Shown here piece by piece: positions 1 through 64,000 of a DNA stretch of 64,000 nucleotides (positions are counted from its first letter, which is position 1; each line of letters starts with the position of its first letter). Origin of the DNA: Candidatus Woesearchaeota archaeon (GTDB lineage Archaea > Nanobdellota > Nanobdellia > Woesearchaeales > 21-14-0-10-32-9). The translations under genes were made by a program, and so were the position numbers. A model generated the notes under the pieces. That model saw nothing but the letters and a program-made list of their open reading frames with translations, did not search any database and was not told where the DNA came from. The DNA is taken from the NCBI GenBank assembly GCA_021735165.1, contig JAIPHP010000001.1, positions 23,510 through 87,509 of the forward strand, read 5' to 3'.

Positions 1-67
1 CTGCGGACTAAATTCTTTAATAAATACAACAACAGTATATGAAAGTCAAGAACACACAGAAAAATTC

Positions 68-424
68 ATGCAGGAATATGGCTCTTCAGACTTCTTATTC
101 TACAAACAACCAGACAACGCAATAATAGAGTGGAACTTAGTATTGTGGGACTTTTGGAACAACATAGAAACAACAAACAACAAACTAACAGAAGTCTGGG
201 CAGAAATAAACCTAAATGAAACCACAGGAAAAAACATAAACGGAAGCATAGTACCAAACGAAACTGCAACAGATACATCCATGCCAAAATCAACACCTCC
301 AAAAAACTACACGATACCCCTAAATACATACGACCTTCTAATCTGTGGAGATGGTGCTTGCAAATTCCCAGAACAAAACAACCCCGATAAACCACACTAT
401 TGCCTAACAGATTGCACACCATAA
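68..424 (+). CDS. hypothetical protein with Cys-rich C-terminus; frame is open back to window start so possibly 5'-partial
   Basis: ORF track; no in-frame stop between position 2 and the ATG at 68; no recognisable motifs. Confidence 0.3.
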   Translation: MQEYGSSDFLFYKQPDNAIIEWNLVLWDFWNNIETTNNKLTEVWAEINLNETTGKNINGSIVPNETATDTSMPKSTPPKNYTIPLNTYDLLICGDGACKFPEQNNPDKPHYCLTDCTP

Positions 425-502
425 AAAAACAACAAACAACACCCACAAGTAGAAACCTTTAAATACTAAACACTCATAAATACAAGTAAAAAGAGGGGAG
501 CA

Positions 503-934
503 ATGGGATACTCAGAAAATGAAATAATTACAACAGGAGTAGACAAACTAGTAGATTTCTTAAGAGGCAAAAAACAAATTGAACTTAAAGAAGCCGCAAA
601 AATGCTCCACGTACCCACAGAAATAGTGCAAAAATGGGTGGACTTCTTAATAGAAGAACACATCTTGGGAATGGAATACAAATTCACAACACCATACATC
701 TACCTAATAGAAGAAGAAAATAACAATAAAACAATAAAAGAACTAAAAAAAGAATTCCAAATCAAAGCAAAAAACAACAAATTAAACGAAACAAAATCAG
801 ACTTCTTATGGAAAAATCAAATACAACAAGCACTAACAAACAAAAAAAGCTTCTTTTACAAAGAAGCGGAAAAAAGACATCTAACAAACATAGACTACTT
901 ATGGGAAACATACAAAAAAATGGTGATGCAATAA
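503..934 (+). CDS. small hypothetical protein, possible helix-turn-helix, first gene of pilus-type operon
   Basis: ORF with SD-like gagggga 8 nt upstream of ATG; stop abuts next ATG at 935. Confidence 0.4.
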   Translation: MGYSENEIITTGVDKLVDFLRGKKQIELKEAAKMLHVPTEIVQKWVDFLIEEHILGMEYKFTTPYIYLIEEENNNKTIKELKKEFQIKAKNNKLNETKSDFLWKNQIQQALTNKKSFFYKEAEKRHLTNIDYLWETYKKMVMQ

Positions 935-1906
935 ATGAACACAACTGAAGAACTAGACTCATATATAGAAATGGACATAATACAATTCCTTGACAAAATA
1001 AGCGAAGCAAGCCAAATAGGAGACTATACATCAGAAAAACAACTACAAGAACTCCAAAAAGCATTAAACATAAAAGACACCCTATCAGCAATAAACACAA
1101 CACAAGAAGCAATACAAGAATTCAACCAAACTAATCAAACAGACCCCTACAAACAAATAAGACTAATAAAAATACAAGAAATAAGTGAAACCTTAACAGA
1201 ATACTGCAAAAAAAACAAAGACTCCCAAAAACTATGCAAAATAGCAGAAATGCTCAAAGATGAACTAGAAATAAAAAAAGACAAAACAGAAACAATAGAC
1301 ATACTACAAAAACTAGAACAAGAAAAACAAGAAAAACAAAACCAAAAACAAGAAAAATACTATCAAATAAAAACGCAACTAAACAAAAAATTAACAATAC
1401 TAAAAGAAATAATGACCACAAACTTACTAAAAAGAAACATACCTCAAGCCATAAACGCATACAAAAAAATGAAAATAATATTCACAAGATACCCTTCAAT
1501 ATACTTAGAAGAAAAAAAAGAACTATACAACGACCTAATAAGCTACTATATGCAAATTAAAAAAACAATGAAATACATAAAAGAAAAAGAAAAACGAGAC
1601 AAAATAATAAAAAAACAAAACGAAGAAAAACAACAAATAAAAATACAACAAATACACCTACAACAAATAGCCAACACAATACAAGAAATAAAAGAAGACG
1701 CCAAACAAGGAAGACTAGATGACGCAAAAAACAAAATAATAGAACTAAAAAGAATAAACTCGCAAATACCAAACAAATACACAACAATAAAAGAAACACT
1801 AAACAACAAAATAAACCTAATAAACGAGAGAATAGAATTCATAAAAAGATTTAGACAAACAAAAACACTAAATGAAACTCAAAAAACACAACAAATAACG
1901 AGCTAA
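935..1906 (+). CDS. low-complexity K/E/Q/N-rich coiled-coil protein
   Basis: 323-aa ORF directly after the previous stop in an AT-rich genome where random long ORFs are unlikely; strongly biased composition. Confidence 0.4.
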   Translation: MNTTEELDSYIEMDIIQFLDKISEASQIGDYTSEKQLQELQKALNIKDTLSAINTTQEAIQEFNQTNQTDPYKQIRLIKIQEISETLTEYCKKNKDSQKLCKIAEMLKDELEIKKDKTETIDILQKLEQEKQEKQNQKQEKYYQIKTQLNKKLTILKEIMTTNLLKRNIPQAINAYKKMKIIFTRYPSIYLEEKKELYNDLISYYMQIKKTMKYIKEKEKRDKIIKKQNEEKQQIKIQQIHLQQIANTIQEIKEDAKQGRLDDAKNKIIELKRINSQIPNKYTTIKETLNNKINLINERIEFIKRFRQTKTLNETQKTQQITS

Positions 1907-1911
1907 AAAAA

Positions 1912-3393
1912 ATGGAATCCCCAATAAGAAAAAAACTACTAGACAAATACACAACAACCATAAACAACATAAACATACAAATAGAAATAATAAGCGAAGA
2001 AGAAAAAGCAGTACCAACATACATAGTAAGCATAACAAACATATCAGAAACAACAAAACTAATACTAGAAAAAATAAGAGAAGAATTCATATCAAAACTA
2101 GATTTACAAGAACTAGAACAATCAAACACAAACTCAAACGAACCAACACTAAGAGATAAATTCTCAAAATCAATAGGAAAACTAATACAAAAATACTTCC
2201 CAGACACAGATCAAAAAACAAAAGAAATGCTAATAAACTACCTCCTAGAAGAAAACCTAGGACTAGGAAAAATAGATATCCTGTTAAAAGACCCACATTT
2301 AGAAGAAATAGTAATAAACAACCACACAGAACCAGTATGGGTATATCACAAAAAACACGGATGGCTTGAAACAAACATAAAAATAATGACTGAAGCAAGA
2401 ATAAGACACTACGCAACAATAATAGGCAGAGATGTAAACAAAGAAATAACAACACTAAACCCCCTAATGGATGCACACCTACTAAACGGAGACAGAGTAA
2501 ATGCAACACTAATACCAATAAGCACAAAAGGAAACACAATAACAATAAGAAAATTCGCAGAAGACCCATGGACAATAACCAAATTCATAAAAATGGGCAC
2601 AATAAGCATAGAAGCCGCATCCCTAATATGGTTAGGAATACAAAACGAATTAAGCATGCTCATAGCAGGAGGAACAGGATCTGGAAAAACAAGCATGCTA
2701 AACGTAGTAAGCAACTTTCTACCACCAAATCAAAGAATCATAAGCATAGAAGACACAAGAGAACTACAACTACCAAAAAACCTCCACTGGGTACCAATGG
2801 AAACAAGATTACCAAACCCTGAAGGAAAAGGCGGAGTAACAATGCTAGACCTACTAGTAAACAGCCTAAGAATGAGACCTGATAGGATAGTTGTTGGAGA
2901 AATAAGAAGAAAAGAAGAAGCACAAGTACTAATGGAAGCAATGCACACAGGACACTCAGTATATGCAACAATACACGCAAACAACGCAACAGAAACAATA
3001 ACAAGACTAACAAACCCACCAATAGAGATACCAAAACCAATGATCTCATCTCTATCAATGATTCTAGTACAAAACAGAAATAGACGAACAGGAAAAAGAA
3101 GAACACTGCAAATAGCAGAAATAACGCCCCAAGGAGACCCAAAAACAATATTGCAACTAAACGTAATGAAAGACAAACTAGAACAACATGAAGAACCAGA
3201 CACACTATACAAAACACTCTCACTATACACAGGAATGACAAAACAACAAATACAAGAAGACCTACTAAAAAAACAACAAATACTACGATGGATGATAAAC
3301 AACAACATAGAAAACATAGACCAAATAGGAAAAATAATGGCAAACTACTACCTAGGAAGACTTAAATACACCCAAAAACAAACAACAAAATGA
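1912..3393 (+). CDS. type II/IV secretion ATPase (VirB11/PilB/GspE/FlaI superfamily), archaeal type IV pilus assembly ATPase
   Basis: Walker A LIAGGTGSGKTS, Walker B-like VVGEIR, His-box region HTGHSVYATIHA, size about 490 aa; overlaps the next gene by ATGA. Confidence 0.9.
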   Translation: MESPIRKKLLDKYTTTINNINIQIEIISEEEKAVPTYIVSITNISETTKLILEKIREEFISKLDLQELEQSNTNSNEPTLRDKFSKSIGKLIQKYFPDTDQKTKEMLINYLLEENLGLGKIDILLKDPHLEEIVINNHTEPVWVYHKKHGWLETNIKIMTEARIRHYATIIGRDVNKEITTLNPLMDAHLLNGDRVNATLIPISTKGNTITIRKFAEDPWTITKFIKMGTISIEAASLIWLGIQNELSMLIAGGTGSGKTSMLNVVSNFLPPNQRIISIEDTRELQLPKNLHWVPMETRLPNPEGKGGVTMLDLLVNSLRMRPDRIVVGEIRRKEEAQVLMEAMHTGHSVYATIHANNATETITRLTNPPIEIPKPMISSLSMILVQNRNRRTGKRRTLQIAEITPQGDPKTILQLNVMKDKLEQHEEPDTLYKTLSLYTGMTKQQIQEDLLKKQQILRWMINNNIENIDQIGKIMANYYLGRLKYTQKQTTK

Positions 3394-4199
3394 GCTTAGC
3401 AGACATAATAGCATCAAAAAATCCGCATCTAAAAAAAGAATTAAAAGTTGCAAGAATAGAAAAAACACCTACAGAAATAGTTAAACAAAGCCTACAATTT
3501 GCAACATACACAACATTCGGATTCACATTCCTACTATTTCTATTCTTTCTAAAAGAAGGAACAGAACTAACATGGCTACTACTAATAGCCCCAATATTAT
3601 ACTACTTAATGTACAATTTCAACATGCTCAAAATAAAAAGCTCAATACTAAAAAGAAAAAAAGAAATTGACAAAGACGTATTATTCGCAGGAAGATACCT
3701 CCTAGTAAAACTAAACTCCGGACAACCCCTTATAAATGCTCTAATAGACGCATCAAAAAGTTATGGCGTAGCAAACAAATACTTTAAAGAAATAGTAAGA
3801 GAAATAGAACTTGGAAAACCCCTTGAAAACACACTAACAGAACAAGCAGAATACAGCCCATCAGAAAAATTCAGAAAAATACTCTTTCAAATAAGCAACG
3901 CACTAAAAATAGGAATAGACGTAACAGAATTCCTAGAAGCAACACTAGATGAAATAGCACAACAACAACTAATAGAAATAAACAGATACGGAAAAAAACT
4001 AAACTCCATAACACTATTTTATATGTTATTTGCAGTAGTAATGCCATCATTAGGAATCACAATAATAGTAATAGTATTAGGATTAGGAGGAAGCCCAATA
4101 GATAACAATTTTTTCGTAAGCTTACTATTCCTAATAACCTGCATCCAAATAATGTTCCTAGCAGTATACAAATCAATCAGACCAAACATAAACATATAA
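3390..4199 (+). CDS. TadC/FlaJ-like pilus platform membrane protein, N-terminal T2SS-F domain half
   Basis: T2SS-F-like soluble domain (SLLFAGRYLLVKLNSGQPLINALIDASKSY...) between TM helices; translationally coupled to the ATPase. Confidence 0.8.
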   Translation: MSLADIIASKNPHLKKELKVARIEKTPTEIVKQSLQFATYTTFGFTFLLFLFFLKEGTELTWLLLIAPILYYLMYNFNMLKIKSSILKRKKEIDKDVLFAGRYLLVKLNSGQPLINALIDASKSYGVANKYFKEIVREIELGKPLENTLTEQAEYSPSEKFRKILFQISNALKIGIDVTEFLEATLDEIAQQQLIEINRYGKKLNSITLFYMLFAVVMPSLGITIIVIVLGLGGSPIDNNFFVSLLFLITCIQIMFLAVYKSIRPNINI

Positions 4200-4298
4200 A
4201 AAAACGAAACAATTCGTACTGTCTCGCACAGTACTTAACATGCGTGCCAACCGAGCAAAACCAGTTGGACCAAACATAAACATATAAAAAAATGAAAC
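4180..4298. repeat. 31-bp near-perfect direct repeat (4180-4210 and 4268-4298, one mismatch) flanking a 57-bp GC-rich spacer with hairpin GTACTG-N7-CAGTAC (4216-4234)
   Basis: read directly; first copy supplies the stop of the upstream TadC half, and the single C-to-T difference in the second copy creates the ATG of the downstream half. Confidence 0.7.
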
Positions 4299-5341
4299 AA
4301 AAAAACCCATTAAAACAAAAAACAAATTTCCTAGCAGACTTTGGAAAATCACTAGTTCCAAAAAAATTTAGACCAAATCTAAGAACATATTTAGCAAAAG
4401 CAGGACATCCAGACGTACCATATTCATACTTTGGAATATTATTCTTTTTAGGAATAGGACTAACAGCCCTAATATACTTCCTTTCAGGATTTGCAACCGA
4501 ACTACAAAACAGACAAATAATACTACAAGGAATATTCTCATTCCTATTTTGGGTAATAACAGCAACAATAATTGTTACAATAATCATGGCAGGATACTAC
4601 TTCAAAACCAACATGAAAATATACAAAAGAACAAAAGAACTAGAATCAAATCTCCCAGAATACTTAGTACTAGTAAGCACAAATCTAAAAGGAGGATTAA
4701 GCTTTGAAAAAAGTCTATGGAACGCAATAAAACCAGAATTTGGAATCTTAGCAGAAGAAATGGGCATAATAAGCAAAAAAGTAATGACAGGACAAGACTT
4801 AACAGATGCCCTTTTAGAACTAGCACAAAAATATGAATCCCCAACAATGAGAAGAACAATAGACATAATACTTGGAGAAATACAATCAGGAGGACAAGTA
4901 GCGCACGTACTAGACCAAATAATAGAAAATCTAAGAAAAACAAAAATAATACAAGAAGAAATGGCTGCAAACACACTACTATTCACAATATTTATAGCAG
5001 CAATAGTCACAGTAATAAGCCCACTGCTCTTCGCACTAGCAAAAGTGCTTTTGAGCATATTAATACAAGTAAGCAAACAAGTAGCACCTGCAGTAGCACA
5101 AAGCAGAGGAGCTGGAGGATTCAAAATAAAAGAAATAACCCTATCACTAGACGCATTTAGAAACTTTTCATTGGCAGCATTATTCATAATATCGACAAGT
5201 GCAAGCATGATACTTAGCATAATACAAAAAGGAGATATAAAAGCAGGACTAAAATACATACCCTTCTTCATAGCAATAGCATTCACACTATACTTCATAT
5301 TCAGTTTAGCTCTAGGAAGCTTCTTCACACTAGGATTCTAA
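4292..5341 (+). CDS. TadC/FlaJ-like pilus platform membrane protein, C-terminal T2SS-F domain half
   Basis: second T2SS-F-like domain (LPEYLVLVSTNLKGGLSFEKSLWNAI...QSGGQVAHVLDQI) plus TM helices; together with 3390-4199 gives about 618 aa, typical of a single FlaJ/TadC. Confidence 0.8.
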   Translation: MKQKNPLKQKTNFLADFGKSLVPKKFRPNLRTYLAKAGHPDVPYSYFGILFFLGIGLTALIYFLSGFATELQNRQIILQGIFSFLFWVITATIIVTIIMAGYYFKTNMKIYKRTKELESNLPEYLVLVSTNLKGGLSFEKSLWNAIKPEFGILAEEMGIISKKVMTGQDLTDALLELAQKYESPTMRRTIDIILGEIQSGGQVAHVLDQIIENLRKTKIIQEEMAANTLLFTIFIAAIVTVISPLLFALAKVLLSILIQVSKQVAPAVAQSRGAGGFKIKEITLSLDAFRNFSLAALFIISTSASMILSIIQKGDIKAGLKYIPFFIAIAFTLYFIFSLALGSFFTLGF

Positions 5342-5491
5342 GTTTACATTCCTAAACTAACAACTAGTATCAAAAAACAAAAGAATCCTGACAACACATT
5401 AAACAAACAACATTTCAAAAAAACACTCATAGAAACATTAATATCCAAAACAAACTACAAAACATTGCAGACATAAAAGAAAAAATCAAAA

Positions 5492-5550
5492 AGCTCCCTG
5501 GTCTTTCGTAAGGGGGGAGGGTGGTTGCAGAAAAGAATCCGCAGGGAGCT
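5492..5550. terminator. 9-bp inverted repeat AGCTCCCTG/CAGGGAGCT with 41-nt G-rich loop (GGGGGGAGGGTGG) between convergent genes
   Basis: read directly; GC-rich island in AT-rich intergenic DNA; function as terminator is a guess. Confidence 0.3.
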
Positions 5551-5564
5551 CATGACAATGAAAC

Positions 5565-5990
5565 TTATAATTTCTTGAATGAAAATGATCTAGGAGGTCT
5601 TCTAATTTCTTGAAGCCATAACAAACCAATTTTCATCATATTCTTATTGAAATTCTCTGAAATCTTGTAAGTTTTCTTATACAAATCGTAATCTATAATA
5701 CCCATAGTTTTCATGGGAGTTAGGATCCTATCGTAAAATTGTCGTTTATTATATGATATGGGCACAGGTTTCTTCTTTATAGGATTCCTAGGATCAGGGT
5801 CCTCGGGAGCCACAAGCGTACCATCGTGAAGAGCTGTGGCAAATAAAGACATCTCAGTTTTGCCAATCTCACCGTCTTTTAACTTCATCTCCTCTATAAG
5901 CATTTGAGCAACAACAACCTGCTGTTTAGTACTAAATATAATCTCAAAAATGCTTTCTGGCATATTGTATTGATCAAAAAGTATTACCAT
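5565..5990 (-). CDS. hypothetical protein
   Basis: ORF only. Confidence 0.4.
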   Translation of the reverse strand: MVILFDQYNMPESIFEIIFSTKQQVVVAQMLIEEMKLKDGEIGKTEMSLFATALHDGTLVAPEDPDPRNPIKKKPVPISYNKRQFYDRILTPMKTMGIIDYDLYKKTYKISENFNKNMMKIGLLWLQEIRRPPRSFSFKKL

Positions 5991-6079
5991 AACACTACAT
6001 AAACACTACTAATATATAAATGTTTCGATTGGTATAGGGTTTCGTATACTGACATAGTGTTTGGTGAGGGTGTGTAGAT

Positions 6080-7174
6080 TTATTTATTAGCATATTTAAT
6101 ATAAATTCTTTTAAGGCTCCTAAAAATACAAATATACCTAAACCCAAATTTAAAAAGCATAAAAGATTTCCACGACAACCCCCTAAGCCTGTAAAAAGGC
6201 CTTAAAAATAAAAACTTGACAAACCCAGAAAAATAAATCGCATCCTTAGTATATGCACCAACACCGTTTGTTCCTCTCTTTGCACGCACAACATAATGAA
6301 ACACAAGATCCAAATCATTACAAAATTTTTTAGTTTTCCTAAAAACAGTCTCAAAATCAAATCTTTCAGCATAATAAACAGCTAAATATTTAAGAGCAGA
6401 ACTATACAAGGTGTCAAACAAAAAACTTTTTCTGAACTCATAATAAGTAGCAAGTCCTTCCTCGAGCTCATCATAAAATGCTAAACCGACAGAAAAAATT
6501 TCAAGACTTTTCTTACCCTCCTGAAACCTTCTGACATGAACACCCACTTCATGATAAAGCAAACTTATAACATCATCAACAACATATCTATCTTTTTTTC
6601 TAATATAAATCTTCATTTCAACTTTAGAAATTCTTGCATCACCAACCATATCGCTAGAAATTTCAACAGACCAACCAGACATATTATTAGAATTAAGATA
6701 AGAATAAAACACACTAAGCATCTCGTTCTCATTCAAAAACATCTTTTTTCTTTTTCTAAAAATCAAACCATTTAAACAAACAAACTTAGCCAACAAAAAA
6801 AACACAAAATTCGTATGACCATAAATTTTTAAAGAATAATTCTTAAAATCTTCTAAAGAAATATTATGAATTAAATTAATTAAAAATTCCAATTCTGAAA
6901 TTTTTTCAGAATAAATAAAATAAAAATCTTCATTCTTAAAAAAAGATAATTCTTCTTTAAGACTTATTAATTCAGATTCGCAGTCAGTGAGGTCACTACG
7001 AGAATACTCAAAAAAGTTTTCCGGTAAACAAAAATCATTCTTAAAAAAAAAATTCTTCTTATCATCAAAATAATTTAATTTAAAATATTCATATTCTTCA
7101 TCCAAACCATATTTGTAAATAAAATCACAAAATTTTTTATCAAATTCCTTTACATCAATTTTTTTTTGACTCAT
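6080..7174 (-). CDS. DUF1704-family HExxH zinc metallopeptidase (QEGLA-motif family; tyrosine/phenylalanine carboxypeptidase-like)
   Basis: LLYHEVGVHVRRFQEG (HExxH) followed by DELEEGLATYYEF (QEGLA-like motif); last gene of operon with two amidoligases, overlapping upstream gene by 20 bp. Confidence 0.7.
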   Translation of the reverse strand: MSQKKIDVKEFDKKFCDFIYKYGLDEEYEYFKLNYFDDKKNFFFKNDFCLPENFFEYSRSDLTDCESELISLKEELSFFKNEDFYFIYSEKISELEFLINLIHNISLEDFKNYSLKIYGHTNFVFFLLAKFVCLNGLIFRKRKKMFLNENEMLSVFYSYLNSNNMSGWSVEISSDMVGDARISKVEMKIYIRKKDRYVVDDVISLLYHEVGVHVRRFQEGKKSLEIFSVGLAFYDELEEGLATYYEFRKSFLFDTLYSSALKYLAVYYAERFDFETVFRKTKKFCNDLDLVFHYVVRAKRGTNGVGAYTKDAIYFSGFVKFLFLRPFYRLRGLSWKSFMLFKFGFRYICIFRSLKRIYIKYANK

Positions 7175-8036
7175 ACAAATCCATCAAATTGTCATGAAAT
7201 TTTTCTAAAACATCATACGCCTCCACATTCAAAGGCTTAACTATACTCGTACAACCAGGTGCAGAAGTATTAACTTCTATTAAATGATTTGATAAAATAT
7301 CAAGTCCTGCAAAATAAACACCCATATTTTTTAATTTTTTAGCCACAGCACATACAATAAACTCTTCTTTTGACGATAAAGGAAGATTAGCATAATTGCC
7401 TCCTGAAGAAATATTATTAACATATGTATTTTTATTTACTCTCCCTATACTGCCAAGAACATCACCGTTAAAAACAATAACCCTTTTATCACCATCATTT
7501 TCAATAAATTCTTCACATATATATCCTTGAGGATATTCTGAATGCATCACTAAATAATCTTTTAACTTTTCTTCCACAGGTTTAAACTTATCAAAAAAAA
7601 CAATTCCTTTCCCACCAGTACCCTCAATAGGCTTTATTATCAAATCTTTTTCTTTAGATAAGAATTTTTTTAAAGAACCAACATCATTATTTGAATAAAT
7701 AAAATGTTCTGGAAGATGCTCTTGAAAATAATTTGGCTCGAAAGTTTTAGGAGCAGACAACAAAACTTTGCTTGGAGGATTAATAAAAAAAATATCATTT
7801 TCAAAACGAGATAAATAAGAACTTAATTCTCTGTTAAAAGGATACATAAAATAAAACACAAAATCTTTTTTCTTTAGTTCGTCTAAATTAAGCGAATCAG
7901 GAGTATAAGAAACAACATTATGCCCTTTATCTTGTAAAAATTTAAAATGACCGTAATCTTCTATTTGATCTTCAGACTCCAATAACACATCATCCAATTT
8001 TTTTCTTAATATTAAACCTATATCCATATCAAACAC
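7155..8036 (-). CDS. ATP-grasp ligase (RimK / glutathione synthetase-like)
   Basis: IIKPIEGTGGKGIVF..., EEFIENDGDKRVIVFNGDVLGSIGR, GLDILSNHLIEVNTSAPG are typical ATP-grasp motifs. Confidence 0.85.
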   Translation of the reverse strand: MFDMDIGLILRKKLDDVLLESEDQIEDYGHFKFLQDKGHNVVSYTPDSLNLDELKKKDFVFYFMYPFNRELSSYLSRFENDIFFINPPSKVLLSAPKTFEPNYFQEHLPEHFIYSNNDVGSLKKFLSKEKDLIIKPIEGTGGKGIVFFDKFKPVEEKLKDYLVMHSEYPQGYICEEFIENDGDKRVIVFNGDVLGSIGRVNKNTYVNNISSGGNYANLPLSSKEEFIVCAVAKKLKNMGVYFAGLDILSNHLIEVNTSAPGCTSIVKPLNVEAYDVLEKFHDNLMDLYESKKN

Positions 8037-9221
8037 TCACGAAATCAAAATTTTATTTTTATTCCAATCTTTTTTTATACTTTTAAAAACATTTTTCACA
8101 TATAAAGCCTTTTCTTTTTGAGACATATCAGAATACAATAAATTCTTTGAAATACTAGTTCTTTTAAGCAAATAATTTTTCTTCAAATAATCAGCAAAAA
8201 ACAATTCCTGGGAAGACATATCAGAACTGCAAAAATCAAAAACATTAACTGCCAAATCAAAAACATCATCTGATGATAAACCCTCCAACATAGCACTATT
8301 AGATAAATATTTTATTTTTTCAGAAGCAACATCTGTATTATCAGTACCTAAAAAATTTTCAAAAATATATTCATTTGATAAATTCAGTCTTTCAATTTTT
8401 CTTATTGAAGCAGAAGCTAAAGATATAAGACCAAAAATCAAATACAAATCAGGATTAGAGCCAAACCCCCTATACTCTATAGTTTTAAACTTCTTATTAA
8501 ATCTAACAGGTCCCCAAACAGATGAATATTTGTCCCCATACTTAACATAATCATCTCCATAAACAAGAGAAACCTCTCTAAAATCATTAAAACTTTTTTG
8601 TAAAAAATTTTCTAAAAAAATATAATCAGAAAAAACCCCTTGTAAATCCCCTTGATTTGGAAAATTATTGTAAAGAATTTTTCTATAAATAAAAGATCTC
8701 AAATTAAGTATTTCAAAATTATCAGAAAATTTGAAATCAGATTTTTTTGCTTTCCCAACAACAGGTGAAAATACAACGCCTAATGAATCGAATATATTAA
8801 GAAAATTATATAATCTTAAATTTGAATAATCTTCTTCTCTTTCATCAAAATGAAGATGAACCGCCATTATACTTCCAGATAAATAATACACTTCTTCACC
8901 AAGCATATTTTTTTTTAAATTATAATTTTGTTTATCCAATATTTCACTTTTAAAATTAAAATTAAAAGGATTGTCAATAGGTAAAAAATCATACCCTGAA
9001 TCATTTAACAAAATATCTAGTTTTTCTGTAAACTCACATAACTCATCAAAAACTTCAACTATATTTCCAGGAGTCCCTGAAAATTCTATTATTGATTTGC
9101 TGCAATCCAAGTGAAGAGGTAATCCATTTTCATTACAATAATTAACAATATTGACAGAATTATTTGAAGGATTAAAATCCTTATCTACCAGTAAAAATTC
9201 ATATTCTATACCAACATTCAT
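8037..9221 (-). CDS. GCS2-family carboxylate-amine ligase (YbdK / glutamate-cysteine ligase family 2)
   Basis: N-terminal VGIEYEFLLVD matches the GCS2 LGIELEMQVV signature; about 394 aa; abuts the ATP-grasp gene with no gap. Confidence 0.75.
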   Translation of the reverse strand: MNVGIEYEFLLVDKDFNPSNNSVNIVNYCNENGLPLHLDCSKSIIEFSGTPGNIVEVFDELCEFTEKLDILLNDSGYDFLPIDNPFNFNFKSEILDKQNYNLKKNMLGEEVYYLSGSIMAVHLHFDEREEDYSNLRLYNFLNIFDSLGVVFSPVVGKAKKSDFKFSDNFEILNLRSFIYRKILYNNFPNQGDLQGVFSDYIFLENFLQKSFNDFREVSLVYGDDYVKYGDKYSSVWGPVRFNKKFKTIEYRGFGSNPDLYLIFGLISLASASIRKIERLNLSNEYIFENFLGTDNTDVASEKIKYLSNSAMLEGLSSDDVFDLAVNVFDFCSSDMSSQELFFADYLKKNYLLKRTSISKNLLYSDMSQKEKALYVKNVFKSIKKDWNKNKILIS

Positions 9222-9440
9222 ATCTCAATCACTCTTTAATGTGTTAAATAACCCCAAAAAAAGGTTCGAATCAAAATAAAATACTACATTAATAAGCAAT
9301 AGTTGACAAACATAACTATATAAATCTTTCTAAACTAAAATAAACACATTAAAAGCATCAATAATAAGAAATAACTGGCATTAATCCATACTATTTCAAA
9401 AAGAAAGCTCAAATTAACCTAATTTTATTTCTGAAAAACC

Positions 9441-9449
9441 TTTATATAA
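9441..9449 (+). promoter_or_regulatory. TATA box TTTATATAA with purine-rich BRE-like GAAAAACC upstream, 22-30 bp before the ATG at 9471 (leaderless-type promoter)
   Basis: read directly; spacing typical for archaeal promoters. Confidence 0.4.
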
Positions 9450-9470
9450 TCTTCCTAAGTCTTTTGAATT

Positions 9471-11030
9471 ATGAATCTCAAAAAAGAACTATCAAAATTC
9501 AAACCAGTGCAATTAGAAAGCAGATTTTCAGAACTTGAGAAATGGGAAAAAGAAGTCGTTTTGAAACTTGTACAGGTTTCTAAAATCACAAGCGAAATAT
9601 TCTTTGATCAAACATATTCAAAAAACAAAGAAGCATACATAAAAGTAATAGAAGAAGGAGACATAGACAAACTAAAATTCTTTGAATTCATGAAAGGACC
9701 ATTTAACAGAATAAAACATAATGAATCTTTTGTTTTTGGACATAAAAAGCCGTTAGGATCAAACTTTTATCCAGAAGATATGTCAAAAGACGAATTTGAA
9801 AAACACATAAAAGAACATCCAGAAGACAAAGAAAAATTCACATCAGAATACACACTAATAAGAAGAAACAAAAAAGGAGAACTAATAGCAATTCCTTACT
9901 CAGAAGCATACAATGAACAATTAAAAAAAGCATCAGACTTACTAAAAGAAACAGCAAACATTTCTAAGGACAAAACTCTAAAAAAATACTTATCACAGTT
10001 AAGCGAATCAATTCTAAAAAATGATTACTTCCAATCAGACTGTGCTTGGATGGATTTGAATTCAAAACTCGAACCACTAATCGGACCATATGAAGTCTAC
10101 GAAGATGAATTATTCGGATACAAAGCAAGCTTTGAATCAGTAATATCTATTAAGGATAAAAAAGAAACAGAAAAATTAAAACACCTAGAAGAACTAATGT
10201 TAGAATTTGATTCATACCTTCCAATAAAAACACCATTTCCAAGAAAAGGAAAACACTCACCGACAATAGTTGTGAATGGAATACACTCAGGAGGAGACTG
10301 CAGAGCAGGAATACACTTTGTCGCATTTAACTTACCAAACGATGAAAAAGTAAGAGACTTAAAAGGATCAAAAAAAGTAATGTTCAAAAACATAATGGAA
10401 GCAAAATTTTATTATTGTTCCGAGCCAATATGCAAAGAAGTACTAAAAAAAGAACAACACAACCTTATAAGTTTTGACTCTTATTTTATGCACGTTGTTT
10501 TACATGAAATAAGTCATGGAATCGGACCAGGAAAGATATTTAATGACCAAAAAGAAACAACTGTAAACAAAGCACTAAAAGAAACATACTCAACAATAGA
10601 AGAACTAAAAGCAGACATTTGCGGAGTATACTCCTCTTTTTTGCTAGAAGAGAAAAAAATCATGACAAAAAAAGAAGTTAAAAAATTAATCGCATGTTTT
10701 TTAGCAATGACATACAGATCTTTAAGATTCGGATTAAATGAAGCACATGCAGGATCAAACCTAATAATATTAAATTACTTCAAAGAAAAAGGAAACCTTA
10801 TTTATGATAAAAAAGAAAATAATTACGCAGTGAACTTTGAATGTATAAAAGATACGGTAAAAGAATTAGTAACAGAAATTCTCACGATACAATCAAATGG
10901 AGACTACAAAAGAGCAAAACAATTCATGGCAAAATACAAAACTGTGAATGGAGAAATAAAAAATATGCTCAAAAAGATGAAACATATACCAACAGATATA
11001 AATATAAAATACGAATTAGATGAACAATGA
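9471..11030 (+). CDS. M49 (dipeptidyl-peptidase III)-like zinc metallopeptidase
   Basis: VLHEISHGIG (HExxH pentapeptide variant of HExxGH) followed about 40 aa later by EELKADICG, matching the EEcKAD second zinc-ligand motif of DPP III. Confidence 0.5.
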   Translation: MNLKKELSKFKPVQLESRFSELEKWEKEVVLKLVQVSKITSEIFFDQTYSKNKEAYIKVIEEGDIDKLKFFEFMKGPFNRIKHNESFVFGHKKPLGSNFYPEDMSKDEFEKHIKEHPEDKEKFTSEYTLIRRNKKGELIAIPYSEAYNEQLKKASDLLKETANISKDKTLKKYLSQLSESILKNDYFQSDCAWMDLNSKLEPLIGPYEVYEDELFGYKASFESVISIKDKKETEKLKHLEELMLEFDSYLPIKTPFPRKGKHSPTIVVNGIHSGGDCRAGIHFVAFNLPNDEKVRDLKGSKKVMFKNIMEAKFYYCSEPICKEVLKKEQHNLISFDSYFMHVVLHEISHGIGPGKIFNDQKETTVNKALKETYSTIEELKADICGVYSSFLLEEKKIMTKKEVKKLIACFLAMTYRSLRFGLNEAHAGSNLIILNYFKEKGNLIYDKKENNYAVNFECIKDTVKELVTEILTIQSNGDYKRAKQFMAKYKTVNGEIKNMLKKMKHIPTDINIKYELDEQ

Positions 11031-11620
11031 AAATACTAATATTCACAGATTTACATGCCCAATTTCAATACATAGAAGAATTAAAAGAAAAAGCAAAAGA
11101 TGTCGACTTAATAATAAGCCCTGGAGACCATACATTATTTGGAGAAGGAACAAAAGAATTCTTTGACTTTCTTGAAGCACAAAACAAACCTTGTTTAATA
11201 CTGCATGGAAACCACGAATCAAGCAAAGAAACAAAAGAACAGTGCGAAAAACACAAAAACATAGAATTCATACACAAAAAATACATGCACTACAACAACA
11301 TCTTATTCATAGGTCACGGCGGAGGAGGATTCACCTCTCGCTATCCAAGCTTTGAAAAATTAAGCAAAGAATTCTCAGATGCAATGAAAACAGCTAAAAA
11401 AACAATACTGATAACGCACGCACCACCAATAAACACGAAATTAGACTTAGTGCCCGGAGTAGGACATGTAGGATCTGAAAGTTATAGAGAATTCATAGAA
11501 ATAAATCAACCAAACATATGTGTTTGCGGACACATACATGAAGGCTTTGAAAAAGAAGACAAAATAGGAAAAACAAGAATAATAAATCCCGGACCAAAAG
11601 GAAAAATAATAGAAATCTAA
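11027..11620 (+). CDS. calcineurin-like metallophosphoesterase (YfcE-type)
   Basis: DLHAQ, GDHTLFG, GNHES, GHGGGG, ITHAPP, CGHIHEG motifs; start overlaps previous stop (ATGA). Confidence 0.85.
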   Translation: MKILIFTDLHAQFQYIEELKEKAKDVDLIISPGDHTLFGEGTKEFFDFLEAQNKPCLILHGNHESSKETKEQCEKHKNIEFIHKKYMHYNNILFIGHGGGGFTSRYPSFEKLSKEFSDAMKTAKKTILITHAPPINTKLDLVPGVGHVGSESYREFIEINQPNICVCGHIHEGFEKEDKIGKTRIINPGPKGKIIEI

Positions 11621-12357
11621 GCTCTTAAAAGCTTAATAAAACCTCCATATTTATCTTTTGCAAATTCAACAAACGAATCTTCATCCTGAATATGTTCTTC
11701 AGAAGGAAAATAAACACTCACAATATTCATGCGATTTTTTTTACTAGTATAAAACTTTCCAACAGCATTACACGTAGGTCCTTGGCAACGGATAGGCAAT
11801 AATCCAATTAGCATATTAAAGTTTTTTGAAGCAATTTCGTCCAAAATCATTTTATATTCTCCCGCACAACCAGGATCTAATAAATATTTTTTTGCAAAAT
11901 GTTCTCTGTATTTGCTTTCAAGAAAAAAACAATCAGAGCCAGATGCCAATAAATTATCAGGCGTTAAATTAAATTCGTTTAACGCACTCAAAAAATCTCC
12001 TGTGGCCAGTCCAAATTCAATACTTTTCAAAACAACATTTTTTGTTTTTTTAGATTCATCATCGCTTTTCATATACCAATTTTTATCACTCATTCTTGAA
12101 AAATCATCAACAAGATAAATAATTTTAGCTTCTTTGTTTAAATCTTTTGCAAAATGAACCAAATGCGCGCCTATTTCTAAAGTTTTTTTTGAAAAAATCC
12201 CAAAACTCCCCATTTCACAAGGATTAAAAGCCCCAACACCATATTCATTAATAGGATGATGCCCTGCAATTATTGCAATATTATTTCCCGTATTTCTCAC
12301 ATGTTGTTCTAAAGATTTTTTAACATCTTTCAAATTTGCCAATATTGTTTTATTCAT
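11617..12357 (-). CDS. hypothetical protein
   Basis: ORF; no confident family. Confidence 0.4.
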   Translation of the reverse strand: MNKTILANLKDVKKSLEQHVRNTGNNIAIIAGHHPINEYGVGAFNPCEMGSFGIFSKKTLEIGAHLVHFAKDLNKEAKIIYLVDDFSRMSDKNWYMKSDDESKKTKNVVLKSIEFGLATGDFLSALNEFNLTPDNLLASGSDCFFLESKYREHFAKKYLLDPGCAGEYKMILDEIASKNFNMLIGLLPIRCQGPTCNAVGKFYTSKKNRMNIVSVYFPSEEHIQDEDSFVEFAKDKYGGFIKLLRA

Positions 12358-12454
12358 AACTGCGAAGTAGTCTCATCCAATATATTAAATTAAGTATGGT
12401 TTTTTACTAAATAAGTGTAAAATTATTTAAAGAAAAACAAATATTTACTATTAA

Positions 12455-13420
12455 ATGAACTTAAAACTAGACAAAATCGATAAAAGAATATTATATGAAC
12501 TAGACAAAAATGCGAGAATACCAGATACAAAACTAGCAAGAATTGCAAAAAAAAGCAAAGAATCAATAAGATATAGAATAAAAAAATTACAAGAACAAAA
12601 CATAATAAAAGGATTTACAATTTGGGTAGATCCCACAAAACTCGGATATAATTCAGCAAAGATTTATCTAAAATTAGCAAACAAACCAGAAAAAAAGAAA
12701 GAAATGATTAACGAATTAAAAAAAGAAAAAAAATTATTTTGGCTTGGAACCGCCGATGGCGCATGGGATTTAGGACTAACATACTTTGTAAAAAACAACA
12801 GAGAATTCTATGAAACAAAAAATAAACTTTTTTCAAAATACAAAGACATAATAATAGAAACCCGCACAGCAGTACTTGTAAGCGTACACTACTCAAACAA
12901 AACATATTTTTATAACACCCAAAACGAATGGAACACAATTTTTGAAAAACAGGAAAACATAATTATTGAAGAAATAGAAAAGAAAATACTAAATGAACTA
13001 TTTCAAAACTCAAGAATAAACATAACAGAAATAGCAAGAAAACACAACAGCACAACAGACATAATAAGAAACAGAATAAAAAAATTAGAAAAACAAAAAA
13101 TAATATCAAGATACAACGCAATAATAGATCACAACAACCTCGGATATGAATTCTTTAAAACGTTTCTCTATTTCAAAAACTTAAGCCAGAAAGATGAAAC
13201 CAAATTAATGGAATATTCACTACAAAACGAAAAAATAATTCACCTCGTAAAACAAATAAGTCCTTGGGATGTAGAACTAGAAATAATGTGTGAAAACTAC
13301 TTAGAATACAACCAAATAATATCAGAACTAACACAAGAATTCGCAGAAGTAATAAATAAAATTGAAACTGCAATAATGCATGAAGACCACATATTTCCAA
13401 GCAAAAAAATAATATTTTAA
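12455..13420 (+). CDS. tandem Lrp/AsnC-family transcriptional regulator (two HTH-AsnC plus RAM-like units)
   Basis: two copies of the Lrp HTH pattern (DKIDKRILYELDKNARIPDTKLARIAK... and EKKILNELFQNSRINITEIARKH...) each followed by a small ligand-binding-like region. Confidence 0.7.
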   Translation: MNLKLDKIDKRILYELDKNARIPDTKLARIAKKSKESIRYRIKKLQEQNIIKGFTIWVDPTKLGYNSAKIYLKLANKPEKKKEMINELKKEKKLFWLGTADGAWDLGLTYFVKNNREFYETKNKLFSKYKDIIIETRTAVLVSVHYSNKTYFYNTQNEWNTIFEKQENIIIEEIEKKILNELFQNSRINITEIARKHNSTTDIIRNRIKKLEKQKIISRYNAIIDHNNLGYEFFKTFLYFKNLSQKDETKLMEYSLQNEKIIHLVKQISPWDVELEIMCENYLEYNQIISELTQEFAEVINKIETAIMHEDHIFPSKKIIF

Positions 13421-13449
13421 CACAATAACCAATAACACAACAGCAATTT

Positions 13450-13641
13450 TTAAGTTGCTTTCCAAACAACCGCATCTTCAACAAAAGAATTTTCTAACTC
13501 AAAATGCTCTTCTTCCAAATGATCTTGAAAACCATCACCGTCATGATCATGATCTTGACTAGAATGACCTAATTCGGTGTCACAAGCAACAGCAAAAAAC
13601 AAAACAAAAAACAAAACAAAAACTAAAAAAATTCTCATAAT
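13450..13641 (-). CDS. small secreted His/Asp-rich protein (putative metal-binding)
   Basis: start taken at internal Met (MRIFLVFVLFFVLFFAVAC signal/lipobox-like), mature part HSSQDHDHDGDGFQDHLEEEHFELE; directly downstream of the ZIP transporter. Confidence 0.4.
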   Translation of the reverse strand: MMRIFLVFVLFFVLFFAVACDTELGHSSQDHDHDGDGFQDHLEEEHFELENSFVEDAVVWKAT

Positions 13642-13652
13642 ATCAAACCTCC

Positions 13653-14438
13653 TTAATGAATATGCCCTGGACCAAATAAAGTTATTAAAATTATAATGCA
13701 AATACCTGCAAATATTGCTAGCAAATGAATAAAAGTATCTTTTAACTTGCAGTGCCTATGTAATTCAGGCAAAAGATTGGCAGACGCAATATACAAAAAA
13801 TTACCTGCTGCAAAAGGCAAGATAAATTGCGTAAACCCCTCTAATTTAGTTACCAAAAATATTCCGACAACAGTTCCTAAAATAGCAGATAAAGCAGATA
13901 AAAAATTAAACAATAAAGCTTTTTTCTTAGACATGCCCGAATAAAGCAAAACCCCAAAATCTGCTATTTCCTGAGGAATCTCATGAAATAATATAGATAT
14001 CGTCGCAGCAATCCCAACACTAGCATTAAAAGCAAATGAACCTGCAATAACAAGACCATCTAAAAAATTATGAATTCCATCACCGATTAAATTTATCGGA
14101 GCCAAATTATATGCATGACTATGACCAGATGCATTGCGTTCGCATTTTTTATCATGATGTGCATGAACAAATTTTTCAATAACAAACATCATAAAAAAAC
14201 CCAATAAGACATAAATTGCTAATCCCAAAGTGTACTTATCAGAAATTGCTTCTGGCAAAAAATTTATGAAAACTGTAGATAGCAAAACTCCAACTGACAA
14301 ACTTAACAAAAACAAAAGAACTTTCTTAGATATAGATTTTTTGACCAAAAAAGGAATAGCAACTAAGACAGATATTAAAGAAACTGAAATGGTTGCAAGT
14401 AAAGGATATAATACATTCATATAAATTGAGACAAGCAA
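13653..14438 (-). CDS. ZIP-family zinc/metal transporter (ZupT-like)
   Basis: HNFLDGLVIAGSF and HEIPQEIADFGVL motifs, 8 TM pattern, His-rich loop HAHHDKKCERNASGHSHA. Confidence 0.85.
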   Translation of the reverse strand: MLVSIYMNVLYPLLATISVSLISVLVAIPFLVKKSISKKVLLFLLSLSVGVLLSTVFINFLPEAISDKYTLGLAIYVLLGFFMMFVIEKFVHAHHDKKCERNASGHSHAYNLAPINLIGDGIHNFLDGLVIAGSFAFNASVGIAATISILFHEIPQEIADFGVLLYSGMSKKKALLFNFLSALSAILGTVVGIFLVTKLEGFTQFILPFAAGNFLYIASANLLPELHRHCKLKDTFIHLLAIFAGICIIILITLFGPGHIH

Positions 14439-14475
14439 AAATATTTATAAATGTTATTGATTTTCATTATCAATA

Positions 14476-14859
14476 ATGGGAAGAAAAAATAGAAATACAA
14501 AACAAAAAGAAAAAATACAAAAAGAAATAGCAAAAATAAACTCTTTTTTTAGCGCAGAAGAACTATATGAAAAAACGAAAAAGAAAAGCCCGGAAATAGG
14601 AATCGCTACAATATATAGATACTTAAAAGAAGCAAAAGAAAAAGGAGAACTATACACATACTCTTGCGACAGAAAAAACATTTACTCAAAAGGAAAAAAA
14701 AGCCATTGTCATTTTGAATGCGAAAAAACAGGAAAAATAATACACTTTGAACTAGACAACATAGAATTTTTAAAAAACAAAATACCCGGAACAATAACAA
14801 GTTTTCAATTAGAAGTTAAAGGAATCTGCAAAAAATGCGAAATCCCTAAAAAAAATTAA
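14476..14859 (+). CDS. Fur-family metalloregulator (Zur-like)
   Basis: N-terminal winged-helix, C-terminal HCHFECEK...CKKCE metal-binding Cys/His pairs; divergent from the ZIP transporter. Confidence 0.7.
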   Translation: MGRKNRNTKQKEKIQKEIAKINSFFSAEELYEKTKKKSPEIGIATIYRYLKEAKEKGELYTYSCDRKNIYSKGKKSHCHFECEKTGKIIHFELDNIEFLKNKIPGTITSFQLEVKGICKKCEIPKKN

Positions 14860-16091
14860 CAACCACCACCACGATCCTCATCCTTAGAACCATCATCAAC
14901 ATTTTCCTTCCAAAAATCAATTTCATCCTCATCTTCATTAACAAAAATACCCTCTTCCTCGGCCAACATCTTATTATCTCGAGTTCTTTGTGCTCTAAGC
15001 TTCTTAGCCTCAACTTCATCTTTAATCTTTCTTCCGCTAAGACCAGTTTGAGGAGTTTTTCTCAAATAATCAATTGTTGTAAAATCAATTCCTGAATTTA
15101 TTAATTCATGCCATTTATTAAAATCAATCCAAGTCTTCCACATCCCATCAATCTTAAATTTCTTTTTAGCCAAAAAAACAACTCGTGAAGGAACATGCTC
15201 TGAAACAATTTCATAATCATCAAGACATTTAGCTAATTCCTTTGCAAAGTCTACAACTTCTTCGTGCCAAGGCATATTATCTTTCTTCAACCTCTCCATA
15301 GAAGCCCCAACAAACATATATCCTTTAACTTCCAAAAAATCAGGATCTCCCTGCTCTATCAACTTAGCATAATTTTCAGGCTCAACATCATTAACACCTT
15401 TCACAATAGTTAACCTAATACAAGTTCTGTCTTTTTTCTTTTTCAACTCATCCAAAGAACTAAGCATCCTCTCCCAATAATCGGAAAATAAAGGAACATC
15501 AATTTGTTTCAAAATATGTTTATTAGGAGCATCAATTGACAAATATAATTGAGTTACCGGATTCAAATCGCGAATCTGCTCCCAATACTGAGCATTAGTA
15601 ACTAAGAAAGTTGAAATGCCCTCTTTATTGAATATTTGCAAAAGCTCATTTATTTTTGGATAAATAATTGGCTCGCCAGTTAATGAAAGCGCTACATGCT
15701 TAACTTTTCTAGCCTGCTCCATTACAGCTTTAGAAACAACAGGATTGCCATTAAACCCCTCAATCAAAGAATTATGCGCCTTAATAGAACCATTAAAAAT
15801 AAATTTAGGATCATTAACTTCCCACTTCCAATCCTTACTAACAGGAGCCTTATAATCCCTCCAACAAAACTGACAACGATTCGCACAACTAATGCTTGTC
15901 GTCATCTGCATACATTGATGACTCATTATTCCGTAGAACTTCAACTTATAACAGCCACCTTCTCCTTTCAACAACTTCTTAGTCCAACCACAAGTCTTAA
16001 CAGCACTGTGCGTGCCAACCATCCTATACTGTTGCTTTTCCATTCTTTCAATATCTAAAGGAGACATCATTGAATTTTCCATAACAAACAA
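14856..16091 (-). CDS. taw1: radical SAM tRNA 4-demethylwyosine synthase Taw1/TYW1
   Basis: CANRCQFCW radical-SAM cluster motif preceded by MSHQCMQMTT, overall TYW1 architecture; acidic C-terminal tail. Confidence 0.8.
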   Translation of the reverse strand: MFVMENSMMSPLDIERMEKQQYRMVGTHSAVKTCGWTKKLLKGEGGCYKLKFYGIMSHQCMQMTTSISCANRCQFCWRDYKAPVSKDWKWEVNDPKFIFNGSIKAHNSLIEGFNGNPVVSKAVMEQARKVKHVALSLTGEPIIYPKINELLQIFNKEGISTFLVTNAQYWEQIRDLNPVTQLYLSIDAPNKHILKQIDVPLFSDYWERMLSSLDELKKKKDRTCIRLTIVKGVNDVEPENYAKLIEQGDPDFLEVKGYMFVGASMERLKKDNMPWHEEVVDFAKELAKCLDDYEIVSEHVPSRVVFLAKKKFKIDGMWKTWIDFNKWHELINSGIDFTTIDYLRKTPQTGLSGRKIKDEVEAKKLRAQRTRDNKMLAEEEGIFVNEDEDEIDFWKENVDDGSKDEDRGGGC

Positions 16092-16322
16092 GAATTAAGT
16101 TCTCATTAAAAAAGGTTACTCATTATGCAGCCAATTTATCCATAGGAAAATATTCTTTTATTATCTTCAGATATCCATACATAATTTTATCAGAACCATT
16201 TTTCAAGAGAAAGACGCATGACGGCCCAAAGTTGCGAAATCTAAGGGTTTCGGGCTGTTAATCACTATAAAGTGACAACGTGCCGAAACATTTATAAATA
16301 AAATAACATTACAAAAACTAAA

Positions 16323-17168
16323 ATGAAAGAATATCCCGTAGAAAAACCATCTAGCGCCCCTGCGACTGGAAGAATGCTCTATGAATTTGTAATGAAAAAT
16401 CTGAAAATACCTTCCTCTGTAAGCCATACTTTATGGTATGAAGGAGAAAAAGCAAAATTAAAAGAGCCAAGCAAATATGCGTTCAGAGGGCTTAACAAAG
16501 GATGGATAAACCTAAAAACAATTTCAGGAAATACAATAAAAGAAAACGAATTCGCAAAAAAAGAAAACGACGGAACATATTACTGTATGATTAATGAATA
16601 CAAATTACCAATATTTGTCTCAGATTTAACAGATAAATCCAGAAAAGAACTCGAAATACCAAAACATGCAAATCCAAGAGAAAAAGTTTTTAATCCAAAC
16701 TTCAAGAAATATGATTTATTAGATAAATTTACAAAATACAGTTCCGAACTAGCATCTTTATCTGTCCCAAAATCCATAAGTAGCTATTTTGCAGGTCTAA
16801 AAGGAAAAGTCAATTACTCAGAAAAAGATGTTGATGAGTTCTTAGATACAAGTCTCAGGGATCTAAGCAGTCCCGAAATGGCTCACATGCTCCACGGCAC
16901 ACACATTGCATGGTGCAGTCTTGCTTATATGAGAGATGAAGGAAATATGGCAGGAGACATACTCAATGAATTTTACGGACAAAACCCCGAAGATTTTTAC
17001 ATCAAAGATATTGGAAGCATACTACCCACAATATTTTATATGAGTGCATTACTTGGAGAAAAAGATGCCGACAAATTAGTAAAAAAAATAGATACAGAAA
17101 TATGGGGCGCAAAGGAATCTGCTCATAACATAATGAGCAAAACACACAACATCGAAAAAATACTGTAA
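16323..17168 (+). CDS. hypothetical protein
   Basis: ORF only. Confidence 0.4.
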   Translation: MKEYPVEKPSSAPATGRMLYEFVMKNLKIPSSVSHTLWYEGEKAKLKEPSKYAFRGLNKGWINLKTISGNTIKENEFAKKENDGTYYCMINEYKLPIFVSDLTDKSRKELEIPKHANPREKVFNPNFKKYDLLDKFTKYSSELASLSVPKSISSYFAGLKGKVNYSEKDVDEFLDTSLRDLSSPEMAHMLHGTHIAWCSLAYMRDEGNMAGDILNEFYGQNPEDFYIKDIGSILPTIFYMSALLGEKDADKLVKKIDTEIWGAKESAHNIMSKTHNIEKIL

Positions 17169-17197
17169 AAAATAAACACAACAAAAAAGGTATCGAA

Positions 17198-17719
17198 ATG
17201 AGCTTAAAACAAGATACAAAACAACTGTTCGTTGATTATTACAAAGCTTACGATCCGGAAAATGGAGAAGAAAAAGCAAACAAAATCATAAAACAAGGAA
17301 AAAACATCAGCGATGCAGTAAATCAAAAAGCTTTTGATATGATATTTACACCAACAGGATTCTTTGTTGGAGGTTATATTGCTCTAACCGTAGCTGCAAA
17401 CGCAATTTACATACCAATTCAAACAGGAATAGAACTTCTTCAAACAAGAGACGTAAAAACGATAAATGCAAAATTAACAGAACTCAAACACTTCAAAACA
17501 GGCAGAGTCGGAGACGTATACACAGGAGAATTCACAACAGAAAACGGTCAAAAAATAGTATTATACGATCAACCTCAATTCTTTGAAGGTAAACTCTGGG
17601 GAAACAACAAACTATCAAAACTAGAAGAAGGAAAAGAATACACAGTAAAAATTTCTAAGAACAATTATGCTGGAATTTTTGAAATGAATAATCTCTTAGA
17701 CGCAAAAAAAACAAATTAA
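17198..17719 (+). CDS. hypothetical protein
   Basis: ORF only. Confidence 0.4.
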   Translation: MSLKQDTKQLFVDYYKAYDPENGEEKANKIIKQGKNISDAVNQKAFDMIFTPTGFFVGGYIALTVAANAIYIPIQTGIELLQTRDVKTINAKLTELKHFKTGRVGDVYTGEFTTENGQKIVLYDQPQFFEGKLWGNNKLSKLEEGKEYTVKISKNNYAGIFEMNNLLDAKKTN

Positions 17720-17743
17720 ACCCCCTTTGCTAGCGCGCAATAA
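17719..17743 (+). repeat. 3'-end fragment of the PATE-like repeat family (AACCCCCTTTGCTAGCGCGCAATAA)
   Basis: matches the conserved 3' terminus of the elements at 20150, 26495 and 45897. Confidence 0.6.
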
Positions 17744-17991
17744 CAAATATTCTCGTAGATGGTTATTTGTAGTATCAAACAGAAACCTACAAGCAAAATA
17801 CAAAAAATATGGCTTGACCACCCAAAGAAAACAAGTGTTAAAAACAATAGAAAAATTGCTAGAAAACACGCACCCAAAAAAACTGAGTGTAAATTCAGTT
17901 TTCACGGCTAAAAAAATGCTTAATAAGTCACAAAAATAAGTCGCTGTATATAACATACACTATGTAACAAATAAGAGGGTATTGACTAACA

Positions 17992-18765
17992 TTAATTCTT
18001 TTTTAATTTGTCTTTTTCAACTTTAAACTTAAAATGTAAGCTAAGTGTTTGCATAACTTCTTGAAAACTAACTTCTTCAACCAAGAGAGGAAGCATATCT
18101 TCATTCCAACGCTTATGCAAAGTCTTCGCTTTATTAAACATCTTCAAGATGCTAGGGTCATCACCAGACTCCTTGCATTTTTTCTTAACTAATTTCATGT
18201 TTATGGGTAGTTTATGTTTAATGATTTGATAAATATCATAATGATCTCTAGGTTTATTCCTACCAATTGCAGCAGCAACTTTTTCAGCAACCATCTCCTC
18301 GCGGTTCAGACAAGGGAAACTAAACTTGGGGATGTTTGGATAAAAATGTTTCATTTCTAACATTTCTGGTTTTAAAAATAATTTGCCTCTTGCATTAAGA
18401 TCGATAAAGATTTGATCATCCCCAAGAATTGATTTGTAAGGAACAACTAATCTGACAAACTTATCAACATCTTTATCTTGAGTAATTGTTCCGAATAATT
18501 TAGATTCAGCAATAATTTTCTCTACTTCTGTTCGAACTTCTTTCAAAGGTCGTTCAAGAGTAAAATCAATATCTTCACTAATACGAGCATGATCTAAAAG
18601 AGTCAACTGCAAAGCAGTACCTCCTTTAAAATAAATTCCGCTAATATCTTTCATTAAGTAAAGCAGGATTGTGATGTAGTAATCTTTGACCAATAGATCA
18701 TAGTCAAACCCAGTTTTAGCAATGATTTCAAGTAATTCATCTTTTCTTATTTCTTTGACATCCAT
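17992..18765 (-). CDS. AbiEii/DUF1814 nucleotidyltransferase toxin (type IV TA / abortive infection)
   Basis: GIYFKGGTALQLTLLDHARISEDIDF is the hallmark nucleotidyltransferase motif of the AbiEii family. Confidence 0.75.
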   Translation of the reverse strand: MDVKEIRKDELLEIIAKTGFDYDLLVKDYYITILLYLMKDISGIYFKGGTALQLTLLDHARISEDIDFTLERPLKEVRTEVEKIIAESKLFGTITQDKDVDKFVRLVVPYKSILGDDQIFIDLNARGKLFLKPEMLEMKHFYPNIPKFSFPCLNREEMVAEKVAAAIGRNKPRDHYDIYQIIKHKLPINMKLVKKKCKESGDDPSILKMFNKAKTLHKRWNEDMLPLLVEEVSFQEVMQTLSLHFKFKVEKDKLKKN

Positions 18766-19244
18766 TTTTCTGATTCAACCTTTTTTAGGATTATAAAAGA
18801 GTGTCCGTCAATCTTTTTTTTGACTCCTTTTTTTAGAGCTTCTGCTCTGATTCTGTGAAAGACATATCTTTTATTCATTATTTTTGTTTTCCCATATTTG
18901 TTTGGCGAATATATGTCTACTTGCATAGGGACTTGGTCTGTAAGTTTCCAGTATTTTGCGGCATACCAACCGCCGATATAGTAATCTTCTCCATTCATTA
19001 TTTCATCAGCGACTATTAGAGGATTATCTGTCCACACATTATGTCTTGCTTTTATGGGTACAAGGAAGTATTTATCTTTGTTTAGCTTAATAATCCGGAA
19101 ATTTTTTCTTTGGTTGTAAATAAAATCATATAGTTGTTTCTCATTATCAAAGTGATTTCTAATATCATCTTTTGTAAAATAATACTTCTCTTGAAATTCA
19201 AGGTCTGAAATGACCCTTACCGCTCGTTCTGAAAGTCTAACCAT
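18747..19244 (-). CDS. AbiEi-like antitoxin/transcriptional regulator
   Basis: small upstream partner overlapping the toxin by 19 bp, classic AbiEi-AbiEii arrangement; weak sequence evidence alone. Confidence 0.55.
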   Translation of the reverse strand: MVRLSERAVRVISDLEFQEKYYFTKDDIRNHFDNEKQLYDFIYNQRKNFRIIKLNKDKYFLVPIKARHNVWTDNPLIVADEIMNGEDYYIGGWYAAKYWKLTDQVPMQVDIYSPNKYGKTKIMNKRYVFHRIRAEALKKGVKKKIDGHSFIILKKVESEKWMSKK

Positions 19245-19280
19245 TTTTGCATCACTAAATATTGTTTATATTCGAAATAA

Positions 19281-20249
19281 ATGAGGCAAATAATATTTAA
19301 ATATTGTGGTTTTAAAGCCCCGATGTATTTGCTTGCAGAGAATTTTCCTCATGGCACATGGTTTACTGCTAATTCTGAAGAACACTCAGGTTTTGGAGAA
19401 TTTCAAGGAAAAAAAGATTATTATGTCATTACAATTCATGGTGGAAAAGAAGGTATAGGAATTCTAAGTCCTGATGTTATTGCCAGAGCGTATAATACTG
19501 AAGGCGGAATTACACCAGTATACAAAGCCAATCTTTCAAAAGTATTTTCAAATAAAAATGTTATTGGAGATTTACTTCAAGGAGGATTGCCTGATGGTTC
19601 AACCATACAAACGTTTAGCTTTGATCAAATGGTTGCTAGAGAAACGCCTAAAGAATTTTCTAGATATGCAGTTGTAAGAACATTAGATCAAGCAAAGAAA
19701 ACCAATTCTTGCTACCAAAATATTGATGGTAATCTATTAAATAATGGCGGGGTGGCTATTGATTCGCAAGTTATTGCATATCTTGATGGTGTTGATGAAG
19801 CTACGAAATTTCTTGGAAACGTAAAAGCAAAATTTCCAAATGGAAAATTAGGTGTTTGGAACTCTTTTAATTCAGATAATTATGATCCTGATGTTGCTCA
19901 GGGCGTTGTGCTCTTCTTGGGCAACATTGGTAACGCTGGTCTCCTCAGCGGCAATCTTCTTAATGATTATGGTCGCTTTGTCGTGGTAAGCGACGAAGTC
20001 GCTAATGTTAGCGCTGAAGGCGCGAACGCGCACAAAAAAGAGAGTTTAGAAGGAAGAATAAGCTTCACTGAAGGAGATTCTTTTACTGTTGGCGGATTCA
20101 AGTATGAAATGCATAGCGGTATCTATTTAGCTTCACCAATACAAAATAATAAAAATCGCTGCTCCGAAGCTATCTCCACCCTGAAGGATGGAGTATTACG
20201 CTTCAGTCGCCTAGACGCGATTTTTAGATTGCTTGTTATCGCGACCTAA
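19281..20249 (+). CDS. hypothetical protein, locally GC-richer; last about 33 codons are encoded by an inserted repeat element
   Basis: ORF; C-terminal NRCSEAISTLKDGVLRFSRLDAIFRLLVIAT is translated from the PATE-like copy at 20150-20288. Confidence 0.4.
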   Translation: MRQIIFKYCGFKAPMYLLAENFPHGTWFTANSEEHSGFGEFQGKKDYYVITIHGGKEGIGILSPDVIARAYNTEGGITPVYKANLSKVFSNKNVIGDLLQGGLPDGSTIQTFSFDQMVARETPKEFSRYAVVRTLDQAKKTNSCYQNIDGNLLNNGGVAIDSQVIAYLDGVDEATKFLGNVKAKFPNGKLGVWNSFNSDNYDPDVAQGVVLFLGNIGNAGLLSGNLLNDYGRFVVVSDEVANVSAEGANAHKKESLEGRISFTEGDSFTVGGFKYEMHSGIYLASPIQNNKNRCSEAISTLKDGVLRFSRLDAIFRLLVIAT

Positions 20250-20288
20250 AGGTCGGGGTATTAAACCCCTCGCGCTAACGCGCAATAA
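20150..20288 (+). mobile_element. PATE/MITE-like non-autonomous element, 139-bp copy
   Basis: ends TAAAAATCGCTGCTCCGAAG... and ...CCCCTCGCGCTAACGCGCAATAA shared with copies at 26495 and 45897; inserted 3' of ATAA and ends in ATAA. Confidence 0.7.
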
Positions 20289-20411
20289 ATAATTTTTTAT
20301 ACTTCTTATTTTCTTGTATTTGTTGTCCCGGTTGCTTCATCGATCTGATGAAGTTAAATGAAGTAGCTTGGAACTACACGTCATTTCACTACGACGATTT
20401 AATCGTTATAA

Positions 20412-20425
20412 TGAAAATCGCTGCT
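20412..20425 (+). repeat. solo 5'-end fragment of the PATE-like element (TGAAAATCGCTGCT)
   Basis: matches the 5' terminus of the family, preceded by ATAA. Confidence 0.45.
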
Positions 20426-20429
20426 TATA

Positions 20430-21557
20430 TTATTCATAAATAAATTTGGTTAGATTATCAGAGGACTTCATCTCATATATTTTGCGTTTGAAAACATCTA
20501 ATTTTTTAGAAAACTTATCTTTATCATAAAAATTTTTCGAATAATGCTGATTAAATTCTGCAAGATGAACTATTGGTTCGAGCTCTAAAGGTTTTTTCAA
20601 AACAAATTCATAACCTATTCTTTCAGTTTTTTGCGTGCGATTATTCTGCAACTTTTTTATAAACTTTTTAATATTTTTATCTTCATTCTTAATAGAATAA
20701 ACTCCTCGTTCCATCACATTAAATTGCCCATTAGAGCCAAACAAATTTTCTAAACCAAGAATATATGGATACGAATAAAATTTCATTAAAGCTTTAAGTT
20801 CGTCATTATGAAAAATAGCTGCAAAATCATATTTTAATTTTTCATCATTAACAACACTTTCAATTATTGATTCATACACATTATAAGTACTACTGCACAC
20901 CCCGCCAGTTCTTATGCCGCCAGTCTTAAAAAAGTCATTAATTTTAAAATTTGAATAGTCAACATATTTATCAACTTCATCTTTCAATTTTTTAGGAAGC
21001 GAATCAAAATTAGGCATAGAACTTAATTCTGCTACAGAAATAACAAACCTATTCTTAAAAAATGGTTCTGTTAAAAAATACTCAGAAAAATAAGAATTCA
21101 ACTTTTCATGATTTTTCAGCATAGACAACCATTCACTTTTAGACCGTCGCCAATTTGAAAAAGCCACCTGTTTAAAATTCATCGGCAAAACTAAATCAAT
21201 ATGATTTAAAGATTCAGAAAAATAATCAACATAATAATCCTTAGACCAAGAACTGCCAAGATTCAAAAGATAAGACTCAAAATACGAATAATTTTTAGAA
21301 AAATAATCTTTTAACAAAGGCAAAATCAATGTCGCATCAAATTCACTAACAGAGTTATCCCTTAAAATTCTAAAATGTCTACCTTTAGAACTTTCTATAT
21401 TTTCTGCCAAAGACTTAAAATGATCTAACCAACCTAACTTTTCAGGAAAATATTTTTTTAACAAATTCTCTGTACAATTAAAACTAACAGTATCCGTATC
21501 TTTTTCAGCAACATCTTTTAACAAATCCTTTGCACAATCAACACTACCAACAACCAT
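20430..21557 (-). CDS. hypothetical protein
   Basis: ORF only. Confidence 0.4.
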   Translation of the reverse strand: MVVGSVDCAKDLLKDVAEKDTDTVSFNCTENLLKKYFPEKLGWLDHFKSLAENIESSKGRHFRILRDNSVSEFDATLILPLLKDYFSKNYSYFESYLLNLGSSWSKDYYVDYFSESLNHIDLVLPMNFKQVAFSNWRRSKSEWLSMLKNHEKLNSYFSEYFLTEPFFKNRFVISVAELSSMPNFDSLPKKLKDEVDKYVDYSNFKINDFFKTGGIRTGGVCSSTYNVYESIIESVVNDEKLKYDFAAIFHNDELKALMKFYSYPYILGLENLFGSNGQFNVMERGVYSIKNEDKNIKKFIKKLQNNRTQKTERIGYEFVLKKPLELEPIVHLAEFNQHYSKNFYDKDKFSKKLDVFKRKIYEMKSSDNLTKFIYE

Positions 21558-21682
21558 ATCACTAAGTAATAGTGATTTATTTTAAAATGTATCTATGACA
21601 AAGCTAAAAAAACAATTTATTTACAATATAGACACTAAATAACAAGTAGTTTTAAAAAGCAACAACAATTACTTATAAATAA

Positions 21683-22099
21683 ATGCTAAACTTGCTGAAA
21701 CAAAAAACCAAAGTAATACTAGACACAAACTTCCTACTACTACCAGGCGAATTCGGAGTAGACATATTTACAGAAATAAAACGCATATCAACTGAACCAA
21801 TAGAAATATGCATTTTAGACAAAACAATGCAAGAATTAAAACTCATGATAGAAACTAAAGGCCAAAAAAAAGAAGGATTCAATGCAAAACTAGGATATAT
21901 AATGACAAAACAAAAAAACTTAAAAACACTCACAAGTTCCAAACATAACTACGCAGATGATGCTCTAGTAGAAATAGTGTCAAAAAACCCAAAAAAAACA
22001 ATAATAGCAACACAAGACAAAGAACTACAAAAAAGAATTCAAAATAAAAAAGGAAGAATAATAACACTTAAACAAAATAAATATCTCCAACTGAGGTGA
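21683..22099 (+). CDS. PIN-domain protein upstream of rpoE'
   Basis: VILDTNFLL start typical of PIN domains; conserved archaeal position before rpoE'. Confidence 0.55.
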   Translation: MLNLLKQKTKVILDTNFLLLPGEFGVDIFTEIKRISTEPIEICILDKTMQELKLMIETKGQKKEGFNAKLGYIMTKQKNLKTLTSSKHNYADDALVEIVSKNPKKTIIATQDKELQKRIQNKKGRIITLKQNKYLQLR

Positions 22100-22103
22100 A
22101 CTG

Positions 22104-22661
22104 ATGTTTTACAAAGTAAAAGTTAAAGACTATATAAGAATACCACCAGAAAAATTCGAAGAAGAACTAGAAACCGCAATGATACAACAAATAAAAACAA
22201 AATACGAAGGACACATATCCCAAGAACTAGGATCTGTAATAGACGTATCAGGAATCGGAGATATCAAAGACGGAGTAATAATACCCGGAGACGGAGCAAC
22301 ATTTTACGAAACAGAATTTGAACTATTAACATTCATACCCGAAATGCAAGAAGTAGTTCCTGGAATAATAAAAGACATAGCAGACTTTGGAGCATTCATA
22401 ACAATGGGCCCAACAGAAGGAATGATACACATAAGCCAAACAATGAATGACTACGTAAGCTTCAGCAAAGACAAAGCACTACTAGGAAAAGAATCCAAAA
22501 AAACACTAAAAGTAAACGACAAATGCAGAGCAAGAATCATATCAATATCATACAAAGACCTATCAAATCCAAAAATAGGATTGACAATGAGACAAGATGG
22601 GCTAGGCAAAGAAGAATGGATAGAACCAGACTTAGATAAAACAAAGACAAAAAAGAAATAG
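22104..22661 (+). CDS. rpoE: DNA-directed RNA polymerase subunit E' (Rpo7)
   Basis: N-terminal Rpo7 fold sequence plus S1-like domain (ADFGAFITMGPTEGMIHISQ). Confidence 0.85.
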   Translation: MFYKVKVKDYIRIPPEKFEEELETAMIQQIKTKYEGHISQELGSVIDVSGIGDIKDGVIIPGDGATFYETEFELLTFIPEMQEVVPGIIKDIADFGAFITMGPTEGMIHISQTMNDYVSFSKDKALLGKESKKTLKVNDKCRARIISISYKDLSNPKIGLTMRQDGLGKEEWIEPDLDKTKTKKK

Positions 22662-22671
22662 GTAGATAAAA

Positions 22672-22866
22672 ATGGGCGTAAAACGAGAAGTATGCAAAAA
22701 AACAAAAAAATTCATGGACGATCCAAAATTTAAAGAACACAAAGCAATATCAGGCACAACGACAAACTGGCAAGGAAGAATATATGTAGTAACCCCGGGA
22801 AAATCAGATATTGCTAAAATAATGGGCTTTGAAGAACAAGGAGAATACGCAATAAAAGTAAGATAA
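22672..22866 (+). CDS. spt4: Spt4 / RNA polymerase subunit E''-like protein lacking the four zinc-ribbon cysteines
   Basis: C-terminal SDIAKIMGFEEQGEYAIKVR resembles the Spt4 NGN-binding region; only one Cys present. Confidence 0.55.
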   Translation: MGVKREVCKKTKKFMDDPKFKEHKAISGTTTNWQGRIYVVTPGKSDIAKIMGFEEQGEYAIKVR

Positions 22867-22877
22867 ACCGAAAAAAA

Positions 22878-23231
22878 GTGATAAAAATGGAACTAAAACA
22901 AATACAAGAAACCAAATCAGCATTACCAAGAAAAGAACTAAAATATGAACTAAAATACAACGAAACAACACCAAGCCGAAAACAACTACAACAAAGCATA
23001 TCTACAAAACAAAAATCAAAACCAGAATTAACAATAATAAAAAAAATAATGCCTACATACGGAGAAAAAACAGCAGAAGTAACCGCACTAATATATGAAA
23101 ACGAAGAAGCAATGAAAGCAATAGAATACCCAAAAGTAATAGAAAAAAACATACCAAAAAAAGAAGAAGCAAAAGACAACGAACAAAAATCAGACTCACA
23201 ACCCACAGAAAAAAAGGAAGGTGAACAATAA
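22878..23231 (+). CDS. rps24e: 30S ribosomal protein S24e with K/E-rich C-terminal extension
   Basis: [20 protein letters not shown] matches the S24e core EIKFEVKHEGATPSRKE. Confidence 0.7.
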
Positions 23232-23434
23232 TGGCAGCAGCAAAAGGCGGAAAAGCACCAGCTAAAAAAACCGAAGCAAAACCTAAAAAGAAAAAAAGAA
23301 AACCAATCCACGAAACTTATGAAAACGGAAAATCAAAAAACAAAACCTGTCCTAAATGCGGGCCAGGAGTATTTTTAGCATCACACAAAGACAGAGCAAC
23401 ATGCGGCAAATGCGGATACATGGAAAAGAAATAA
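23231..23434 (+). CDS. rps27ae: 30S ribosomal protein S27ae
   Basis: CPKCG...CGKCG zinc ribbon after Lys-rich N-terminus. Confidence 0.85.
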
Positions 23435-23478
23435 TAACTCAATCCTTAATATCAAACTAACAAAAGCAAATAAAAAAA

Positions 23479-23904
23479 TTATTTATCTCCAAGAACCTTA
23501 CCAATATTAAATTTTACTTCTTTGGCAGCCAGATTTGCTCTAATCAAATAAGGCGCATCTTCATCTGTTAGTTGTTTTGCTCCACCAACGATTGTGAAGT
23601 TAGCGTCAACCCATTTATGCGGATTATTTCTAATTTGAGAAGAATCATACCTAATAACATATTGAGTTCCCCTAAAACTACTAGTGCCTTTTTCATTATA
23701 AGATATTATATCTGTCTTTCCATTATTATCCACATCCCATAATTGATAAGGTTTATCATTAAAAATGACAGTTTCAGGATTTTCTTTCATCAAATAATTA
23801 GGCTCATTTGATTTAGTGCACGCAATAAATACCAAAGGCAAAGCAGCCTTCTTATAGTGTCTCTTTGTAAAGCTCCAAGCTTTGTCAACAATATTCTTTA
23901 ACAT
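23479..23904 (-). CDS. hypothetical lipoprotein/secreted protein
   Basis: N-terminal hydrophobic segment with LVFIAC lipobox-like motif. Confidence 0.4.
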   Translation of the reverse strand: MLKNIVDKAWSFTKRHYKKAALPLVFIACTKSNEPNYLMKENPETVIFNDKPYQLWDVDNNGKTDIISYNEKGTSSFRGTQYVIRYDSSQIRNNPHKWVDANFTIVGGAKQLTDEDAPYLIRANLAAKEVKFNIGKVLGDK

Positions 23905-23925
23905 GTTATTACCTCGTAAATTACA

Positions 23926-24831
23926 TCATTTATTTAATGAAACATAAGTAGCTTTGCTTCCTTTAACTAACATTTCATATTTTTTTGCCAGATTTTTTGT
24001 TCTATCAACAATGCTTTTGCCAATCAAACTAAGACTGCTATACTGTGGCTCTAAAGCTTTAACAACACTGCCAACATCTGCTGCGAGAGATCCGTTCTTA
24101 TTTTTTGTATAAGGAACAAAATTTATTCTTTCCTCCGACCAATCTCTAGATTTGCTTTCTCTAAGAAAGTCTTTCTCTTTAGGATTTTTATCGATGCTGA
24201 TGTTAAGATACGTTTCCAGTTGTTTTTCTCGTTTGTTATCAATAATATATTTTTGCTGAATTGTATCTGTAGTCACAGATTTATTTTCTTCAAATCTTCC
24301 TATAGATGAGTCATTTGTAACTTTAAACTCAATTTCTTTATTAAATGCAGTCTTACTAGCTCTAATAATATCATTTGACATATTTATTATTTTTTTGTTA
24401 TAACTTGAAGACTTTGTAATATTTATTACTTTATCCATGACTGCTTGAGCAGTATATAAAAATTGAACTTTATCTTTTGAATCAGGATCAAAAGAAATTT
24501 CATTAAGTTGTTCTTGAGATAATTCTTCGGTTTTATACATAGAAAATGAATTTTCTGGTAATGATTGGTAATTCATATGACTTATAAGATCAACTATTTC
24601 ATTTTCATAGTTTTCAAGATGAAATTGAGGATTTTGAGTAGCTAAATCAGATACATCAAATTTAACTGTTGTTCTTTCATCGGACGTTTCATCCAAATAA
24701 TTATATCTTTTAAGATTAATATCTGATGAATCTTCTTTTGAACCAGTTAATATTCTATTAAGTATAAAACCAGGCCCAAAAAATGCTGCTGTTGATATTG
24801 CTTCTCTACCAAATTTATCGAATTTTGACAT
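23926..24831 (-). CDS. hypothetical protein
   Basis: ORF only. Confidence 0.4.
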   Translation of the reverse strand: MSKFDKFGREAISTAAFFGPGFILNRILTGSKEDSSDINLKRYNYLDETSDERTTVKFDVSDLATQNPQFHLENYENEIVDLISHMNYQSLPENSFSMYKTEELSQEQLNEISFDPDSKDKVQFLYTAQAVMDKVINITKSSSYNKKIINMSNDIIRASKTAFNKEIEFKVTNDSSIGRFEENKSVTTDTIQQKYIIDNKREKQLETYLNISIDKNPKEKDFLRESKSRDWSEERINFVPYTKNKNGSLAADVGSVVKALEPQYSSLSLIGKSIVDRTKNLAKKYEMLVKGSKATYVSLNK

Positions 24832-24988
24832 TTAAACATCACCTTTTTTTAAAATTATAAATTACATATATTAACTAATATATAAAGCTTTCGTTTTATT
24901 GTCATTTCATAGTGGTAAATAATTATTTGGGTGTGATTTAAAATCATAATCCAAATAATTAATAAATAAAAACAAAATATCACAATAA

Positions 24989-25486
24989 ATGAAAGTCTAC
25001 ACAAAAGTTGGAGATAAAGGAACAACAAGAACATATTCAGGAAAAGAAATACCTAAAGACGACCCAATCATAATAATTGGAGGAAAAATAGACACCCTAC
25101 AGGCAAGTCTTGATTATGCAAAAATAGTTCTTTCAGATACAGAAATCATAGAAATTATTGAAGATGTTCAAAAGAAACTATGGCAAAGCGCAGGAGAAAT
25201 CAGCCAGGAAGGAACAGAAAAACTCAAAGAACCAATAACAGAAGAAAACATAACAACTCTAGAGCAGAACATAGATAAATACAACCAAAAAATAGACTTC
25301 TTCATCAGGTTCTCAAAAGAATCTTCCTGTAGATTAAACGAAGCAAGAATAAGAACAAGAGAACTCGAAATAACAATGACACAAAAGCATCTAGAAGGAA
25401 AGATACGTTCAGAAGTCTACAAATACATAAACCGGCTTTCTGACCTAATCTACGTCTTAGCTTGCAAAGAAGAGAAACAACAATAA
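24989..25486 (+). CDS. PduO-type ATP:cob(I)alamin adenosyltransferase family protein
   Basis: N-terminal MKVYTKVGDKGTT is the family signature; about 165 aa. Confidence 0.7.
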   Translation: MKVYTKVGDKGTTRTYSGKEIPKDDPIIIIGGKIDTLQASLDYAKIVLSDTEIIEIIEDVQKKLWQSAGEISQEGTEKLKEPITEENITTLEQNIDKYNQKIDFFIRFSKESSCRLNEARIRTRELEITMTQKHLEGKIRSEVYKYINRLSDLIYVLACKEEKQQ

Positions 25487-25488
25487 AT

Positions 25489-26337
25489 TCATTTCTTAGT
25501 TATTATAGGTTTTAATGCAACAGAATACTCTTTCGATTTCCCCGGCTGAATAGTCGTATACTCTCCCTGAATAAATGGCTCTCTTCCCTTTCTTCTTGGA
25601 TTATGAGTTATTGGCTCCATACAAAAACTTCCATATTCAGGACCTCTGCTCCAAAGCGCCATATTATCAAACCCTTTTGTATTCATAACAAGATGTATTC
25701 CTTTCTTATCATTAGAATAAACAACTTCATCAACACCTTCAAAAATAGGATGCTCTTTGGTCTTAGAAAGTTCTATAACATCCTTTAGACTTACCACATC
25801 TTTTCCCCCTATATCGAATTTGCCATCATCAACAGAGCCATGAATGTTAAACCAAGGATGCCAACCATACTCTAATTTCATATCCTGATTTGCAATATTT
25901 CTAATTTTAAAATCAGTTTTAAGAATATTTTCTTCAATATTAAATGACTTTAAATGAATAAAATTATATGGAAGAGATATGAATTCAGGAGCTGCCTTAG
26001 GATTATTAGGATCAAATTTATCATTTTTTACAGGAGAATCAGGAAAGTATATCTGTGTAAACTCATTTTCAGTTTCTGTTTTTCTCCACGGCAGACTTCT
26101 ACTTATTCCGTGTTTTTCCCCAACGTACACTTCTTTATTTTCAAATTTTATATTCTTAGCAGCCTTACCTATAACAGGAAACATGCTGAATTCAGAATAT
26201 TTATCCCAATTTTCAGGTCTCTGAGATTTAGGAACTGTTCTTAATTTATAACCAGGATATATAAATTCATTTCCAGACTTTCTAAGTCCCGTCATAATGC
26301 CATCAATTACCTCAATTTGAAGATCATTATTTTTCAT
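25489..26337 (-). CDS. aldose 1-epimerase (galactose mutarotase-like) family protein
   Basis: EYGWHPWFN motif and size. Confidence 0.5.
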   Translation of the reverse strand: MKNNDLQIEVIDGIMTGLRKSGNEFIYPGYKLRTVPKSQRPENWDKYSEFSMFPVIGKAAKNIKFENKEVYVGEKHGISRSLPWRKTETENEFTQIYFPDSPVKNDKFDPNNPKAAPEFISLPYNFIHLKSFNIEENILKTDFKIRNIANQDMKLEYGWHPWFNIHGSVDDGKFDIGGKDVVSLKDVIELSKTKEHPIFEGVDEVVYSNDKKGIHLVMNTKGFDNMALWSRGPEYGSFCMEPITHNPRRKGREPFIQGEYTTIQPGKSKEYSVALKPIITKK

Positions 26338-26494
26338 TAAAAAAGAAAATAAGACCTCCTTTATATATTTTTTTACTTGAAAGTAATAAAATATAAGAAG
26401 TGTTTTTCTTTAAACAATAACAAATAATCAAAAAATAACTTCTTCATACGCTTTACATAAGAAACCAGTGCAAGACTCAACGAAGCAAGAATAA

Positions 26495-26785
26495 TGAAAA
26501 TCGCTGCTCCGAGTCTGCTAAGAAACCAAAAATTTCTTGCACACAGAAATCAAAAAAAATTTCTTCGTGTATCTCCGCCCTAAATGCACAGAAACAAAGA
26601 TTCTGACACGACAAAAATCAAAGATTTTTGTGCAGGACGGAGTATTACGACTCAGTCGCTTATCGCGATTCACAAAAAACACAACAGCATTTCTGTGCGC
26701 TATAAACCAAATGTTTATACGCGCTCAGATTGCGTGCCATCGACCTAAAGGCCGGCATTAAACCCCTTCCGCTAGCGCGCAATAA
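26495..26785 (+). mobile_element. PATE/MITE-like non-autonomous element, longest (291-bp) copy with internal hairpins
   Basis: 5' TGAAAATCGCTGCTCCGAGTCTGCTAAGAAAC, 3' AAACCCCTTCCGCTAGCGCGCAATAA; internal palindromes such as GCGCTATAAAC...GTTTATACGCGC; inserted exactly 3' of AGAATAA inside a duplicated fragment of the PduO-like gene. Confidence 0.75.
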
Positions 26786-26900
26786 GAACAAGAGAATTCG
26801 AAATAGCACTAGCATCAATGTTTCGAGAAAACAAGCTCATCAGAAGTATACAAATACATAACCGATTATCAGACTTAATCTACGTTTTAGCGCGCAATAA
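26786..26900 (+). pseudogene. degenerate duplicate of the 3' end of the PduO-like gene (compare 25352-25470), ending in another PATE 3'-end fragment (26889-26900)
   Basis: about 80% nucleotide identity to 25352-25470 by eye; the matching left flank 26479-26494 equals 25336-25351. Confidence 0.55.
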
Positions 26901-26901
26901 T

Positions 26902-27486
26902 TTAAAGCATGTGACCAATAAACTTTCCATCAAATAAATACATACCTTTAGGCTGAACATTCTCTTTTTTTAAGACACCATATATTTTTGAAGACAAAGA
27001 ATCCCAAACACTTCTATTTTTAGGTGCACACTTAAACAATCTGGCTTCTCCTTCCTTATAAGTAGAACTAACACGGAATCCATGCAAATCCCAAACCTGC
27101 ACACCGTACTCTTTGAATTTTTTTTCACCCCATTTTTCAATAAAATTATCTGCCCACGTATCAATTACACCTAGATTGTTAAGTTCTTTTTCGCCATCAT
27201 AATATTCTGTAAAAAGCATAGAATTACCATCAATAAAATCGTCTAGATTCGAATACGACACTTTTTTAGGAGTTTTAGCCAACGAAAAATCAGGTCTAAC
27301 CGACGGAAGATCAGCACTCATTTGCAGGTTAAAATAAACAACTTCCAACCCTTTCCCCCTTAGAACATTTTCAGGTCTAAATTTACCCTCCGCACCAACG
27401 CTCACTTTAACAATGTTTGAAATCGAGTTGTTCATCATAATAACAGTTAACACAACAACACATATAAATATTTCTAATAAAACCAC
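26902..27486 (-). CDS. hypothetical membrane-anchored protein
   Basis: N-terminal TM helix, ORF only. Confidence 0.4.
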   Translation of the reverse strand: MVLLEIFICVVVLTVIMMNNSISNIVKVSVGAEGKFRPENVLRGKGLEVVYFNLQMSADLPSVRPDFSLAKTPKKVSYSNLDDFIDGNSMLFTEYYDGEKELNNLGVIDTWADNFIEKWGEKKFKEYGVQVWDLHGFRVSSTYKEGEARLFKCAPKNRSVWDSLSSKIYGVLKKENVQPKGMYLFDGKFIGHML

Positions 27487-27533
27487 TCAAAAATAGTAAA
27501 AATATATAAATTCTTTATGATTAGCCATAGAAA

Positions 27534-28253
27534 ATGAACAACCAAAGCCCAATAATAACTTCTATAAAGAACATAGCTGAAGTAAAAGCAATAGATGAAA
27601 AATTCAACGAACTAAGCAAAAAAGAAAATATAATTAAAAAATCAAGAAGAGACCTAATAGAAAACCTAAACAAAACACACGACAATATAAACATAACATA
27701 CAACCAAGTAGAAGACTTCGTAAATGACGTAGCAAACACATATTTCAGAATACAAAAACTCGATGAGCACTACAAAGAACAGAAAGGATTTAGCATACAC
27801 AACGCCAAAAAAAGCAAAATAATCTCACTAGACGACATAAAACAAATACATGAACTCGAAAAAGCAGAGATAATTGATGAAAGATACACCGGAATATTAG
27901 AAAAAAGCTTAGTATACAGCAATTTCAAAAAAGAACAATACTTAGCAACAGACATCATTTTCGAAAAAAATCCACAAACCTCACCATTTTTATCTACAAC
28001 GGGCATAAGCGCAGCGTTCATAATAGGAGGAATAATACAAGGAGATCCTAGACTAATCTATGGAGGCATAGCAATAGCACCTGCAACAATAGCAATATTT
28101 GGATTAATAACATACAATCTTACCCCGAAAAATAATTTCGACACCTTAACAAAGAAAATCAAGAAAAACACAATAGAAAAAACAAAAGAGTTTAACTCTT
28201 ATCTTTCTAAAAATATAAACCCTGAAGAATATTTCAGGACAGGTAGTTATTGA
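27534..28253 (+). CDS. hypothetical protein with C-terminal TM helices
   Basis: ORF only. Confidence 0.4.
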   Translation: MNNQSPIITSIKNIAEVKAIDEKFNELSKKENIIKKSRRDLIENLNKTHDNINITYNQVEDFVNDVANTYFRIQKLDEHYKEQKGFSIHNAKKSKIISLDDIKQIHELEKAEIIDERYTGILEKSLVYSNFKKEQYLATDIIFEKNPQTSPFLSTTGISAAFIIGGIIQGDPRLIYGGIAIAPATIAIFGLITYNLTPKNNFDTLTKKIKKNTIEKTKEFNSYLSKNINPEEYFRTGSY

Positions 28254-28283
28254 AAAGAAACAATGGAAAAATTCAGAAAAGAG

Positions 28284-28613
28284 TTAAACAACAACCTTCA
28301 TTTTCTTAAGCTTTCTTTCAAAAGCATCAAAAAACTCATCCCCCTCATCCAAAAAAACCCTTCTATCTCTTTCCGATTCATTCATTTTAGAAACACTATT
28401 TTGATAAGCATTCCTAGCACCATCATAAAAATAATACGAAGAGCCCTTCTTCATTATGTGTGTTGAAGGAACATTTCTCGTTATAGTCCCCATCTTTTTT
28501 TTATATTCCAAAACAGCATTACAATCATTCTCATGAGCATATTTTTTCATATCATTTAGTAAAATGTACAACTCTTTTAACTGAGAATCATTCAATACAT
28601 CTTCATCAACCAT
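28284..28613 (-). CDS. hypothetical protein
   Basis: ORF only. Confidence 0.3.
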   Translation of the reverse strand: MVDEDVLNDSQLKELYILLNDMKKYAHENDCNAVLEYKKKMGTITRNVPSTHIMKKGSSYYFYDGARNAYQNSVSKMNESERDRRVFLDEGDEFFDAFERKLKKMKVVV

Positions 28614-28826
28614 AACACAACTAAAAACCCTACAATTATTAAAATTTTTCTAAAAGAATACCTGACTAACAACACAACACCCTCATTATTTCTTAATTAA
28701 GCATAAACAGTTAAAATAAAAAAAAATTGCCTTCACAAATCGCGTTGGGGGTTAGGTAAGTGAAGGCAAAGAAGACATGAAAATAAATTTTCTTTGCGAG
28801 CGAAGACTAAAAAAAATAAAAAGTCT

Positions 28827-29864
28827 TTATCTTACAATTTCAATTCCTAGTTCGGAACTTAAATGAGCCCTAGCAGCTTCTGCTTGCTTAGCACTTTGTT
28901 TGCCTAAAATCCATGGAGATTTAACACCAGTAATTATAGTCATAACAGTCAATTTGCCCTTCATATCATCTGTGACACGTGCGCCCCAAATAACATTAGC
29001 ATCTTCATCCATAGATTCTGTTACGAGTTCTCCAATTTTATTGATTTCATCCAGAGTCATATCATTTCCGCCATGAACTTGAATAATTGCTCCTGAAGCT
29101 CCCTGATAACTTATATCAAGCAAAGGATTGCTCAAAGCACCTTTAACTGCTTCTTCAACCCTATTAGCCGTATCTGAAGCGCCAACTCCAATAGCTGCAA
29201 CATCTCCATTAGTCATTATTGCCTTAACATCAGCATAATCTAAGTTTACAAGTGAAGGCACCGCTATTGTTTCAACAATTCCTTTAATCATTGTAGCAAT
29301 TAATTCATTAGCTACAGCAAATGCTTGTTGAACCGGCAAATTACCTGCAATTTGAACCAATCTATTATTATCGATAACAATAACAGTATCTGATTGTTTT
29401 CTTAGCATTTGAAGACCAAATTCTGCTTTATCAACTCTAGCCCTCTCAATCTTGAAAGGCATAGTAACTGTGCCTATAACTATAGCACCCATATCTTTTG
29501 CAACTTGTGCTACAACCGGAGCTGAACCTGTTCCTGTTCCTCCTCCCATTCCTGCACATACAAATACCATGTCTGCACCTTTTAAAGATTCTTTTAATTG
29601 AGACATACTCTCCTGAGCTGCTTCTGCACCCTTTTCAGGATAACCGCCAGCGCCAAGACCTCTTGTAACATCTTTACCAATCAGAATTTTCTTATCAGCT
29701 TCTACAACATTTAAATGTTGTTGATCAGTGTTACATGCAAGGATTTCTGCTCCTTGAATACCTTTCATGTAGAGCCAGTTTGTCATATTACATCCTGCTC
29801 CACCCATTCCGACAACTTTTATATTTGCCTGTCCAACATCAATTTGTTCAAATTCTCCGCTCAT
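28827..29864 (-). CDS. ftsZ: cell division GTPase FtsZ
   Basis: [12 protein letters not shown] and [13 protein letters not shown] tubulin/FtsZ signatures, N-terminal GTPase plus C-terminal domain. Confidence 0.95.
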
Positions 29865-30182
29865 TTGTTCCCCCTCCGTGGTTTTTTTCTCGATTGCGAA
29901 TCGGGTACTGGGAAATACCTCCTTCGTATCACCAAAATTGCAAGATCATGATAAAGCGCATAGCTAACGCTATCTTCTGCTGTCCATGTGTTGTTAAAAC
30001 GCTTATTTCCCCAAGCTGAAAAAATCAACCCTTGGCTCCGATCAGAACCGCCAAATCCATCTCGGAAATCAATTATTTACTCGCTTTTTTGGCAACTTTA
30101 TAATTAACTTAAATAGTCTCTGAAGTTATATATAAATATTTCTATACTCTAAAGCATATTTTCAATAATACAGTTTTCACAA

Positions 30183-30713
30183 CTATTTAGAAAAAAGAAT
30201 TTTCTTCTGTCCAGGATACAATCCCATAGACACCATTTGTTCATATTGCTCAGGCAACAAGACCAAATGTATTATATTAAACTTATATTTCTGCTTAATA
30301 TCCACAATTTTCTCTCTAATAGAATCCTTATCAATATCATCCCCCATTATCAAAATACTAGCCTTATCTTTTTCTTCTTTACCGTGCAAAACAGCCATTT
30401 GAACGCCTAAAACCCCTGAAATGAACTGAATAAATTCTTGAATTGCAGAAGTCTTATCTTCCAACAAATCTATCAAAAAAGCACTATTCTCGGGATTAAA
30501 CCTATATGTTTTTAGATGCTTCACCCTAATTTCAGAAATAAGATCTAACTTCAAAAGAGTGCCTAAAATCCTATGCACCGTCGCAGGAGGAACCCTTGTC
30601 AATTTAGCAATCTCCCTTAAATAATACTCATCAGAGGAATTATTAATAAACAATTTTAAGACCTTTATCATCTTTTTATCAAATAAACTTTCTAAAATAT
30701 CCTTCTTGTCCAT
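30183..30713 (-). CDS. winged-helix transcriptional regulator with C-terminal accessory domain
   Basis: YLREIAKLTRVPPATVHRILGTLLKLDLI HTH pattern. Confidence 0.5.
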   Translation of the reverse strand: MDKKDILESLFDKKMIKVLKLFINNSSDEYYLREIAKLTRVPPATVHRILGTLLKLDLISEIRVKHLKTYRFNPENSAFLIDLLEDKTSAIQEFIQFISGVLGVQMAVLHGKEEKDKASILIMGDDIDKDSIREKIVDIKQKYKFNIIHLVLLPEQYEQMVSMGLYPGQKKILFSK

Positions 30714-30828
30714 AAAAACATTTATAGACGAGAACTATATAAACCTTTCTATTTTTGAAACAGCGTTCCAAAATTGAAACAAGGTTTTTTCGACATATTT
30801 TTAATAAGAGACAAAAACAAAAAAACTC

Positions 30829-31836
30829 ATGACCAAACAACAAAACATTCTAACAACACAAAAACAAAACTACCCAGAACTAGCAAAATATGAAATTCTA
30901 CGAACCATAAAAAAATACCTCAAAAACACACCAGAGCAACATAACAACATAACAATAATAAAAAATCCACAAAACAAAAAAAACAAAATAATGAATGCTC
31001 TAAACAAACTCGCCCTAACAAAAAACGCATACCAAATCCTAGAAACTCAAAAAAACTACAAAACTCTCCTAAAAAAAATCCAGACAACAAAATACCCAGA
31101 AATATCAAAACCAAAAAAAACATACAAAATAACGATAATAAACACTCAAAAAAAACAAGAAACTAAAAACATAGACGAAATAGTAACCAACCTAAAACAA
31201 AACAACAAACTAGGAAAAGTCAATTTGAAGAACCCAGATACAGAAATAACAATCATAAAAGAAGCAAAAAACAACCACCTATGCATAAAAATATGGGAAA
31301 ATAAAGAAAAATACCAAGAACGAAAAAACGACAAAAGACCAGCCCCACACCCAACAAGCATGAACCCAGAACTAGCAAGAGCACTAATAAACATCTCAGA
31401 AGCAAAAAACAACATGCTAGACCCCTTCTGCGGAAGCGGAGGCATACTAATAGAAGCCGGGAAAATACTCAAAAACATAAAAGGAGGAGATATAGATTCT
31501 GAAATGATACTAAAAGCAAAAATAAATCTAGAACACTACGGAATACAAAAATATGAACTTAAAACGCAAAAAGCAACTGAATGGAAAGAAAAAACAGAAT
31601 CCATAATAACAGACATACCCTACGGAAAAAGCTCAAAACTAAAACAAAAAATACAAGAACTAGTATCTGACTTTTTAAAAAATGCAAAAACAACCACCAA
31701 AGACATAATACTGGTGCACCCAGAAAACAAAAAAATAACAAAAACAATACAAAAAAGTAAATGGCGCCCCCAAAAAATAATCAAAATAAAAATACACAAA
31801 ACGCTAACAAGACAAATAACCCACCTAAAATTATAA
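30829..31836 (+). CDS. THUMP-associated RNA (tRNA m2G-type) methyltransferase, Trm14/UPF0020-like, with N/K-rich low-complexity N-terminus
   Basis: DPFCGSGGILIEA SAM-binding motif I and DIPYG catalytic (D/N)PP(Y/F)-type motif. Confidence 0.65.
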   Translation: MTKQQNILTTQKQNYPELAKYEILRTIKKYLKNTPEQHNNITIIKNPQNKKNKIMNALNKLALTKNAYQILETQKNYKTLLKKIQTTKYPEISKPKKTYKITIINTQKKQETKNIDEIVTNLKQNNKLGKVNLKNPDTEITIIKEAKNNHLCIKIWENKEKYQERKNDKRPAPHPTSMNPELARALINISEAKNNMLDPFCGSGGILIEAGKILKNIKGGDIDSEMILKAKINLEHYGIQKYELKTQKATEWKEKTESIITDIPYGKSSKLKQKIQELVSDFLKNAKTTTKDIILVHPENKKITKTIQKSKWRPQKIIKIKIHKTLTRQITHLKL

Positions 31837-32343
31837 CGAAGAAATTCTAGAATAAACAGAACTCATAGCCTGATCATCATAACCAACACTATTAAGAGAA
31901 TTAATTAACAAATTCAACTTAGAGTAAAGAAACTGCAACAAATCGCCTTTTAATTCTGATAAACCAGGATGCTGGGCTAACAACTCCAACAATTCCTCCA
32001 AAGTATCACTCATCAACTGCAATCTCTCTTTCTTATCCATAATATAATCATTATCATTAAACATAATGTAATCTTTATTTTGAGCCTCAATACCCATAAT
32101 AGTATCAACATCCACAATTAAGCTATCAATCTTAGTCTTAACCCTTGTAAAAGTATTCTCTAACTCCGCCAACCTAGCACCAACCCCTGCAACATCATTA
32201 GATCTTAAAGCCTCACTCAAAGAATACAACTCTTTCTCCAAGCGACCAATCAAATCAAAAATTTGTTTAACAACAGACATATCAGATTGCTCAATCTGAA
32301 CCATACGAGGCTCAGGCCTCTTAAATAAAGCAAAAGCCATCAA
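31831..32343 (-). CDS. hypothetical coiled-coil protein
   Basis: ORF, overlaps upstream gene by 4 bp. Confidence 0.35.
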   Translation of the reverse strand: MMAFALFKRPEPRMVQIEQSDMSVVKQIFDLIGRLEKELYSLSEALRSNDVAGVGARLAELENTFTRVKTKIDSLIVDVDTIMGIEAQNKDYIMFNDNDYIMDKKERLQLMSDTLEELLELLAQHPGLSELKGDLLQFLYSKLNLLINSLNSVGYDDQAMSSVYSRISSL

Positions 32344-33929
32344 AAGGAACCTCCAGGAAACTCTTTAGCCTTATTAATTAATTCCCTAACTGAATCCTCC
32401 TCAACAAACTCACCATTTAAAATAGATTCCTTAAAATTTTTCAATACCCCAATCTCCCTTAGACCAACCAAATTAGGGTACTCCGCCAACCTAGCTAAAG
32501 CATCATCTAAACTTAGAGGCTCATCACCATATTTACTTCTATAAAACGAATAAACTTTTTCAACCAACAAAGTTTCAACAGACTTCAACTCATCAAGCAA
32601 AGAAACAGAAGAACCCAAAGAACTAGAAGAACTAGAATTCTCATCTAAAGAATCAGAATCTAAAATAAAATCATCCTCAGAAGAATCATTTATCAACTCA
32701 TCGGCACTTTTAATATCTGGGTCAATAGTATTTTCAACAACAAATTTATCTTCCTCAACAGATGAATCATTAGAAAAATCCCCATCATCATCCTGATAAT
32801 CGGAACGTTCTTCAACAACACACTCACCCGAAGAAACTTCTTTAACATCATCTATCGCGAAATCTTCTTTAGAGTCAAAAACATCAACATCGCCCTTCTT
32901 AGAAATGACTCGTTGTCCACCAAGTTTTCCATAAGAAGTGTCATCAACACTAAACTTTTCAGAAATATCAGACTTAGAACTAAAAGAATCAACTAAAAAT
33001 AATTTAAAAGCATCACTAGAAACAGAAAAATACGCTTTGCAATCCTTATCAATAACAGATTTAGCTTTCTTACAAAGCCTAGCAGCCTCCTTTATTTGAA
33101 AATTAGACAACTTCTGACCATCACCTTTAGAACCCAAAGAACGTTTAATTAAAATTCCTGATCTATCAGAAGCCAAAATAGCAAATTCCTGCCTGACAAC
33201 ACTTGCATCAACCAACTCCAAATACTCATTTCTAACTAAAAACTCATCTTTAGAAAAAGAATTCGTAATATCCAAAAGACCCTTATATGCAAAAACAAAA
33301 ACCCCTGAAAGACTAGAACCTGAATCAACTTCGCAAGTAAAAGGAAATTTATACATACTCTGAACAACAACACCCATAGAAAACTTCTTAATCCCTAATT
33401 TAAGACGATATTTAAGCATTTCCGGACAAAACATCGCTAACCAACAAGACTTCAAAGCACAAATAAAATTATCAAATCCGCAAATATTAAGAAAAACACC
33501 TTTAAAAGTACTAAGAGGCAAATCATAATCAGGACTGACAAATAAATTCACCCTCTCATCCTTTTTGCTAAGCAAAGACGAAACATCAAAAGAATCAGCA
33601 CCCATAGAAAAAGCCTCATAAGACTCCCTTAATTGCTCCAAATAATCAGGAGGAAACCCGGAATTACTAAATAAAAATTTAATTTTATTGTAAACAACCT
33701 CAAAATCACCATGTGAACCTTCAGCATCCGAAGTCAACTTCTGTAACTTAACATCTAAACCATTAAAACTAAGAAATTCCTCAAAAAAAACATGAGGCAC
33801 AACAAAACTAGAAACCACAGGAATCCTATTTTGCGCACAAATCGCAAGATCAAGCGCTCTAGAACCTACCTTATGAATGTCAGATAAATTAATCTTGCTC
33901 AAAGTAAGAGTGAAATTCAATACATACAC
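32340..33929 (-). CDS. PEP/pyruvate-binding (PPDK_N-like) domain protein with acidic C-terminal region
   Basis: N-terminal region resembles the PEP synthase/PPDK nucleotide-binding domain; weak. Confidence 0.4.
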   Translation of the reverse strand: MYVLNFTLTLSKINLSDIHKVGSRALDLAICAQNRIPVVSSFVVPHVFFEEFLSFNGLDVKLQKLTSDAEGSHGDFEVVYNKIKFLFSNSGFPPDYLEQLRESYEAFSMGADSFDVSSLLSKKDERVNLFVSPDYDLPLSTFKGVFLNICGFDNFICALKSCWLAMFCPEMLKYRLKLGIKKFSMGVVVQSMYKFPFTCEVDSGSSLSGVFVFAYKGLLDITNSFSKDEFLVRNEYLELVDASVVRQEFAILASDRSGILIKRSLGSKGDGQKLSNFQIKEAARLCKKAKSVIDKDCKAYFSVSSDAFKLFLVDSFSSKSDISEKFSVDDTSYGKLGGQRVISKKGDVDVFDSKEDFAIDDVKEVSSGECVVEERSDYQDDDGDFSNDSSVEEDKFVVENTIDPDIKSADELINDSSEDDFILDSDSLDENSSSSSSLGSSVSLLDELKSVETLLVEKVYSFYRSKYGDEPLSLDDALARLAEYPNLVGLREIGVLKNFKESILNGEFVEEDSVRELINKAKEFPGGSF

Positions 33930-34111
33930 CTCAGTCCACGGATATAAACAAATAAAAACATAGGTATATAAAGATTTTGATTAAACTGTTATTAAACTCA
34001 AACAACAAATCATCCACCAAAAAAACTAAACATAAAAAAACAACTAAACATAAGCAAACAAAACTAAATACACGCCAAAAATTAACAAAATGCTTAAAAT
34101 ACCCAAAAAAA

Positions 34112-34891
34112 TTAGTTAGTTTCTTTACTAACTCCAAAAACAATCTCACTTAACTTCTTAGAAATTGATTCAGGATCTGAATCTTGCCAAACATTTCTAC
34201 CAATAGCAACTCCAGAAGCTCCAGAAGCAATAGCTGAAGAAATCGCACTAAAAAAGTCAGTTTCGCCAATTTTCTTACCACCCGCAACAACAACTCTAGC
34301 CCTGCCAGCGCACTTAATAATCCACTTCAACCCTTCAGGATCCCCATTATATTTAACTTTAACAACATCAGCACCTAATTCCATGGCAACACGAGCACCA
34401 TAAGCAATGATATCAGTATCTAAATCATTTTTAATAGAAGGCCCTCTAGGATACATCCAACAAACAACCAACAATCCCAACCTTTTAGCTTCCTCACAAA
34501 TCATTCCAAACTCTCTAAACATCTCTTGTTCTCTTGACGCGCCCAAATAAATAGTATACCCCACACCTAAGGCTCCGAGCTTTTTAGCATACTTAACACT
34601 AGTATGACTTAAAGAAACAGGATCATAATTATCAAATCTATCTTTAGCATTCAATTTAACAATTAAAGGAACCTTTCTATTTTCTCCCAAATAATATTTC
34701 TCAGCAATGCCTGCCTGAACAGCGACTGCAGTATAATCACCCTTCAACGCAATATCAAAAATTCTCTGCGGATTAACATTTTCTAAATTAAAATCAGCAG
34801 GCCCATGTTCAAATCCTTGATCATAAGCTAAAATTAAAAATTTTCCATCCTTAATAATAGATCTCTTCTTAAAAAATAACATACATCTCAC
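34112..34891 (-). CDS. fba: archaeal class I fructose-bisphosphate aldolase (DhnA/FbaB family)
   Basis: LILAYDQGFEHGP hallmark and overall length. Confidence 0.8.
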   Translation of the reverse strand: MRCMLFFKKRSIIKDGKFLILAYDQGFEHGPADFNLENVNPQRIFDIALKGDYTAVAVQAGIAEKYYLGENRKVPLIVKLNAKDRFDNYDPVSLSHTSVKYAKKLGALGVGYTIYLGASREQEMFREFGMICEEAKRLGLLVVCWMYPRGPSIKNDLDTDIIAYGARVAMELGADVVKVKYNGDPEGLKWIIKCAGRARVVVAGGKKIGETDFFSAISSAIASGASGVAIGRNVWQDSDPESISKKLSEIVFGVSKETN

Positions 34892-35769
34892 CTCAATTTG
34901 TACTCAACGATTTTTCTATTATCCTTATTCAACAACTTAACAAGCTCATCATAATTCAAAAGCTTGTTCTTAGCCCCATATGATTGTATTACACTTTCTG
35001 CTTGTATAAAACCCATTTTAAATGCAGCTTTTAAATTTTTCCCTAAGACAAGACCTGATGTAAAACCAGAAGCAAAAGCATCTCCAGCTCCTGTAGTTTC
35101 TACTATTTTTAACTTATTAGAAGATTTAGACTGTAAAACCAAATCGCCATCATAACACCAAGCACCATTTTTACCATCTGTGACTACGACCAAATCCTTA
35201 ACATGAGTCTTCAAAAATTTCAAAATACTTTTTATATCCTTTTTTCCAGAAAGAACCCTTGCCTCATCCTTATTAAGAATTAAACAATGACATCTAGACA
35301 AAATATTATTAAGGTAAGCCGCACCTTTCTTTACCAAATAAGAAGAAGGATTAAAAACAACTTTAATTCTAGCAGATTCTGCAAACAAAGCCAAATCGTT
35401 TAAAGCATCAAAAGACTCTCCAACCATAGAACTGAAATAAAACCATTTAGTCTTAAGATTGGCCTTAACAATATCTTTGAACCTTAAACTATCATTACAA
35501 CCCTTATACGTAAGAATAGTCCTATCATCATGCAAACTATCCAATACCACACTCAAACCAGTTACTTTACCAAGAACACCTAAAAAATGAACGTTCTCTT
35601 TCTTAAGCAATCTAAAAACTTTCAAACCTTCATCATCTTTACCAATAACGCCAACATAACCAGTCCTAAGACCTAATCTAGAAAAAGAAACAGCAGTATT
35701 AGTACCTCCTCCACCAATCTGATGCTCTAAATGATTAACTAAAATTTTTTCACCAACAGGATACACCAA
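34888..35769 (-). CDS. PfkB-family carbohydrate/nucleoside kinase
   Basis: GGGTNTAVSFSRLGL and TGAGDAFASGF motifs. Confidence 0.8.
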   Translation of the reverse strand: MVYPVGEKILVNHLEHQIGGGGTNTAVSFSRLGLRTGYVGVIGKDDEGLKVFRLLKKENVHFLGVLGKVTGLSVVLDSLHDDRTILTYKGCNDSLRFKDIVKANLKTKWFYFSSMVGESFDALNDLALFAESARIKVVFNPSSYLVKKGAAYLNNILSRCHCLILNKDEARVLSGKKDIKSILKFLKTHVKDLVVVTDGKNGAWCYDGDLVLQSKSSNKLKIVETTGAGDAFASGFTSGLVLGKNLKAAFKMGFIQAESVIQSYGAKNKLLNYDELVKLLNKDNRKIVEYKLR

Positions 35770-35939
35770 ACAAGAATCGCTTTTTTTAATCTTTTTACCA
35801 GTATTAACATGAATAACAGACGCCTTAGTCTTAACAAAAATATCAACTGTGTTGCTTCCAACCGAAATTATATCAAACAGACACCCTCACCTCTAAATAA
35901 AAGATTAAAAACAACACTATATAAATTTTACCACAAAAT

Positions 35940-36078
35940 AAGGCGTGTCCCAAATCTTTCTTTTTCTTATTGCAAAGTATTGTTAGCTGCTTCGCAGTCT
36001 AAGTTTCACTAAGAAACACAGATCTTTAACGTGTTCCGCGTTGTGTTTCTCTCAATTGAGCTTTAGAGCAATACAGAT
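35940..36078 (+). repeat. left copy of an approximately 140-bp inverted repeat pair
   Basis: reverse complement matches 40897-41037 with a 70-bp perfect core (AAAGTATTGTTAGCTGCTTCGCAGTCTAAGTTTCACTAAGAAACACAGATCTTTAACGTGTTCC). Confidence 0.85.
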
Positions 36079-36143
36079 GTTAGTGACACGCTCCACAAAA
36101 AAAAACAAATAACACACAAAAAACAACGTCATAAACAAAAAAC

Positions 36144-37169
36144 CTAAAATTTCATATTATCAAGAAAACTATGAACTTCCCACAAATTATCAATAAACTC
36201 TAAACTATCAGAATCCTTAAATTTTTCAAAAAACTCAATTTTCAAAAAATTTGTTTCTTCAACACTAACTCTTGCTAAATCATCAACTTCAATCAACCCA
36301 TAAGGATATCCTAATAACGCAGAATCACAAGAAAAAAAACAAAGCCCGCACAATAAATCAGCTAAATGATCAGATTGAAAACTAAAATAATCTAATCTAA
36401 ACAAAAGATTAGAATTTTCATTAAAAGAAACAACTCCCAAAGATACAGATTCATAAAATTTAGAAATTAGAGGAACAAAAAAAGATTTCAAAGCAAACCT
36501 TTTAGCCACAACATCCATAGCTAACAACAAAGGATACCCTGAGCCCGTCCTTAAATCAGAACCTTTAGCAACACCAATAACAAAAACGCCATTTTTGACA
36601 CAATTTAAAACCACAGAATCATACAAATCAACGTGTTCACCAAAATCCAAATCGCCATCAAGAACAACACAGCAATGTTTATTATCAAAACATAAAGAAC
36701 ACACAAGTTCCAACTCTAGCTTCCTTCTAAAACCATTAATAATACCAACAAAGTCAACACTCTTAGAACTATCATCTAAATAAACGAATTCTTCTCTAAC
36801 AACTCCTAAGGCCACATTTTCAGCAGTTAAAACTATTCGCCCATTTATTTTATCCAAAACTCCACTCACAAAATATTCATCAGAAGAAACTTCAACCTTC
36901 TTCTCGCCAACATAAGCAACATAAGCAACCCTTAAAAAAGAGACACAAAAAAGAGGATTACAAAACAAAACAGAAGAACCACCATCAATAAAAAAAAATT
37001 TTTTATCAGTAAAAACAGATTTTAAAGAAAAAAAATCATTAATGGACAAAGAATTCAAATCAACGCCTGAATTAGCACTGCCAAAACAAAAAGAAAAATC
37101 CACATTAGAATCTACAGTCAAAACCGAACTAATCCTCTTAAATATTTCATCCATAAAAAACAAGAACAA
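36144..37169 (-). CDS. hypothetical protein, tentatively NurA-like nuclease
   Basis: FFFIDGGSSVLF resembles the NurA IDGS motif and the C-terminal GYPYGLIEVDDLARVS resembles the NurA C-terminal motif; weak. Confidence 0.3.
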   Translation of the reverse strand: MFLFFMDEIFKRISSVLTVDSNVDFSFCFGSANSGVDLNSLSINDFFSLKSVFTDKKFFFIDGGSSVLFCNPLFCVSFLRVAYVAYVGEKKVEVSSDEYFVSGVLDKINGRIVLTAENVALGVVREEFVYLDDSSKSVDFVGIINGFRRKLELELVCSLCFDNKHCCVVLDGDLDFGEHVDLYDSVVLNCVKNGVFVIGVAKGSDLRTGSGYPLLLAMDVVAKRFALKSFFVPLISKFYESVSLGVVSFNENSNLLFRLDYFSFQSDHLADLLCGLCFFSCDSALLGYPYGLIEVDDLARVSVEETNFLKIEFFEKFKDSDSLEFIDNLWEVHSFLDNMKF

Positions 37170-37219
37170 CTAAACCATATAAAAATATTAACATCTAAAC
37201 CTCGAAAAAAAAAGAATTA

Positions 37220-37816
37220 TCAAAGTCCCAATTCACTATGAAAAGGCTTAGGCATATTAGAAGGCGTCTTAAGCTTCATATATTGTTTAATCGTATCATG
37301 TAACTTATAAGTTTTAATCCATAAATCAGTCTTCAAAAAATCAATCTGTTTTTTATAAATCCTCTTAATAAACCACTCATCAAAATATTTCAAAATGGGA
37401 TGATTCCTCCAAGAATGCATATAGTCCAAAACAACCCAAGAAGTGCACCTAAGAATAAGATCTCCTTTATTAGTACCAATTTGCTGACCTTTATGAGTCA
37501 CTTTGTGCTTACCCATATTCAAAGTTTGAAAATCAAGCTTGAGATAATACTTATAATACTTATTATTGCTAGGAATATGATGAGTTCTCCACCAAATGTG
37601 ATGCTCAGAATTGCCATTACCAAGAATTTTCTCAAAATACAACGTCTCAATTTTCTCATTACCTGTATCTGGAGAAGTGAAATTATACATTTTAAACCAC
37701 TCATGAATTAACTTGTATATATTCTTTAAATGAAAAATATCCTCGTGCTCAATCTCAAAAGTAGCAACGAACTGAGAATGCAACTTATCCGTAGGATCAA
37801 ACTTTAAATCAGGCAT
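37220..37816 (-). CDS. hypothetical protein
   Basis: ORF only. Confidence 0.4.
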   Translation of the reverse strand: MPDLKFDPTDKLHSQFVATFEIEHEDIFHLKNIYKLIHEWFKMYNFTSPDTGNEKIETLYFEKILGNGNSEHHIWWRTHHIPSNNKYYKYYLKLDFQTLNMGKHKVTHKGQQIGTNKGDLILRCTSWVVLDYMHSWRNHPILKYFDEWFIKRIYKKQIDFLKTDLWIKTYKLHDTIKQYMKLKTPSNMPKPFHSELGL

Positions 37817-37991
37817 AAATACCTTATTAAAAAAAACATTATATAAATTTAATGATTTTCAAGGCAAATATCAAATTCTTAGATTTTTTGACACAAATAA
37901 AACACCACAACCAATAATTTTTTAAAACAACAACAAAATAAGCGTATAAACAACCATTCAAAAAAAAACAAAGATAAACAAAAGAAGTAAC

Positions 37992-39557
37992 TTATGCATC
38001 AACTAAATTACCTTTTCTAGCCCAAAACACTAACAAAAAATAAATCGGAATGCAAAATACCAAAACTCCAACACCAATAATCCTAAAAAAATCCAAATAT
38101 CCAACTCTTGAACCCATAAAAAAAAGAACGGATGTCAAAACAAAAAAAGGAATTAAAATAATAAGACTTGAAAAAGAATAAAATAATTTCCTATCAAAAG
38201 AATTCAGATATCTAGACGCCAGTAAACTATTACCCCCACCAAGCATACTAGCTCCAAAAATACTAAATAAATTAGCTAAAACCAAAGCAGGCAAAAAACT
38301 ATTCATAGATAAGGCTAACGGAAAAAAAGAAACAAGAACAGAGCCAAACACCAACAAAGGAGACAAACCAAGATACTTATTAAACCTAGAAGCAATTATC
38401 GGCCCGAAAATAGAAAACACTAAAGGAATACCAAAAACAAAAACAAGATTCATAAATTTGCCCAAAAAAATAGGCTCAAATTCCGAATAAATATAAACTC
38501 CTGCCAAACTATAAGTTGCTGACTGAAAAACCGCCAAGAACAAAGTAGCAAGACCTAACATCAAAAGATGTTTATTATATAAAAACCTCTTACCTTTTCT
38601 AAAAACAGATTCGATAAAATAAGTCTTAAATTCAAAAAAAGATAATTTCTTAGTAAAATTTCTAAACTTCATCCTAGAAAGCCAATAAGAAGACAAAATA
38701 AAAACAATAGTTGTTAACTCAAAAGCAATCAAAAAACCATGCAAACGAAAACTAAAATCAAAACCAAAAACACTCAAACTAAATAAAACCCCTGACAAAG
38801 GAACCAAATCCATCAAAACCGCACTACCTAAAAAACCAAAAAACATCAATAAAACACCAAAAAACGCAGTAGTAGGAGACACCAACACACTAAAACCCTT
38901 ACTAGAACTCTCTCTAAACGTCCTGAATAAATCACCATAAATAACAACACCTACAGAACCAACTAAAAAACTAACTGCGAAAAGCCAAATAGAACCAAGA
39001 GAAACCGCCAACGCAATAAACAAAAAACTAAACCCAAAAACCAAACCACTAAAATTAATAAACCACACTCTAAAATTAGCTTTATCATAATACTCTCTAA
39101 AAAAAGTGGAAAAAAAAGTGGTGATGCAAGTCCTTAAAACATTCAAAAACCCAATCAAAAAAAAACCTGCACCCGTTAAATAAAACAAAACACTTAAAAC
39201 CTGATTAGACGCCAAACCAAATCCAAACCTATCTAAAAAATACTTTTTCTTAGACAAACTATCATTAGAAACGAAATCATTATGATCTGCATACTCCCGG
39301 GCAATACTTTTCATAGCAACAACTATATCCGACTCAGCATACCCCGCTTTCAAAAGTTTCCTATTAACATCAGAAATGGACAAACCACTCCTCAAATAAG
39401 ATTCAATATCTTTTAACAACTCACCCATAAATAACCCAAAAACAAAATACAAAACCACGTTTTTAAAGTTTTCGAAGTAAAAACATAAAAACAATACAAA
39501 AAGTATTAAAAACCCACAAAAAAGGAACAAAACATAAAAACCAAAAAAAGAATCCAA
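37992..39557 (-). CDS. polytopic membrane protein, possible MFS-type transporter with soluble N-terminal domain
   Basis: more than 10 predicted TM helices. Confidence 0.45.
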   Translation of the reverse strand: MDSFFGFYVLFLFCGFLILFVLFLCFYFENFKNVVLYFVFGLFMGELLKDIESYLRSGLSISDVNRKLLKAGYAESDIVVAMKSIAREYADHNDFVSNDSLSKKKYFLDRFGFGLASNQVLSVLFYLTGAGFFLIGFLNVLRTCITTFFSTFFREYYDKANFRVWFINFSGLVFGFSFLFIALAVSLGSIWLFAVSFLVGSVGVVIYGDLFRTFRESSSKGFSVLVSPTTAFFGVLLMFFGFLGSAVLMDLVPLSGVLFSLSVFGFDFSFRLHGFLIAFELTTIVFILSSYWLSRMKFRNFTKKLSFFEFKTYFIESVFRKGKRFLYNKHLLMLGLATLFLAVFQSATYSLAGVYIYSEFEPIFLGKFMNLVFVFGIPLVFSIFGPIIASRFNKYLGLSPLLVFGSVLVSFFPLALSMNSFLPALVLANLFSIFGASMLGGGNSLLASRYLNSFDRKLFYSFSSLIILIPFFVLTSVLFFMGSRVGYLDFFRIIGVGVLVFCIPIYFLLVFWARKGNLVDA

Positions 39558-39561
39558 AAAA

Positions 39562-40725
39562 ATGCCAAAAAAACTAATACTAACAAAAATATTTGAAATG
39601 AATATACATCAAACAATAACTACCGAACCACAAATAATAACAAAAAACAAAGAAAACTACGTACTAATACCTACTGAAAACGGAGAATTACTAAGCATAG
39701 ACAAAAAAGGAAACCTAAATTGGAAATTTGATACAAAAGAAGAAACAAATGAAATAGAAAAACTTTTCGTAGATACAAAAACAGGGCATGGTATAAACAG
39801 CAAACCTTTGTTAACAACAACAAATGACAAAACTAACATAATCTTTGGAAATGAAAACGGAACAGTATATTCTCTAACAGACAACGGAGAGCTAAATTGG
39901 ACATATAAAACAGAGAGTGCAATAAGAAGCTCCCCAACATACAAAGATAAAAAAATAGTAATAGGAAGCACAGACAAATACATCTACATTCTAGATGAAC
40001 AAGGAAAACTCATAGCAAAATACATAACATCAGAAAAAATAGAAGCATCACCAATACTCTTAAAAGATGAAATAATAATATGCACTAGCGAAGGAAACGT
40101 AATAAACCTGTCAAAAAATGGAACCACAAATTGGACATATAAAACAAAAAACAAAATAATAAGCAACCCCATAATATTTAATCAAAACCAAATAATTGTT
40201 TGCTCAACAGACAACAATGTATACTGTTTAGATTTAAAAGGAAACCTAAATTGGAAATTTGAAACTAAAGGATCTATATATGCAGAACCAGAAATAGGAG
40301 ACATAGACGAAGACAAATTAACTGAAATAATAATAGGAAGTACAGATAACAACACATACATATTAAGTGATAAAGGAATAGAAAAATGGAATTTCGCAAC
40401 AAACTTTTGGGTTGTGGCACAACCAAAAATATTTGAAATAGATCAAAAAAAATACTTAGCAATACCCTCATACGACGGAAATATATATATAATAAATGGA
40501 ACTGGAGAATACAATTACGAATACATACCAGGAATATCAGGAATAGTAATGCAGGAATCAAACTTTTCAGAAATACCAACAAAAGACCCTGGAAAAATAC
40601 AAGGAAAAATACTCTATAAAGAAAACACAGGAGATTTAATCACAGGAATAACAATAAAAAACAAATACTTAGCAGCAACCACAAAAAAAGGGAAAGTAAT
40701 ACTCTACGAAATCAAAAAAACATAA
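39562..40725 (+). CDS. PQQ-like beta-propeller repeat protein
   Basis: repeated NGxLNW(T/K)(Y/F)xT blades (GNLNWKFDTK, GELNWTYKTE, GTTNWTYKTK, GNLNWKFETK). Confidence 0.6.
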   Translation: MPKKLILTKIFEMNIHQTITTEPQIITKNKENYVLIPTENGELLSIDKKGNLNWKFDTKEETNEIEKLFVDTKTGHGINSKPLLTTTNDKTNIIFGNENGTVYSLTDNGELNWTYKTESAIRSSPTYKDKKIVIGSTDKYIYILDEQGKLIAKYITSEKIEASPILLKDEIIICTSEGNVINLSKNGTTNWTYKTKNKIISNPIIFNQNQIIVCSTDNNVYCLDLKGNLNWKFETKGSIYAEPEIGDIDEDKLTEIIIGSTDNNTYILSDKGIEKWNFATNFWVVAQPKIFEIDQKKYLAIPSYDGNIYIINGTGEYNYEYIPGISGIVMQESNFSEIPTKDPGKIQGKILYKENTGDLITGITIKNKYLAATTKKGKVILYEIKKT

Positions 40726-40896
40726 ACTCCTGATTGTTTTCAAGACTAAATTCTGCATACGAAAGCCAGAAAAATCCATCTTTTAAAATGGAGATAAATT
40801 GTTTCAACAAACTTTTATTGCATTAAATAGCTTTTAATAAAATCAATAACACACTTTAGTTATTTTACTTATTAAAAGTTAGGGTTTGTTCCAAAT

Positions 40897-41037
40897 ATCT
40901 GTATTACCCTAGAGCTCAATTAAGAGAAACACGAAGTGGAACACGTTAAAGATCTGTGTTTCTTAGTGAAACTTAGACTGCGAAGCAGCTAACAATACTT
41001 TGTAATACGAAAAAGAAAGACCTAAGGACACACCTTA
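40897..41037 (-). repeat. right copy of the inverted repeat pair (inverse of 35940-36078)
   Basis: see left copy. Confidence 0.85.
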
Positions 41038-41096
41038 AAAATCCAAAAAACATATAAAGTGATACGACTAAGCACTAAGAAAGAGGTGGAGAAATA

Positions 41097-41906
41097 ATGT
41101 CCCAAGATATCAGTAAACCTTCTAATCTAAAGAGGATAAAAACATACATAAAAGGACTAGATGAAAATATTCAAGGCGGAATCCCAGAAGGACACATAAC
41201 ATTAATACATGGATCAGCAGGAACGATGAAATCCTCACTATGTTTTAGCGTACAATACAACGAAACACTACTTAACCAAAAAAATTCATTATATATCTCA
41301 CTGGAGCAAAGCTTTGAATCTATAATACTAAATATGGAAAATATGGGGTATGACTTAAGTAAAATAAATACCATAAACATAAATGATCTAAGCAAATTCG
41401 GAGCACTGTTAAAAAAAGCAAATAAAACAGGAGGAAACCTAATACTTGTTGACTTGGCAGCAATAAGAGGTCAGGTAAAAGACGTAAAAACAAGCGAAAA
41501 TAGAAGCTGGATAAACGTAGTAAAAAACATAATATTACGAACCAAGAAAGAAGTAAACATAGAACTGTTAACTTTTGACTCACTCCAAGCACTGTATACA
41601 CTAAGCACTTTTGACAACCCCCGAATGGAACTCTTTAATTTTTTCGAATTCTTAAAAGAACAAAAAATAACATCATACATGATATCAGAAGAAATAACAG
41701 ATGCAAGTAGAAACATGTTTGATAATGAGGCTTTCCTTTCAGACGCAATAATTGTTCTAAGACTAACGCCTTTTAGAAGAAATATAGTGCGAGAAATTAA
41801 AGTAGATAAAATGAGAGCAACAAAATGCAATAATGACGTTTTTAGTTTAGAATTTAAAAATGGAGCATTCTATGCGCTATACGGCGGACAAAACCCATTA
41901 CTATAA
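41097..41906 (+). CDS. KaiC/RadA-like RecA-superfamily ATPase domain protein (FlaH-like) with degenerate Walker A
   Basis: HGSAGTMKSSL in Walker A position (GxxGxMKS instead of GxxxxGKS), overall KaiC-like single domain; SD-like GAGGTGG upstream. Confidence 0.5.
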   Translation: MSQDISKPSNLKRIKTYIKGLDENIQGGIPEGHITLIHGSAGTMKSSLCFSVQYNETLLNQKNSLYISLEQSFESIILNMENMGYDLSKINTININDLSKFGALLKKANKTGGNLILVDLAAIRGQVKDVKTSENRSWINVVKNIILRTKKEVNIELLTFDSLQALYTLSTFDNPRMELFNFFEFLKEQKITSYMISEEITDASRNMFDNEAFLSDAIIVLRLTPFRRNIVREIKVDKMRATKCNNDVFSLEFKNGAFYALYGGQNPLL

Positions 41907-41947
41907 TTTTTTTATCTTTTTATAATCTTTTTTATAAGAATTAAACA

Positions 41948-43291
41948 TTACCAACGCACATTAAAATATTGTTCTTCATAATTTCCAGTGGCTTCTTTAA
42001 AAGATTTAAAAATTATCTCTTTAGCGATGTAATCAACAATAAAATCTCTTTTTTTATTCTGTAAATTTTTCTGAACATCAGAAGTTCTTCTCAAATGATA
42101 ATCTTTAGAGTAATGGCTAAACACACCATCCTCATATATCAATTGACCTACAGGCGTCTTAATCTGCAATTCCATAGGAATATTATTCTTTGTTGTAAAA
42201 TCTAGCCAAATACCTTGTATTAGTTTCTTGGACAATTTCTTTAAAGAAGCTGCATTTTTCTCATTCAAGATTAAATCCGGTCGTTCTATAATTTTAAAAG
42301 CACTACCTAACATTTCTCTATCACAATAAATAATGTCTGCAACACCAATATTTTCATAATTAGAAGAACCTCTTAAAAATCTATTGTCAAGGTGGTAAGT
42401 ATAAGATTCTTTTTGCAAAAAATTCGTAAAATCTTTAGTAAAAGAAACAAGATTAGGTCCATAGACTTCCGCATTTAGACCAATGCCATCATTACTCTGC
42501 TTATTTATTTTTGCTACAACACGCGCATATTTTTTACTGGCTGAAAAATTTTGTTTAGTTCTTGTAGTTAAATTCAACAATCTTTTGTTAGGATAACCTT
42601 TAGGATATTGAATATTTATGAAATTACCTGCCATAAAGATTTTATCATATTCAAAAGTATTAAAAAAATCACCTAAATATTTCTTAGGATCTTTCTTAAT
42701 AATATTTTGCAATTCAAATTCAGACACGAAACGTTTAAGATTAGTGTCAGAAATAGTAGTATACACTGGAAATGCAAGCAAAGATTCAATATTTTTCACG
42801 GCCAAATTTTTTGCTTTAGCTCCTTTTAATTTTTTAGGGAGCCAACCAGAGCCATATTCAACCAATTCATCAAACCACTTTTCAATATTTAAATCGCGTA
42901 TATTTTTGTGCTTGAAATTCATCAAATCAGCTCTATCAGAAATGTTAATTGCTTCGCCAGTTTTTGTTTTGATCATGTAAGAAACATCAATTTCAACTTT
43001 ATCTTTCCAGGCATGTTCCCGTTCCACATCTATAATTTTATCAACAACTTTTTTTAAGTCTTTATTACCATAAAAAACATAGTCTTTAATTAGTTTAGTT
43101 ACATCTTTTTTGTATTCTTCAGTCATTATTTGAGATAATCCTCTTATCACACTATATTGAAACTCTTTAGAACTAACTTCTTTGTCTCCTAAACTTCGTA
43201 ATTTTTCTTCCGAATTGATTAGCAAATTTACAACACTTTCAAGTGCTTGTAATGACTTAAAAAATGAATTCGGTTTACCTTCATTAATCAT
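41948..43291 (-). CDS. hypothetical protein
   Basis: ORF only. Confidence 0.4.
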   Translation of the reverse strand: MINEGKPNSFFKSLQALESVVNLLINSEEKLRSLGDKEVSSKEFQYSVIRGLSQIMTEEYKKDVTKLIKDYVFYGNKDLKKVVDKIIDVEREHAWKDKVEIDVSYMIKTKTGEAINISDRADLMNFKHKNIRDLNIEKWFDELVEYGSGWLPKKLKGAKAKNLAVKNIESLLAFPVYTTISDTNLKRFVSEFELQNIIKKDPKKYLGDFFNTFEYDKIFMAGNFINIQYPKGYPNKRLLNLTTRTKQNFSASKKYARVVAKINKQSNDGIGLNAEVYGPNLVSFTKDFTNFLQKESYTYHLDNRFLRGSSNYENIGVADIIYCDREMLGSAFKIIERPDLILNEKNAASLKKLSKKLIQGIWLDFTTKNNIPMELQIKTPVGQLIYEDGVFSHYSKDYHLRRTSDVQKNLQNKKRDFIVDYIAKEIIFKSFKEATGNYEEQYFNVRW

Positions 43292-43444
43292 TTTATAAAA
43301 AAATAAAACCCAATATATAAATCTTTCGCTACTTTACAGTAACAATAATGTTTGTGTTTGTTTAATAAAACACCACTAAAACTCCTTTTTTAGATAACTT
43401 TTTAAGCTAACAAATTCTTTCAAAAGCATTAGGAGGTTGAAAAT

Positions 43445-43744
43445 ATGGTAAAAGATGATGCAAAAGTTATAGCAATAGTATCTTACATAACCTGGATAGG
43501 ATGGATTGTCGCATTAATATTAAATCTTAACAAAAAAACTTCTTTAGGAAGTTTTCACATCAGACAATCCTTGCTTTTAATGATAGCAGGCACTGTTTTG
43601 ACATGGATACCTATTGTCGGTTGGATTCTTGCAGTTGTCGTATTTGTTTTTTGGATCATGGGTCTAATTTCAGCAATAAAAGGCGAAAAAAAAGAAGTCC
43701 CTGTTCTTGGAACATTTGCACAACAATGGTTTAAAGGCCTATAA
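43445..43744 (+). CDS. small DUF4870-like membrane protein
   Basis: two TM helices, AGGAGG SD upstream. Confidence 0.45.
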   Translation: MVKDDAKVIAIVSYITWIGWIVALILNLNKKTSLGSFHIRQSLLLMIAGTVLTWIPIVGWILAVVVFVFWIMGLISAIKGEKKEVPVLGTFAQQWFKGL

Positions 43745-43788
43745 AAACGGAAGATTTTTTAACTCTTTTTATATTATATTTTTTTGAG

Positions 43789-44118
43789 GTGATTATAGTG
43801 TTTCATTCGACAATTAATGACATACAAGGATATAAAATTAAAGAAGTTCTGGGCGTTGTTCGGGGAAATAGTGTTCGTGCTAAATGGATAGGTGCAGATT
43901 TCGTTGCTGGTTTAAAGAATCTTACAGGTGGCGAACTAACGCAATACATGGATCTTTTAACTGAAGCAAGAGAAAATGCAATCATCAGAATGGACGAAGA
44001 TGCTAAAAAATTGGGCGCCAATGGAATTATAGGGATGCGCTTTATGACATCTCAAATTGCACAAGGCGCAGCAGAGATCCTTGTATATGGAACCGCGGTA
44101 ATTTTAGAAAAAAAATAG
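43789..44118 (+). CDS. YbjQ/UPF0145 family protein
   Basis: KLGANGIIGMRF and overall pattern of the YbjQ_1 domain. Confidence 0.7.
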   Translation: MIIVFHSTINDIQGYKIKEVLGVVRGNSVRAKWIGADFVAGLKNLTGGELTQYMDLLTEARENAIIRMDEDAKKLGANGIIGMRFMTSQIAQGAAEILVYGTAVILEKK

Positions 44119-44445
44119 GTGATTTTGTTGACAAAAGATTTAGATGATAAAGCTTCAAAGATGTATACTAATAGAAATTCTACTAAAGGCACAGAAAAAG
44201 ACGTTGAAACAAGCACCATGTGGGGTTTTGGTTGTGGTTTCATAGGAATATTTTTAGTAGGAATACCCATTTTAAATATCATATTAGGTCTAGCATCAAC
44301 AATATTGGGAATAATTGGTTTAACCAACATTAAAAAAATGAAAGACAAAAAAGGATTCGGATTTGCTATTTTCGCAATTATTGTTGGCATTATCGAGATA
44401 ATCATAGGTTTAGTAATGACTTTAGGCCTTATTTTATTTCTTTGA
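44119..44445 (+). CDS. small membrane protein (DUF4190-like)
   Basis: two TM helices. Confidence 0.4.
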   Translation: MILLTKDLDDKASKMYTNRNSTKGTEKDVETSTMWGFGCGFIGIFLVGIPILNIILGLASTILGIIGLTNIKKMKDKKGFGFAIFAIIVGIIEIIIGLVMTLGLILFL

Positions 44446-44747
44446 AAAAGTATTCTTTTAAATTATTACTTATCTTTTTTTATGCATCTTCAACTCGCGC
44501 ACTTTGAGGCACTGCCAAATTCAATAAAACACTCTGGTTATTTTTTCTATATTTTTTATTTACTTTAAGAACATATATCTCTTCCGCACTTAACTCCAAA
44601 TCTTCCACCGAATAATTTTCTTCAGGTATTTGTAGGAATCTTCTCATTTTACCACCTCTTACAAAAAGATCTATTTTATGTTTTTAATACCCTGTGAATA
44701 AAGAATTCATGTTTTTTTTACATAAATTTTATAAATAGACTGCGGGT

Positions 44748-45464
44748 GTGAATATTATGAGGGGAGTTCAATTATTTTGCGGTCCTAAATGGTTTATAGG
44801 ATTTGATGCAATCATAGATTTGTTTAGTTTTATAGTTCTCGTGTTAATTTCAATTTATGCATTTAAAGCATATAATATTCATAGGAAAAAATCTTTACTT
44901 TATATGGCATGGTCTATGATCTTGATAAGTATTGCTTTTTTATTCAAGATTTTGACATACGGCGCATTTTATCTAAAAGATAATTTATCTTGGAGCTATT
45001 ATGCTTTAGCAAATATCTCTCACGGATATACTTGTAGTAATATGGGCTTCATTTTGTTGTTTATGATATATGCTTTAGTCACATTAATCGGTTTATTCCT
45101 ATTACTATTTGTTTATCAAAAGGAAAAATCTAAGAGCATGATGCTATTAGTACTATATTTGATAACTCTCTCCTTATTTTTGACTACATCAGCTTATTAT
45201 GTGCTTCATTTGACATCTTTAATAATAACCATTCTTATCACTTTACAATTCTACTATAAATACAAGAAAAATAAATTAAGCACAACCAAATTTTTGTGTG
45301 TCAGTTTTGTTATTTATGCGCTTAGTCATCTATTTTTTCTATTAGCATTTTATAATCCATTAATTTATTTTATTGCAGAAATTATTCAATTATTGGCCTT
45401 TGGCGGCTTATTATATACTTTTATTTCGGTGCTTAAATATGGGAAAAAAACGGGGAAGACTTGA
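44748..45464 (+). CDS. polytopic membrane protein
   Basis: about 7 TM helices. Confidence 0.4.
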   Translation: MNIMRGVQLFCGPKWFIGFDAIIDLFSFIVLVLISIYAFKAYNIHRKKSLLYMAWSMILISIAFLFKILTYGAFYLKDNLSWSYYALANISHGYTCSNMGFILLFMIYALVTLIGLFLLLFVYQKEKSKSMMLLVLYLITLSLFLTTSAYYVLHLTSLIITILITLQFYYKYKKNKLSTTKFLCVSFVIYALSHLFFLLAFYNPLIYFIAEIIQLLAFGGLLYTFISVLKYGKKTGKT

Positions 45465-45720
45465 TATTATTGAAGATATGCTTTTAGCTATTCAAAAGAA
45501 AGGCGGAGAGATTAAACCAACTCACTTAATGTATAAATCTAATCTTTCCTACAAACAGATGAATCTTTATTTAGAAGAATTAATAGGCAAAGAATTTGTT
45601 GAAAGAATCCAAAAAAATGAAGATCGCGAAGTAATAGTTATTAAAGATAGAGGACATCATTTCCTTTCTAAATTGCAAGAAATGCGTCAATTCGAAAAAA
45701 CTTTTGGCTTAGATGATTAA
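45439..45720 (+). CDS. small winged-helix DNA-binding protein
   Basis: start moved to internal ATG (MGKKRGRLDIIEDMLLAIQKKGG...) so that it no longer overlaps the upstream membrane protein. Confidence 0.45.
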   Translation: MGKKRGRLDIIEDMLLAIQKKGGEIKPTHLMYKSNLSYKQMNLYLEELIGKEFVERIQKNEDREVIVIKDRGHHFLSKLQEMRQFEKTFGLDD

Positions 45721-45742
45721 ATATTTTAAAACCATAAAATTA

Positions 45743-45758
45743 TTATTGCGTGCTAGCG
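45743..45758 (-). repeat. inverted solo 3'-end fragment of the PATE-like element (TTATTGCGTGCTAGCG)
   Basis: reverse complement CGCTAGCACGCAATAA is one mismatch from the family 3' end. Confidence 0.45.
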
Positions 45759-45896
45759 TAAGAGATTTAATACAAATAAATACTTTGCATTTATTGTACA
45801 CAAAAGCTTTGCTTTCTTTACATTTAGATTGAGGATTGACTCACATTTTCTTTATTTATAGCTAATATTTTTTCATAAATTCAATCTTTTTTATAA

Positions 45897-45955
45897 TGAA
45901 AATCCCTGCTCCGAGTCTGCTAAGAAACTAGACCCCTTCCGCTAGCGCGCAATAA
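45897..45955 (+). mobile_element. PATE/MITE-like element, minimal 59-bp copy (5' and 3' ends fused)
   Basis: TGAAAATCCCTGCTCCGAGTCTGCTAAGAAACTAGACCCCTTCCGCTAGCGCGCAATAA; preceded by ATAA. Confidence 0.7.
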
Positions 45956-45996
45956 AAGAATCATTGTAAGTATCTTCCAATTCTACCCCCGAAGAA

Positions 45997-46941
45997 TCAC
46001 ATTATTCCAGCCATATACCCTATAAAAAACATGTAGAATATTAACAGCAGCCAACCTTCCCATTTAGTTGTTTTTTTGTCTAGCGTTATAAAGAAATACA
46101 TTAACGTGGCTATTAACATAACTGGAAGACCTAGAGAAATCATTATGTTGGGAACAACAATTTTTCCAAACAAACCTGCTAAACCCATTATTGCAAATGA
46201 ATTGAAGATATTCGAACCTAAAACATTTCCTATTGCCATTTCGGTTCTTCCTTTTCTTGCAGCACTTATACTCACTGCTAATTCAGGGAGCGATGTTCCT
46301 AACGCAACTATAGTTACTGCAAGTATTTCCTTACCTATTTTAAAAATTTCAGACATCGCAACAACAGAATCTACTGTGAATTTTGCCCCAAAATATATTC
46401 CTATAGCGCTTAGTAAAAGTATTATAGGCACAGATAATGGCAATTTTTTCTTTTGAAGTTTATGTTGTTTAACGTTTTTGTTTTGTTCTTCTTGTTTTAC
46501 TGTGTAAATCATATAGATTATTGTAAGCACTATGAAAAGTATTGCTTCAATTAATGAAAATTGTCCGTCCATCAAAGCCAATATTAGCAAGAATGCCGAT
46601 CCTAATAAAAAAGGCATATCTATACCAATCAAATCATATTCCACCTTTATTTTTTTCGCAATTATTGCAACTACTGCTAAAACAAGAAAAATATTCGTTA
46701 TATTGCTTCCAATTACATTACCAACCACAATTTCACTATTATTTGTTACTACTGCAATTATGCTACTTACTAACTCTGGTAATGAGGTTCCAATGGCTAC
46801 AATAGTTACACCTATTAGGAATTTTGGCATTCCAAAATGCAAACCTATTTTTTCTGAAGCATCAGTAAAAAAATCTGAACTTTTCATCAACAGGAAAATT
46901 GCGCCTATAAATAGAATTATAGGACCCATTGTTTCTAACAT
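45997..46941 (-). CDS. CaCA-family Na+/Ca2+ exchanger (YrbG-like)
   Basis: two alpha-repeats GNVIGSNITNIFLVLAV and GNVLGSNIFNSFAIMGLAG. Confidence 0.85.
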   Translation of the reverse strand: MLETMGPIILFIGAIFLLMKSSDFFTDASEKIGLHFGMPKFLIGVTIVAIGTSLPELVSSIIAVVTNNSEIVVGNVIGSNITNIFLVLAVVAIIAKKIKVEYDLIGIDMPFLLGSAFLLILALMDGQFSLIEAILFIVLTIIYMIYTVKQEEQNKNVKQHKLQKKKLPLSVPIILLLSAIGIYFGAKFTVDSVVAMSEIFKIGKEILAVTIVALGTSLPELAVSISAARKGRTEMAIGNVLGSNIFNSFAIMGLAGLFGKIVVPNIMISLGLPVMLIATLMYFFITLDKKTTKWEGWLLLIFYMFFIGYMAGIM

Positions 46942-47021
46942 AAATACCTTTTTTGCGCTTTCATTTATATTGTTTTTTGTTATTGGTAACTATTATATAT
47001 TAGTTAATTATTTTTTTTGCA

Positions 47022-48107
47022 GTGAAACCGTCAGATATTTTCGGAGAAGTTGATTTGAAATTATTTGAAATATCTAAAAAGACAAGACCTATTTTCTACT
47101 CAACACCAGTCAACGAAGAAACTCAAAAAGAGATTTTTTTTACCAATAACTTGAAAAATCCTGAATTTGAGTTTCTACCTTTTGATTCTGACGAAAAACC
47201 TGAGAAACTTATCGACACCTTAAAATCTTTAAAAGTTCCTGATGGCATTTTAAAAGAAGTTTATCAGAAAAAAATTAATGAATTGATTTTGTTAAACGAA
47301 TTAAATCTTTGTAGAGGCAATTTAAGGAAGAGAAAAAAATTATCTAAACAGATTTTTGGTGTTCCTAGCAGTAGGTGCTTTGATTTTGCTAAAAATATTT
47401 TAGTTGGAGTTAGTGGTTTATCTTATTTTAATGATATTGATGTTGAGTATTTTATTAAAGAACTTCGCGGTTGTCTTATTAGGAATAATTTAAATGATTG
47501 GAAAATTGAACTGGTTGATAAAAAAAACATGGTTATTCATCAAGAAACTAAACAAATATTTGTAGGAAAGAACACAATTTACGCTCAGTCAGATATCGAT
47601 CGACTATTAGTTCATGATGTTGGTTGGCATGTTATGAGGGCCGCTAATGGTTTTAGACAAAGGTTGAAATTGTTTGTGTCAGGGTTTCCAGAATATCATT
47701 CTACTGAAGAGGGTGGTGCTTTGCTAGTTGAGCAACTAACTGGAAAACTTGAAATTAATACTTTGAGAATTTATGCTGCGCGCGTATTAGCTGTTGATGC
47801 TTTTTATCGCGGCAAGTCTTTCAAATACATTTTTGATATGTTTCTAAAGTATGGTTTTAGTCGTGATCAATCTTGGAACCTGGCAGTCAGAGTTTTTCGT
47901 GGAGGAGGACTGGGCAAAGACCACTTATATATAGAAGGTTTTTTAAAAATGAAAGAATTTATAAAAACAGAAGAAGATATTAAATTGTTCTATGTTGGCA
48001 AAATAGGTTTCACAAATATTGAGTTAGTTAAGAATTTGATTAAAGATAAATTTGTTGCTCCGGCTCTTTTTGTTCCCGATTTTATCAAAGATATTAAATG
48101 GAAATAG
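47022..48107 (+). CDS. DUF1704-family paralog with HDxxH in place of HExxH
   Basis: LLVHDVGWHVMRAANG...STEEGGALLVEQ aligns residue-for-residue with LLYHEVGVHVRRFQEG...ELEEGLATYYEF of 6080-7174. Confidence 0.6.
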   Translation: MKPSDIFGEVDLKLFEISKKTRPIFYSTPVNEETQKEIFFTNNLKNPEFEFLPFDSDEKPEKLIDTLKSLKVPDGILKEVYQKKINELILLNELNLCRGNLRKRKKLSKQIFGVPSSRCFDFAKNILVGVSGLSYFNDIDVEYFIKELRGCLIRNNLNDWKIELVDKKNMVIHQETKQIFVGKNTIYAQSDIDRLLVHDVGWHVMRAANGFRQRLKLFVSGFPEYHSTEEGGALLVEQLTGKLEINTLRIYAARVLAVDAFYRGKSFKYIFDMFLKYGFSRDQSWNLAVRVFRGGGLGKDHLYIEGFLKMKEFIKTEEDIKLFYVGKIGFTNIELVKNLIKDKFVAPALFVPDFIKDIKWK

Positions 48108-48335
48108 TTAATTTCTTGCCTGTTACTTAATTTTACCCCCTTTGATACTTGATATTGTAAGTGGCTTTTAATGCTTTGTTTGTTTAATTTAACTTCTTTA
48201 GTTTGATGTTAGTTTGATGTATTGATTTTTTCAGATACGATTTAAGTCTTTAATTGTTATTAAATCTTCAATTTAGAAAAATCAGAATTTATATTTTTTA
48301 TAAAACCGGATTTGCAATAAACAAAGCATATAAGA

Positions 48336-50444
48336 TTAAACTATTTCTGATGTGTGATCATGCTTTCTTATCTGTATTATGTTTTCTACAAAGCTTTCCA
48401 TTTTTGGTTCATGACTTACAATTATTGTTTGTCTGCTTCCTAACTGTTCAAGGACATCTCGGACTTTATCTAGTTGATCTGTGCTAAACCCGTCTGTTGG
48501 TTCATCTAAAATTATTATATCTTTTGTTTTTATATTGCTTATATAATCGTTTATTGTTTTGTTTAATGCTAATCTATACGCTAATGCTACTGCTGTTTTT
48601 TCCCCACCACTTAAATTTTCTATTTCGGTATCATAACCGTTTTGATTTATACTTGGCGCAAAAGTATCATTTAATTGCGCTTGTATTGTTTCATCTTCTA
48701 TTAAAGTTTTAAACCAATCTCTAAATCTTTGATTGAATTCTTGGTGTATTGTCGCTAATGTGTGTTTTTCTATATTGACGACTAAATTGATAAAATGGTT
48801 TTTTATCCAGTTATGTATTTTATTTTGTTTTTGTATATTTTTGCTAAGTTCCTGTTTTTTGTTCAGTTCTGTTTGTTTTTGATTCTTTTGTTCTCGTTTA
48901 CCATATATTTTTTGTTTTATTTCCGCTTTAACTATTTCTTGTTGTCTTATTTTTTGTTGCAGTTCCTTCAAATTCTGTTTGTTTTTTAACATCATTTGTT
49001 CATCTATTTTTATTGTTTGAAGTTGCTTAACGTATTCATTCAAGATTTTTTTTAGTTCAACGATACTTATTTTTTGATCTTCCTCTTTCTTTTGGATCTG
49101 TTTTTGTTTTTCTTTTAGAAAAATTATTTTTTCTTGCCTTTTTTCCCAGTTTTCTAGTTTTATTTTTTGTATTTGTTCCTCTTGCCTTTTTTCTCTTAAA
49201 TCCTGTAATTTTTTATTTATTTTTTCCAGATTTGTCTGGGCTATCAAAATTATCTTTTCGTAGTTATGTTTTTGTTTTTCTGATTCAGTTATCTTTGCTT
49301 GCTGTTCTGATTCAACATGAATTTTATGTTCTTCCGTTACTTTTTGGTTGCAAGTAGGACAATTTTGTAAGGAACCTATTTTTAGTATTAGTTGCTTTGC
49401 ATTTTCCGCGTTGTTTTCTAAGATTGCGATTTTATTTTTTGCTAGCAATAATTTTTTTTCGTTTTCTTCTTTTAACTTTTCGTAGTACTCTGGAGTATGT
49501 TCTAAAGCTTTGATTTCTCTTTCTGATTGTTGTTGATTATCTTCTGCAATTTTCGGTTTTGGTTCTGATTTTATTTCTTCTAATTCTTTGTTTATTTCTT
49601 TATTTTGTTCTTCTAAGTTCTCTATGATTTTTTCGTTATTAATTAGTTCTGATTTTTTCATCTGTATTTTATTTTTTATTGTATCGCATAATTTTTCTTG
49701 TTGTTCTATTTTTTCTATTTCTTTTCTTAAATCCTCTTCTTGCATTTCTAATTCTTTAATCACTGTTTTTTCAAATTGTTCTTGGAGCTGTTTTATCTGG
49801 TCTTCTAAATCTTTTATTTCTTTTTTTAATTCTTCCTGACCCTGGACTAAAAGCTCCATCAATTTTATTTCATTCCTTAATTCTTTTGCGTACAAATTAG
49901 CATTTTCAGTTATTCTTTTGTATTTATCTATGTCAAATAGTTTCCTTATTTTTTCCAATCTTTCATCTGAATTTTCAAAAAGAATTAGTTTCATTTCTTC
50001 TTGCGGAGTATATACTGTATACCTAAATATCAAAGATTTTGATTTTGTGAGAAGATCTTCCGGATAACCTATCAAATCTAGAATTTTTGATTTTAATTCC
50101 ACAGCAGTCAGATCAGTCTTTTCAGCATCCATAATTATGTATCCAGAATCCTGTTGTATTCCCACACTTGTTTTTTTCAACGTTCTTTGAATTTCTATAT
50201 TTTTATTATCTATTTCAAAACTTAAATTTATTATACCTTCCCGTTCACCATGTCTTAAAAGAGTAGATCCTGAAATCGTACCTCTTATAAATCCAAATAA
50301 TGCAAATTCTATTGCTAATAAAATAGTTGTTTTGCCAGAACCTATATCTCCAGACAATAAAGTTGAACCTTCATCAAAAGTTATTTCTAACTCTTTGTAA
50401 GATCTTATATTTTTTAGAGAAATTTTTTTGAGGAGCATCTTCAT
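48336..50444 (-). CDS. rad50: compact Rad50/SbcC-like ABC ATPase with CxxC zinc hook
   Basis: Walker A GDIGSGKTT, long coiled coil with central CPTCNQ hook, signature LSGGEKTAVALAYRLAL, Walker B IIILDEPT, H-loop IIVSHEP. Confidence 0.8.
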   Translation of the reverse strand: MKMLLKKISLKNIRSYKELEITFDEGSTLLSGDIGSGKTTILLAIEFALFGFIRGTISGSTLLRHGEREGIINLSFEIDNKNIEIQRTLKKTSVGIQQDSGYIIMDAEKTDLTAVELKSKILDLIGYPEDLLTKSKSLIFRYTVYTPQEEMKLILFENSDERLEKIRKLFDIDKYKRITENANLYAKELRNEIKLMELLVQGQEELKKEIKDLEDQIKQLQEQFEKTVIKELEMQEEDLRKEIEKIEQQEKLCDTIKNKIQMKKSELINNEKIIENLEEQNKEINKELEEIKSEPKPKIAEDNQQQSEREIKALEHTPEYYEKLKEENEKKLLLAKNKIAILENNAENAKQLILKIGSLQNCPTCNQKVTEEHKIHVESEQQAKITESEKQKHNYEKIILIAQTNLEKINKKLQDLREKRQEEQIQKIKLENWEKRQEKIIFLKEKQKQIQKKEEDQKISIVELKKILNEYVKQLQTIKIDEQMMLKNKQNLKELQQKIRQQEIVKAEIKQKIYGKREQKNQKQTELNKKQELSKNIQKQNKIHNWIKNHFINLVVNIEKHTLATIHQEFNQRFRDWFKTLIEDETIQAQLNDTFAPSINQNGYDTEIENLSGGEKTAVALAYRLALNKTINDYISNIKTKDIIILDEPTDGFSTDQLDKVRDVLEQLGSRQTIIVSHEPKMESFVENIIQIRKHDHTSEIV

Positions 50445-50518
50445 TTAGGAAAAATTCGATAGTTTATATTATTTCTTGTGCATGATGCACTATTTAAAGA
50501 TATTAGAACCATTTAATA

Positions 50519-51685
50519 TTATTGGATGTAGTTTAAATCATGACTTTTTGAAAACAACTTGTTATAATTATTAAACATAGTTTTTTGCATATTAGAAGTC
50601 ACATCACTAAGTTTCTTTGCAATATCATCAATGCCCTCAGATACATAATCAGACATAGTATCAGCACAGGGCATAATTCTCTTAGTTACAGGCTCTAATT
50701 TTTCATCAATATACATGAGTTTTATTTGTAACGAATCATTTTTCTTTAAAGATTTTTCAGCTTTACTCAATATTTGTATAGCTAATCCTCCAATCGTCCA
50801 ACCTAGCGTTCCAGACTCCGTATACTCTTTATTTTTAATCAAATTATAGTTTTGTTTTAACACATCAATTGTTCTAGCAGCAACATATAAATTCGTTATC
50901 CCAATAGACAATCCCTGCGCATCCATACCTTGTGTTTCCAGAACTTTTTCAAGACCATAACTCCACGCCATGACTTGACCAAAGCCACTTGGAGAATTTA
51001 ACACTCTAGATAAAGAACTTATATTATTATAGTGTTCTTCTTGTTCAGAATTTATCTTAGTCGCCTTTTTAAAAGCTTGAACGTCTTCTACAGGTATTCC
51101 GTCTAAAAAATAAGCTAATAGCCCAGTATAAGCTAGTTTAGACTGATTATTAGTTGGCAATGGAGCTAAATTAGATAATATTTTTGCTTTCAAATCAGGA
51201 TAATGCTGTTTTTTTGTAAGCTCATTATAAAGATCCTTCCTAAATTCTTTTCTTTCACTACGTAAATTCTTATTTATATTACCATCATAAATGCCTCTCC
51301 ACGTATCCAATAAAGTCTCTTTTACAACCATGCCCTGAATCACAGAATTATAAGTCAAAGCCAATATTTTATCTTTAACATCAATAACTTTTTCCTTTGT
51401 TTCAAATATTACATCTTCAATATTATGAATTAACTCATAAGGATCAAAAGGATCATATTGACCTACATCCACAAATGAGCTCATAGAAACAGCGCCTTTA
51501 TCAGTCATGAAAAGAGGCTCTTTTTTTCTCATATAAAATTTCATTGTATGATTCTTTTTTTTAGAAAAAATGTTCTTTTCTTGCTTCTCAACAGGAATGT
51601 TAACTGAATCCTTTTTTTCCTTTTTTTCTTGCTTCTTTTTTTCGGAAGCACTAAATGCTAAACTTCTGGCTATTGATAAATCCAT
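50519..51685 (-). CDS. hypothetical protein upstream of rad50-like gene (no Mre11 motifs)
   Basis: ORF only; no phosphoesterase motifs. Confidence 0.4.
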   Translation of the reverse strand: MDLSIARSLAFSASEKKKQEKKEKKDSVNIPVEKQEKNIFSKKKNHTMKFYMRKKEPLFMTDKGAVSMSSFVDVGQYDPFDPYELIHNIEDVIFETKEKVIDVKDKILALTYNSVIQGMVVKETLLDTWRGIYDGNINKNLRSERKEFRKDLYNELTKKQHYPDLKAKILSNLAPLPTNNQSKLAYTGLLAYFLDGIPVEDVQAFKKATKINSEQEEHYNNISSLSRVLNSPSGFGQVMAWSYGLEKVLETQGMDAQGLSIGITNLYVAARTIDVLKQNYNLIKNKEYTESGTLGWTIGGLAIQILSKAEKSLKKNDSLQIKLMYIDEKLEPVTKRIMPCADTMSDYVSEGIDDIAKKLSDVTSNMQKTMFNNYNKLFSKSHDLNYIQ

Positions 51686-51791
51686 TATGACCTAGAAAAG
51701 TGTTGATTTCTATTTAAATATTGCGAAAGAATTCTTAAAAATGGCTCACACTCCAAATTATTTAAATACTAACAACCACACTTAACAAAAT

Positions 51792-52205
51792 ATGATAACC
51801 GAACGAGCACTAAGCCTTACCTGCCCAAATAAAAAATGTTCAAAATACAAAAAACACCTGCGAGGAAACATAATAAAATATGGAACACAAAAAAACGGTG
51901 TGCCTAGATACAAATGCTCAGAATGCAAAAAAACATTTACAAAAATAAATAATGTGCGAAAAAATATGAAAATATCAAGAGAAGAATTCATTCATATATG
52001 CAAGTTAATGGCTCAAAAAATGAGCTTTAGAAAAATAAGCCGAAAAACAGGCAAACACCTAGACACAATAAGAGGTGTAGCAAATAGGATTACAGAAAAC
52101 TACAGAAAAATGCGTGATTACTTCAAAGACGATTTAAAAATGGAAGAACAAGAAGTAGAAAGCATGTGGAGTCATATCAAAAAAAAGAAAAAAATCAAAG
52201 AATGA
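51792..52205 (+). CDS. zinc-ribbon plus HTH protein resembling IS1 InsA / transposase N-terminal domains
   Basis: CPNKKCSKY...CSECKK C4 ribbon followed by helix-turn-helix-like region (ISREEFIHICKLMAQKMSFRKISRKTG). Confidence 0.5.
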   Translation: MITERALSLTCPNKKCSKYKKHLRGNIIKYGTQKNGVPRYKCSECKKTFTKINNVRKNMKISREEFIHICKLMAQKMSFRKISRKTGKHLDTIRGVANRITENYRKMRDYFKDDLKMEEQEVESMWSHIKKKKKIKE

Positions 52206-52422
52206 TAAAAACCTGAAAAACAGCAAGAAAATATAATTTTTAAAGAAAAGCATTGAAAACAAGTTTTCAGGGTTTTGAAAGCTTAACTTCTCAAAACCTT
52301 TAAAAACTGAACCTATTTCTCAAACATAAACATTCAGCCCCGCAGATATACCACCAAGATTTTTTCAAAAAATCTTGTAAAAAGAGTACGTTTTGCGGAG
52401 CTCAACAGTACAAAACACAAAA

Positions 52423-52571
52423 AGCCCCGTAGTGTAGCGGCCAATCATCCCAGCCTTTGGCCAACTGGTTTCGCTCGGTTGACACGCAAAGTGACATGCG
52501 CACTTCGTGCTTAGCCCCTGAGACAGATTGGAAGACAGCTGGGGACCTCGGTTCAAATCCGGGCGGGGCTA
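52423..52571 (+). tRNA. tRNA-Gln: tRNA-Gln(UUG) with approximately 76-nt intron at canonical 37/38 position (52461-52536)
   Basis: acceptor AGCCCCG/CGGGGCT, D-arm GTGTAGCGGCCAATCATC (as in archaeal tRNA-Gln), anticodon stem CCAGC/GCTGG with loop CTTTGG|A, T-arm CTCGGTTCAAATCCGGG; CCA not encoded. Confidence 0.8.
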
Positions 52572-52679
52572 TATCTGAGTCTCACGTCTTTTAGTGGACT
52601 CTTATTTTTCTTTATTTTTGCATCAAAAAAGGCAAATTATTTTAAGTTCAGCAATTCTTTAATTTTTAGGTGATATATA

Positions 52680-52964
52680 ATGGGGAATCTTTTTGAGAAC
52701 ACCAATGCAATTGTTAAGTCGTACATTGATAAGGGTAAATTTTATTTGTGTGATTTGGAAGATGAAATTCATACTCAAGATGGTATAATGAGGGTTGCGC
52801 CAGGACTTACAGTGAAAGAACATTTAGACGACTTGGCAGATGAAGGGGTTTTAGTAAAAGAAATTTCTCTTTACAAAAACTCAGGAAAACATGAGATTCA
52901 TTATTCAATTAATAAAGATTTTAAACCCAATTATGAGTTATTTAATATACCTGATATTATGTAA
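52680..52964 (+). CDS. hypothetical protein (cassette 1)
   Basis: ORF only. Confidence 0.35.
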   Translation: MGNLFENTNAIVKSYIDKGKFYLCDLEDEIHTQDGIMRVAPGLTVKEHLDDLADEGVLVKEISLYKNSGKHEIHYSINKDFKPNYELFNIPDIM

Positions 52965-53065
52965 TACAACATCGGAGTTTCATATATAAATAATGGCACT
53001 TGAGGTCGGGCGGGGCTATACCCTATCCACGGTAAATCTGTGGACTCCTTCTTTTAAATGGTTTT

Positions 53066-53740
53066 TTAGTTATCTAATTCTTCTAGAAATAATTTCAGGT
53101 GCGGTTCTGTTTGCAGTTCTTTTATTTCGTTTTGAGTCATTGGTTTGTTTTGGTTGTTTAGTATTTTTTGATTACCCCATGATTCGTTTATTTTTTGCAG
53201 TAGGTATTTGCTTTCTGGGATTAGTTGCTTAATTTTTTCGTTGAAGAAATACTCAACTAAATTTTCTTTTATTGAATTGTTTTCTTGTTCTTGAACAATT
53301 AATTCTTTTGCTATGTAGAGGAATCCTTTTATGCATTTTTGGTAGTCTTCTTCGTCTAGTTTTTCTAGGAATATTCTTATTTCTTGGTTTTTTGCATAGA
53401 GTTTGAATTGTAAATGTTTGTCTGAGTGTCCTTTTTTGTGGTGGTGTATCATTGATTCTTTTGTTTCGCCTTCTAGTGTGAATTTTGATGATTTGAGATT
53501 TAAGCAATATTCGTCTTCTACTAATGAGTTTGTTTCTGTTAGTGTTATTTGTATTTCTTCTTGAGAAAATGTGGTTACATATTCGTCTTCGTATTGTCCT
53601 CTATTGTTTTTGAGGTTTTCAAGATTTGCGTATTCTGGCAGGATGTAGATATATTTTGGTTTACTCATAGTAAATGTCTCCTTATATCGTAGTGTAGCGA
53701 GTCTTTTGATAGGTTGTTTTTTTCGTATGCTTCTGACCAA
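53066..53740 (-). CDS. hypothetical protein
   Basis: ORF only. Confidence 0.35.
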   Translation of the reverse strand: MVRSIRKKQPIKRLATLRYKETFTMSKPKYIYILPEYANLENLKNNRGQYEDEYVTTFSQEEIQITLTETNSLVEDEYCLNLKSSKFTLEGETKESMIHHHKKGHSDKHLQFKLYAKNQEIRIFLEKLDEEDYQKCIKGFLYIAKELIVQEQENNSIKENLVEYFFNEKIKQLIPESKYLLQKINESWGNQKILNNQNKPMTQNEIKELQTEPHLKLFLEELDN

Positions 53741-54273
53741 TTATCTCTATTGAAGTAGTCTTCTATTGTTTCAAATTGATAAAGTTTTATATCGAAAATT
53801 TCTTCTAGTAGTTGTTTTAAGCATACAAAATAAATCAAATCTTTTTCTTTACTAATTACATTTTCTGGATTTTCCCAACCTTTTCCACTATTAATGTTCA
53901 CAATTTCTAGATCAAGTCGCCAGTCAAGGTCTTGTGACCTTGATAGTTCTTTTAATGATTTGTTTTGTAATAGCGCGATTATTGAGATGTCGTTGTATTT
54001 ACATACAACTACGTATTCTTGGTTTTTTATTTTTATGTGTACTGTCTTATGAGCTGTTTCGTATTTTGTTCCTATGATGTTTCCTTTTTGTATTATTGTT
54101 GTGTTCTTTTCAGAATTAAGAGCATTCGCTAATTTGATTAGTCTTAAGATTATTTGTTCGTGTGTTTCTTTACCTTTGGCTAGTTCTTCTAGCATGTCTT
54201 TGGTTTTTTGTTTGAGTCTTATTGTTGAAGACTTTTCGCTTGAGGTTATGTTTACTTTTTCCATTCCAATCAC
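53665..54273 (-). CDS. hypothetical protein, possible N-terminal ribbon-helix-helix
   Basis: N-terminal STIRLKQKTKDMLEELAK pattern; weak. Confidence 0.35.
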   Translation of the reverse strand: MIGMEKVNITSSEKSSTIRLKQKTKDMLEELAKGKETHEQIILRLIKLANALNSEKNTTIIQKGNIIGTKYETAHKTVHIKIKNQEYVVVCKYNDISIIALLQNKSLKELSRSQDLDWRLDLEIVNINSGKGWENPENVISKEKDLIYFVCLKQLLEEIFDIKLYQFETIEDYFNRDNWSEAYEKNNLSKDSLHYDIRRHLL

Positions 54274-54397
54274 CCATATATAATGTATACAACATATACA
54301 AAGTATATAAATTTTGTGTTTTTGTAATGCAAAATCGGAGATTTATTTATAAATAAACAGATAGGGGTCAGGCAGGCTATTTCATATTTCATATCCA

Positions 54398-55156
54398 TTA
54401 TTTTTTTGAAAGTTCCCATAGGAGCTTAAAATATTTTTTATAAGCTTCTGCTATTTCCTGTTGTTTAATCATGAATGCAAGTGGTTTTTCGGACCAGTGA
54501 ATAATTACAACTCTGCTTCCATAAACATAAGTTGTTGAAGGGTTTATATATTCGTCTGAGATATATTTTATTTTACATGACTGTAATTCTTGTTCTCTTT
54601 GTTCAATTCTTATTTTTTCTGAAAAAATTATTGACATTGATATTTTTAATTTTATTCGTGTCTTGTGAAAATTATTAAAGTATGTTGGGAATAGCTTTTT
54701 GAAAGATCCACTTGCACCCCACACGTAAAAATGATTTTTTTGCTTTATTATGTCTTCAAATATATTTTTTAGACCATTTTTTCCTTCATACACTGCGCCT
54801 TCTAGTTGTTGCCCAACAGATCTTATTTTCTCCATTTCTGGAATAATTCTTTGTATTTCTTCTTCTTGTTTTTCAAGTTCTGATTTTTTATTTTTAATAA
54901 ATTCAGTTAATTTATTGAATGCTTCTGCTTGGAAATATTTCTTTTTTCTTTTAATTATGTATGATACTAATCCTTTGTTTATAAGAAGATCTAAGAGGTT
55001 GTAGACTACTGCTCTGTGAAGCCCTGCTTTTTTTATAAGTGGTCCTGCTGAAGTTGTTCCTAATTCTATTAAATGTAAGTAAACTTTTGACTCTTGTGGT
55101 GTAAGTCCTGCTTTGACTAAAATTGTATTGTCCATATAGATGTAATTATATTTCAA
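54398..55156 (-). CDS. TrmB-family transcriptional regulator (paralog 1 of 3)
   Basis: N-terminal TrmB HTH (GLTPQESKVYLHLIELGTTSAGPLIKKAGLHRAVVYNLLDLLINKGLV). Confidence 0.7.
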   Translation of the reverse strand: MKYNYIYMDNTILVKAGLTPQESKVYLHLIELGTTSAGPLIKKAGLHRAVVYNLLDLLINKGLVSYIIKRKKKYFQAEAFNKLTEFIKNKKSELEKQEEEIQRIIPEMEKIRSVGQQLEGAVYEGKNGLKNIFEDIIKQKNHFYVWGASGSFKKLFPTYFNNFHKTRIKLKISMSIIFSEKIRIEQREQELQSCKIKYISDEYINPSTTYVYGSRVVIIHWSEKPLAFMIKQQEIAEAYKKYFKLLWELSKK

Positions 55157-55176
55157 ATATATAAATTTGTCGTAAT

Positions 55177-55905
55177 ATGATATTATTACAAATTTATAAA
55201 TATATGTTTCAATTACACTTTACAATGGTAACAAACCAAGACTATCGGTCTGCAAAAGAATACTTTGACAATATCTGGTCAGAACAACAAGAATCACTAA
55301 TTGATTTATGTTCATATAAATCTAAACAAGATTTTTATGTAATTGCTGACTTTGATGATTCAGGGATAATTTTTGAAGACAAGAAACAAAGAGGTTTTTC
55401 TGCATTAGATTTATCGGGAGTTACAAATAAAGTGGTTCTGATAAAATATGCTTCATTTGAATTTTCTTTCAAAGAAAACACCAATTTTTATACTAAACTT
55501 TATGAGGATATGAACAAATTTATTCTGTCTTCCGGAACTGGTTTAGAAATACTGAATCCTCCTAAAGTGGGTTTATTTCTATTCAATCAATATCTAACAT
55601 ATATTCTTGAGAATGAAAAAAACTGGAAAAAAACGACAAAAAAAGAGAAAAGTCAAACAGGTTTGCTTTTTTCTGGTTATGTTCAAGACACGACAAAACC
55701 ATATAAATTAACCTTTGAGAATAGTCTTGAGGATTTGGTGAAAATTACAGAACAATACATTCTAAAAAGTTTTTCTGAAATCGAAAGAAGACCTTTTTTT
55801 GAAACTAATATCAAAGGCAATGTTAGAGATTTATTTACTGATTGTTATATTGGAAAGACAATTAATGATGCTTACATAGAAGATATATTAAAAGCGACAG
55901 GCTAA
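55177..55905 (+). CDS. hypothetical protein
   Basis: ORF only. Confidence 0.35.
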   Translation: MILLQIYKYMFQLHFTMVTNQDYRSAKEYFDNIWSEQQESLIDLCSYKSKQDFYVIADFDDSGIIFEDKKQRGFSALDLSGVTNKVVLIKYASFEFSFKENTNFYTKLYEDMNKFILSSGTGLEILNPPKVGLFLFNQYLTYILENEKNWKKTTKKEKSQTGLLFSGYVQDTTKPYKLTFENSLEDLVKITEQYILKSFSEIERRPFFETNIKGNVRDLFTDCYIGKTINDAYIEDILKATG

Positions 55906-56132
55906 TATTTTTTTGATAACATTTGATATACATTCTCCGAGATAGGTATTTATAGTATGACAAACGGCAGGGGCTATCAATCTTTGAGAATACTAAAAAA
56001 TCTGTTGATTTTCGGTGTACCAAAAATATACTATTTCTGTGTATATTCGAAGGAAAAACACTTGGGTTTTTAAGAAAAGTTTATATGCGTTCATTTTAAA
56101 TGAAAACATTTATATATTTTAAATGAATACAT

Positions 56133-57341
56133 TTGAATATGTTATCTAAAGATGTACTTAAAGAGGTTGTTTTAGCTCAGCAAAAGGATTTGGAATTACC
56201 TTTTGGTGTGACTCGAGAAAAACAAGTTAAACCTTTAAAGAAATTTGCTCTTATCATAACTGGTCTTCGAAGATCTGGCAAATCAACTTTATTGAGACAA
56301 TATTTTAGTAACAAAAAACCAATTTATTATCTCCATTTTGAAGATTTACGTCTTTCTTCTTTTGAGAGTTCTGACTTTACCAAATTAAATGTTGTTTTTG
56401 AAGAAGTATTAGGGAATGATGGTGTTTATTTTCTCGACGAAGTTCAAAACATTAATAGTTGGGAGATTTATGTCAGGTCGCTTGTGGATTCGGGAAAAGA
56501 AGTTTATGTAACTGGTTCCAATAGTTCTTTAATGAGTAAAGAATTGGGTACAAGACTCACTGGCAGACATATTTCAGAAGAGCTCTATCCTTTTAATTTT
56601 TCGGAGTTTTGTCTGGCAAAGAAGAAAAAAGAATCACTTAAGCTTTTTGATGATTATCTTGTTTCAGGGGGGTTGCCTGAATATGTTCTTCAACAAGATG
56701 TAAGGATTTTAGAATCACTAGTTAAAGATATTATTTACAAAGATGTCTTAGTGCGTCATAGAATTCGAGAGGAAGCAATAGTTGAAAGATTGGTCTCTTA
56801 TATATTGTCAAATATAGGAAAAGAAATATCTTATAATAAAATAAAAGATTTGATGGGTGTTGGTTCTCCAAATACCATAATTTCTTTAATGGATGCATTA
56901 GAAGATGCTTATTTTATATTTACAATAAACACGTTTGATTATTCTTTAAAAAAACAACTTCGAAATAAGCGAAAGGTGTATTGTGTAGATAATGGATTTA
57001 TAACTCAGACATCTTTGCAATTTTCAAAAAATTTAGGAAGATTACTAGAAAATCTTGTTTTTGTAGAATTAAAACGAAGAGGGTATGAAATATTTTTTCA
57101 TAAAGAAAAATATGAATGTGATTTTATAATAAAAAAGAATAATTTATCTGCAATACAAGTTTGTTATGAACTTAATCTAGATAATCAACAAAGAGAGCTT
57201 AATGGTTTAGTTGAAGGTATGAAAAAGATAAAAGCCACCGAAGGTATAATAATTACCCGTCATCAAGATGATTTTTTTGAAATAGATGACATGAAAATAA
57301 AAGTTGTTTCGATAATGGATTGGTTAAAAGAATTTGAATAA
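56133..57341 (+). CDS. AAA-type ATPase of the archaeal DUF4143 (AAA_14) family
   Basis: Walker A ITGLRRSGKST, Walker B FLDEVQ, typical about 400-aa architecture. Confidence 0.75.
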   Translation: MNMLSKDVLKEVVLAQQKDLELPFGVTREKQVKPLKKFALIITGLRRSGKSTLLRQYFSNKKPIYYLHFEDLRLSSFESSDFTKLNVVFEEVLGNDGVYFLDEVQNINSWEIYVRSLVDSGKEVYVTGSNSSLMSKELGTRLTGRHISEELYPFNFSEFCLAKKKKESLKLFDDYLVSGGLPEYVLQQDVRILESLVKDIIYKDVLVRHRIREEAIVERLVSYILSNIGKEISYNKIKDLMGVGSPNTIISLMDALEDAYFIFTINTFDYSLKKQLRNKRKVYCVDNGFITQTSLQFSKNLGRLLENLVFVELKRRGYEIFFHKEKYECDFIIKKNNLSAIQVCYELNLDNQQRELNGLVEGMKKIKATEGIIITRHQDDFFEIDDMKIKVVSIMDWLKEFE

Positions 57342-57387
57342 AATGGTTTTTAAGAGTTCTTTAAGGTCGCTGATTAGGGGCGCCGTC

Positions 57388-57564
57388 GGGCGGGGCTATA
57401 CTCCTTTGCGTGATATCAGAGAGCTTTCTTTTTGATGTCTGCAATTTTCTCTTTTTGGAGTCTCAAACTGATGAATTTTGATGTTTGAGAAAAATTTATC
57501 CAAACAATATTTTATTAGAAAAATGTTAAAAAACACTGTTTTAACATAGCTCAGGCAGGGCTAT
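57388..57564 (+). repeat. approximately 175-bp non-coding unit bounded by two core copies (copy 1)
   Basis: homologous along its whole length to 60905-61080. Confidence 0.7.
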
Positions 57565-57568
57565 TTGT

Positions 57569-57970
57569 TTATCCACCCAGCGATTCTAAATATTTCATTC
57601 GTGCAAAGTATTCTTTCATTTCCCTTCCTTGAATGGAAATAGTTACAGGCAGTTTAAGCTGGCTAATTTCTTTTGCCACTTCTTCTGCAAAACCTTCTGC
57701 AGCGATTCTATAATTAAATCCTTTTCCGTTTTTATAAAATTTATTTGTGTACAAATAGTTTTTTTCTATGTCTTTTCCATTCATCAATTCAAGTTTTACT
57801 CGCCAAAGGATGTGTGTTTCCGGCGAGTTTACAAAGTCAAAAGAGTCTCTTATGAACCTAAAAGGAAAAGTAATATCGTACCAATATCTATTTTTGTAGG
57901 TTATGTTAATCTTTTCTATCGTTCGAGAGGGAATCTCTTCTAAGATTGAGTTAAGGGTCGCATAGGTCAT
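57569..57970 (-). CDS. hypothetical protein
   Basis: ORF only. Confidence 0.35.
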   Translation of the reverse strand: MTYATLNSILEEIPSRTIEKINITYKNRYWYDITFPFRFIRDSFDFVNSPETHILWRVKLELMNGKDIEKNYLYTNKFYKNGKGFNYRIAAEGFAEEVAKEISQLKLPVTISIQGREMKEYFARMKYLESLGG

Positions 57971-58065
57971 TATTTAATGGTGAATATCCTGACCATATTA
58001 ATTTGTGTGGTGATTATTTCACCACAGAAAGAAACATTTAAATAGTTTATAGCCTAATTAGGTTT

Positions 58066-58770
58066 ATGGATACTTTTGCTTTAGAAAACATTGATTTAAA
58101 TGAAAAAGAAATAACAATATATTTAGTATTATTAAAAGTAGGTAAACTTTCTGGCGGCAAGATTGCAGAAAGAATCAGCACTCATAGAAGAACTGTTTAT
58201 GATGCATTATCTTCTTTGGTTGAGAAAGGTTTAGTAACCTATGTTATCTATAATAAAATAAAGTATTTTAGTGCTGTCGATCCAAAGAGGATAGTTGATA
58301 TTGTCGATGAACGAAGTTCTGCTGTGAAAAGAATGCTGCCTAAATTGGAAGCATTGCAAAAAAAATCTATTGAAGATGCTAAGGTTGAAATCTATCAAGG
58401 TATTAAAAGCATCAAACATATCTTTGAAGAAATTCTAACTTACAAATCGTATTCTGTTCTGGGTTCTGGGAAACCTTTAAGGGAGCTACTTGGACCATTT
58501 TTCCTATTATTTCAGAAAGAGAAGAAGATAAAAAAAATATCTTCAAAAATCATTATTTCTGAAATGTATTCAACAGACGATGTTAGCACTAAATCTTTTG
58601 GAGAAATAAGATTTATTAAAGATTATGACCCTCCTACAACAACATATATTTATGGTTCTAAAGTTGCAATTATTATTTCAGAACCTCCTTTGGCGATATT
58701 AATTGATAACAATCACGTTAATAGTTCATTTAAACTTTATTTTGACAAGATATGGGACAATATCGTTTGA
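58066..58770 (+). CDS. TrmB-family transcriptional regulator (paralog 2)
   Basis: N-terminal TrmB HTH (KEITIYLVLLKVGKLSGGKIAERISTHRRTVYDALSSLVEKGLV). Confidence 0.7.
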   Translation: MDTFALENIDLNEKEITIYLVLLKVGKLSGGKIAERISTHRRTVYDALSSLVEKGLVTYVIYNKIKYFSAVDPKRIVDIVDERSSAVKRMLPKLEALQKKSIEDAKVEIYQGIKSIKHIFEEILTYKSYSVLGSGKPLRELLGPFFLLFQKEKKIKKISSKIIISEMYSTDDVSTKSFGEIRFIKDYDPPTTTYIYGSKVAIIISEPPLAILIDNNHVNSSFKLYFDKIWDNIV

Positions 58771-58893
58771 TTTTATACATTTGATTAACATACTCCGAGG
58801 CAGGTATTTATAGTATGACGAACGGGCGGGGCTATACCGGAGTCTCACGTCTTTCGAGGGACTCTTTAATTTTCTTATCTTAATTATTTTAAT

Positions 58894-58935
58894 CAATACA
58901 TTTAGGTGACCACATATTTAAATTTTAAACAATTG
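58894..58935 (-). promoter_or_regulatory. palindromic operator-TATA module GGTGACCAC-N23-GTGGTCACC enclosing TTTAAATAT, duplicate copy at the 3' side of the Fic gene
   Basis: 24-bp TAGGTGACCACATATTTAAATTTT identical to 59862-59885. Confidence 0.45.
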
Positions 58936-58939
58936 GTGG

Positions 58940-59851
58940 TCACTTTATCTTTTTTAGTTGTTTCTTGTACTGTTTTATTAGAAATTGTAATGTTGGTCTT
59001 AATTTATCATTATGTTGATATTCGTAAAGACTTTTGTAGTATTGTGCTCTATCTTCTAAGAGTATGTTTATTGGTGGATAATTATTTTTTATTAAAATAA
59101 AATTTAATAATAGTCTTCCTACTCTTCCATTCCCATCTTGAAATGGGTGCATATCTTCAAATTGATTGTGAATGATTGAGGCAAGTGTTAATGGTTCAAA
59201 TTTAGTTTTATTTTTTTTATACCATTTAATAAACTCATTTAATTCTTTTTGTAGTTCTTTTACAGGAGTTCCTGCGTGGATTATCTCTCCATTTCTTCCT
59301 CGTATAATAACTTCTACTGTTCTAAATTTCCCTGCAAATTCTTTTGAACCTTTAAAACATAATTCATGTAATTTTAAGATTAGATTTAGTGATAAATCTT
59401 GTTTTGTAATTCTAATAAATTTAATTGCTTTTGCTACTCCTTTCGTTTCTATTTCCTCAGCATTTAGATCTTGTTTTTTTTGTAATATTTTAGAGATTTC
59501 TTCTTGTAATACTGTTGATCCTTCTATTGCATTTGTATTATATACGAATTCTTCTGTAAATTGATTCCAGTCTTTTTCATCAAAATGAGTTATTTTTATT
59601 TTTTCAGAATATTTATTTAATGAACTAATTTCTTTATCTGATAATGAAAATTCAAAAATATTTGTTTTCATCAATTCAATTTGTTGGTGGATTATTTCTT
59701 TAGCTTTTTTTTCTTTTAATTTTAATTCTTCTTCTGTTAAATTACTTCCAAGAAATTTTCTTAATTTAGTGACTTTGTTATTTTCATCTCTAAAAGAATG
59801 GACTAAATAATATTTTGTGTTGTTTTTTAGTTTTCTTTTTTCAATGAACAT
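58940..59851 (-). CDS. Fic/Doc-family protein (paralog 1); start placed at internal ATG, the ORF-track start at 59902 is a GTG inside the upstream palindrome
   Basis: HPFQDGNGRVGRLLLNFIL Fic motif; N-terminus MFIEKRKLKNNTKYYLVHSF parallels the paralog MRILKRKNSYYLQHSF. Confidence 0.8.
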   Translation of the reverse strand: MFIEKRKLKNNTKYYLVHSFRDENNKVTKLRKFLGSNLTEEELKLKEKKAKEIIHQQIELMKTNIFEFSLSDKEISSLNKYSEKIKITHFDEKDWNQFTEEFVYNTNAIEGSTVLQEEISKILQKKQDLNAEEIETKGVAKAIKFIRITKQDLSLNLILKLHELCFKGSKEFAGKFRTVEVIIRGRNGEIIHAGTPVKELQKELNEFIKWYKKNKTKFEPLTLASIIHNQFEDMHPFQDGNGRVGRLLLNFILIKNNYPPINILLEDRAQYYKSLYEYQHNDKLRPTLQFLIKQYKKQLKKIK

Positions 59852-59861
59852 AGTAATTAAG

Positions 59862-59903
59862 TAGGTGACCACATATTTAAATTTTGTGTATTTTGTAGTC
59901 ACC
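59862..59903 (-). promoter_or_regulatory. promoter/operator of Fic paralog 1: inverted repeat GGTGACCAC/GTAGTCACC flanking TATA-like TTTAAATAT about 25 bp upstream of the ATG
   Basis: read directly; archaeal TATA consensus and spacing. Confidence 0.5.
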
Positions 59904-60015
59904 TTTTTAATAGATTTTAGGATTGTGTAGTTCCATGCGAGGCCGGGCAGGGCTATTCATTACTTTTTTCTTAATTTTAGAAATATTTATATATTTGTAA
60001 TGGCATTCTATATAA

Positions 60016-60867
60016 ATGAGAATACTAAAGCGCAAAAATTCCTATTATTTACAACATTCATTTAGAAAAAATGGAAAAACCATAACTAAAGAAAAGTACG
60101 TAGGACTTAAAGTTCCTGAAAATATAGATGCTGTTAAAAAAAAATTCTTAGCTGAATGCAGAAAAGAAGCATTTTATGATGTTTTTGAAATAATAAAGGA
60201 TAAATTTAATCAAGAATGGAACCGTTTTCCTCCCTCCATAAAAGAGAAGATGATTCAAGAATTATCAATAAACTTTACATACAATACCAACGCCATAGAA
60301 GGCTCGACAATCAGCGAGGAAGAAACAAGAGATATAGTCGCTCACGGAATTTCGCCTTCAAAACCACTCAGAGACGTTAAAGAAACGGAAAAACACGCAG
60401 TACTTTTCAAAAATATTTTTCAAAAAAAACAAAAAATTACAAAGAAAACCTTAATTGATTGGCACAACAAACTTTTTTCTGAAACAAAACCTGACATCGC
60501 AGGCAAATTCAGAGACTATCTTGTAAGAGTGGGAAGCTACAAAGCACCTGATTGGCAAGATATAAACAAACTACTTGATGAATTCATAAAGTTTCAAAAC
60601 GCCAAAAATAATATTCACGCAGTAGAATTTGCATCAAGAATACACTACCGATTTGAAAAAATTCATCCATTTGGAGATGGAAACGGTAGAATAGGCAGAC
60701 TCATCATGAACGCGATGTTATGGAAAAGAGGCTATCCTGTGCTGATAATAGAATATAAAAAAAGAAAATCTTACTACAAAGCACTACAAAAAGACGAAGA
60801 ATATTTTGTTCAATATTTTATAAGAAGATATTTAGCAGTTCATAAAAAATACTTGAATAAAAAATGA
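60016..60867 (+). CDS. Fic/Doc-family protein (paralog 2)
   Basis: HPFGDGNGRIGRLIMNAML Fic motif. Confidence 0.85.
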   Translation: MRILKRKNSYYLQHSFRKNGKTITKEKYVGLKVPENIDAVKKKFLAECRKEAFYDVFEIIKDKFNQEWNRFPPSIKEKMIQELSINFTYNTNAIEGSTISEEETRDIVAHGISPSKPLRDVKETEKHAVLFKNIFQKKQKITKKTLIDWHNKLFSETKPDIAGKFRDYLVRVGSYKAPDWQDINKLLDEFIKFQNAKNNIHAVEFASRIHYRFEKIHPFGDGNGRIGRLIMNAMLWKRGYPVLIIEYKKRKSYYKALQKDEEYFVQYFIRRYLAVHKKYLNKK

Positions 60868-60904
60868 TTTTTCCTCTCTTTTTGACGTTATTGTCCGTGT
60901 TCCC

Positions 60905-61080
60905 GGGCAGGGCTATATTCCTTTGCGTGACATCAGAGAGCTTTCTTTTTGATGTCTGCAATTTTCTATTTTTAGCCTTTGAAGTTCATGAATTTTGATG
61001 TTTAAGAAAAATCTTGTTAACCTGTAATCTCTTCAAAAAATGTCAAAAAACTGTGTTTTAGGATAGCTCATGCTGAGCTA
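60905..61080 (+). repeat. approximately 175-bp non-coding unit bounded by two core copies (copy 2)
   Basis: homologous to 57388-57564, including CCTTTGCGTGAYATCAGAGAGCTTTCTTTTTGATGTCTGCAATTTTC. Confidence 0.7.
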
Positions 61081-61830
61081 ATATGTTCCATCTTCCCAAA
61101 GTTTATCAAACCATTCAACATAAAATTTGGCTATTTCTTGGTTCTTTATTAAAAATGCTGCATAATATCCTTTTTTCATCACAGTTGTTATTATATAATC
61201 TGAGAATATATCAATATAAACCGGACTTGTCACTGGCAAATATTTTATTTTCATAAGACCTGGTTTTCTTTTTATGTGATCCAATTCTTTTTTTGAATTT
61301 AGCTTCATAAGATATTTTCCTTTTATTCCAAGATTCACTCTTTTTTTGTGGTATTCTTCCCAATATCCGGGCATTGCATCTTGAGCTATCTTGTCTGAGC
61401 CAAAAACTCTGATAATGTCTCCTTTTTTTAGTTCTTTTAAAGAAATATCTCTGGCTGTTTTTACGCCTTCTATACCTTTATATAATTCCGCTTCATCTCT
61501 TTGTCCAGAAAATGATTGTATTATTTCAAGTTGAGAAATTATTTTTTGTGCATCAGATTCCAATGTATTGAGTTCTTTTTTCTTGTATTCTATATAATCT
61601 TGTATTTTTTTTGGATCTGCCGCATTGAAATATTTGGTTTTCCCTTTTGTGATTGATGTTATTAATCCTTTATCGTGTAATTTACTTAATACATGATATA
61701 TTTTTGATCTTGAAACTTTCGCATCATCAATTATAGGCCCTACTGTGGTTGAACCTATTTTTATTGTAGATAAGTATACTTTAATTTCGGCGTCAGTAAG
61801 GCCTAGTTTTTTGAATAACGCTGTTTCCAT
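61078..61830 (-). CDS. TrmB-family transcriptional regulator (paralog 3)
   Basis: N-terminal TrmB HTH (GLTDAEIKVYLSTIKIGSTTVGPIIDDAKVSRSKIYHVLSKLHDKGLI); C-terminal region aligns with the other two paralogs. Confidence 0.7.
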   Translation of the reverse strand: METALFKKLGLTDAEIKVYLSTIKIGSTTVGPIIDDAKVSRSKIYHVLSKLHDKGLITSITKGKTKYFNAADPKKIQDYIEYKKKELNTLESDAQKIISQLEIIQSFSGQRDEAELYKGIEGVKTARDISLKELKKGDIIRVFGSDKIAQDAMPGYWEEYHKKRVNLGIKGKYLMKLNSKKELDHIKRKPGLMKIKYLPVTSPVYIDIFSDYIITTVMKKGYYAAFLIKNQEIAKFYVEWFDKLWEDGTY

Positions 61831-61928
61831 GCTGTTCGTAAATCTATTTTCTATTTATATTTTTCTAATTAGTAGCCCCTCGGTGGGAAGACAATATTTA
61901 AATAATTGTTCTTATTCATCAGTACTAA

Positions 61929-63143
61929 ATGATATCTGAGAATGGCAACTCAAAAATTGTAAGACCTTATACAAAAAAAGATGTATCTCAATTACAAAAT
62001 TCCATTAAGATAGAACATACTATGGCGAATCAGGGTTCAAAAAAATTACATTCGCAATTAAAATCTGAAGGATATGTCAGTGCGCTAGGTGCCCTAACCG
62101 GTAATCAGGCAATTCAACAAGTAGAAGCAGGTCTTAGAGCAATTTATGTTAGTGGGTGGCAAGTTGCTGCTGATGGAAATACTTCTGGGACTATGTATCC
62201 TGACTTGGGATTATATCCCTCAAACAGCATGCCTGCTACCATTAGGGCAATAAATAACGCTCTACTTAGGAAAGATCAAATTGAACCACAAAAAGCAGAT
62301 TGGTTAGTGCCTGTTGTCGCAGATGGAGAAGCTGGGTTTGGAGGAGTACTAAATACATATGAGCTTACAAAAAATATGATTGAAGCTGGCGTAGCAGGAA
62401 TTCATTTAGAAGACCAACTTCCTTCTGCAAGAAAATGTGGCCATCTAGGAGGTAAAGTCCTTATTACACCACAAGAGTTTATAGACAAGCTAGTTGCTGC
62501 AAGATTGGCATCGGACGTATTGGATGTTCCAACGGTTATAATTGCTAGAACGGATGCCTATGGAGCCGAATTCATTACTTATGATGTAGATCCAGATGAC
62601 AAAAAATTTTTGTCAGGTGAACAAACCTATGAGGGATTTTACAAAGTAAAAGGAGGCATCGATCTTGCAATTAAAAGAGCATTAAAATATGCTCCTTACG
62701 CAGATGCCTTGTGGTTTGAAACACCAACTCCCAATTTACATGATGCAAAATTATTTTCAGAAAACATACACAAAAAATATCCTAATAAAGCCCTATTTTA
62801 TAATTGTTCGCCCTCTTTTAATTGGACAAATACAATTAACGTAGAGAACTTCCAAGATGAACTTGGAAAAATGGGGTATAAATTTCAATTTGTAACACTT
62901 GCAGGTTTTCATTCATTAAATAGTTCTATGTTCAATCTTTCCAAAGAATACAAAGAGAGAGGTATGGCTGCATATTCAGAATTACAACATAATGAAATTA
63001 ATTTAGAAGATAAAGGATATTCAGCATTAAAACATCAATCCTTTGTAGGAACAAAATATTATGACAATTTATTAAGAATAATAATGCAAAATAAGTCTTC
63101 AACAAATTCTTTGGATAAATCAACAGAGATAAATCAATTTTAA
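61929..63143 (+). CDS. aceA: isocitrate lyase
   Basis: AIYVSGWQVAADGNTSGTMYPDLGLYPSNSMP (matches AceA core) and catalytic RKCGHLGGK signature K[KR]CGH. Confidence 0.85.
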   Translation: MISENGNSKIVRPYTKKDVSQLQNSIKIEHTMANQGSKKLHSQLKSEGYVSALGALTGNQAIQQVEAGLRAIYVSGWQVAADGNTSGTMYPDLGLYPSNSMPATIRAINNALLRKDQIEPQKADWLVPVVADGEAGFGGVLNTYELTKNMIEAGVAGIHLEDQLPSARKCGHLGGKVLITPQEFIDKLVAARLASDVLDVPTVIIARTDAYGAEFITYDVDPDDKKFLSGEQTYEGFYKVKGGIDLAIKRALKYAPYADALWFETPTPNLHDAKLFSENIHKKYPNKALFYNCSPSFNWTNTINVENFQDELGKMGYKFQFVTLAGFHSLNSSMFNLSKEYKERGMAAYSELQHNEINLEDKGYSALKHQSFVGTKYYDNLLRIIMQNKSSTNSLDKSTEINQF

Positions 63144-63195
63144 AATATTTCTTTAGCTCTGAAATGTCACGCTTTCGTTATTAGAACGGGCAGGG

Positions 63196-63879
63196 CTATA
63201 TCCGTATTCTTTGTAGTGCATTTATGAGGTATCCTGATATTATTATTGCGATTGTTACTATTGCAAAGAATGTTAGTATGAGTTTGAGTTTCATTGCTCG
63301 TCTTAGGATTATTGCTTCTGGGAAGCTTAGTGCTGTTATTGCCATCATGAATGCTAGTGCTGTTCCTAGAGGTATTCCTTTTTCGAAAAGTGCGAGAGCA
63401 ATAGGCACTATTCCTGCGCTGTTTCCGTACATTGGCACTCCTAGTATTACTGCGAGTGGTACTGAGAATATTCCTGTTGAGTTGATTAGTGTTTGTATGA
63501 CTTCTGTTGGTACGTAGTTGTGTATTATTGCTCCTATTCCTACACCTATAAGTATCCAGTACCAGAGTTTTTTAGTTATGTCTTTGGCTTCTTTCAGTCC
63601 ATATTTGATTCTTTGTTTGATATTTGTGAATTTTTCTTCTTTTAGTTTGCTTGATTTTTGAATGTCTTCTACTAAGTGTTTTTCTAAATTCATTTTGCCT
63701 ATTATTATTCCAGAAACAACTCCTATTATTATTCCTATGAGTATGTATGCCAGTGTTATTTTCCATCCGAATGTAGCTAACATAATTATTGCTAGATATT
63801 CATTCACTATTGGCGATGTTATGAGAAAGGACATTGTTATTCCTAGAGGGACTCCTGCTCTTAGAAAGCTCAAAAACAA
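63196..63879 (-). CDS. membrane permease-like protein (possibly N-terminally incomplete in ORF call)
   Basis: multiple TM helices; ORF longer than overlapping + strand ORFs. Confidence 0.45.
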   Translation of the reverse strand: MFLSFLRAGVPLGITMSFLITSPIVNEYLAIIMLATFGWKITLAYILIGIIIGVVSGIIIGKMNLEKHLVEDIQKSSKLKEEKFTNIKQRIKYGLKEAKDITKKLWYWILIGVGIGAIIHNYVPTEVIQTLINSTGIFSVPLAVILGVPMYGNSAGIVPIALALFEKGIPLGTALAFMMAITALSFPEAIILRRAMKLKLILTFFAIVTIAIIISGYLINALQRIRI

Positions 63880-64000
63880 AGGTATTGATGAGCATGAGCA
63901 AAAAGGCGTTATTGCTCCTAGGAGCGCTGCACTTATGTTTCCCAGTCCATATTTTTGTTTGCTTAATCTTTTTTTTATAGTTTCTTGAGATATGTATCTT

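Follow-up and report, generated by a model that had tools for sequence, protein, structure and literature searches.

Four genes in a 64-kb stretch of DNA from a Candidatus Woesearchaeota MAG (the whole stretch that was analysed, referred to as the window in the rest of the text) are bracketed by a pair of inverted repeats. What are these repeats, and do they form a unit with the genes that they enclose? The original prediction offered three answers: an invertible segment, a composite element with long terminal inverted repeats, or a small structured RNA or regulatory module present in two copies of opposite orientation. Here we argue that the two arms are probably old, decayed copies of a MITE-like, non-coding element of about 151 bp that is related to the IS5 family, inserted independently of each other.

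The arms are two inverted non-coding copies with a perfectly conserved core

Comparison by blastn located the inverted repeat at the predicted place, 35939-36081 matching the reverse complement, 41037-40894, over 144 bp at 89.6% identity, and an inverted-repeat search returned arms of 134 nt (35955-36088 and 40887-41020) that are 90% complementary. Within the window, there are exactly two occurrences of a 61-nt pattern from the core, compared to zero expected in shuffled sequences. The core is indeed perfect, but its longest perfect stretch measures 65 bp and not the 70 bp first proposed. Alignment of the two copies gave the following limits.

35942 to 36092, + strand: left MITE-like copy, 151 bp, non-coding, with its A-end at 35942 and its B-end at 36092
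40882 to 41034, − strand: right MITE-like copy, inverted relative to the left one, with its B-end at 40882 and its A-end at 41034
35973 to 36037, + strand: left core, 65 bp, equal to the reverse complement of 40938-41002
40938 to 41002, − strand: right core, 65 bp, same sequence as the left core
About 40966 and about 40973, right copy: end of Logan contig L011 and start of Logan contig L001, respectively

With a size of 151-153 bp, both copies fall in the size range of MITEs, about 50-500 bp, and like them are non-coding. The arms are intergenic, as predicted, and contain only tiny ORFs with stops in all frames (at most 27 aa within either copy, none common to both). The hairpin motifs GCTGCTTCGCAGT, GTTTCACTAAGAAAC and AACACAGATCTTTAACGTGTT and the T-rich tract TCTTTCTTTTTCTT described earlier are also present. 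All of the 21 differences between the copies (over 155 alignment columns) fall outside the 65-bp core, where the copies diverge at 20-25% of positions, and a difference-free run of that length has a probability of 1.1×10−4 under random placement. This suggests gene conversion or constraint, the two explanations that had been put forward for the perfect core.

In the Logan assembly of run SRR12088349, made independently, contigs stop exactly 30 nt into the core from both sides of the right copy, as expected for a genuine repeat at k=31, so that the repeat is no assembly artefact; contigs assembled at this k end within the core and carry no linkage across it. No further copy was found beyond these two in about 68 kb, comprising the 64-kb window and the 4.3-kb Logan contig L015.

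The enclosed genes are residents of the locus

Pfam analyses agreed with the predicted content of the segment, namely a NurA-like protein (a weak assignment, E = 8×10−5), a 198-aa protein, a membrane protein of 521 aa and a PQQ-like beta-propeller protein; neither the 198-aa protein nor the membrane protein matched a Pfam family. Relatives whose KaiC proteins are 83%, 79%, 72% and 69% identical to that of the window keep the neighbourhood, and the order PfkB, 198-aa protein, membrane protein, PQQ propeller and KaiC/RAD55 is retained without a trace of the repeat. The left copy is missing from the orthologous intergenic region in L002, L006 and L010, and the right copy from the spacer between the PQQ and KaiC genes in L002, L006, L008 and L010. 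Empty orthologous sites, which amount to an insertion polymorphism, were found altogether at the syntenic sites of L002, L003, L004, L006, L008 and L010. A search of all relatives' loci with nhmmer and blastn gave a Logan contig from the same sample as its sole match to the repeat.

The genes for the 198-aa, membrane and PQQ proteins occupy the same place and orientation in the repeat-free relatives, and the NurA gene is an ancestral resident of the locus, orthologous to a gene found there in L010. A gene order that is kept in repeat-free relatives marks the enclosed genes as part of the resident chromosome and not as cargo. No transposase or recombinase was detected by Pfam among the ORFs of at least 120 aa scanned in the window.

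The right copy is preceded by additional DNA.

40726 to 40881, no strand assigned: extra spacer from the PQQ stop codon to the right copy, 156 nt, mostly without counterpart in relatives

The corresponding spacers of the relatives measure 65-90 nt, and positions 40834-40856 resemble by eye the spacer of L002. The extra spacer holds a 23-bp AT-rich hairpin (40828-40850 and 40859-40881). L010 has the cassette of the 198-aa and NurA genes in the opposite orientation to that of the window, between inverted copies of a different short, MITE-like repeat.

The ends of the copies resemble those of a Woesearchaeota IS

The termini GGCGTGTCCCAAAT and GGGTTTGTTCCAAAT match the terminal inverted repeat consensus GGCTSTGTCCCAAA of an autonomous IS that we saw in other Woesearchaeota genomes only. 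Copies of this IS (914-955 bp) with matching ends, GGCTCTGTCC(C/A)(A/G)AAA, occur in four genomes (L010, L012, L013 and L014). It encodes a DDE_Tnp_1 transposase whose best NCBIfam match is the IS5 family, at 115 bits and thus below the cut-off of 140, and which has 702 homologues at E ≤ 1×10−10, several of them named Woesearchaeota transposase and most located on contigs of about 1-1.5 kb. L010 also contains a MITE derived from the same IS (165 bp, 2423-2587), the first 36 nt of which are 92% identical to the left end of the IS; it is flanked on both sides by GATTTGAA, a target duplication of 8 bp. In a census of archaeal and bacterial MITEs, a woesearchaeal genome is reported as one of the archaeal genomes densest in MITEs, with 105 per Mb (PMC11602168).

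We scanned both strands of the window with a PWM built from the IS and MITE ends of the other genomes only (L010, L012, L013 and L014).

35942 to 35956, + strand: A-end of the left copy, GGCGTGTCCCAAATC, top one-gap PWM match in the window
36078 to 36092, − strand: B-end of the left copy, AGCGTGTCACTAACA, degenerate
40882 to 40896, + strand: B-end of the right copy, GGGTTTGTTCCAAAT, top ungapped PWM match in the window
41020 to 41034, − strand: A-end of the right copy, GGTGTGTCCTTAGGT, degenerate

The best ungapped match in the 64 kb starts at 40882, the right B-end, and the best one-gap match at 35942, the left A-end (score of 22.9 compared to 17.2 for the runner-up), both oriented into the element. 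Since ungapped scores of 11 arise elsewhere by chance, the location of these matches, not their score, carries the argument. The left A-end and the right end of the L010 IS, GGCTGTGTCCCAAAT, agree at 14 of 15 positions once a single 1-nt gap is allowed, the right B-end resembles GGCTCTGTTCCAAAA of the L010 MITE, and the 11-mer GTGTCCCAAAT is common exactly to the element and the L010 IS terminus. Similarity between element and IS is confined to about 15 nt of the terminus.

All four ends align to one consensus, one end per copy being degenerate. Within the left copy, the candidate terminal inverted repeat includes a perfect 7-bp match (GCGTGTC/GACACGC) and extends to 14 of 17 positions with gaps (local alignment, P = 0.03); for the two ends of the right copy, the local alignment gave P = 0.24. 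In each copy, changes at two positions of one arm are matched in the other (GCG/CGC versus GTG/CAA.. and TATTGC/GCAATA versus TATTAC/GTAATA), as expected of terminal inverted repeats. We detected no autonomous IS with matching ends in the roughly 68 kb of the host genome, and neither a protein query nor a 24-sequence alignment query recovered more IS ends from viral contigs.

Each copy lies between short direct repeats

Direct repeats flank both copies and differ between them.

35931 to 35938, no strand assigned: direct repeat left of the left copy, CCACAAAA, probable target-site duplication
36093 to 36100, no strand assigned: direct repeat right of the left copy, CCACAAAA
40872 to 40879, no strand assigned: direct repeat left of the right copy, TTAAAAGT
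41035 to 41042, no strand assigned: direct repeat right of the right copy, TTAAAAAT

The pair around the left copy matches at 8 of 8 positions (10 of 11 in the alternative reading CCACAAAATAA), which at offsets of at most 3 nt occurs at 0.22% of random positions; TTAAAAGT and TTAAAAAT match at 7 of 8 (null probability of 2.5%). Each copy thus has a candidate target-site duplication, composed of A-rich, low-complexity sequence. The repeats adjoin the GG terminus on one side only and lie 2-3 nt off on the other; a reading as repeats of 10-11 bp that include mismatches would close this gap.

Both copies face a promoter at the same distance

In both copies, the A-end faces a host promoter at an identical distance of 16 nt.

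35918 to 35925, − strand: TATA box of the PfkB-DeoC operon, TTTATATA, 16 nt outside the left A-end, compared with the upstream region of PfkB in L002
41051 to 41058, + strand: TATA box of KaiC/RAD55, CATATAAA, 16 nt outside the right A-end

The PfkB and KaiC promoters are conserved in relatives without the element, the KaiC/RAD55 promoter in L002, L006, L008 and L010. Across five genomes, a TATA box with at most one mismatch has its inner edge 13-17 nt outside the terminus at 9 of 14 IS and MITE ends, compared to a random intergenic expectation of 7% (P = 7×10−8).

Alternative explanations

A composite transposon or genomic island, with the four genes as cargo and the arms as its long terminal repeats, would account for inverted repeats around a gene block. 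This is contradicted by the repeat-free relatives, in which synteny and orientation are preserved for three of the four genes, by the orthology of NurA to the gene at the same locus of L010 and by the lack of a Pfam transposase or recombinase, none being encoded in the arms; moreover, direct repeats surround each arm instead of a single duplication surrounding the block. The suggested check of relatives for the 4.8-kb block showed genes in residence and repeats absent, and we regard a composite element as extremely improbable. Programmed or frequent flipping of the 4.8-kb segment between the arms (36093-40881) is also very unlikely. Perfect inverted identity over 65 bp would suffice for homologous recombination, and the inverted 198-aa/NurA cassette of L010 indicates that such inversions occur in the lineage, but the window has no site-specific recombinase and its assembled orientation is that of the repeat-free relatives, which is ancestral for the clade. 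The 99-kb MAG contig passes through both copies, so one orientation appears to dominate, with the caveat that the 65-bp core is shorter than a read. No switch function is obvious, since both outward promoters would stay as they are after an inversion. As another alternative, an intergenic module may have been duplicated locally in inverted orientation, by template switching or recombination, the likeness to the IS being coincidental or an older remnant. This would account for two copies only, 4.8 kb apart, for the weak inverted repeat within each copy and for the failure to find a transposase nearby. Against it, the homology stops on all four sides no more than a few nucleotides from the IS-like termini, and beyond it lie host promoter or terminator sequences with orthologues in relatives. 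The direct repeat of one copy also differs from that of the other, and the best PWM matches of the window fall exactly on the termini. We regard such a duplication as improbable.

The third predicted option, a small module in two opposite copies, came closest: two copies of one non-coding unit are present. For a structured RNA, there was no Rfam match and only a weak structural signal. We consider it unlikely that the unit or its 65-bp core is a structured RNA or protein-binding regulatory module, perhaps an exapted MITE, whose core is kept identical by selection. Such a module would explain zero differences in the core compared to 20-25% in the flanks, as well as the shared orientation and 16-nt distance to the downstream promoter's TATA box. 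The unit also forms several hairpins, with two compensatory double changes in closing stems (drawn from two sequences only and too few for a proper covariation test) and single substitutions that are G-U compatible in the inward orientation. However, the copies have no promoter or terminator of their own in common, and about 25 nt from the inward start there is a T5 tract. The left copy has the NurA terminators, strong runs of T, on one side and the PfkB promoter on the other, making read-through into it unlikely. Folding of each copy on both strands gave z-scores between −0.5 and −1.9, and RNAalifold, run on both strands with column shuffling, −1.2 and −1.9. Rfam returned nothing at gathering score in the window, and at E ≤ 10 nothing within the repeat, the sole match being a chance PreQ1 hit outside it (E = 1.5); ARAGORN found no tRNA or tmRNA. 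Nor did a homologue appear in relatives or public collections, including a genome contig collection (26-mer and 20-mer from the core), a metagenome contig collection (22-mer and 20-mer) and, by blastn at a distant setting, phages and plasmids. An 18-mer and a 19-mer from the core gave one chance match in viral contigs (L007), with dissimilar flanks.

We give a low chance to the idea that elements of the IS5-like family, MITEs included, choose integration sites at a set distance upstream of archaeal BRE/TATA promoters, perhaps guided by DNA bent by TBP/TFB, with the related possibility that the core was co-opted as a regulatory module or RNA.

Other candidates were rejected. A skew that changes at about 41-44 kb, together with the dyad GTTTC-N5-GAAAC, had suggested a replication origin or ORB. 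We dropped this idea since the skew persists across these genes in the closest relative, which has no copy of the repeat, and the change falls where synteny ends; in addition, the repeat is confined to this lineage, and we found no gene for Orc1/Cdc6. A DGR TR/VR pair does not fit two intergenic copies whose differences are not adenine-specific, in a window where we found no reverse transcriptase; an integron attC does not fit opposite orientations and syntenic genes with no integrase. A scan for sigma-70 promoters and terminators was uninformative, the host being an archaeon, and substitutions polarised by eye gave no consistent signal of strand mutation bias.

Discussion

Of the readings considered, a MITE agrees best with the ends, with the direct repeats around the copies and with the empty sites of relatives. 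The element probably belongs to, or was mobilised by, an IS5-family DDE insertion sequence widespread in Woesearchaeota, the transposase of which would act in trans by recognising terminal inverted repeats of consensus GGCTSTGTCCCAAA. Two insertions into A-rich intergenic DNA, one upstream of the PfkB-DeoC promoter and one upstream of the KaiC/RAD55 promoter, would each have duplicated a target of 8-11 bp. Given that the enclosed genes are residents, the inverted layout and the four genes in between would be incidental. The identical 65 bp would most simply represent a short gene-conversion tract between the inverted copies, and as a by-product the pair may serve as a substrate for homologous recombination that inverts 4.8 kb. 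The copies are probably no longer mobile, considering the 20-25% divergence outside the core and the single recognisable end of each copy. Several points speak against a MITE. Only two copies occur in about 68 kb, which also yielded no IS with matching ends, and the core patterns gave just one chance match in the public collections. The inverted repeat within a copy is weak, the likeness to the IS is limited to the termini, and the direct repeats are A-rich and offset on one side. Finally, the centre and not the ends is best conserved, whereas active families of MITEs usually conserve their ends best.

Such a feature is of an ordinary kind, and would add one more MITE family, with a likely IS5-type parent, to the DPANN/Woesearchaeota, which are reported to be rich in MITEs. 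Annotations of the NurA/membrane/PQQ block should avoid the terms mobile island and phase-variable cassette. The locus also illustrates how short inverted MITE copies lie at points of gene-order change between close Woesearchaeota. If the TATA spacing reflected true target choice, it would be a first sign that promoters can guide the integration of an archaeal IS.

Among known systems, Hin/Gin/Cin, fimS and shufflons also have inverted repeats around a DNA segment, but they use sites of about 10-30 bp, an adjacent serine or tyrosine recombinase and an internal promoter or alternative gene ends, none of which characterises the pair described here. Correia/NEMIS and ERIC are promoter-proximal intergenic repeats of bacteria that resemble the element in size (about 100-150 bp), inverted ends, position beside promoters and potential to affect neighbours or to act as recombination substrates; their sequences are unrelated, the host of the window is an archaeon with BRE/TATA promoters, and any regulatory effect of the element is only potential. 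The IS5-family elements of Woesearchaeota share the terminal 14-15 nt with our element, which, unlike them, has no transposase gene and no similarity past the termini. The closest parallel is with prokaryotic MITEs derived from IS elements, such as SM1-SM4 of Sulfolobus. The window element departs from these by its two copies with decayed ends (one good end each), its conserved centre and the lack of a partner IS seen in the same genome, and it resembles them in being a non-coding, intergenic sequence of about 150 bp with IS-like ends and a transposase encoded elsewhere, flanked by short direct repeats and present or absent between close relatives.

Structure of the inverted pair

An inverted-repeat search of the window recovered the inverted pair where it had been predicted, with 134 nt at 90% complementarity, and blastn aligned the two arms over 144 bp at 89.6% (35939-36081 versus 41037-40894). 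Both arms are intergenic, as first described, and both are also non-coding. Pfam analyses likewise bore out the description of the enclosed genes, which code for a NurA-like protein, a 198-aa protein without a known family, a membrane protein of 521 aa and a PQQ-like beta-propeller. The original prediction gave the pair a perfect core of 70 bp; a perfect core is present but measures 65 bp (35973-36037, the reverse complement of 40938-41002), and a 61-nt pattern from the core has exactly two occurrences in the 64-kb window, where zero are expected. In a 155-column alignment of the full unit, all 21 differences between the arms fall outside the core, and a random placement of differences would leave an identical run of this length with P = 1.1e-4. 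No further copy of the unit was found in the window and a 4.3-kb extension, leaving only two visible, and four exact core sub-patterns had no match in genome, metagenome or viral collections apart from one chance hit. Contigs from Logan, an independent assembly of run SRR12088349, stop 30 nt inside the core from both sides of the right copy, as expected at k=31 for a true repeat.

The arms are additions to a conserved gene neighbourhood

The KaiC/RAD55-like protein adjoining the right arm has an identical counterpart in a Candidatus Woesearchaeota MAG and hundreds of homologues in Woesearchaeota and Nanoarchaeota. We compared the neighbourhoods of four relatives, with KaiC identities of 83% (L002/L003/L004), 79% (L006), 72% (L010) and 69% (L008/L009). 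By tblastx, L002 and L006 are collinear with the window between about 30.1 and 41.9 kb, and all three share, in equal orientations, the order HTH, methyltransferase, PPDK-like, DeoC aldolase, PfkB kinase, 198-aa protein, membrane protein, PQQ propeller and KaiC. Nothing in L002 or L006 resembles the repeat, and their PfkB-198aa (130-196 nt) and PQQ-KaiC (82-87 nt) spacers are dissimilar to it. The arms are therefore additions specific to this lineage, one in each of two intergenic spacers.

L002 and L006 lack the NurA-like gene, but it sits at the same locus in L010, where its product is 30% identical to the window protein (E = 6e-25) beside a 75%-identical 198-aa gene. Its DNA-repair neighbours are HerA and Mre11 in L010, and Rad50 and a possible Mre11 in the window. 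Occupancy of the same locus in L010 argues that NurA is an old resident of a DNA-repair neighbourhood, and this residency, together with the synteny in repeat-free relatives, indicates that the four bracketed genes are not cargo. On these grounds, a composite element carrying the block between its repeats, as once proposed, is not supported.

Several features of the flanking genes were observed along the way. The window NurA-like gene (36144-37169, minus strand) evolves very fast, as the 30% versus 75% for the adjacent 198-aa protein illustrates; only 7 database proteins match it at E<=1e-5, one of them the MAG's own, and L002 and L006 have lost the gene from this position. PfkB homology with relatives reaches 35880 (window 35769-35880, minus strand). 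The start codon in L002 is a TTG behind the ribosome-binding site GAGGTGAGGG; the window has CTG at that codon and its first canonical start at 35769, 37 codons downstream. The CTG may itself serve as a non-canonical start, result from a sequencing error, or indicate N-terminal truncation. The PQQ stop is separated from the right copy by 156 extra nt (40726-40881), compared with entire PQQ-KaiC spacers of 65-90 nt in relatives. Within these nucleotides is an AT-rich hairpin of 23 bp (40828-40850 / 40859-40881); one of its arms seems to be ancestral spacer sequence, still recognisable in L002, that was duplicated in inverted orientation.

A probably related insertion sequence and its ends

The L010 contig carries an insertion sequence (IS) with a DDE_Tnp_1 transposase whose best NCBIfam match is the IS5 family (115 bits, below the cut-off). 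Its ends read GGCTCTGTCCCAAAAGG... and ...CATTTGGGACACAGCC. Elements of this family in three other genomes (L012, L013 and L014) share these ends, and the family is large: 702 homologues were found at E<=1e-10, several of them annotated as Woesearchaeota transposase. Most lie on contigs about 1-1.5 kb long, as collapsed repeats would. L010 also carries a 165-bp MITE of this IS with GATTTGAA on both sides, which shows that the family does spawn MITEs of such size.

Copies of the IS family and its MITE
L010 15755-16709, full IS copy, ends GGCTCTGTCC(C/A)(A/G)AAA
L012 1450-2363, full IS copy, same ends
L013 1454-2373, full IS copy, same ends
L014 1464-2406, full IS copy, same ends (914-955 bp across the four IS copies)
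L010 2423-2587, MITE, 165 bp, first 36 nt 92% identical to the IS left end

Termini and flanking direct repeats of the window copies
Left copy, 35942-36092 (+), outer terminus: GGC-GTGTCCCAAAT, 14/15 to the L010 IS right end, exact common 11-mer GTGTCCCAAAT
Left copy, inner terminus: AGCGTGTCACTAAC, degenerate
Right copy, 40882-41034 (-), inner terminus: GGGTTTGTTCCAAAT, resembles GGCTCTGTTCCAAAA of the L010 MITE
Right copy, outer terminus: GGTGTGTCCTTAGG, degenerate
Left-copy direct repeat: CCACAAAA at 35931-35938 and 36093-36100, 8/8
Right-copy direct repeat: TTAAAAGT at 40872-40879 and TTAAAAAT at 41035-41042, 7/8

By alignment, all four window termini appear to belong to this IS end family, each copy retaining only one good end. 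We built a weight matrix from the ends of other genomes only and scanned both strands of the window (128,000 positions). The best ungapped match was at 40882 and the best one-gap match at 35942 (score 22.9, the runner-up reaching 17.2), and each match falls precisely on a repeat boundary and points inward; the ungapped score is within the range reached by chance elsewhere, and its weight rests on the coincidence of position and orientation. Direct repeats as good as those flanking the copies occur at 0.2% (8/8) and 2.5% (7/8) of random window positions with the same offset tolerance, the repeats being A-rich. In each copy, one of the two flanking repeats lies 2-3 nt off the GG terminus. Read otherwise, duplications of 10-11 bp with mismatches (10/11 and 7/10) abut both ends, so that the duplication length is 8 or 10-11 bp depending on the reading.

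Spacing to promoters

Both window copies turn the same end towards the neighbouring promoter, 16 nt from a TATA box. Seven elements (the two window copies, the L010 MITE and four IS copies) give 14 ends. Outside 9 of these lies a TATA box, defined as TTTAWATA or the complementary sequence with at most one mismatch, whose inner edge is 13-17 nt from the terminus; this spacing is found at 7% of random intergenic window positions (binomial P = 7e-8). The boxes near the window copies are host promoters: they belong to the PfkB and KaiC genes, are orthologous to the relatives' promoters and have an A-rich BRE-like sequence only on the outward side. Three ends in L010 have 14-nt spacers of similar sequence, and an inverted-repeat search extends the IS inverted repeat 17 nt beyond GG. 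We offer targeted integration next to promoters only as a hypothesis, because the box of the IS copies may belong to a longer terminal repeat and survivorship in a compact genome may contribute to the spacing.

Other features of the window

Strand asymmetry is very strong over 1-44000 compared with 44000-64000, independently of gene orientation. Third-codon-position skew on the plus strand runs to about 41 kb (AT +0.2 to +0.86, GC -0.3 to -0.75), weakens between 41 and 44 kb, and from there on is close to zero or has a slightly opposite sign. Synteny with L002 ends where the skew changes, and in L002 the skew runs on past KaiC; the change could mark an origin or terminus of replication, or the breakpoint of a recent rearrangement. 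Two near-skewless islands inside the strongly skewed region, one with an AbiEii toxin gene (PF08843), look recently acquired.

Features elsewhere in the window
17992-20249 and 23926-24831, near-skewless islands
6080-7174 (-), 7155-8036 (-) and 47022-48107 (+), two MATCAP-family ORFs (PF08014, tubulin tyrosine carboxypeptidase-like), one overlapping an ATP-grasp (GSH-S/RimK-like) gene
28827-29864, FtsZ
54398-55156, 58066-58770 and 61078-61830, three TrmB-family regulator genes
58940-59902 and 60016-60867, two Fic/DOC genes, within the same 8 kb of the low-skew right part as the TrmB genes

Interpretation of the pair

The original prediction also offered an invertible segment and two copies of a small structured RNA or regulatory module. 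Inversion by homologous recombination between the arms is physically possible. In L010, the 198-aa/NurA cassette has the opposite orientation to that in the window and is flanked by inverted copies (4604-4692, plus strand; 6720-6806, minus strand) of a second, unrelated MITE-like family of about 90 nt with ends TAGTTCAYGAC / GTCGTTGRCTA, whose four copies in 17 kb (also 8510-8558 and 12467-12558, both plus strand) are all intergenic; short interspersed repeats are thus associated with rearrangement at this locus. However, the window has the orientation of its repeat-free relatives, Pfam identified no transposase or recombinase in the 59 ORFs scanned across the 64-kb window, and both outward promoters would stay unchanged after inversion. 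As for an RNA, the repeat had no Rfam match at any threshold, folding z-scores of the copies were unimpressive on both strands, and no promoter or terminator of its own is common to both copies, the left one having the T6-T9 terminator runs of NurA on one side and the PfkB promoter on the other.

The observation itself was confirmed and its interpretation as a whole partly supported. The two arms are probably MITE-like insertions that have decayed and are related to a woesearchaeal IS5-family element. One MITE-like element would have inserted twice independently, as suggested by the small non-coding unit, the IS-type ends, the copy-specific flanking duplications, the empty sites, and the IS and sister MITE in related genomes. 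We infer that both copies have lost mobility.

The perfect core had been attributed to gene conversion or constraint. The clustering of differences outside it agrees with either, and we infer that gene conversion between the two inverted copies produced this tract, purifying selection after co-option being the alternative. Two positions co-vary within copies (GCG.../...CGC on the left versus GTG.../...CA(A)AC on the right, and TATTGC/GCAATA versus TATTAC/GTAATA), a pattern consistent with concerted evolution of inverted terminal repeats or with selection on a hairpin. An identical centre with ends that differ by 20-25% is the reverse of the pattern in active MITE families. In a published census, a woesearchaeal genome is among the most MITE-dense archaeal genomes (PMC11602168).

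Follow-up and report, generated by a model that had tools for sequence, protein, structure and literature searches.

Tandem islands bounded by att sites at tRNA or tmRNA genes, including islands that lack an integrase, have been described in bacteria (PMC3146451), and archaea, too, are known to harbor arrays of integrated elements (PMC6563490). Insertion of casposons at tRNA 3' ends produces 14-15-bp duplications, and casposons can form tandem stacks (PMC6563490). Furthermore, archaeal integrons and integron arrays without an integrase (CALINs) exist, also in the GTDB Nanoarchaeota (PMC9668308). The 64-kb stretch of DNA analyzed here (the window), which probably derives from a metagenome assembly, carries a series of short gene units behind a tRNA-Gln gene. 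In our judgment, positions 52561-63200 are likely an accretion array formed by repeated site-specific recombination at the tRNA-Gln 3' end, and the units are probably att-flanked, integrase-less cassettes moved in trans. The features of the locus are summarized in Table 1.

The anchor of the array is an intron-containing tRNA-Gln(UUG) that was found by ARAGORN only when introns were allowed; it was missed by default ARAGORN and by Rfam. Its exons align to the intron-less tRNA-Gln of the related genome L011. The source is a tiny-genome, Woesearchaeota-like archaeon. The flanks of the locus are conserved: L011 shares Rad50, the IS1-like gene, tRNA-Gln, and arsP with the window, and its arsP copy (77% nucleotide identity) lies 1.27 kb from the tRNA, versus 10.6 kb in the window. 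The IS1-like gene is also syntenic beside tRNA-Gln in L033 and L131 (73% amino acid identity in L131). Its position next to the tRNA would fit an origin of the repeats as target-site duplications, made by tandemly inserting transposons or casposons with a preference for the 3' end of the tRNA. The probability of this explanation is negligible, as terminal inverted repeats were found at 0 of 8 units (all scores inside the shuffle null), no Cas1 or DDE domain was present in the ORFs tested, and the IS1-like gene has no catalytic domain and is syntenic in relatives.

The core CGGGCRGGGCTAT corresponds to the tRNA-Gln 3' end; further copies of it, all on that strand, are present at six solid and two degenerate sites. 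With up to two mismatches allowed, the 13-mer GGGCGGGGCTATA was found seven times, always on the plus strand (at 52561, the tRNA itself, and at 53008, 57388, 58824, 59945, 60905, and 63188), whereas 0.11 ± 0.31 copies are expected by chance from dinucleotide shuffles. All copies are confined to the stretch between the tRNA and arsP; none was found in positions 1-52400 or in the 5 kb past the window end, together about 57 kb of other sequence. The sites at 54370 and 55967 were accepted as degenerate cores on the strength of their flanks, which fall into arm families also present at solid sites. The eight cores besides the tRNA delimit eight units. An earlier note on this DNA had counted at least ten repeats of the tRNA end. 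Two of its sites fared less well: 61064 is a palindrome (TAGCTCAtgcTGAGCTA) homologous to 57554 and was rejected, and 57554, a hairpin (TAGCTCaggcaGGGCTA) within a 177-nt repeat, is a doubtful core. Its copy at 58823 is real and starts at 58824. The copies were said to be almost always intergenic, which holds for all except the one at 63188, where CTA is the arsP stop codon on the minus strand.

The units are arranged head to tail, span 0.43-2.3 kb, and hold one or two genes each; none encodes an integrase. The range given before was 0.45-2.1 kb with zero to two genes; no unit is empty. Pfam confirmed the previously named genes (three TrmB, AAA_14/DUF4143, two Fic, and isocitrate lyase) as well as ArsP. 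The cargo is mostly accessory, comprising three PADLOC defence-candidate genes (the PDC-S01 ATPase and two Fic), three TrmB-like regulators, isocitrate lyase, and several unknowns. Paralogues inside the array are merely 25-34% identical, and the array is therefore not a local duplication. A 23-nt exact direct repeat brackets the Fic1 gene, whose product shares 76% amino acid identity with that of L044. For Fic2, the identities are 93% to L043, 84% to L044, and 66% to L005.

Table 1. Features of the tRNA-Gln locus in the window, in order of position
Feature	Position	Strand	Description
137-aa IS1-family N-terminal Zn-ribbon/HTH protein	51792-52205	+	conserved left flank; NCBIfam; no DDE domain
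tRNA-Gln(UUG)	52423-52571	+	anchor (attB/attL); exon 1 52423-52460, 76-nt intron 52461-52536, exon 2 52537-52571
Core copy 0	52561-52573	+	GGGCGGGGCTATA; last T-stem bases, acceptor 3' strand, discriminator, plus 2 nt
Downstream arm a	52574-52618	+	hairpin GAGTC..GACTC, then GGACTC and T-run; present tRNA trailer
Unit 1 (434 bp)	52574-53007		94-aa ORF 52680-52964 (+), no family match
Core copy 1	53008-53020	+	perfect 13/13
Unit 2 (1.35 kb)	53021-54369		224-aa ORF 53066-53740 (-), 202-aa ORF 53665-54273 (-)
Core copy 2	54370-54382	+	degenerate; AGGCAGG-CTATT, 1-nt deletion
Unit 3 (1.58 kb)	54383-55966		TrmB-like regulator 54398-55156 (-), 242-aa ORF 55177-55905 (+), divergent
Core copy 3	55967-55979	+	degenerate; GGCAGGGGCTAT / GGCAGGGGCTATC
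Unit 4 (1.41 kb)	55980-57387		AAA_14/DUF4143 ATPase 56133-57341 (+); match to PADLOC defence candidate PDC-S01
Core copy 4	57388-57400	+	perfect
Unit 5 (1.42 kb)	57401-58823		133-aa ORF 57569-57970 (-), TrmB-like regulator 58066-58770 (+)
Downstream arm b, copy 1 of 177-nt repeat D1	57401-57563	+	hairpin and pseudo-copy 57554 inside
Core copy 5	58824-58836	+	perfect; chimeric site
Unit 6 (1.11 kb)	58837-59944		Fic1 58940-59851/59902 (-); match to SoFic/PDC-S04
Core copy 6	59945-59957	+	A variant, GGGCAGGGCTATT; breakpoint in four genomes at the left end of the Fic2-unit homology
Unit 7 (0.95 kb)	59958-60904		Fic2 60016-60867 (+), own conserved upstream region
Upstream arm C	60867-60904	+	TTTTGACGTTATTGTCCGTGTTCCC; right end of unit 7; 85-86% identical to arms before both internal L131 cores, and to L043
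Core copy 7	60905-60917	+	A variant; followed by arm b copy 2
Unit 8 (2.27 kb)	60918-63187		TrmB-like regulator 61078-61830 (-), isocitrate lyase 61929-63143 (+)
Core copy 8	63188-63200	+	A variant; distal boundary (oldest attR, putative); last copy, none in next 5 kb
arsP-type permease	63196-64000	-	conserved chromosomal flank; extends to about 64152 in L001; Pfam ArsP

The sequences flanking the cores are mosaic, as had been proposed: arm-pair similarities reach z values of 8-28 against shuffles, and the similarity breaks at the core edges. An example is the chimeric site 58824. Its upstream arm (family B, 58777-58823) resembles that of 55967 (55919-55966), and the match between the two sites covers about 95 nt on the upstream side and stops at the 3' edge of the core; its downstream arm (58837-58881) is 80% identical to arm a, the tRNA trailer (hairpin z = -3.4), and this match begins at the 5' edge of the core. 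The sites 53008 and 54370 share upstream arm family A (52957-53007 and 54320-54369). Arm b recurs at 60918-61080, directly after core copy 7, D1 copy 1 having 81% identity both to 60904-61080 and to the L010 tRNA-Gln trailer. Similarly, about 110 nt downstream of 55967 resemble the tRNA-Gln trailer of L027. The motif GGAYTC followed by a T-run lies about 21 nt past the core at seven sites in five genomes (background about 0.003 per site). A hairpin 3-6 nt past the core is present at five of nine sites only.

At 53008, the downstream hairpin (CCACGG..CTGTGG) had been read as attC-like, with structure conserved and sequence not. The site carries the same conserved GGACTC and T-run as the other arms and is no such case. 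Short, mostly one-gene units with a recurring site between them would also suit a canonical integron array minus its integrase, a CALIN as reported in DPANN archaea. This was refuted on attC anatomy and retains next to no probability: RYYYAAC...GTTRRRY pairs number 0 in 52400-63400 versus 2.8 in shuffles, what recurs is the tRNA 3' end itself, copied directly and without dyad symmetry, and the genes lie in both orientations. Accordingly, of the two options offered earlier, an integron-like platform or tandem tRNA integrations, the second is supported, while the array has neither attC core sites nor IntI of the integron family.

Independent arrays occur in other genomes, where the repeat co-varies with the host tRNA-Gln sequence: L072 holds four copies of its own core variant (CGCCCGGGGCTAT), L134 repeats GCGCGGGGCTA, and L136 repeats CCCTGGCGGGGCTA. 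This bears on the possibility that the repeats are functional signals at the transcription or RNA level (terminator, promoter element, or small-RNA gene) whose likeness to a tRNA end is coincidental. Five of the eight sites are located between convergent genes, five sites have a hairpin and T-run just downstream, and TATA-like boxes lie about 25 nt upstream in arm families A and B. Such a signal is nevertheless highly improbable in view of the covariation, the constant core orientation irrespective of neighboring genes, the lack of copies in 57 kb of other sequence, the role of the core as homology breakpoint between genomes, and the lack of an Rfam match. Copying at the RNA level is likewise rejected as the source of the unit boundaries.

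No integrase or integrase fragment was detected in the window or in the 4.3 kb beyond it, either by Pfam on about 36 ORFs or by a family HMM in all six frames, in agreement with the earlier note. The search of relatives yielded a tyrosine integrase family linked to the tRNA-Gln 3' end, also at the orthologous locus of L131. The 4.9-kb unit adjoining the tRNA in L072 has a gene whose product scores 30.1 bits against PF00589 (cutoff 27.1) and shows the motifs GIR / YDFRH / GW / HYY. This divergent family has 2300 matches, and in six of seven sampled genomes (L072, L130, L131, L134, L136, and, as a fossil, L035) the integrase lies 160-220 nt from a tRNA-Gln-type core. The linked integrases match no NCBIfam model, integron IntI included, which further counts against a CALIN. 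Insertion through the host's own recombination, general or microhomology-mediated, at a GC-rich 14-mer surrounded by an AT-rich genome would need no dedicated integrase; the window has none, and the core is the sole GC-rich identity common to the units. We consider this very unlikely, since in six genomes precisely this site has a dedicated integrase family physically linked to it and the orientation is strictly uniform; moreover, the conserved arms outside the core suggest protein-binding sites.

Comparison with relatives showed that units are gained, lost, and shuffled; this check, suggested in the earlier note, thus favored its idea, as did those on a recombinase and on the flanks. The tRNA-to-arsP interval is about 1.3 kb in L011 and 10.6 kb in the window. 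The Fic2 unit is shared by the window, L043, L044, and L005, each time with different neighbors, and in an alignment of these four the sequences left of the core are unrelated, with homology from the core onward into Fic2. The right boundary is the same in the window and L043, the two closest, with the core about 35 nt beyond the stop codon; in L044 and L005, the core at a comparable distance is degenerate. The order tRNA-unit-core-Fic2-core-Fic1 in L044 versus Fic1-core-Fic2 in the window is swapped, with orientation to the cores kept. Synteny between L131 and the window includes the Na/Ca exchanger, MATCAP, Rad50, a 390-aa gene, the IS1-like gene, and tRNA-Gln, and the L131 locus holds two 1.1-1.3-kb integrase-less units followed by a core, the integrase, and TraC/TrbL/TrbC genes of a conjugative-type element. 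As most relatives have no array, it is not a constant feature of the lineage. Gene order differed among relatives, the 13-mer had no copies in the 57 kb of other sequence, and flanks were mosaic; the opposite of each had been named as grounds for abandoning the idea. No alternative unit orders were found in the single public sample containing these sequences, nor was a free or circular form or a viral or plasmid-borne attP. An independent assembly is interrupted at the tRNA core and within the 177-nt repeat, and three junctions therefore come from the window only.

The same data bear on the most serious alternative, a fossil island in which a few full-size, integrase-bearing elements inserted in tandem long ago and later decayed by deletion in place, so that the cores are dead scars and the units were never cassettes. 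The window lacks an integrase, two of its cores are degenerate, the cores of L043 and L044 are decayed, the integrase of L035 is eroding beside the tRNA, and the arms at three proximal sites are of the type located next to the integrase in L131 and L035. The Fic2-unit cores differ at 5 of 26 positions between the window and L043 at about 10% overall divergence; they have changed no more slowly than the adjoining DNA, and some sites may thus be fossil and non-functional. Independent decay in situ would, however, not reproduce identical boundaries, and for the 0.95-kb Fic2 unit the left boundary coincides with the core in all four genomes despite unrelated neighbors, while the right boundary agrees in two. 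The changed Fic1/Fic2 order with kept orientation, and the similarly small integrase-less units next to an intact integrase in L131, L072, and L136, likewise argue against decay in place, which we regard as unlikely.

Under accretion at the tRNA, a circular element would carry an attP in which a 13-14-bp core with the exact sequence of the last tRNA bases lies between an upstream and a downstream arm, and would recombine with the core of the tRNA itself. The tRNA would be regenerated with the downstream arm of the element (hairpin, GGACTC, and T-run) as its new trailer, where the arm may serve as terminator, and the far end of the insert would keep a core copy. Every insertion at the tRNA would displace older units outwards (tRNA-U1-core-U2-core...U8-core-arsP), leaving all cores pointing the same way and chimeric internal sites with arms from two elements. 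The G retained by the tRNA at core position 5, where the three distal cores have A, suggests that crossover occurs 3' of this position. The enzyme would be a tyrosine integrase of the divergent Woesearchaeota/Nanoarchaeota family (PF00589), of a non-partitioning type, whose gene in relatives is sometimes part of a conjugative-type element. As the comparative data indicate that units move as cassette-sized modules without integrase, it would have to work in trans, supplied either by another part of the genome or by a visiting element.

The arrangement had been called undescribed for small-genome archaea; with comparable island arrays on record in bacteria (PMC3146451) and archaea (PMC6563490), it is less unprecedented than that. 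As att-flanked passengers, the window units are comparable to cis-mobilizable elements, and the array represents a cassette-scale variant of the known tRNA- and tmRNA-anchored island arrays.

The array is anchored by a tRNA-Gln(UUG) gene with a 76-nt intron, which was detected by ARAGORN with introns allowed. Because of this intron, no tRNA was reported in the window by default ARAGORN or by Rfam. The orthologous gene of the syntenic locus L011 is free of introns and aligns to the exons of the window gene. Elsewhere among the relatives the intron content is 40–76 nt; the tRNA-Gln gene of locus L044 apparently has two introns (D-loop and anticodon loop), and several intron-bearing genes were mis-typed by ARAGORN as Ser, Pyl or Stop.

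The 13-mer GGGCGGGGCTATA from the 3' end of the tRNA gene occurs seven times in the window with ≤2 mismatches, compared to 0.11 occurrences in dinucleotide-preserving shuffles. No comparable core was found in positions 1–52400, nor in the 4.3 kb past the window that are covered by the identical public contig L001. The earlier note had counted at least ten recurrences in one orientation. The orientation was confirmed (7/7 matches on the plus strand), and six solid and two degenerate copies stand, whereas 61064 is a palindrome without a core copy, homologous to 57554, and 57554 itself is a hairpin within a 177-nt repeat whose status as a core is doubtful. The degenerate sites 54370 and 55967 were accepted because their flanks fall in arm families common to solid sites. 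The conserved block reads C-GGGC(G/A)GGGCTAT; position 5 is A in three tRNA-distal sites and G in the tRNA as well as in the perfect (13/13) tRNA-proximal sites. Every copy continues as the gene does (...CTATA, i.e., ...GCTAT(A/T)) and never with CCA. The cores are therefore DNA-level copies, and an origin from the mature, CCA-bearing end of a retro-derived tRNA was rejected. A regulatory motif or small RNA was dismissed as well, because the motif does not follow the orientation of the genes, is missing elsewhere, and varies together with the tRNA.

Together with the tRNA's own copy, nine cores delimit eight units of 0.43–2.3 kb (mean 1.3 kb) in 10.6 kb, each holding one or two genes in either orientation. 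The 13 genes lie in both orientations and include three divergent pairs. All eight units have att sites on both sides, and integrase or transfer genes were found in none. The insert as a whole is bounded by direct repeats of the 3' part of the tRNA gene, which is itself intact, and the last core overlaps the arsP stop codon on the opposite strand. At five of the nine sites a hairpin starts 3–6 nt after the core and is followed by a T-run; three of these five (52561, 53008, and 58824) have GGACTC and a T-run ~21 nt after the core in common. Apart from the GGACTC arm, a TTTTGACRTYATTGTC arm flanks the core.

The sequences flanking the cores fall into three upstream (A–C) and two downstream (a and b) arm families, and similarity ends at the core for every arm pair. 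Families A and B contain TATA-like boxes. Site 58824 resembles site 55967 over ~95 nt upstream, up to the 3' edge of the core, and the tRNA trailer downstream, from the 5' edge of the core on. As it matches two different sites, each match breaking at the core, it is chimeric, the junction falling within the 14-bp core, and the mosaic flanks described in the earlier note proved real. Paralogues in the array are just 25–34% identical, so that the array has not grown by recent local duplication. Insertion by a casposon or DDE transposon leaves terminal inverted repeats inside a duplicated target and involves Cas1 or a DDE enzyme. This origin was rejected: the inverted-repeat scores of the unit ends were within the shuffle null for 8/8 units, and no Cas1 or DDE domain was detected among the ORFs tested. 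Xer/dif modules (pdif-like) are bounded by sites of ~28 bp that alternate in orientation and have two inverted arms for recombinase binding; the core sites are asymmetric, without dyad symmetry, and all direct, and this type was also rejected.

Coordinates of the features in the window and in the loci compared with it
Feature	Sequence	Position	Strand	Remark
tRNA-Gln(UUG)	window	52423-52571
tRNA-Gln, intron variation	window	52461-52536
tRNA-Gln, intron variation	L044	1323-1484
tRNA-Gln, intron variation	L072	1399-1536
tRNA-Gln, intron variation	L131	c[13916-14032]
tRNA-Gln, intron variation	L130	c[11367-11479]
Core of the tRNA	window	52561	+	trailer, downstream arm a
Core	window	53008	+	upstream arm A
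Core, degenerate	window	54370		upstream arm A
Core, degenerate	window	55967		upstream arm B
Core	window	57388	+	downstream arm b (177 nt, 81% identity to 60905)
Core	window	58824	+	upstream arm B, downstream arm a
Core	window	59945	+
Core	window	60905	+	upstream arm C, downstream arm b
Core	window	63188	+
Inverted repeat, 38 nt	window	55141-55217		unit 3
Direct repeat AGGTGACCACATATTTAAATTTT, 23 nt	window	58904-58926, 59863-59885		flanks Fic1 gene
Isocitrate lyase	window	61929-63143	+	PF00463, E = 2e-93
IS1-like protein, 137 aa	window	51792-52205	+
MATCAP-like protein	window	6080-7174	-	PF08014
MATCAP-like protein	window	47022-48107	+	PF08014
AbiEii toxin homologue	window	17992-18765	-
Second GC-rich repeat	window	17729, 20274, 26771, 45941	+
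Second GC-rich repeat	window	45746	-
Second GC-rich repeat	window	26886		weaker
Chimeric ORF	L035	5370-6014		integrase fossil
TrbC-pilin-, TrbL-, TraC/VirB4-like genes	L131	979-7206		beside integrase
Vasohibin-like protein	L044	10713-11330

The gene content proposed in the earlier note, including TrmB paralogues, a DUF4143 ATPase, two Fic proteins and an isocitrate lyase, was borne out. The DUF4143 ATPase matches the PADLOC candidate PDC-S01 (E = 5e-109), and both Fic1 (unit 6) and Fic2 (unit 7) match SoFic/PDC-S04. The cargo is thus accessory and partly defence-like; in relatives it comprises AbiE, nucleotidyltransferase pairs, and a TIR-STAND protein. For the array proteins without an assigned function, no mobile-element signal was found in PHROGs or NCBIfam; the only such signal came from the IS1-like neighbour outside the array. 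The isocitrate lyase, accompanied by a TrmB-like regulator, represents a metabolism unexpected for a reduced genome and was probably acquired horizontally. Each copy of the exact direct repeat around the Fic1 gene forms the first half of a ~44-nt imperfect palindrome, and the homology of the Fic1 module with L044 extends from repeat to repeat (58903–59907), not from core to core. This pair may serve as an operator or mark a further, nested module boundary. The inverted repeat of unit 3, 74% complementary and with arms 1 nt apart, lies between the divergent genes for TrmB1 and a 242-aa protein and is probably an operator shared by the two.

Species-representative genomes were scanned for the tRNA-Gln 3' end, which yielded 38 loci, mostly from Woesearchaeota or Nanoarchaeota MAGs. 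Most have a lone tRNA-Gln, and several carry one to three extra same-strand copies just downstream. Locus L011 shares Rad50, the IS1-like gene, tRNA-Gln, and arsP with the window; its interval between tRNA and arsP spans just 1.27 kb and holds two unrelated genes. Locus L131 is syntenic as well (Na/Ca exchanger, MATCAP, Rad50, IS1-like gene, and tRNA-Gln), so that in both relatives the same site is filled differently between conserved flanks. Downstream arms of the window match the sequence directly after tRNA-Gln in other genomes, namely arm b in L010 and the arm of site 55967 in L027. The match to L010 exists although the Rad50 proteins are only ~56% identical. Together, these matches suggest that the arms have spread horizontally.

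The Fic unit was used for a protein-guided scan of metagenomes, which returned 80 loci, among which only the closest homologues are associated with cores; most Fic2 homologues (50–62% identical) are not beside cores, and Fic was discarded as a marker of the array. Fic2 is 93% identical to the window protein in L043, 84% in L044, and 66% in L005. These three loci and the window are unrelated to the left of the core; from the core on, their alignment covers a conserved upstream region, which lies inside the Fic2 unit itself, and continues into Fic2. The order in L044 is tRNA, a unit encoding a 188-aa protein, core, Fic2, degenerate core, Fic1 on the minus strand, and a degenerate core with arm B, as against core, Fic1 (minus strand), core, Fic2 in the window. 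The two Fic units are hence swapped, with their orientation to the cores retained. Alignment with relatives, a check proposed in the earlier note, thus showed units gained, lost and shuffled. Pure fossil decay may apply to individual sites, given that the divergence of the cores around Fic2 has kept pace with that of the neighbouring DNA; however, it leaves identical unit boundaries in different contexts unexplained.

In line with the earlier note, no recombinase was detected in the window: neither Pfam searches of ~36 ORFs nor a family HMM run on all six frames gave an integrase. ORFs of the window that overlap cores are ≤79 aa and without similarity to integrases. When 95 ORFs located downstream of tRNA-Gln in the 38 relatives were surveyed with Pfam, no recurrent integrase emerged either, these 8-kb loci being too short or without an insert. 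A k-mer screen of all fetched loci led to an independent array in L072, where a tRNA-Gln(CUG) gene is accompanied by four same-strand copies of its own variant, CGCCCGGGGCTAT, one of them ~60 nt upstream of a Fic gene. The 4.9-kb unit beside this tRNA carries genes for a TIR-NACHT-TPR protein and for a 397-aa tyrosine recombinase (30.1 bits on PF00589, cutoff 27.1; motifs GIR, YDFRH, GW, and HYY), whose gene ends ~165 nt before the next core.

Searches with this family returned 2300 matches, the named ones being Woesearchaeota or Nanoarchaeota integrases, and the contexts of seven, a small sample of the 2300, were inspected. In L130, the integrase lies 220 nt from a tRNA-Gln(UUG) with a perfect core 5.1 kb away. 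In L134, the variant end GCGCGGGGCTA of a tRNA-Gln(CUG) recurs 158 nt past the integrase, 8.8 kb away. In L136, one core lies 184 nt after the integrase, and another, 2.6 kb beyond the first, bounds an integrase-less unit. Directly after tRNA-Gln in L035 stands a chimeric ORF, in which the N-terminus of a DNA methyltransferase (DPPY motif) continues in frame into the C-terminal catalytic portion of the integrase. For the family member of L137, no tRNA-Gln core or att site was in view; a nearby tRNA-Tyr is without repeats. No NCBIfam model, including that of the integron integrase, matched the core-linked integrases at E ≤ 0.01, and no PDB sequence matched that of L072. Judged by these searches, the family is divergent and its match to PF00589 weak.

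Downstream of the tRNA in L131 are two integrase-less nucleotidyltransferase units of 1.3 and 1.1 kb, both ending in a core and an upstream arm 85–86% identical to arm C of the window. They are followed by the integrase and TraC/VirB4-, TrbL-, and TrbC-like genes. An integrase-bearing element that uses the same att site thus lies next to such units in the orthologous locus L131 and in L072. TrbC-pilin-, TrbL-, and TraC/VirB4-like genes beside the integrase were also seen in the Woesearchaeota MAG loci L132 and L137, and the arrangement is apparently an integrative conjugative-type element of a DPANN archaeon.

Integration of a partitioning (SSV-type, "suicidal") element splits the integrase gene into N- and C-terminal parts, as the att core lies in the ORF. 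An integrase with the catalytic set R..K..HxxR..H/W..Y was found in none of the eight units of the window and was present only in the relatives L072, L130, L131, L134, and L136. In these five the ORF is intact and the core lies about 160–220 nt beyond the stop codon; the family is therefore of the non-partitioning type, and an SSV-like element was rejected. The linkage of integrases to cores also makes it unlikely that the recombination proceeded without a dedicated enzyme.

Serial recombination by a tyrosine integrase between the attP of an element (upstream arm, core, and downstream arm) and the tRNA 3' end accounts for all features of the array: the uniform orientation of the cores, their confinement between the tRNA and the old downstream flank, the chimeric internal sites, the co-variation of the repeats with the host tRNA, and downstream arms that would serve as the tRNA trailer in whichever genome they last entered. 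Given the G/A polymorphism at core position 5, strand exchange may take place 3' of this position. As the eight units contain no integrase, yet the Fic1 and Fic2 units act as discrete modules across genomes, we infer that an enzyme acting in trans may excise mini-units and insert them again, in the way put forward for cis-mobilizable elements. A bolder reading, which we consider possible but rather doubtful, is an integron-like capture in DPANN archaea assembled from other parts. Cassettes of one or two genes with their own promoter, each ending in a ~50-bp site (conserved upstream arm plus 14-bp tRNA-Gln core), would be captured at the tRNA-Gln gene, and then excised and reshuffled in trans. 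The enzyme would come from a tyrosine integrase family that had not been characterised before and is borne on conjugative-type elements.

The sequence of the window probably stems from a metagenome assembly. It is matched across cores 58824, 59945, 60905, and 63188 by an independent assembly of this sample, which is interrupted at the tRNA core and within the 177-nt repeat. An exact look-up of the DUF4143 and Fic1 ORFs gave no match, for which the choice of start codon is probably responsible; the other look-ups matched only the source sample SRR12088349, in the order of the window. Arm-plus-core or core patterns gave either no match in viral collections or seven chance ones in coding regions of contigs with 47–65% GC, and no attP candidate was found in these collections. 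A conserved 22-mer of arm b had no match in a metagenome scan, and the sole match in a permissive Rfam scan of the array was sub-threshold, snoRNA-like, and due to chance.

Outside the array, two neighbours of the tRNA were examined and dropped as recombination factors. The IS1-like 137-aa protein is the N-terminal Zn-ribbon/HTH half of an IS1-family transposase without the catalytic domain, and is syntenic in relatives; the other, a 388-aa protein, is poorly conserved. As its position beside tRNA-Gln is conserved in L011, L033, and L131 (73% amino acid identity), the IS1-like protein looks domesticated, not mobile. A second GC-rich repeat (~TTAAACCCCTYNC-GCTAGCGCGCAA-TAA), which bears no relation to the tRNA-Gln core, is mostly located directly after genes; the copies at 20274 and 26771 follow a CGACCTAAAGGYCGG hairpin. 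The repeat may represent a small RNA or an element of the REP-like or terminator-associated kind. The AbiEii toxin homologue belongs to a family that is array cargo in L027. The two MATCAP-like proteins are of the tubulin tyrosine carboxypeptidase family, and this and the vasohibin-like family are unusual for a DPANN archaeon.

The genomes of DPANN archaea are very small, and these archaea depend on hosts; little is understood of the ways in which they obtain and exchange accessory and defence genes. At this locus and in its relatives, tRNA-Gln is a concrete hotspot of recurrent insertion. It is targeted by a large tyrosine integrase family, which in one relative resides on an element with type-IV-secretion-like genes, and the presence and order of cassette-size gene units vary from genome to genome. 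If the integron-like reading is true, minimal genomes would gain an exchangeable reservoir of defence and accessory genes. Small units that are still mobilized in trans would represent a second, independently evolved solution to the problem integrons solve, and would provide a practical handle on new archaeal defence genes because the core delimits the cargo. If they are only fossils, the locus still preserves a clear history of serial integration, from which the crossover site of the integrase can be mapped.

In integrons, each cassette boundary is an attC site, in which inverted R'' (RYYYAAC) and R' (GTTRRRY) bracket an imperfect palindrome of 55–141 nt; the cassettes are mostly promoterless, co-oriented, and expressed from Pc, with IntI next to attI or, for CALINs, elsewhere. 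Membership in this family, as considered in the earlier note, was not upheld: 52400–63400 contains no RYYYAAC/GTTRRRY pair on either strand (2.8 in shuffles), IntI is absent, and the genes lie in both orientations, which also excludes a canonical CALIN. Archaeal integrons, mostly CALINs, exist (PMC9668308) but are built differently from the array. Functionally analogous are the fixed capture point, the short cassettes that each end in a recombination site, the variable cassette order between genomes, and the frequent absence of the integrase from arrays. Unlike integrons, the array lacks attC anatomy, IntI, and attI; its site is a tRNA 3' end in direct repeat, its cassettes face both ways with apparently their own promoters, and insertion regenerates the tRNA gene.

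pNOB8-type archaeal elements likewise integrate in the 3' part of a tRNA gene, leave a direct repeat at the far end, and keep the integrase intact outside the att core. In archaea, repeated use of a single site is known to give rise to arrays (PMC6563490), and integrating elements commonly leave fragments of tRNA genes behind (PMC9897764). PYG1 of Pyrococcus yayanosii likewise uses a tRNA-Gln(TTG) site with a 44-bp core (PMC9897764). By comparison, the core here is 13–14 bp, the integrase family divergent, and most units are integrase-less mini-cassettes. Pipolins, bacterial piPolB-defined elements of tens of kb with their own integrases at tRNA 3' ends, and tRNA-anchored defence islands share att-like direct repeats and exchangeable defence genes, and tandem accretion has been invoked for them (PMC11551731); pipolins, however, are not split into single-gene units by att copies.

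Cis-mobilizable elements (CIMEs) and the accretion-mobilization of streptococcal ICEs similarly involve units with functional-looking att sites on their flanks and without integrase or transfer genes, beside an integrase-bearing conjugative element that uses the same site, the very layout of L131. CIMEs usually occur singly and are regarded as derived from ICEs by deletion, whereas the units of the window are multiple and their mobilization is deduced from comparative genomics.

No description of such an array was found in the searchable open-access literature. The closest described analogue is bacterial, the ssrA locus of Dehalococcoides, where multiple tandem islands downstream of the tmRNA gene are each bounded by a 20-bp direct repeat of its 3' end and carry strain-specific accessory cargo; about half lack an integration module and were interpreted as cis-mobilizable and spread by accretion (PMC3146451). 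Those islands are many kb in size, extend over up to 100 kb, and depend on the serine recombinase DsiB, whose gene overlaps the repeat (PMC3146451). Here, the host is an archaeon, the enzyme a tyrosine recombinase, and eight integrase-less units of one or two genes are packed into 10.6 kb. This scale and density is new, as are DPANN as the host group, a large, unnamed integrase family apparently specific for tRNA-Gln, and, judging from the comparison of genomes, a probable exchange at the level of single cassettes.
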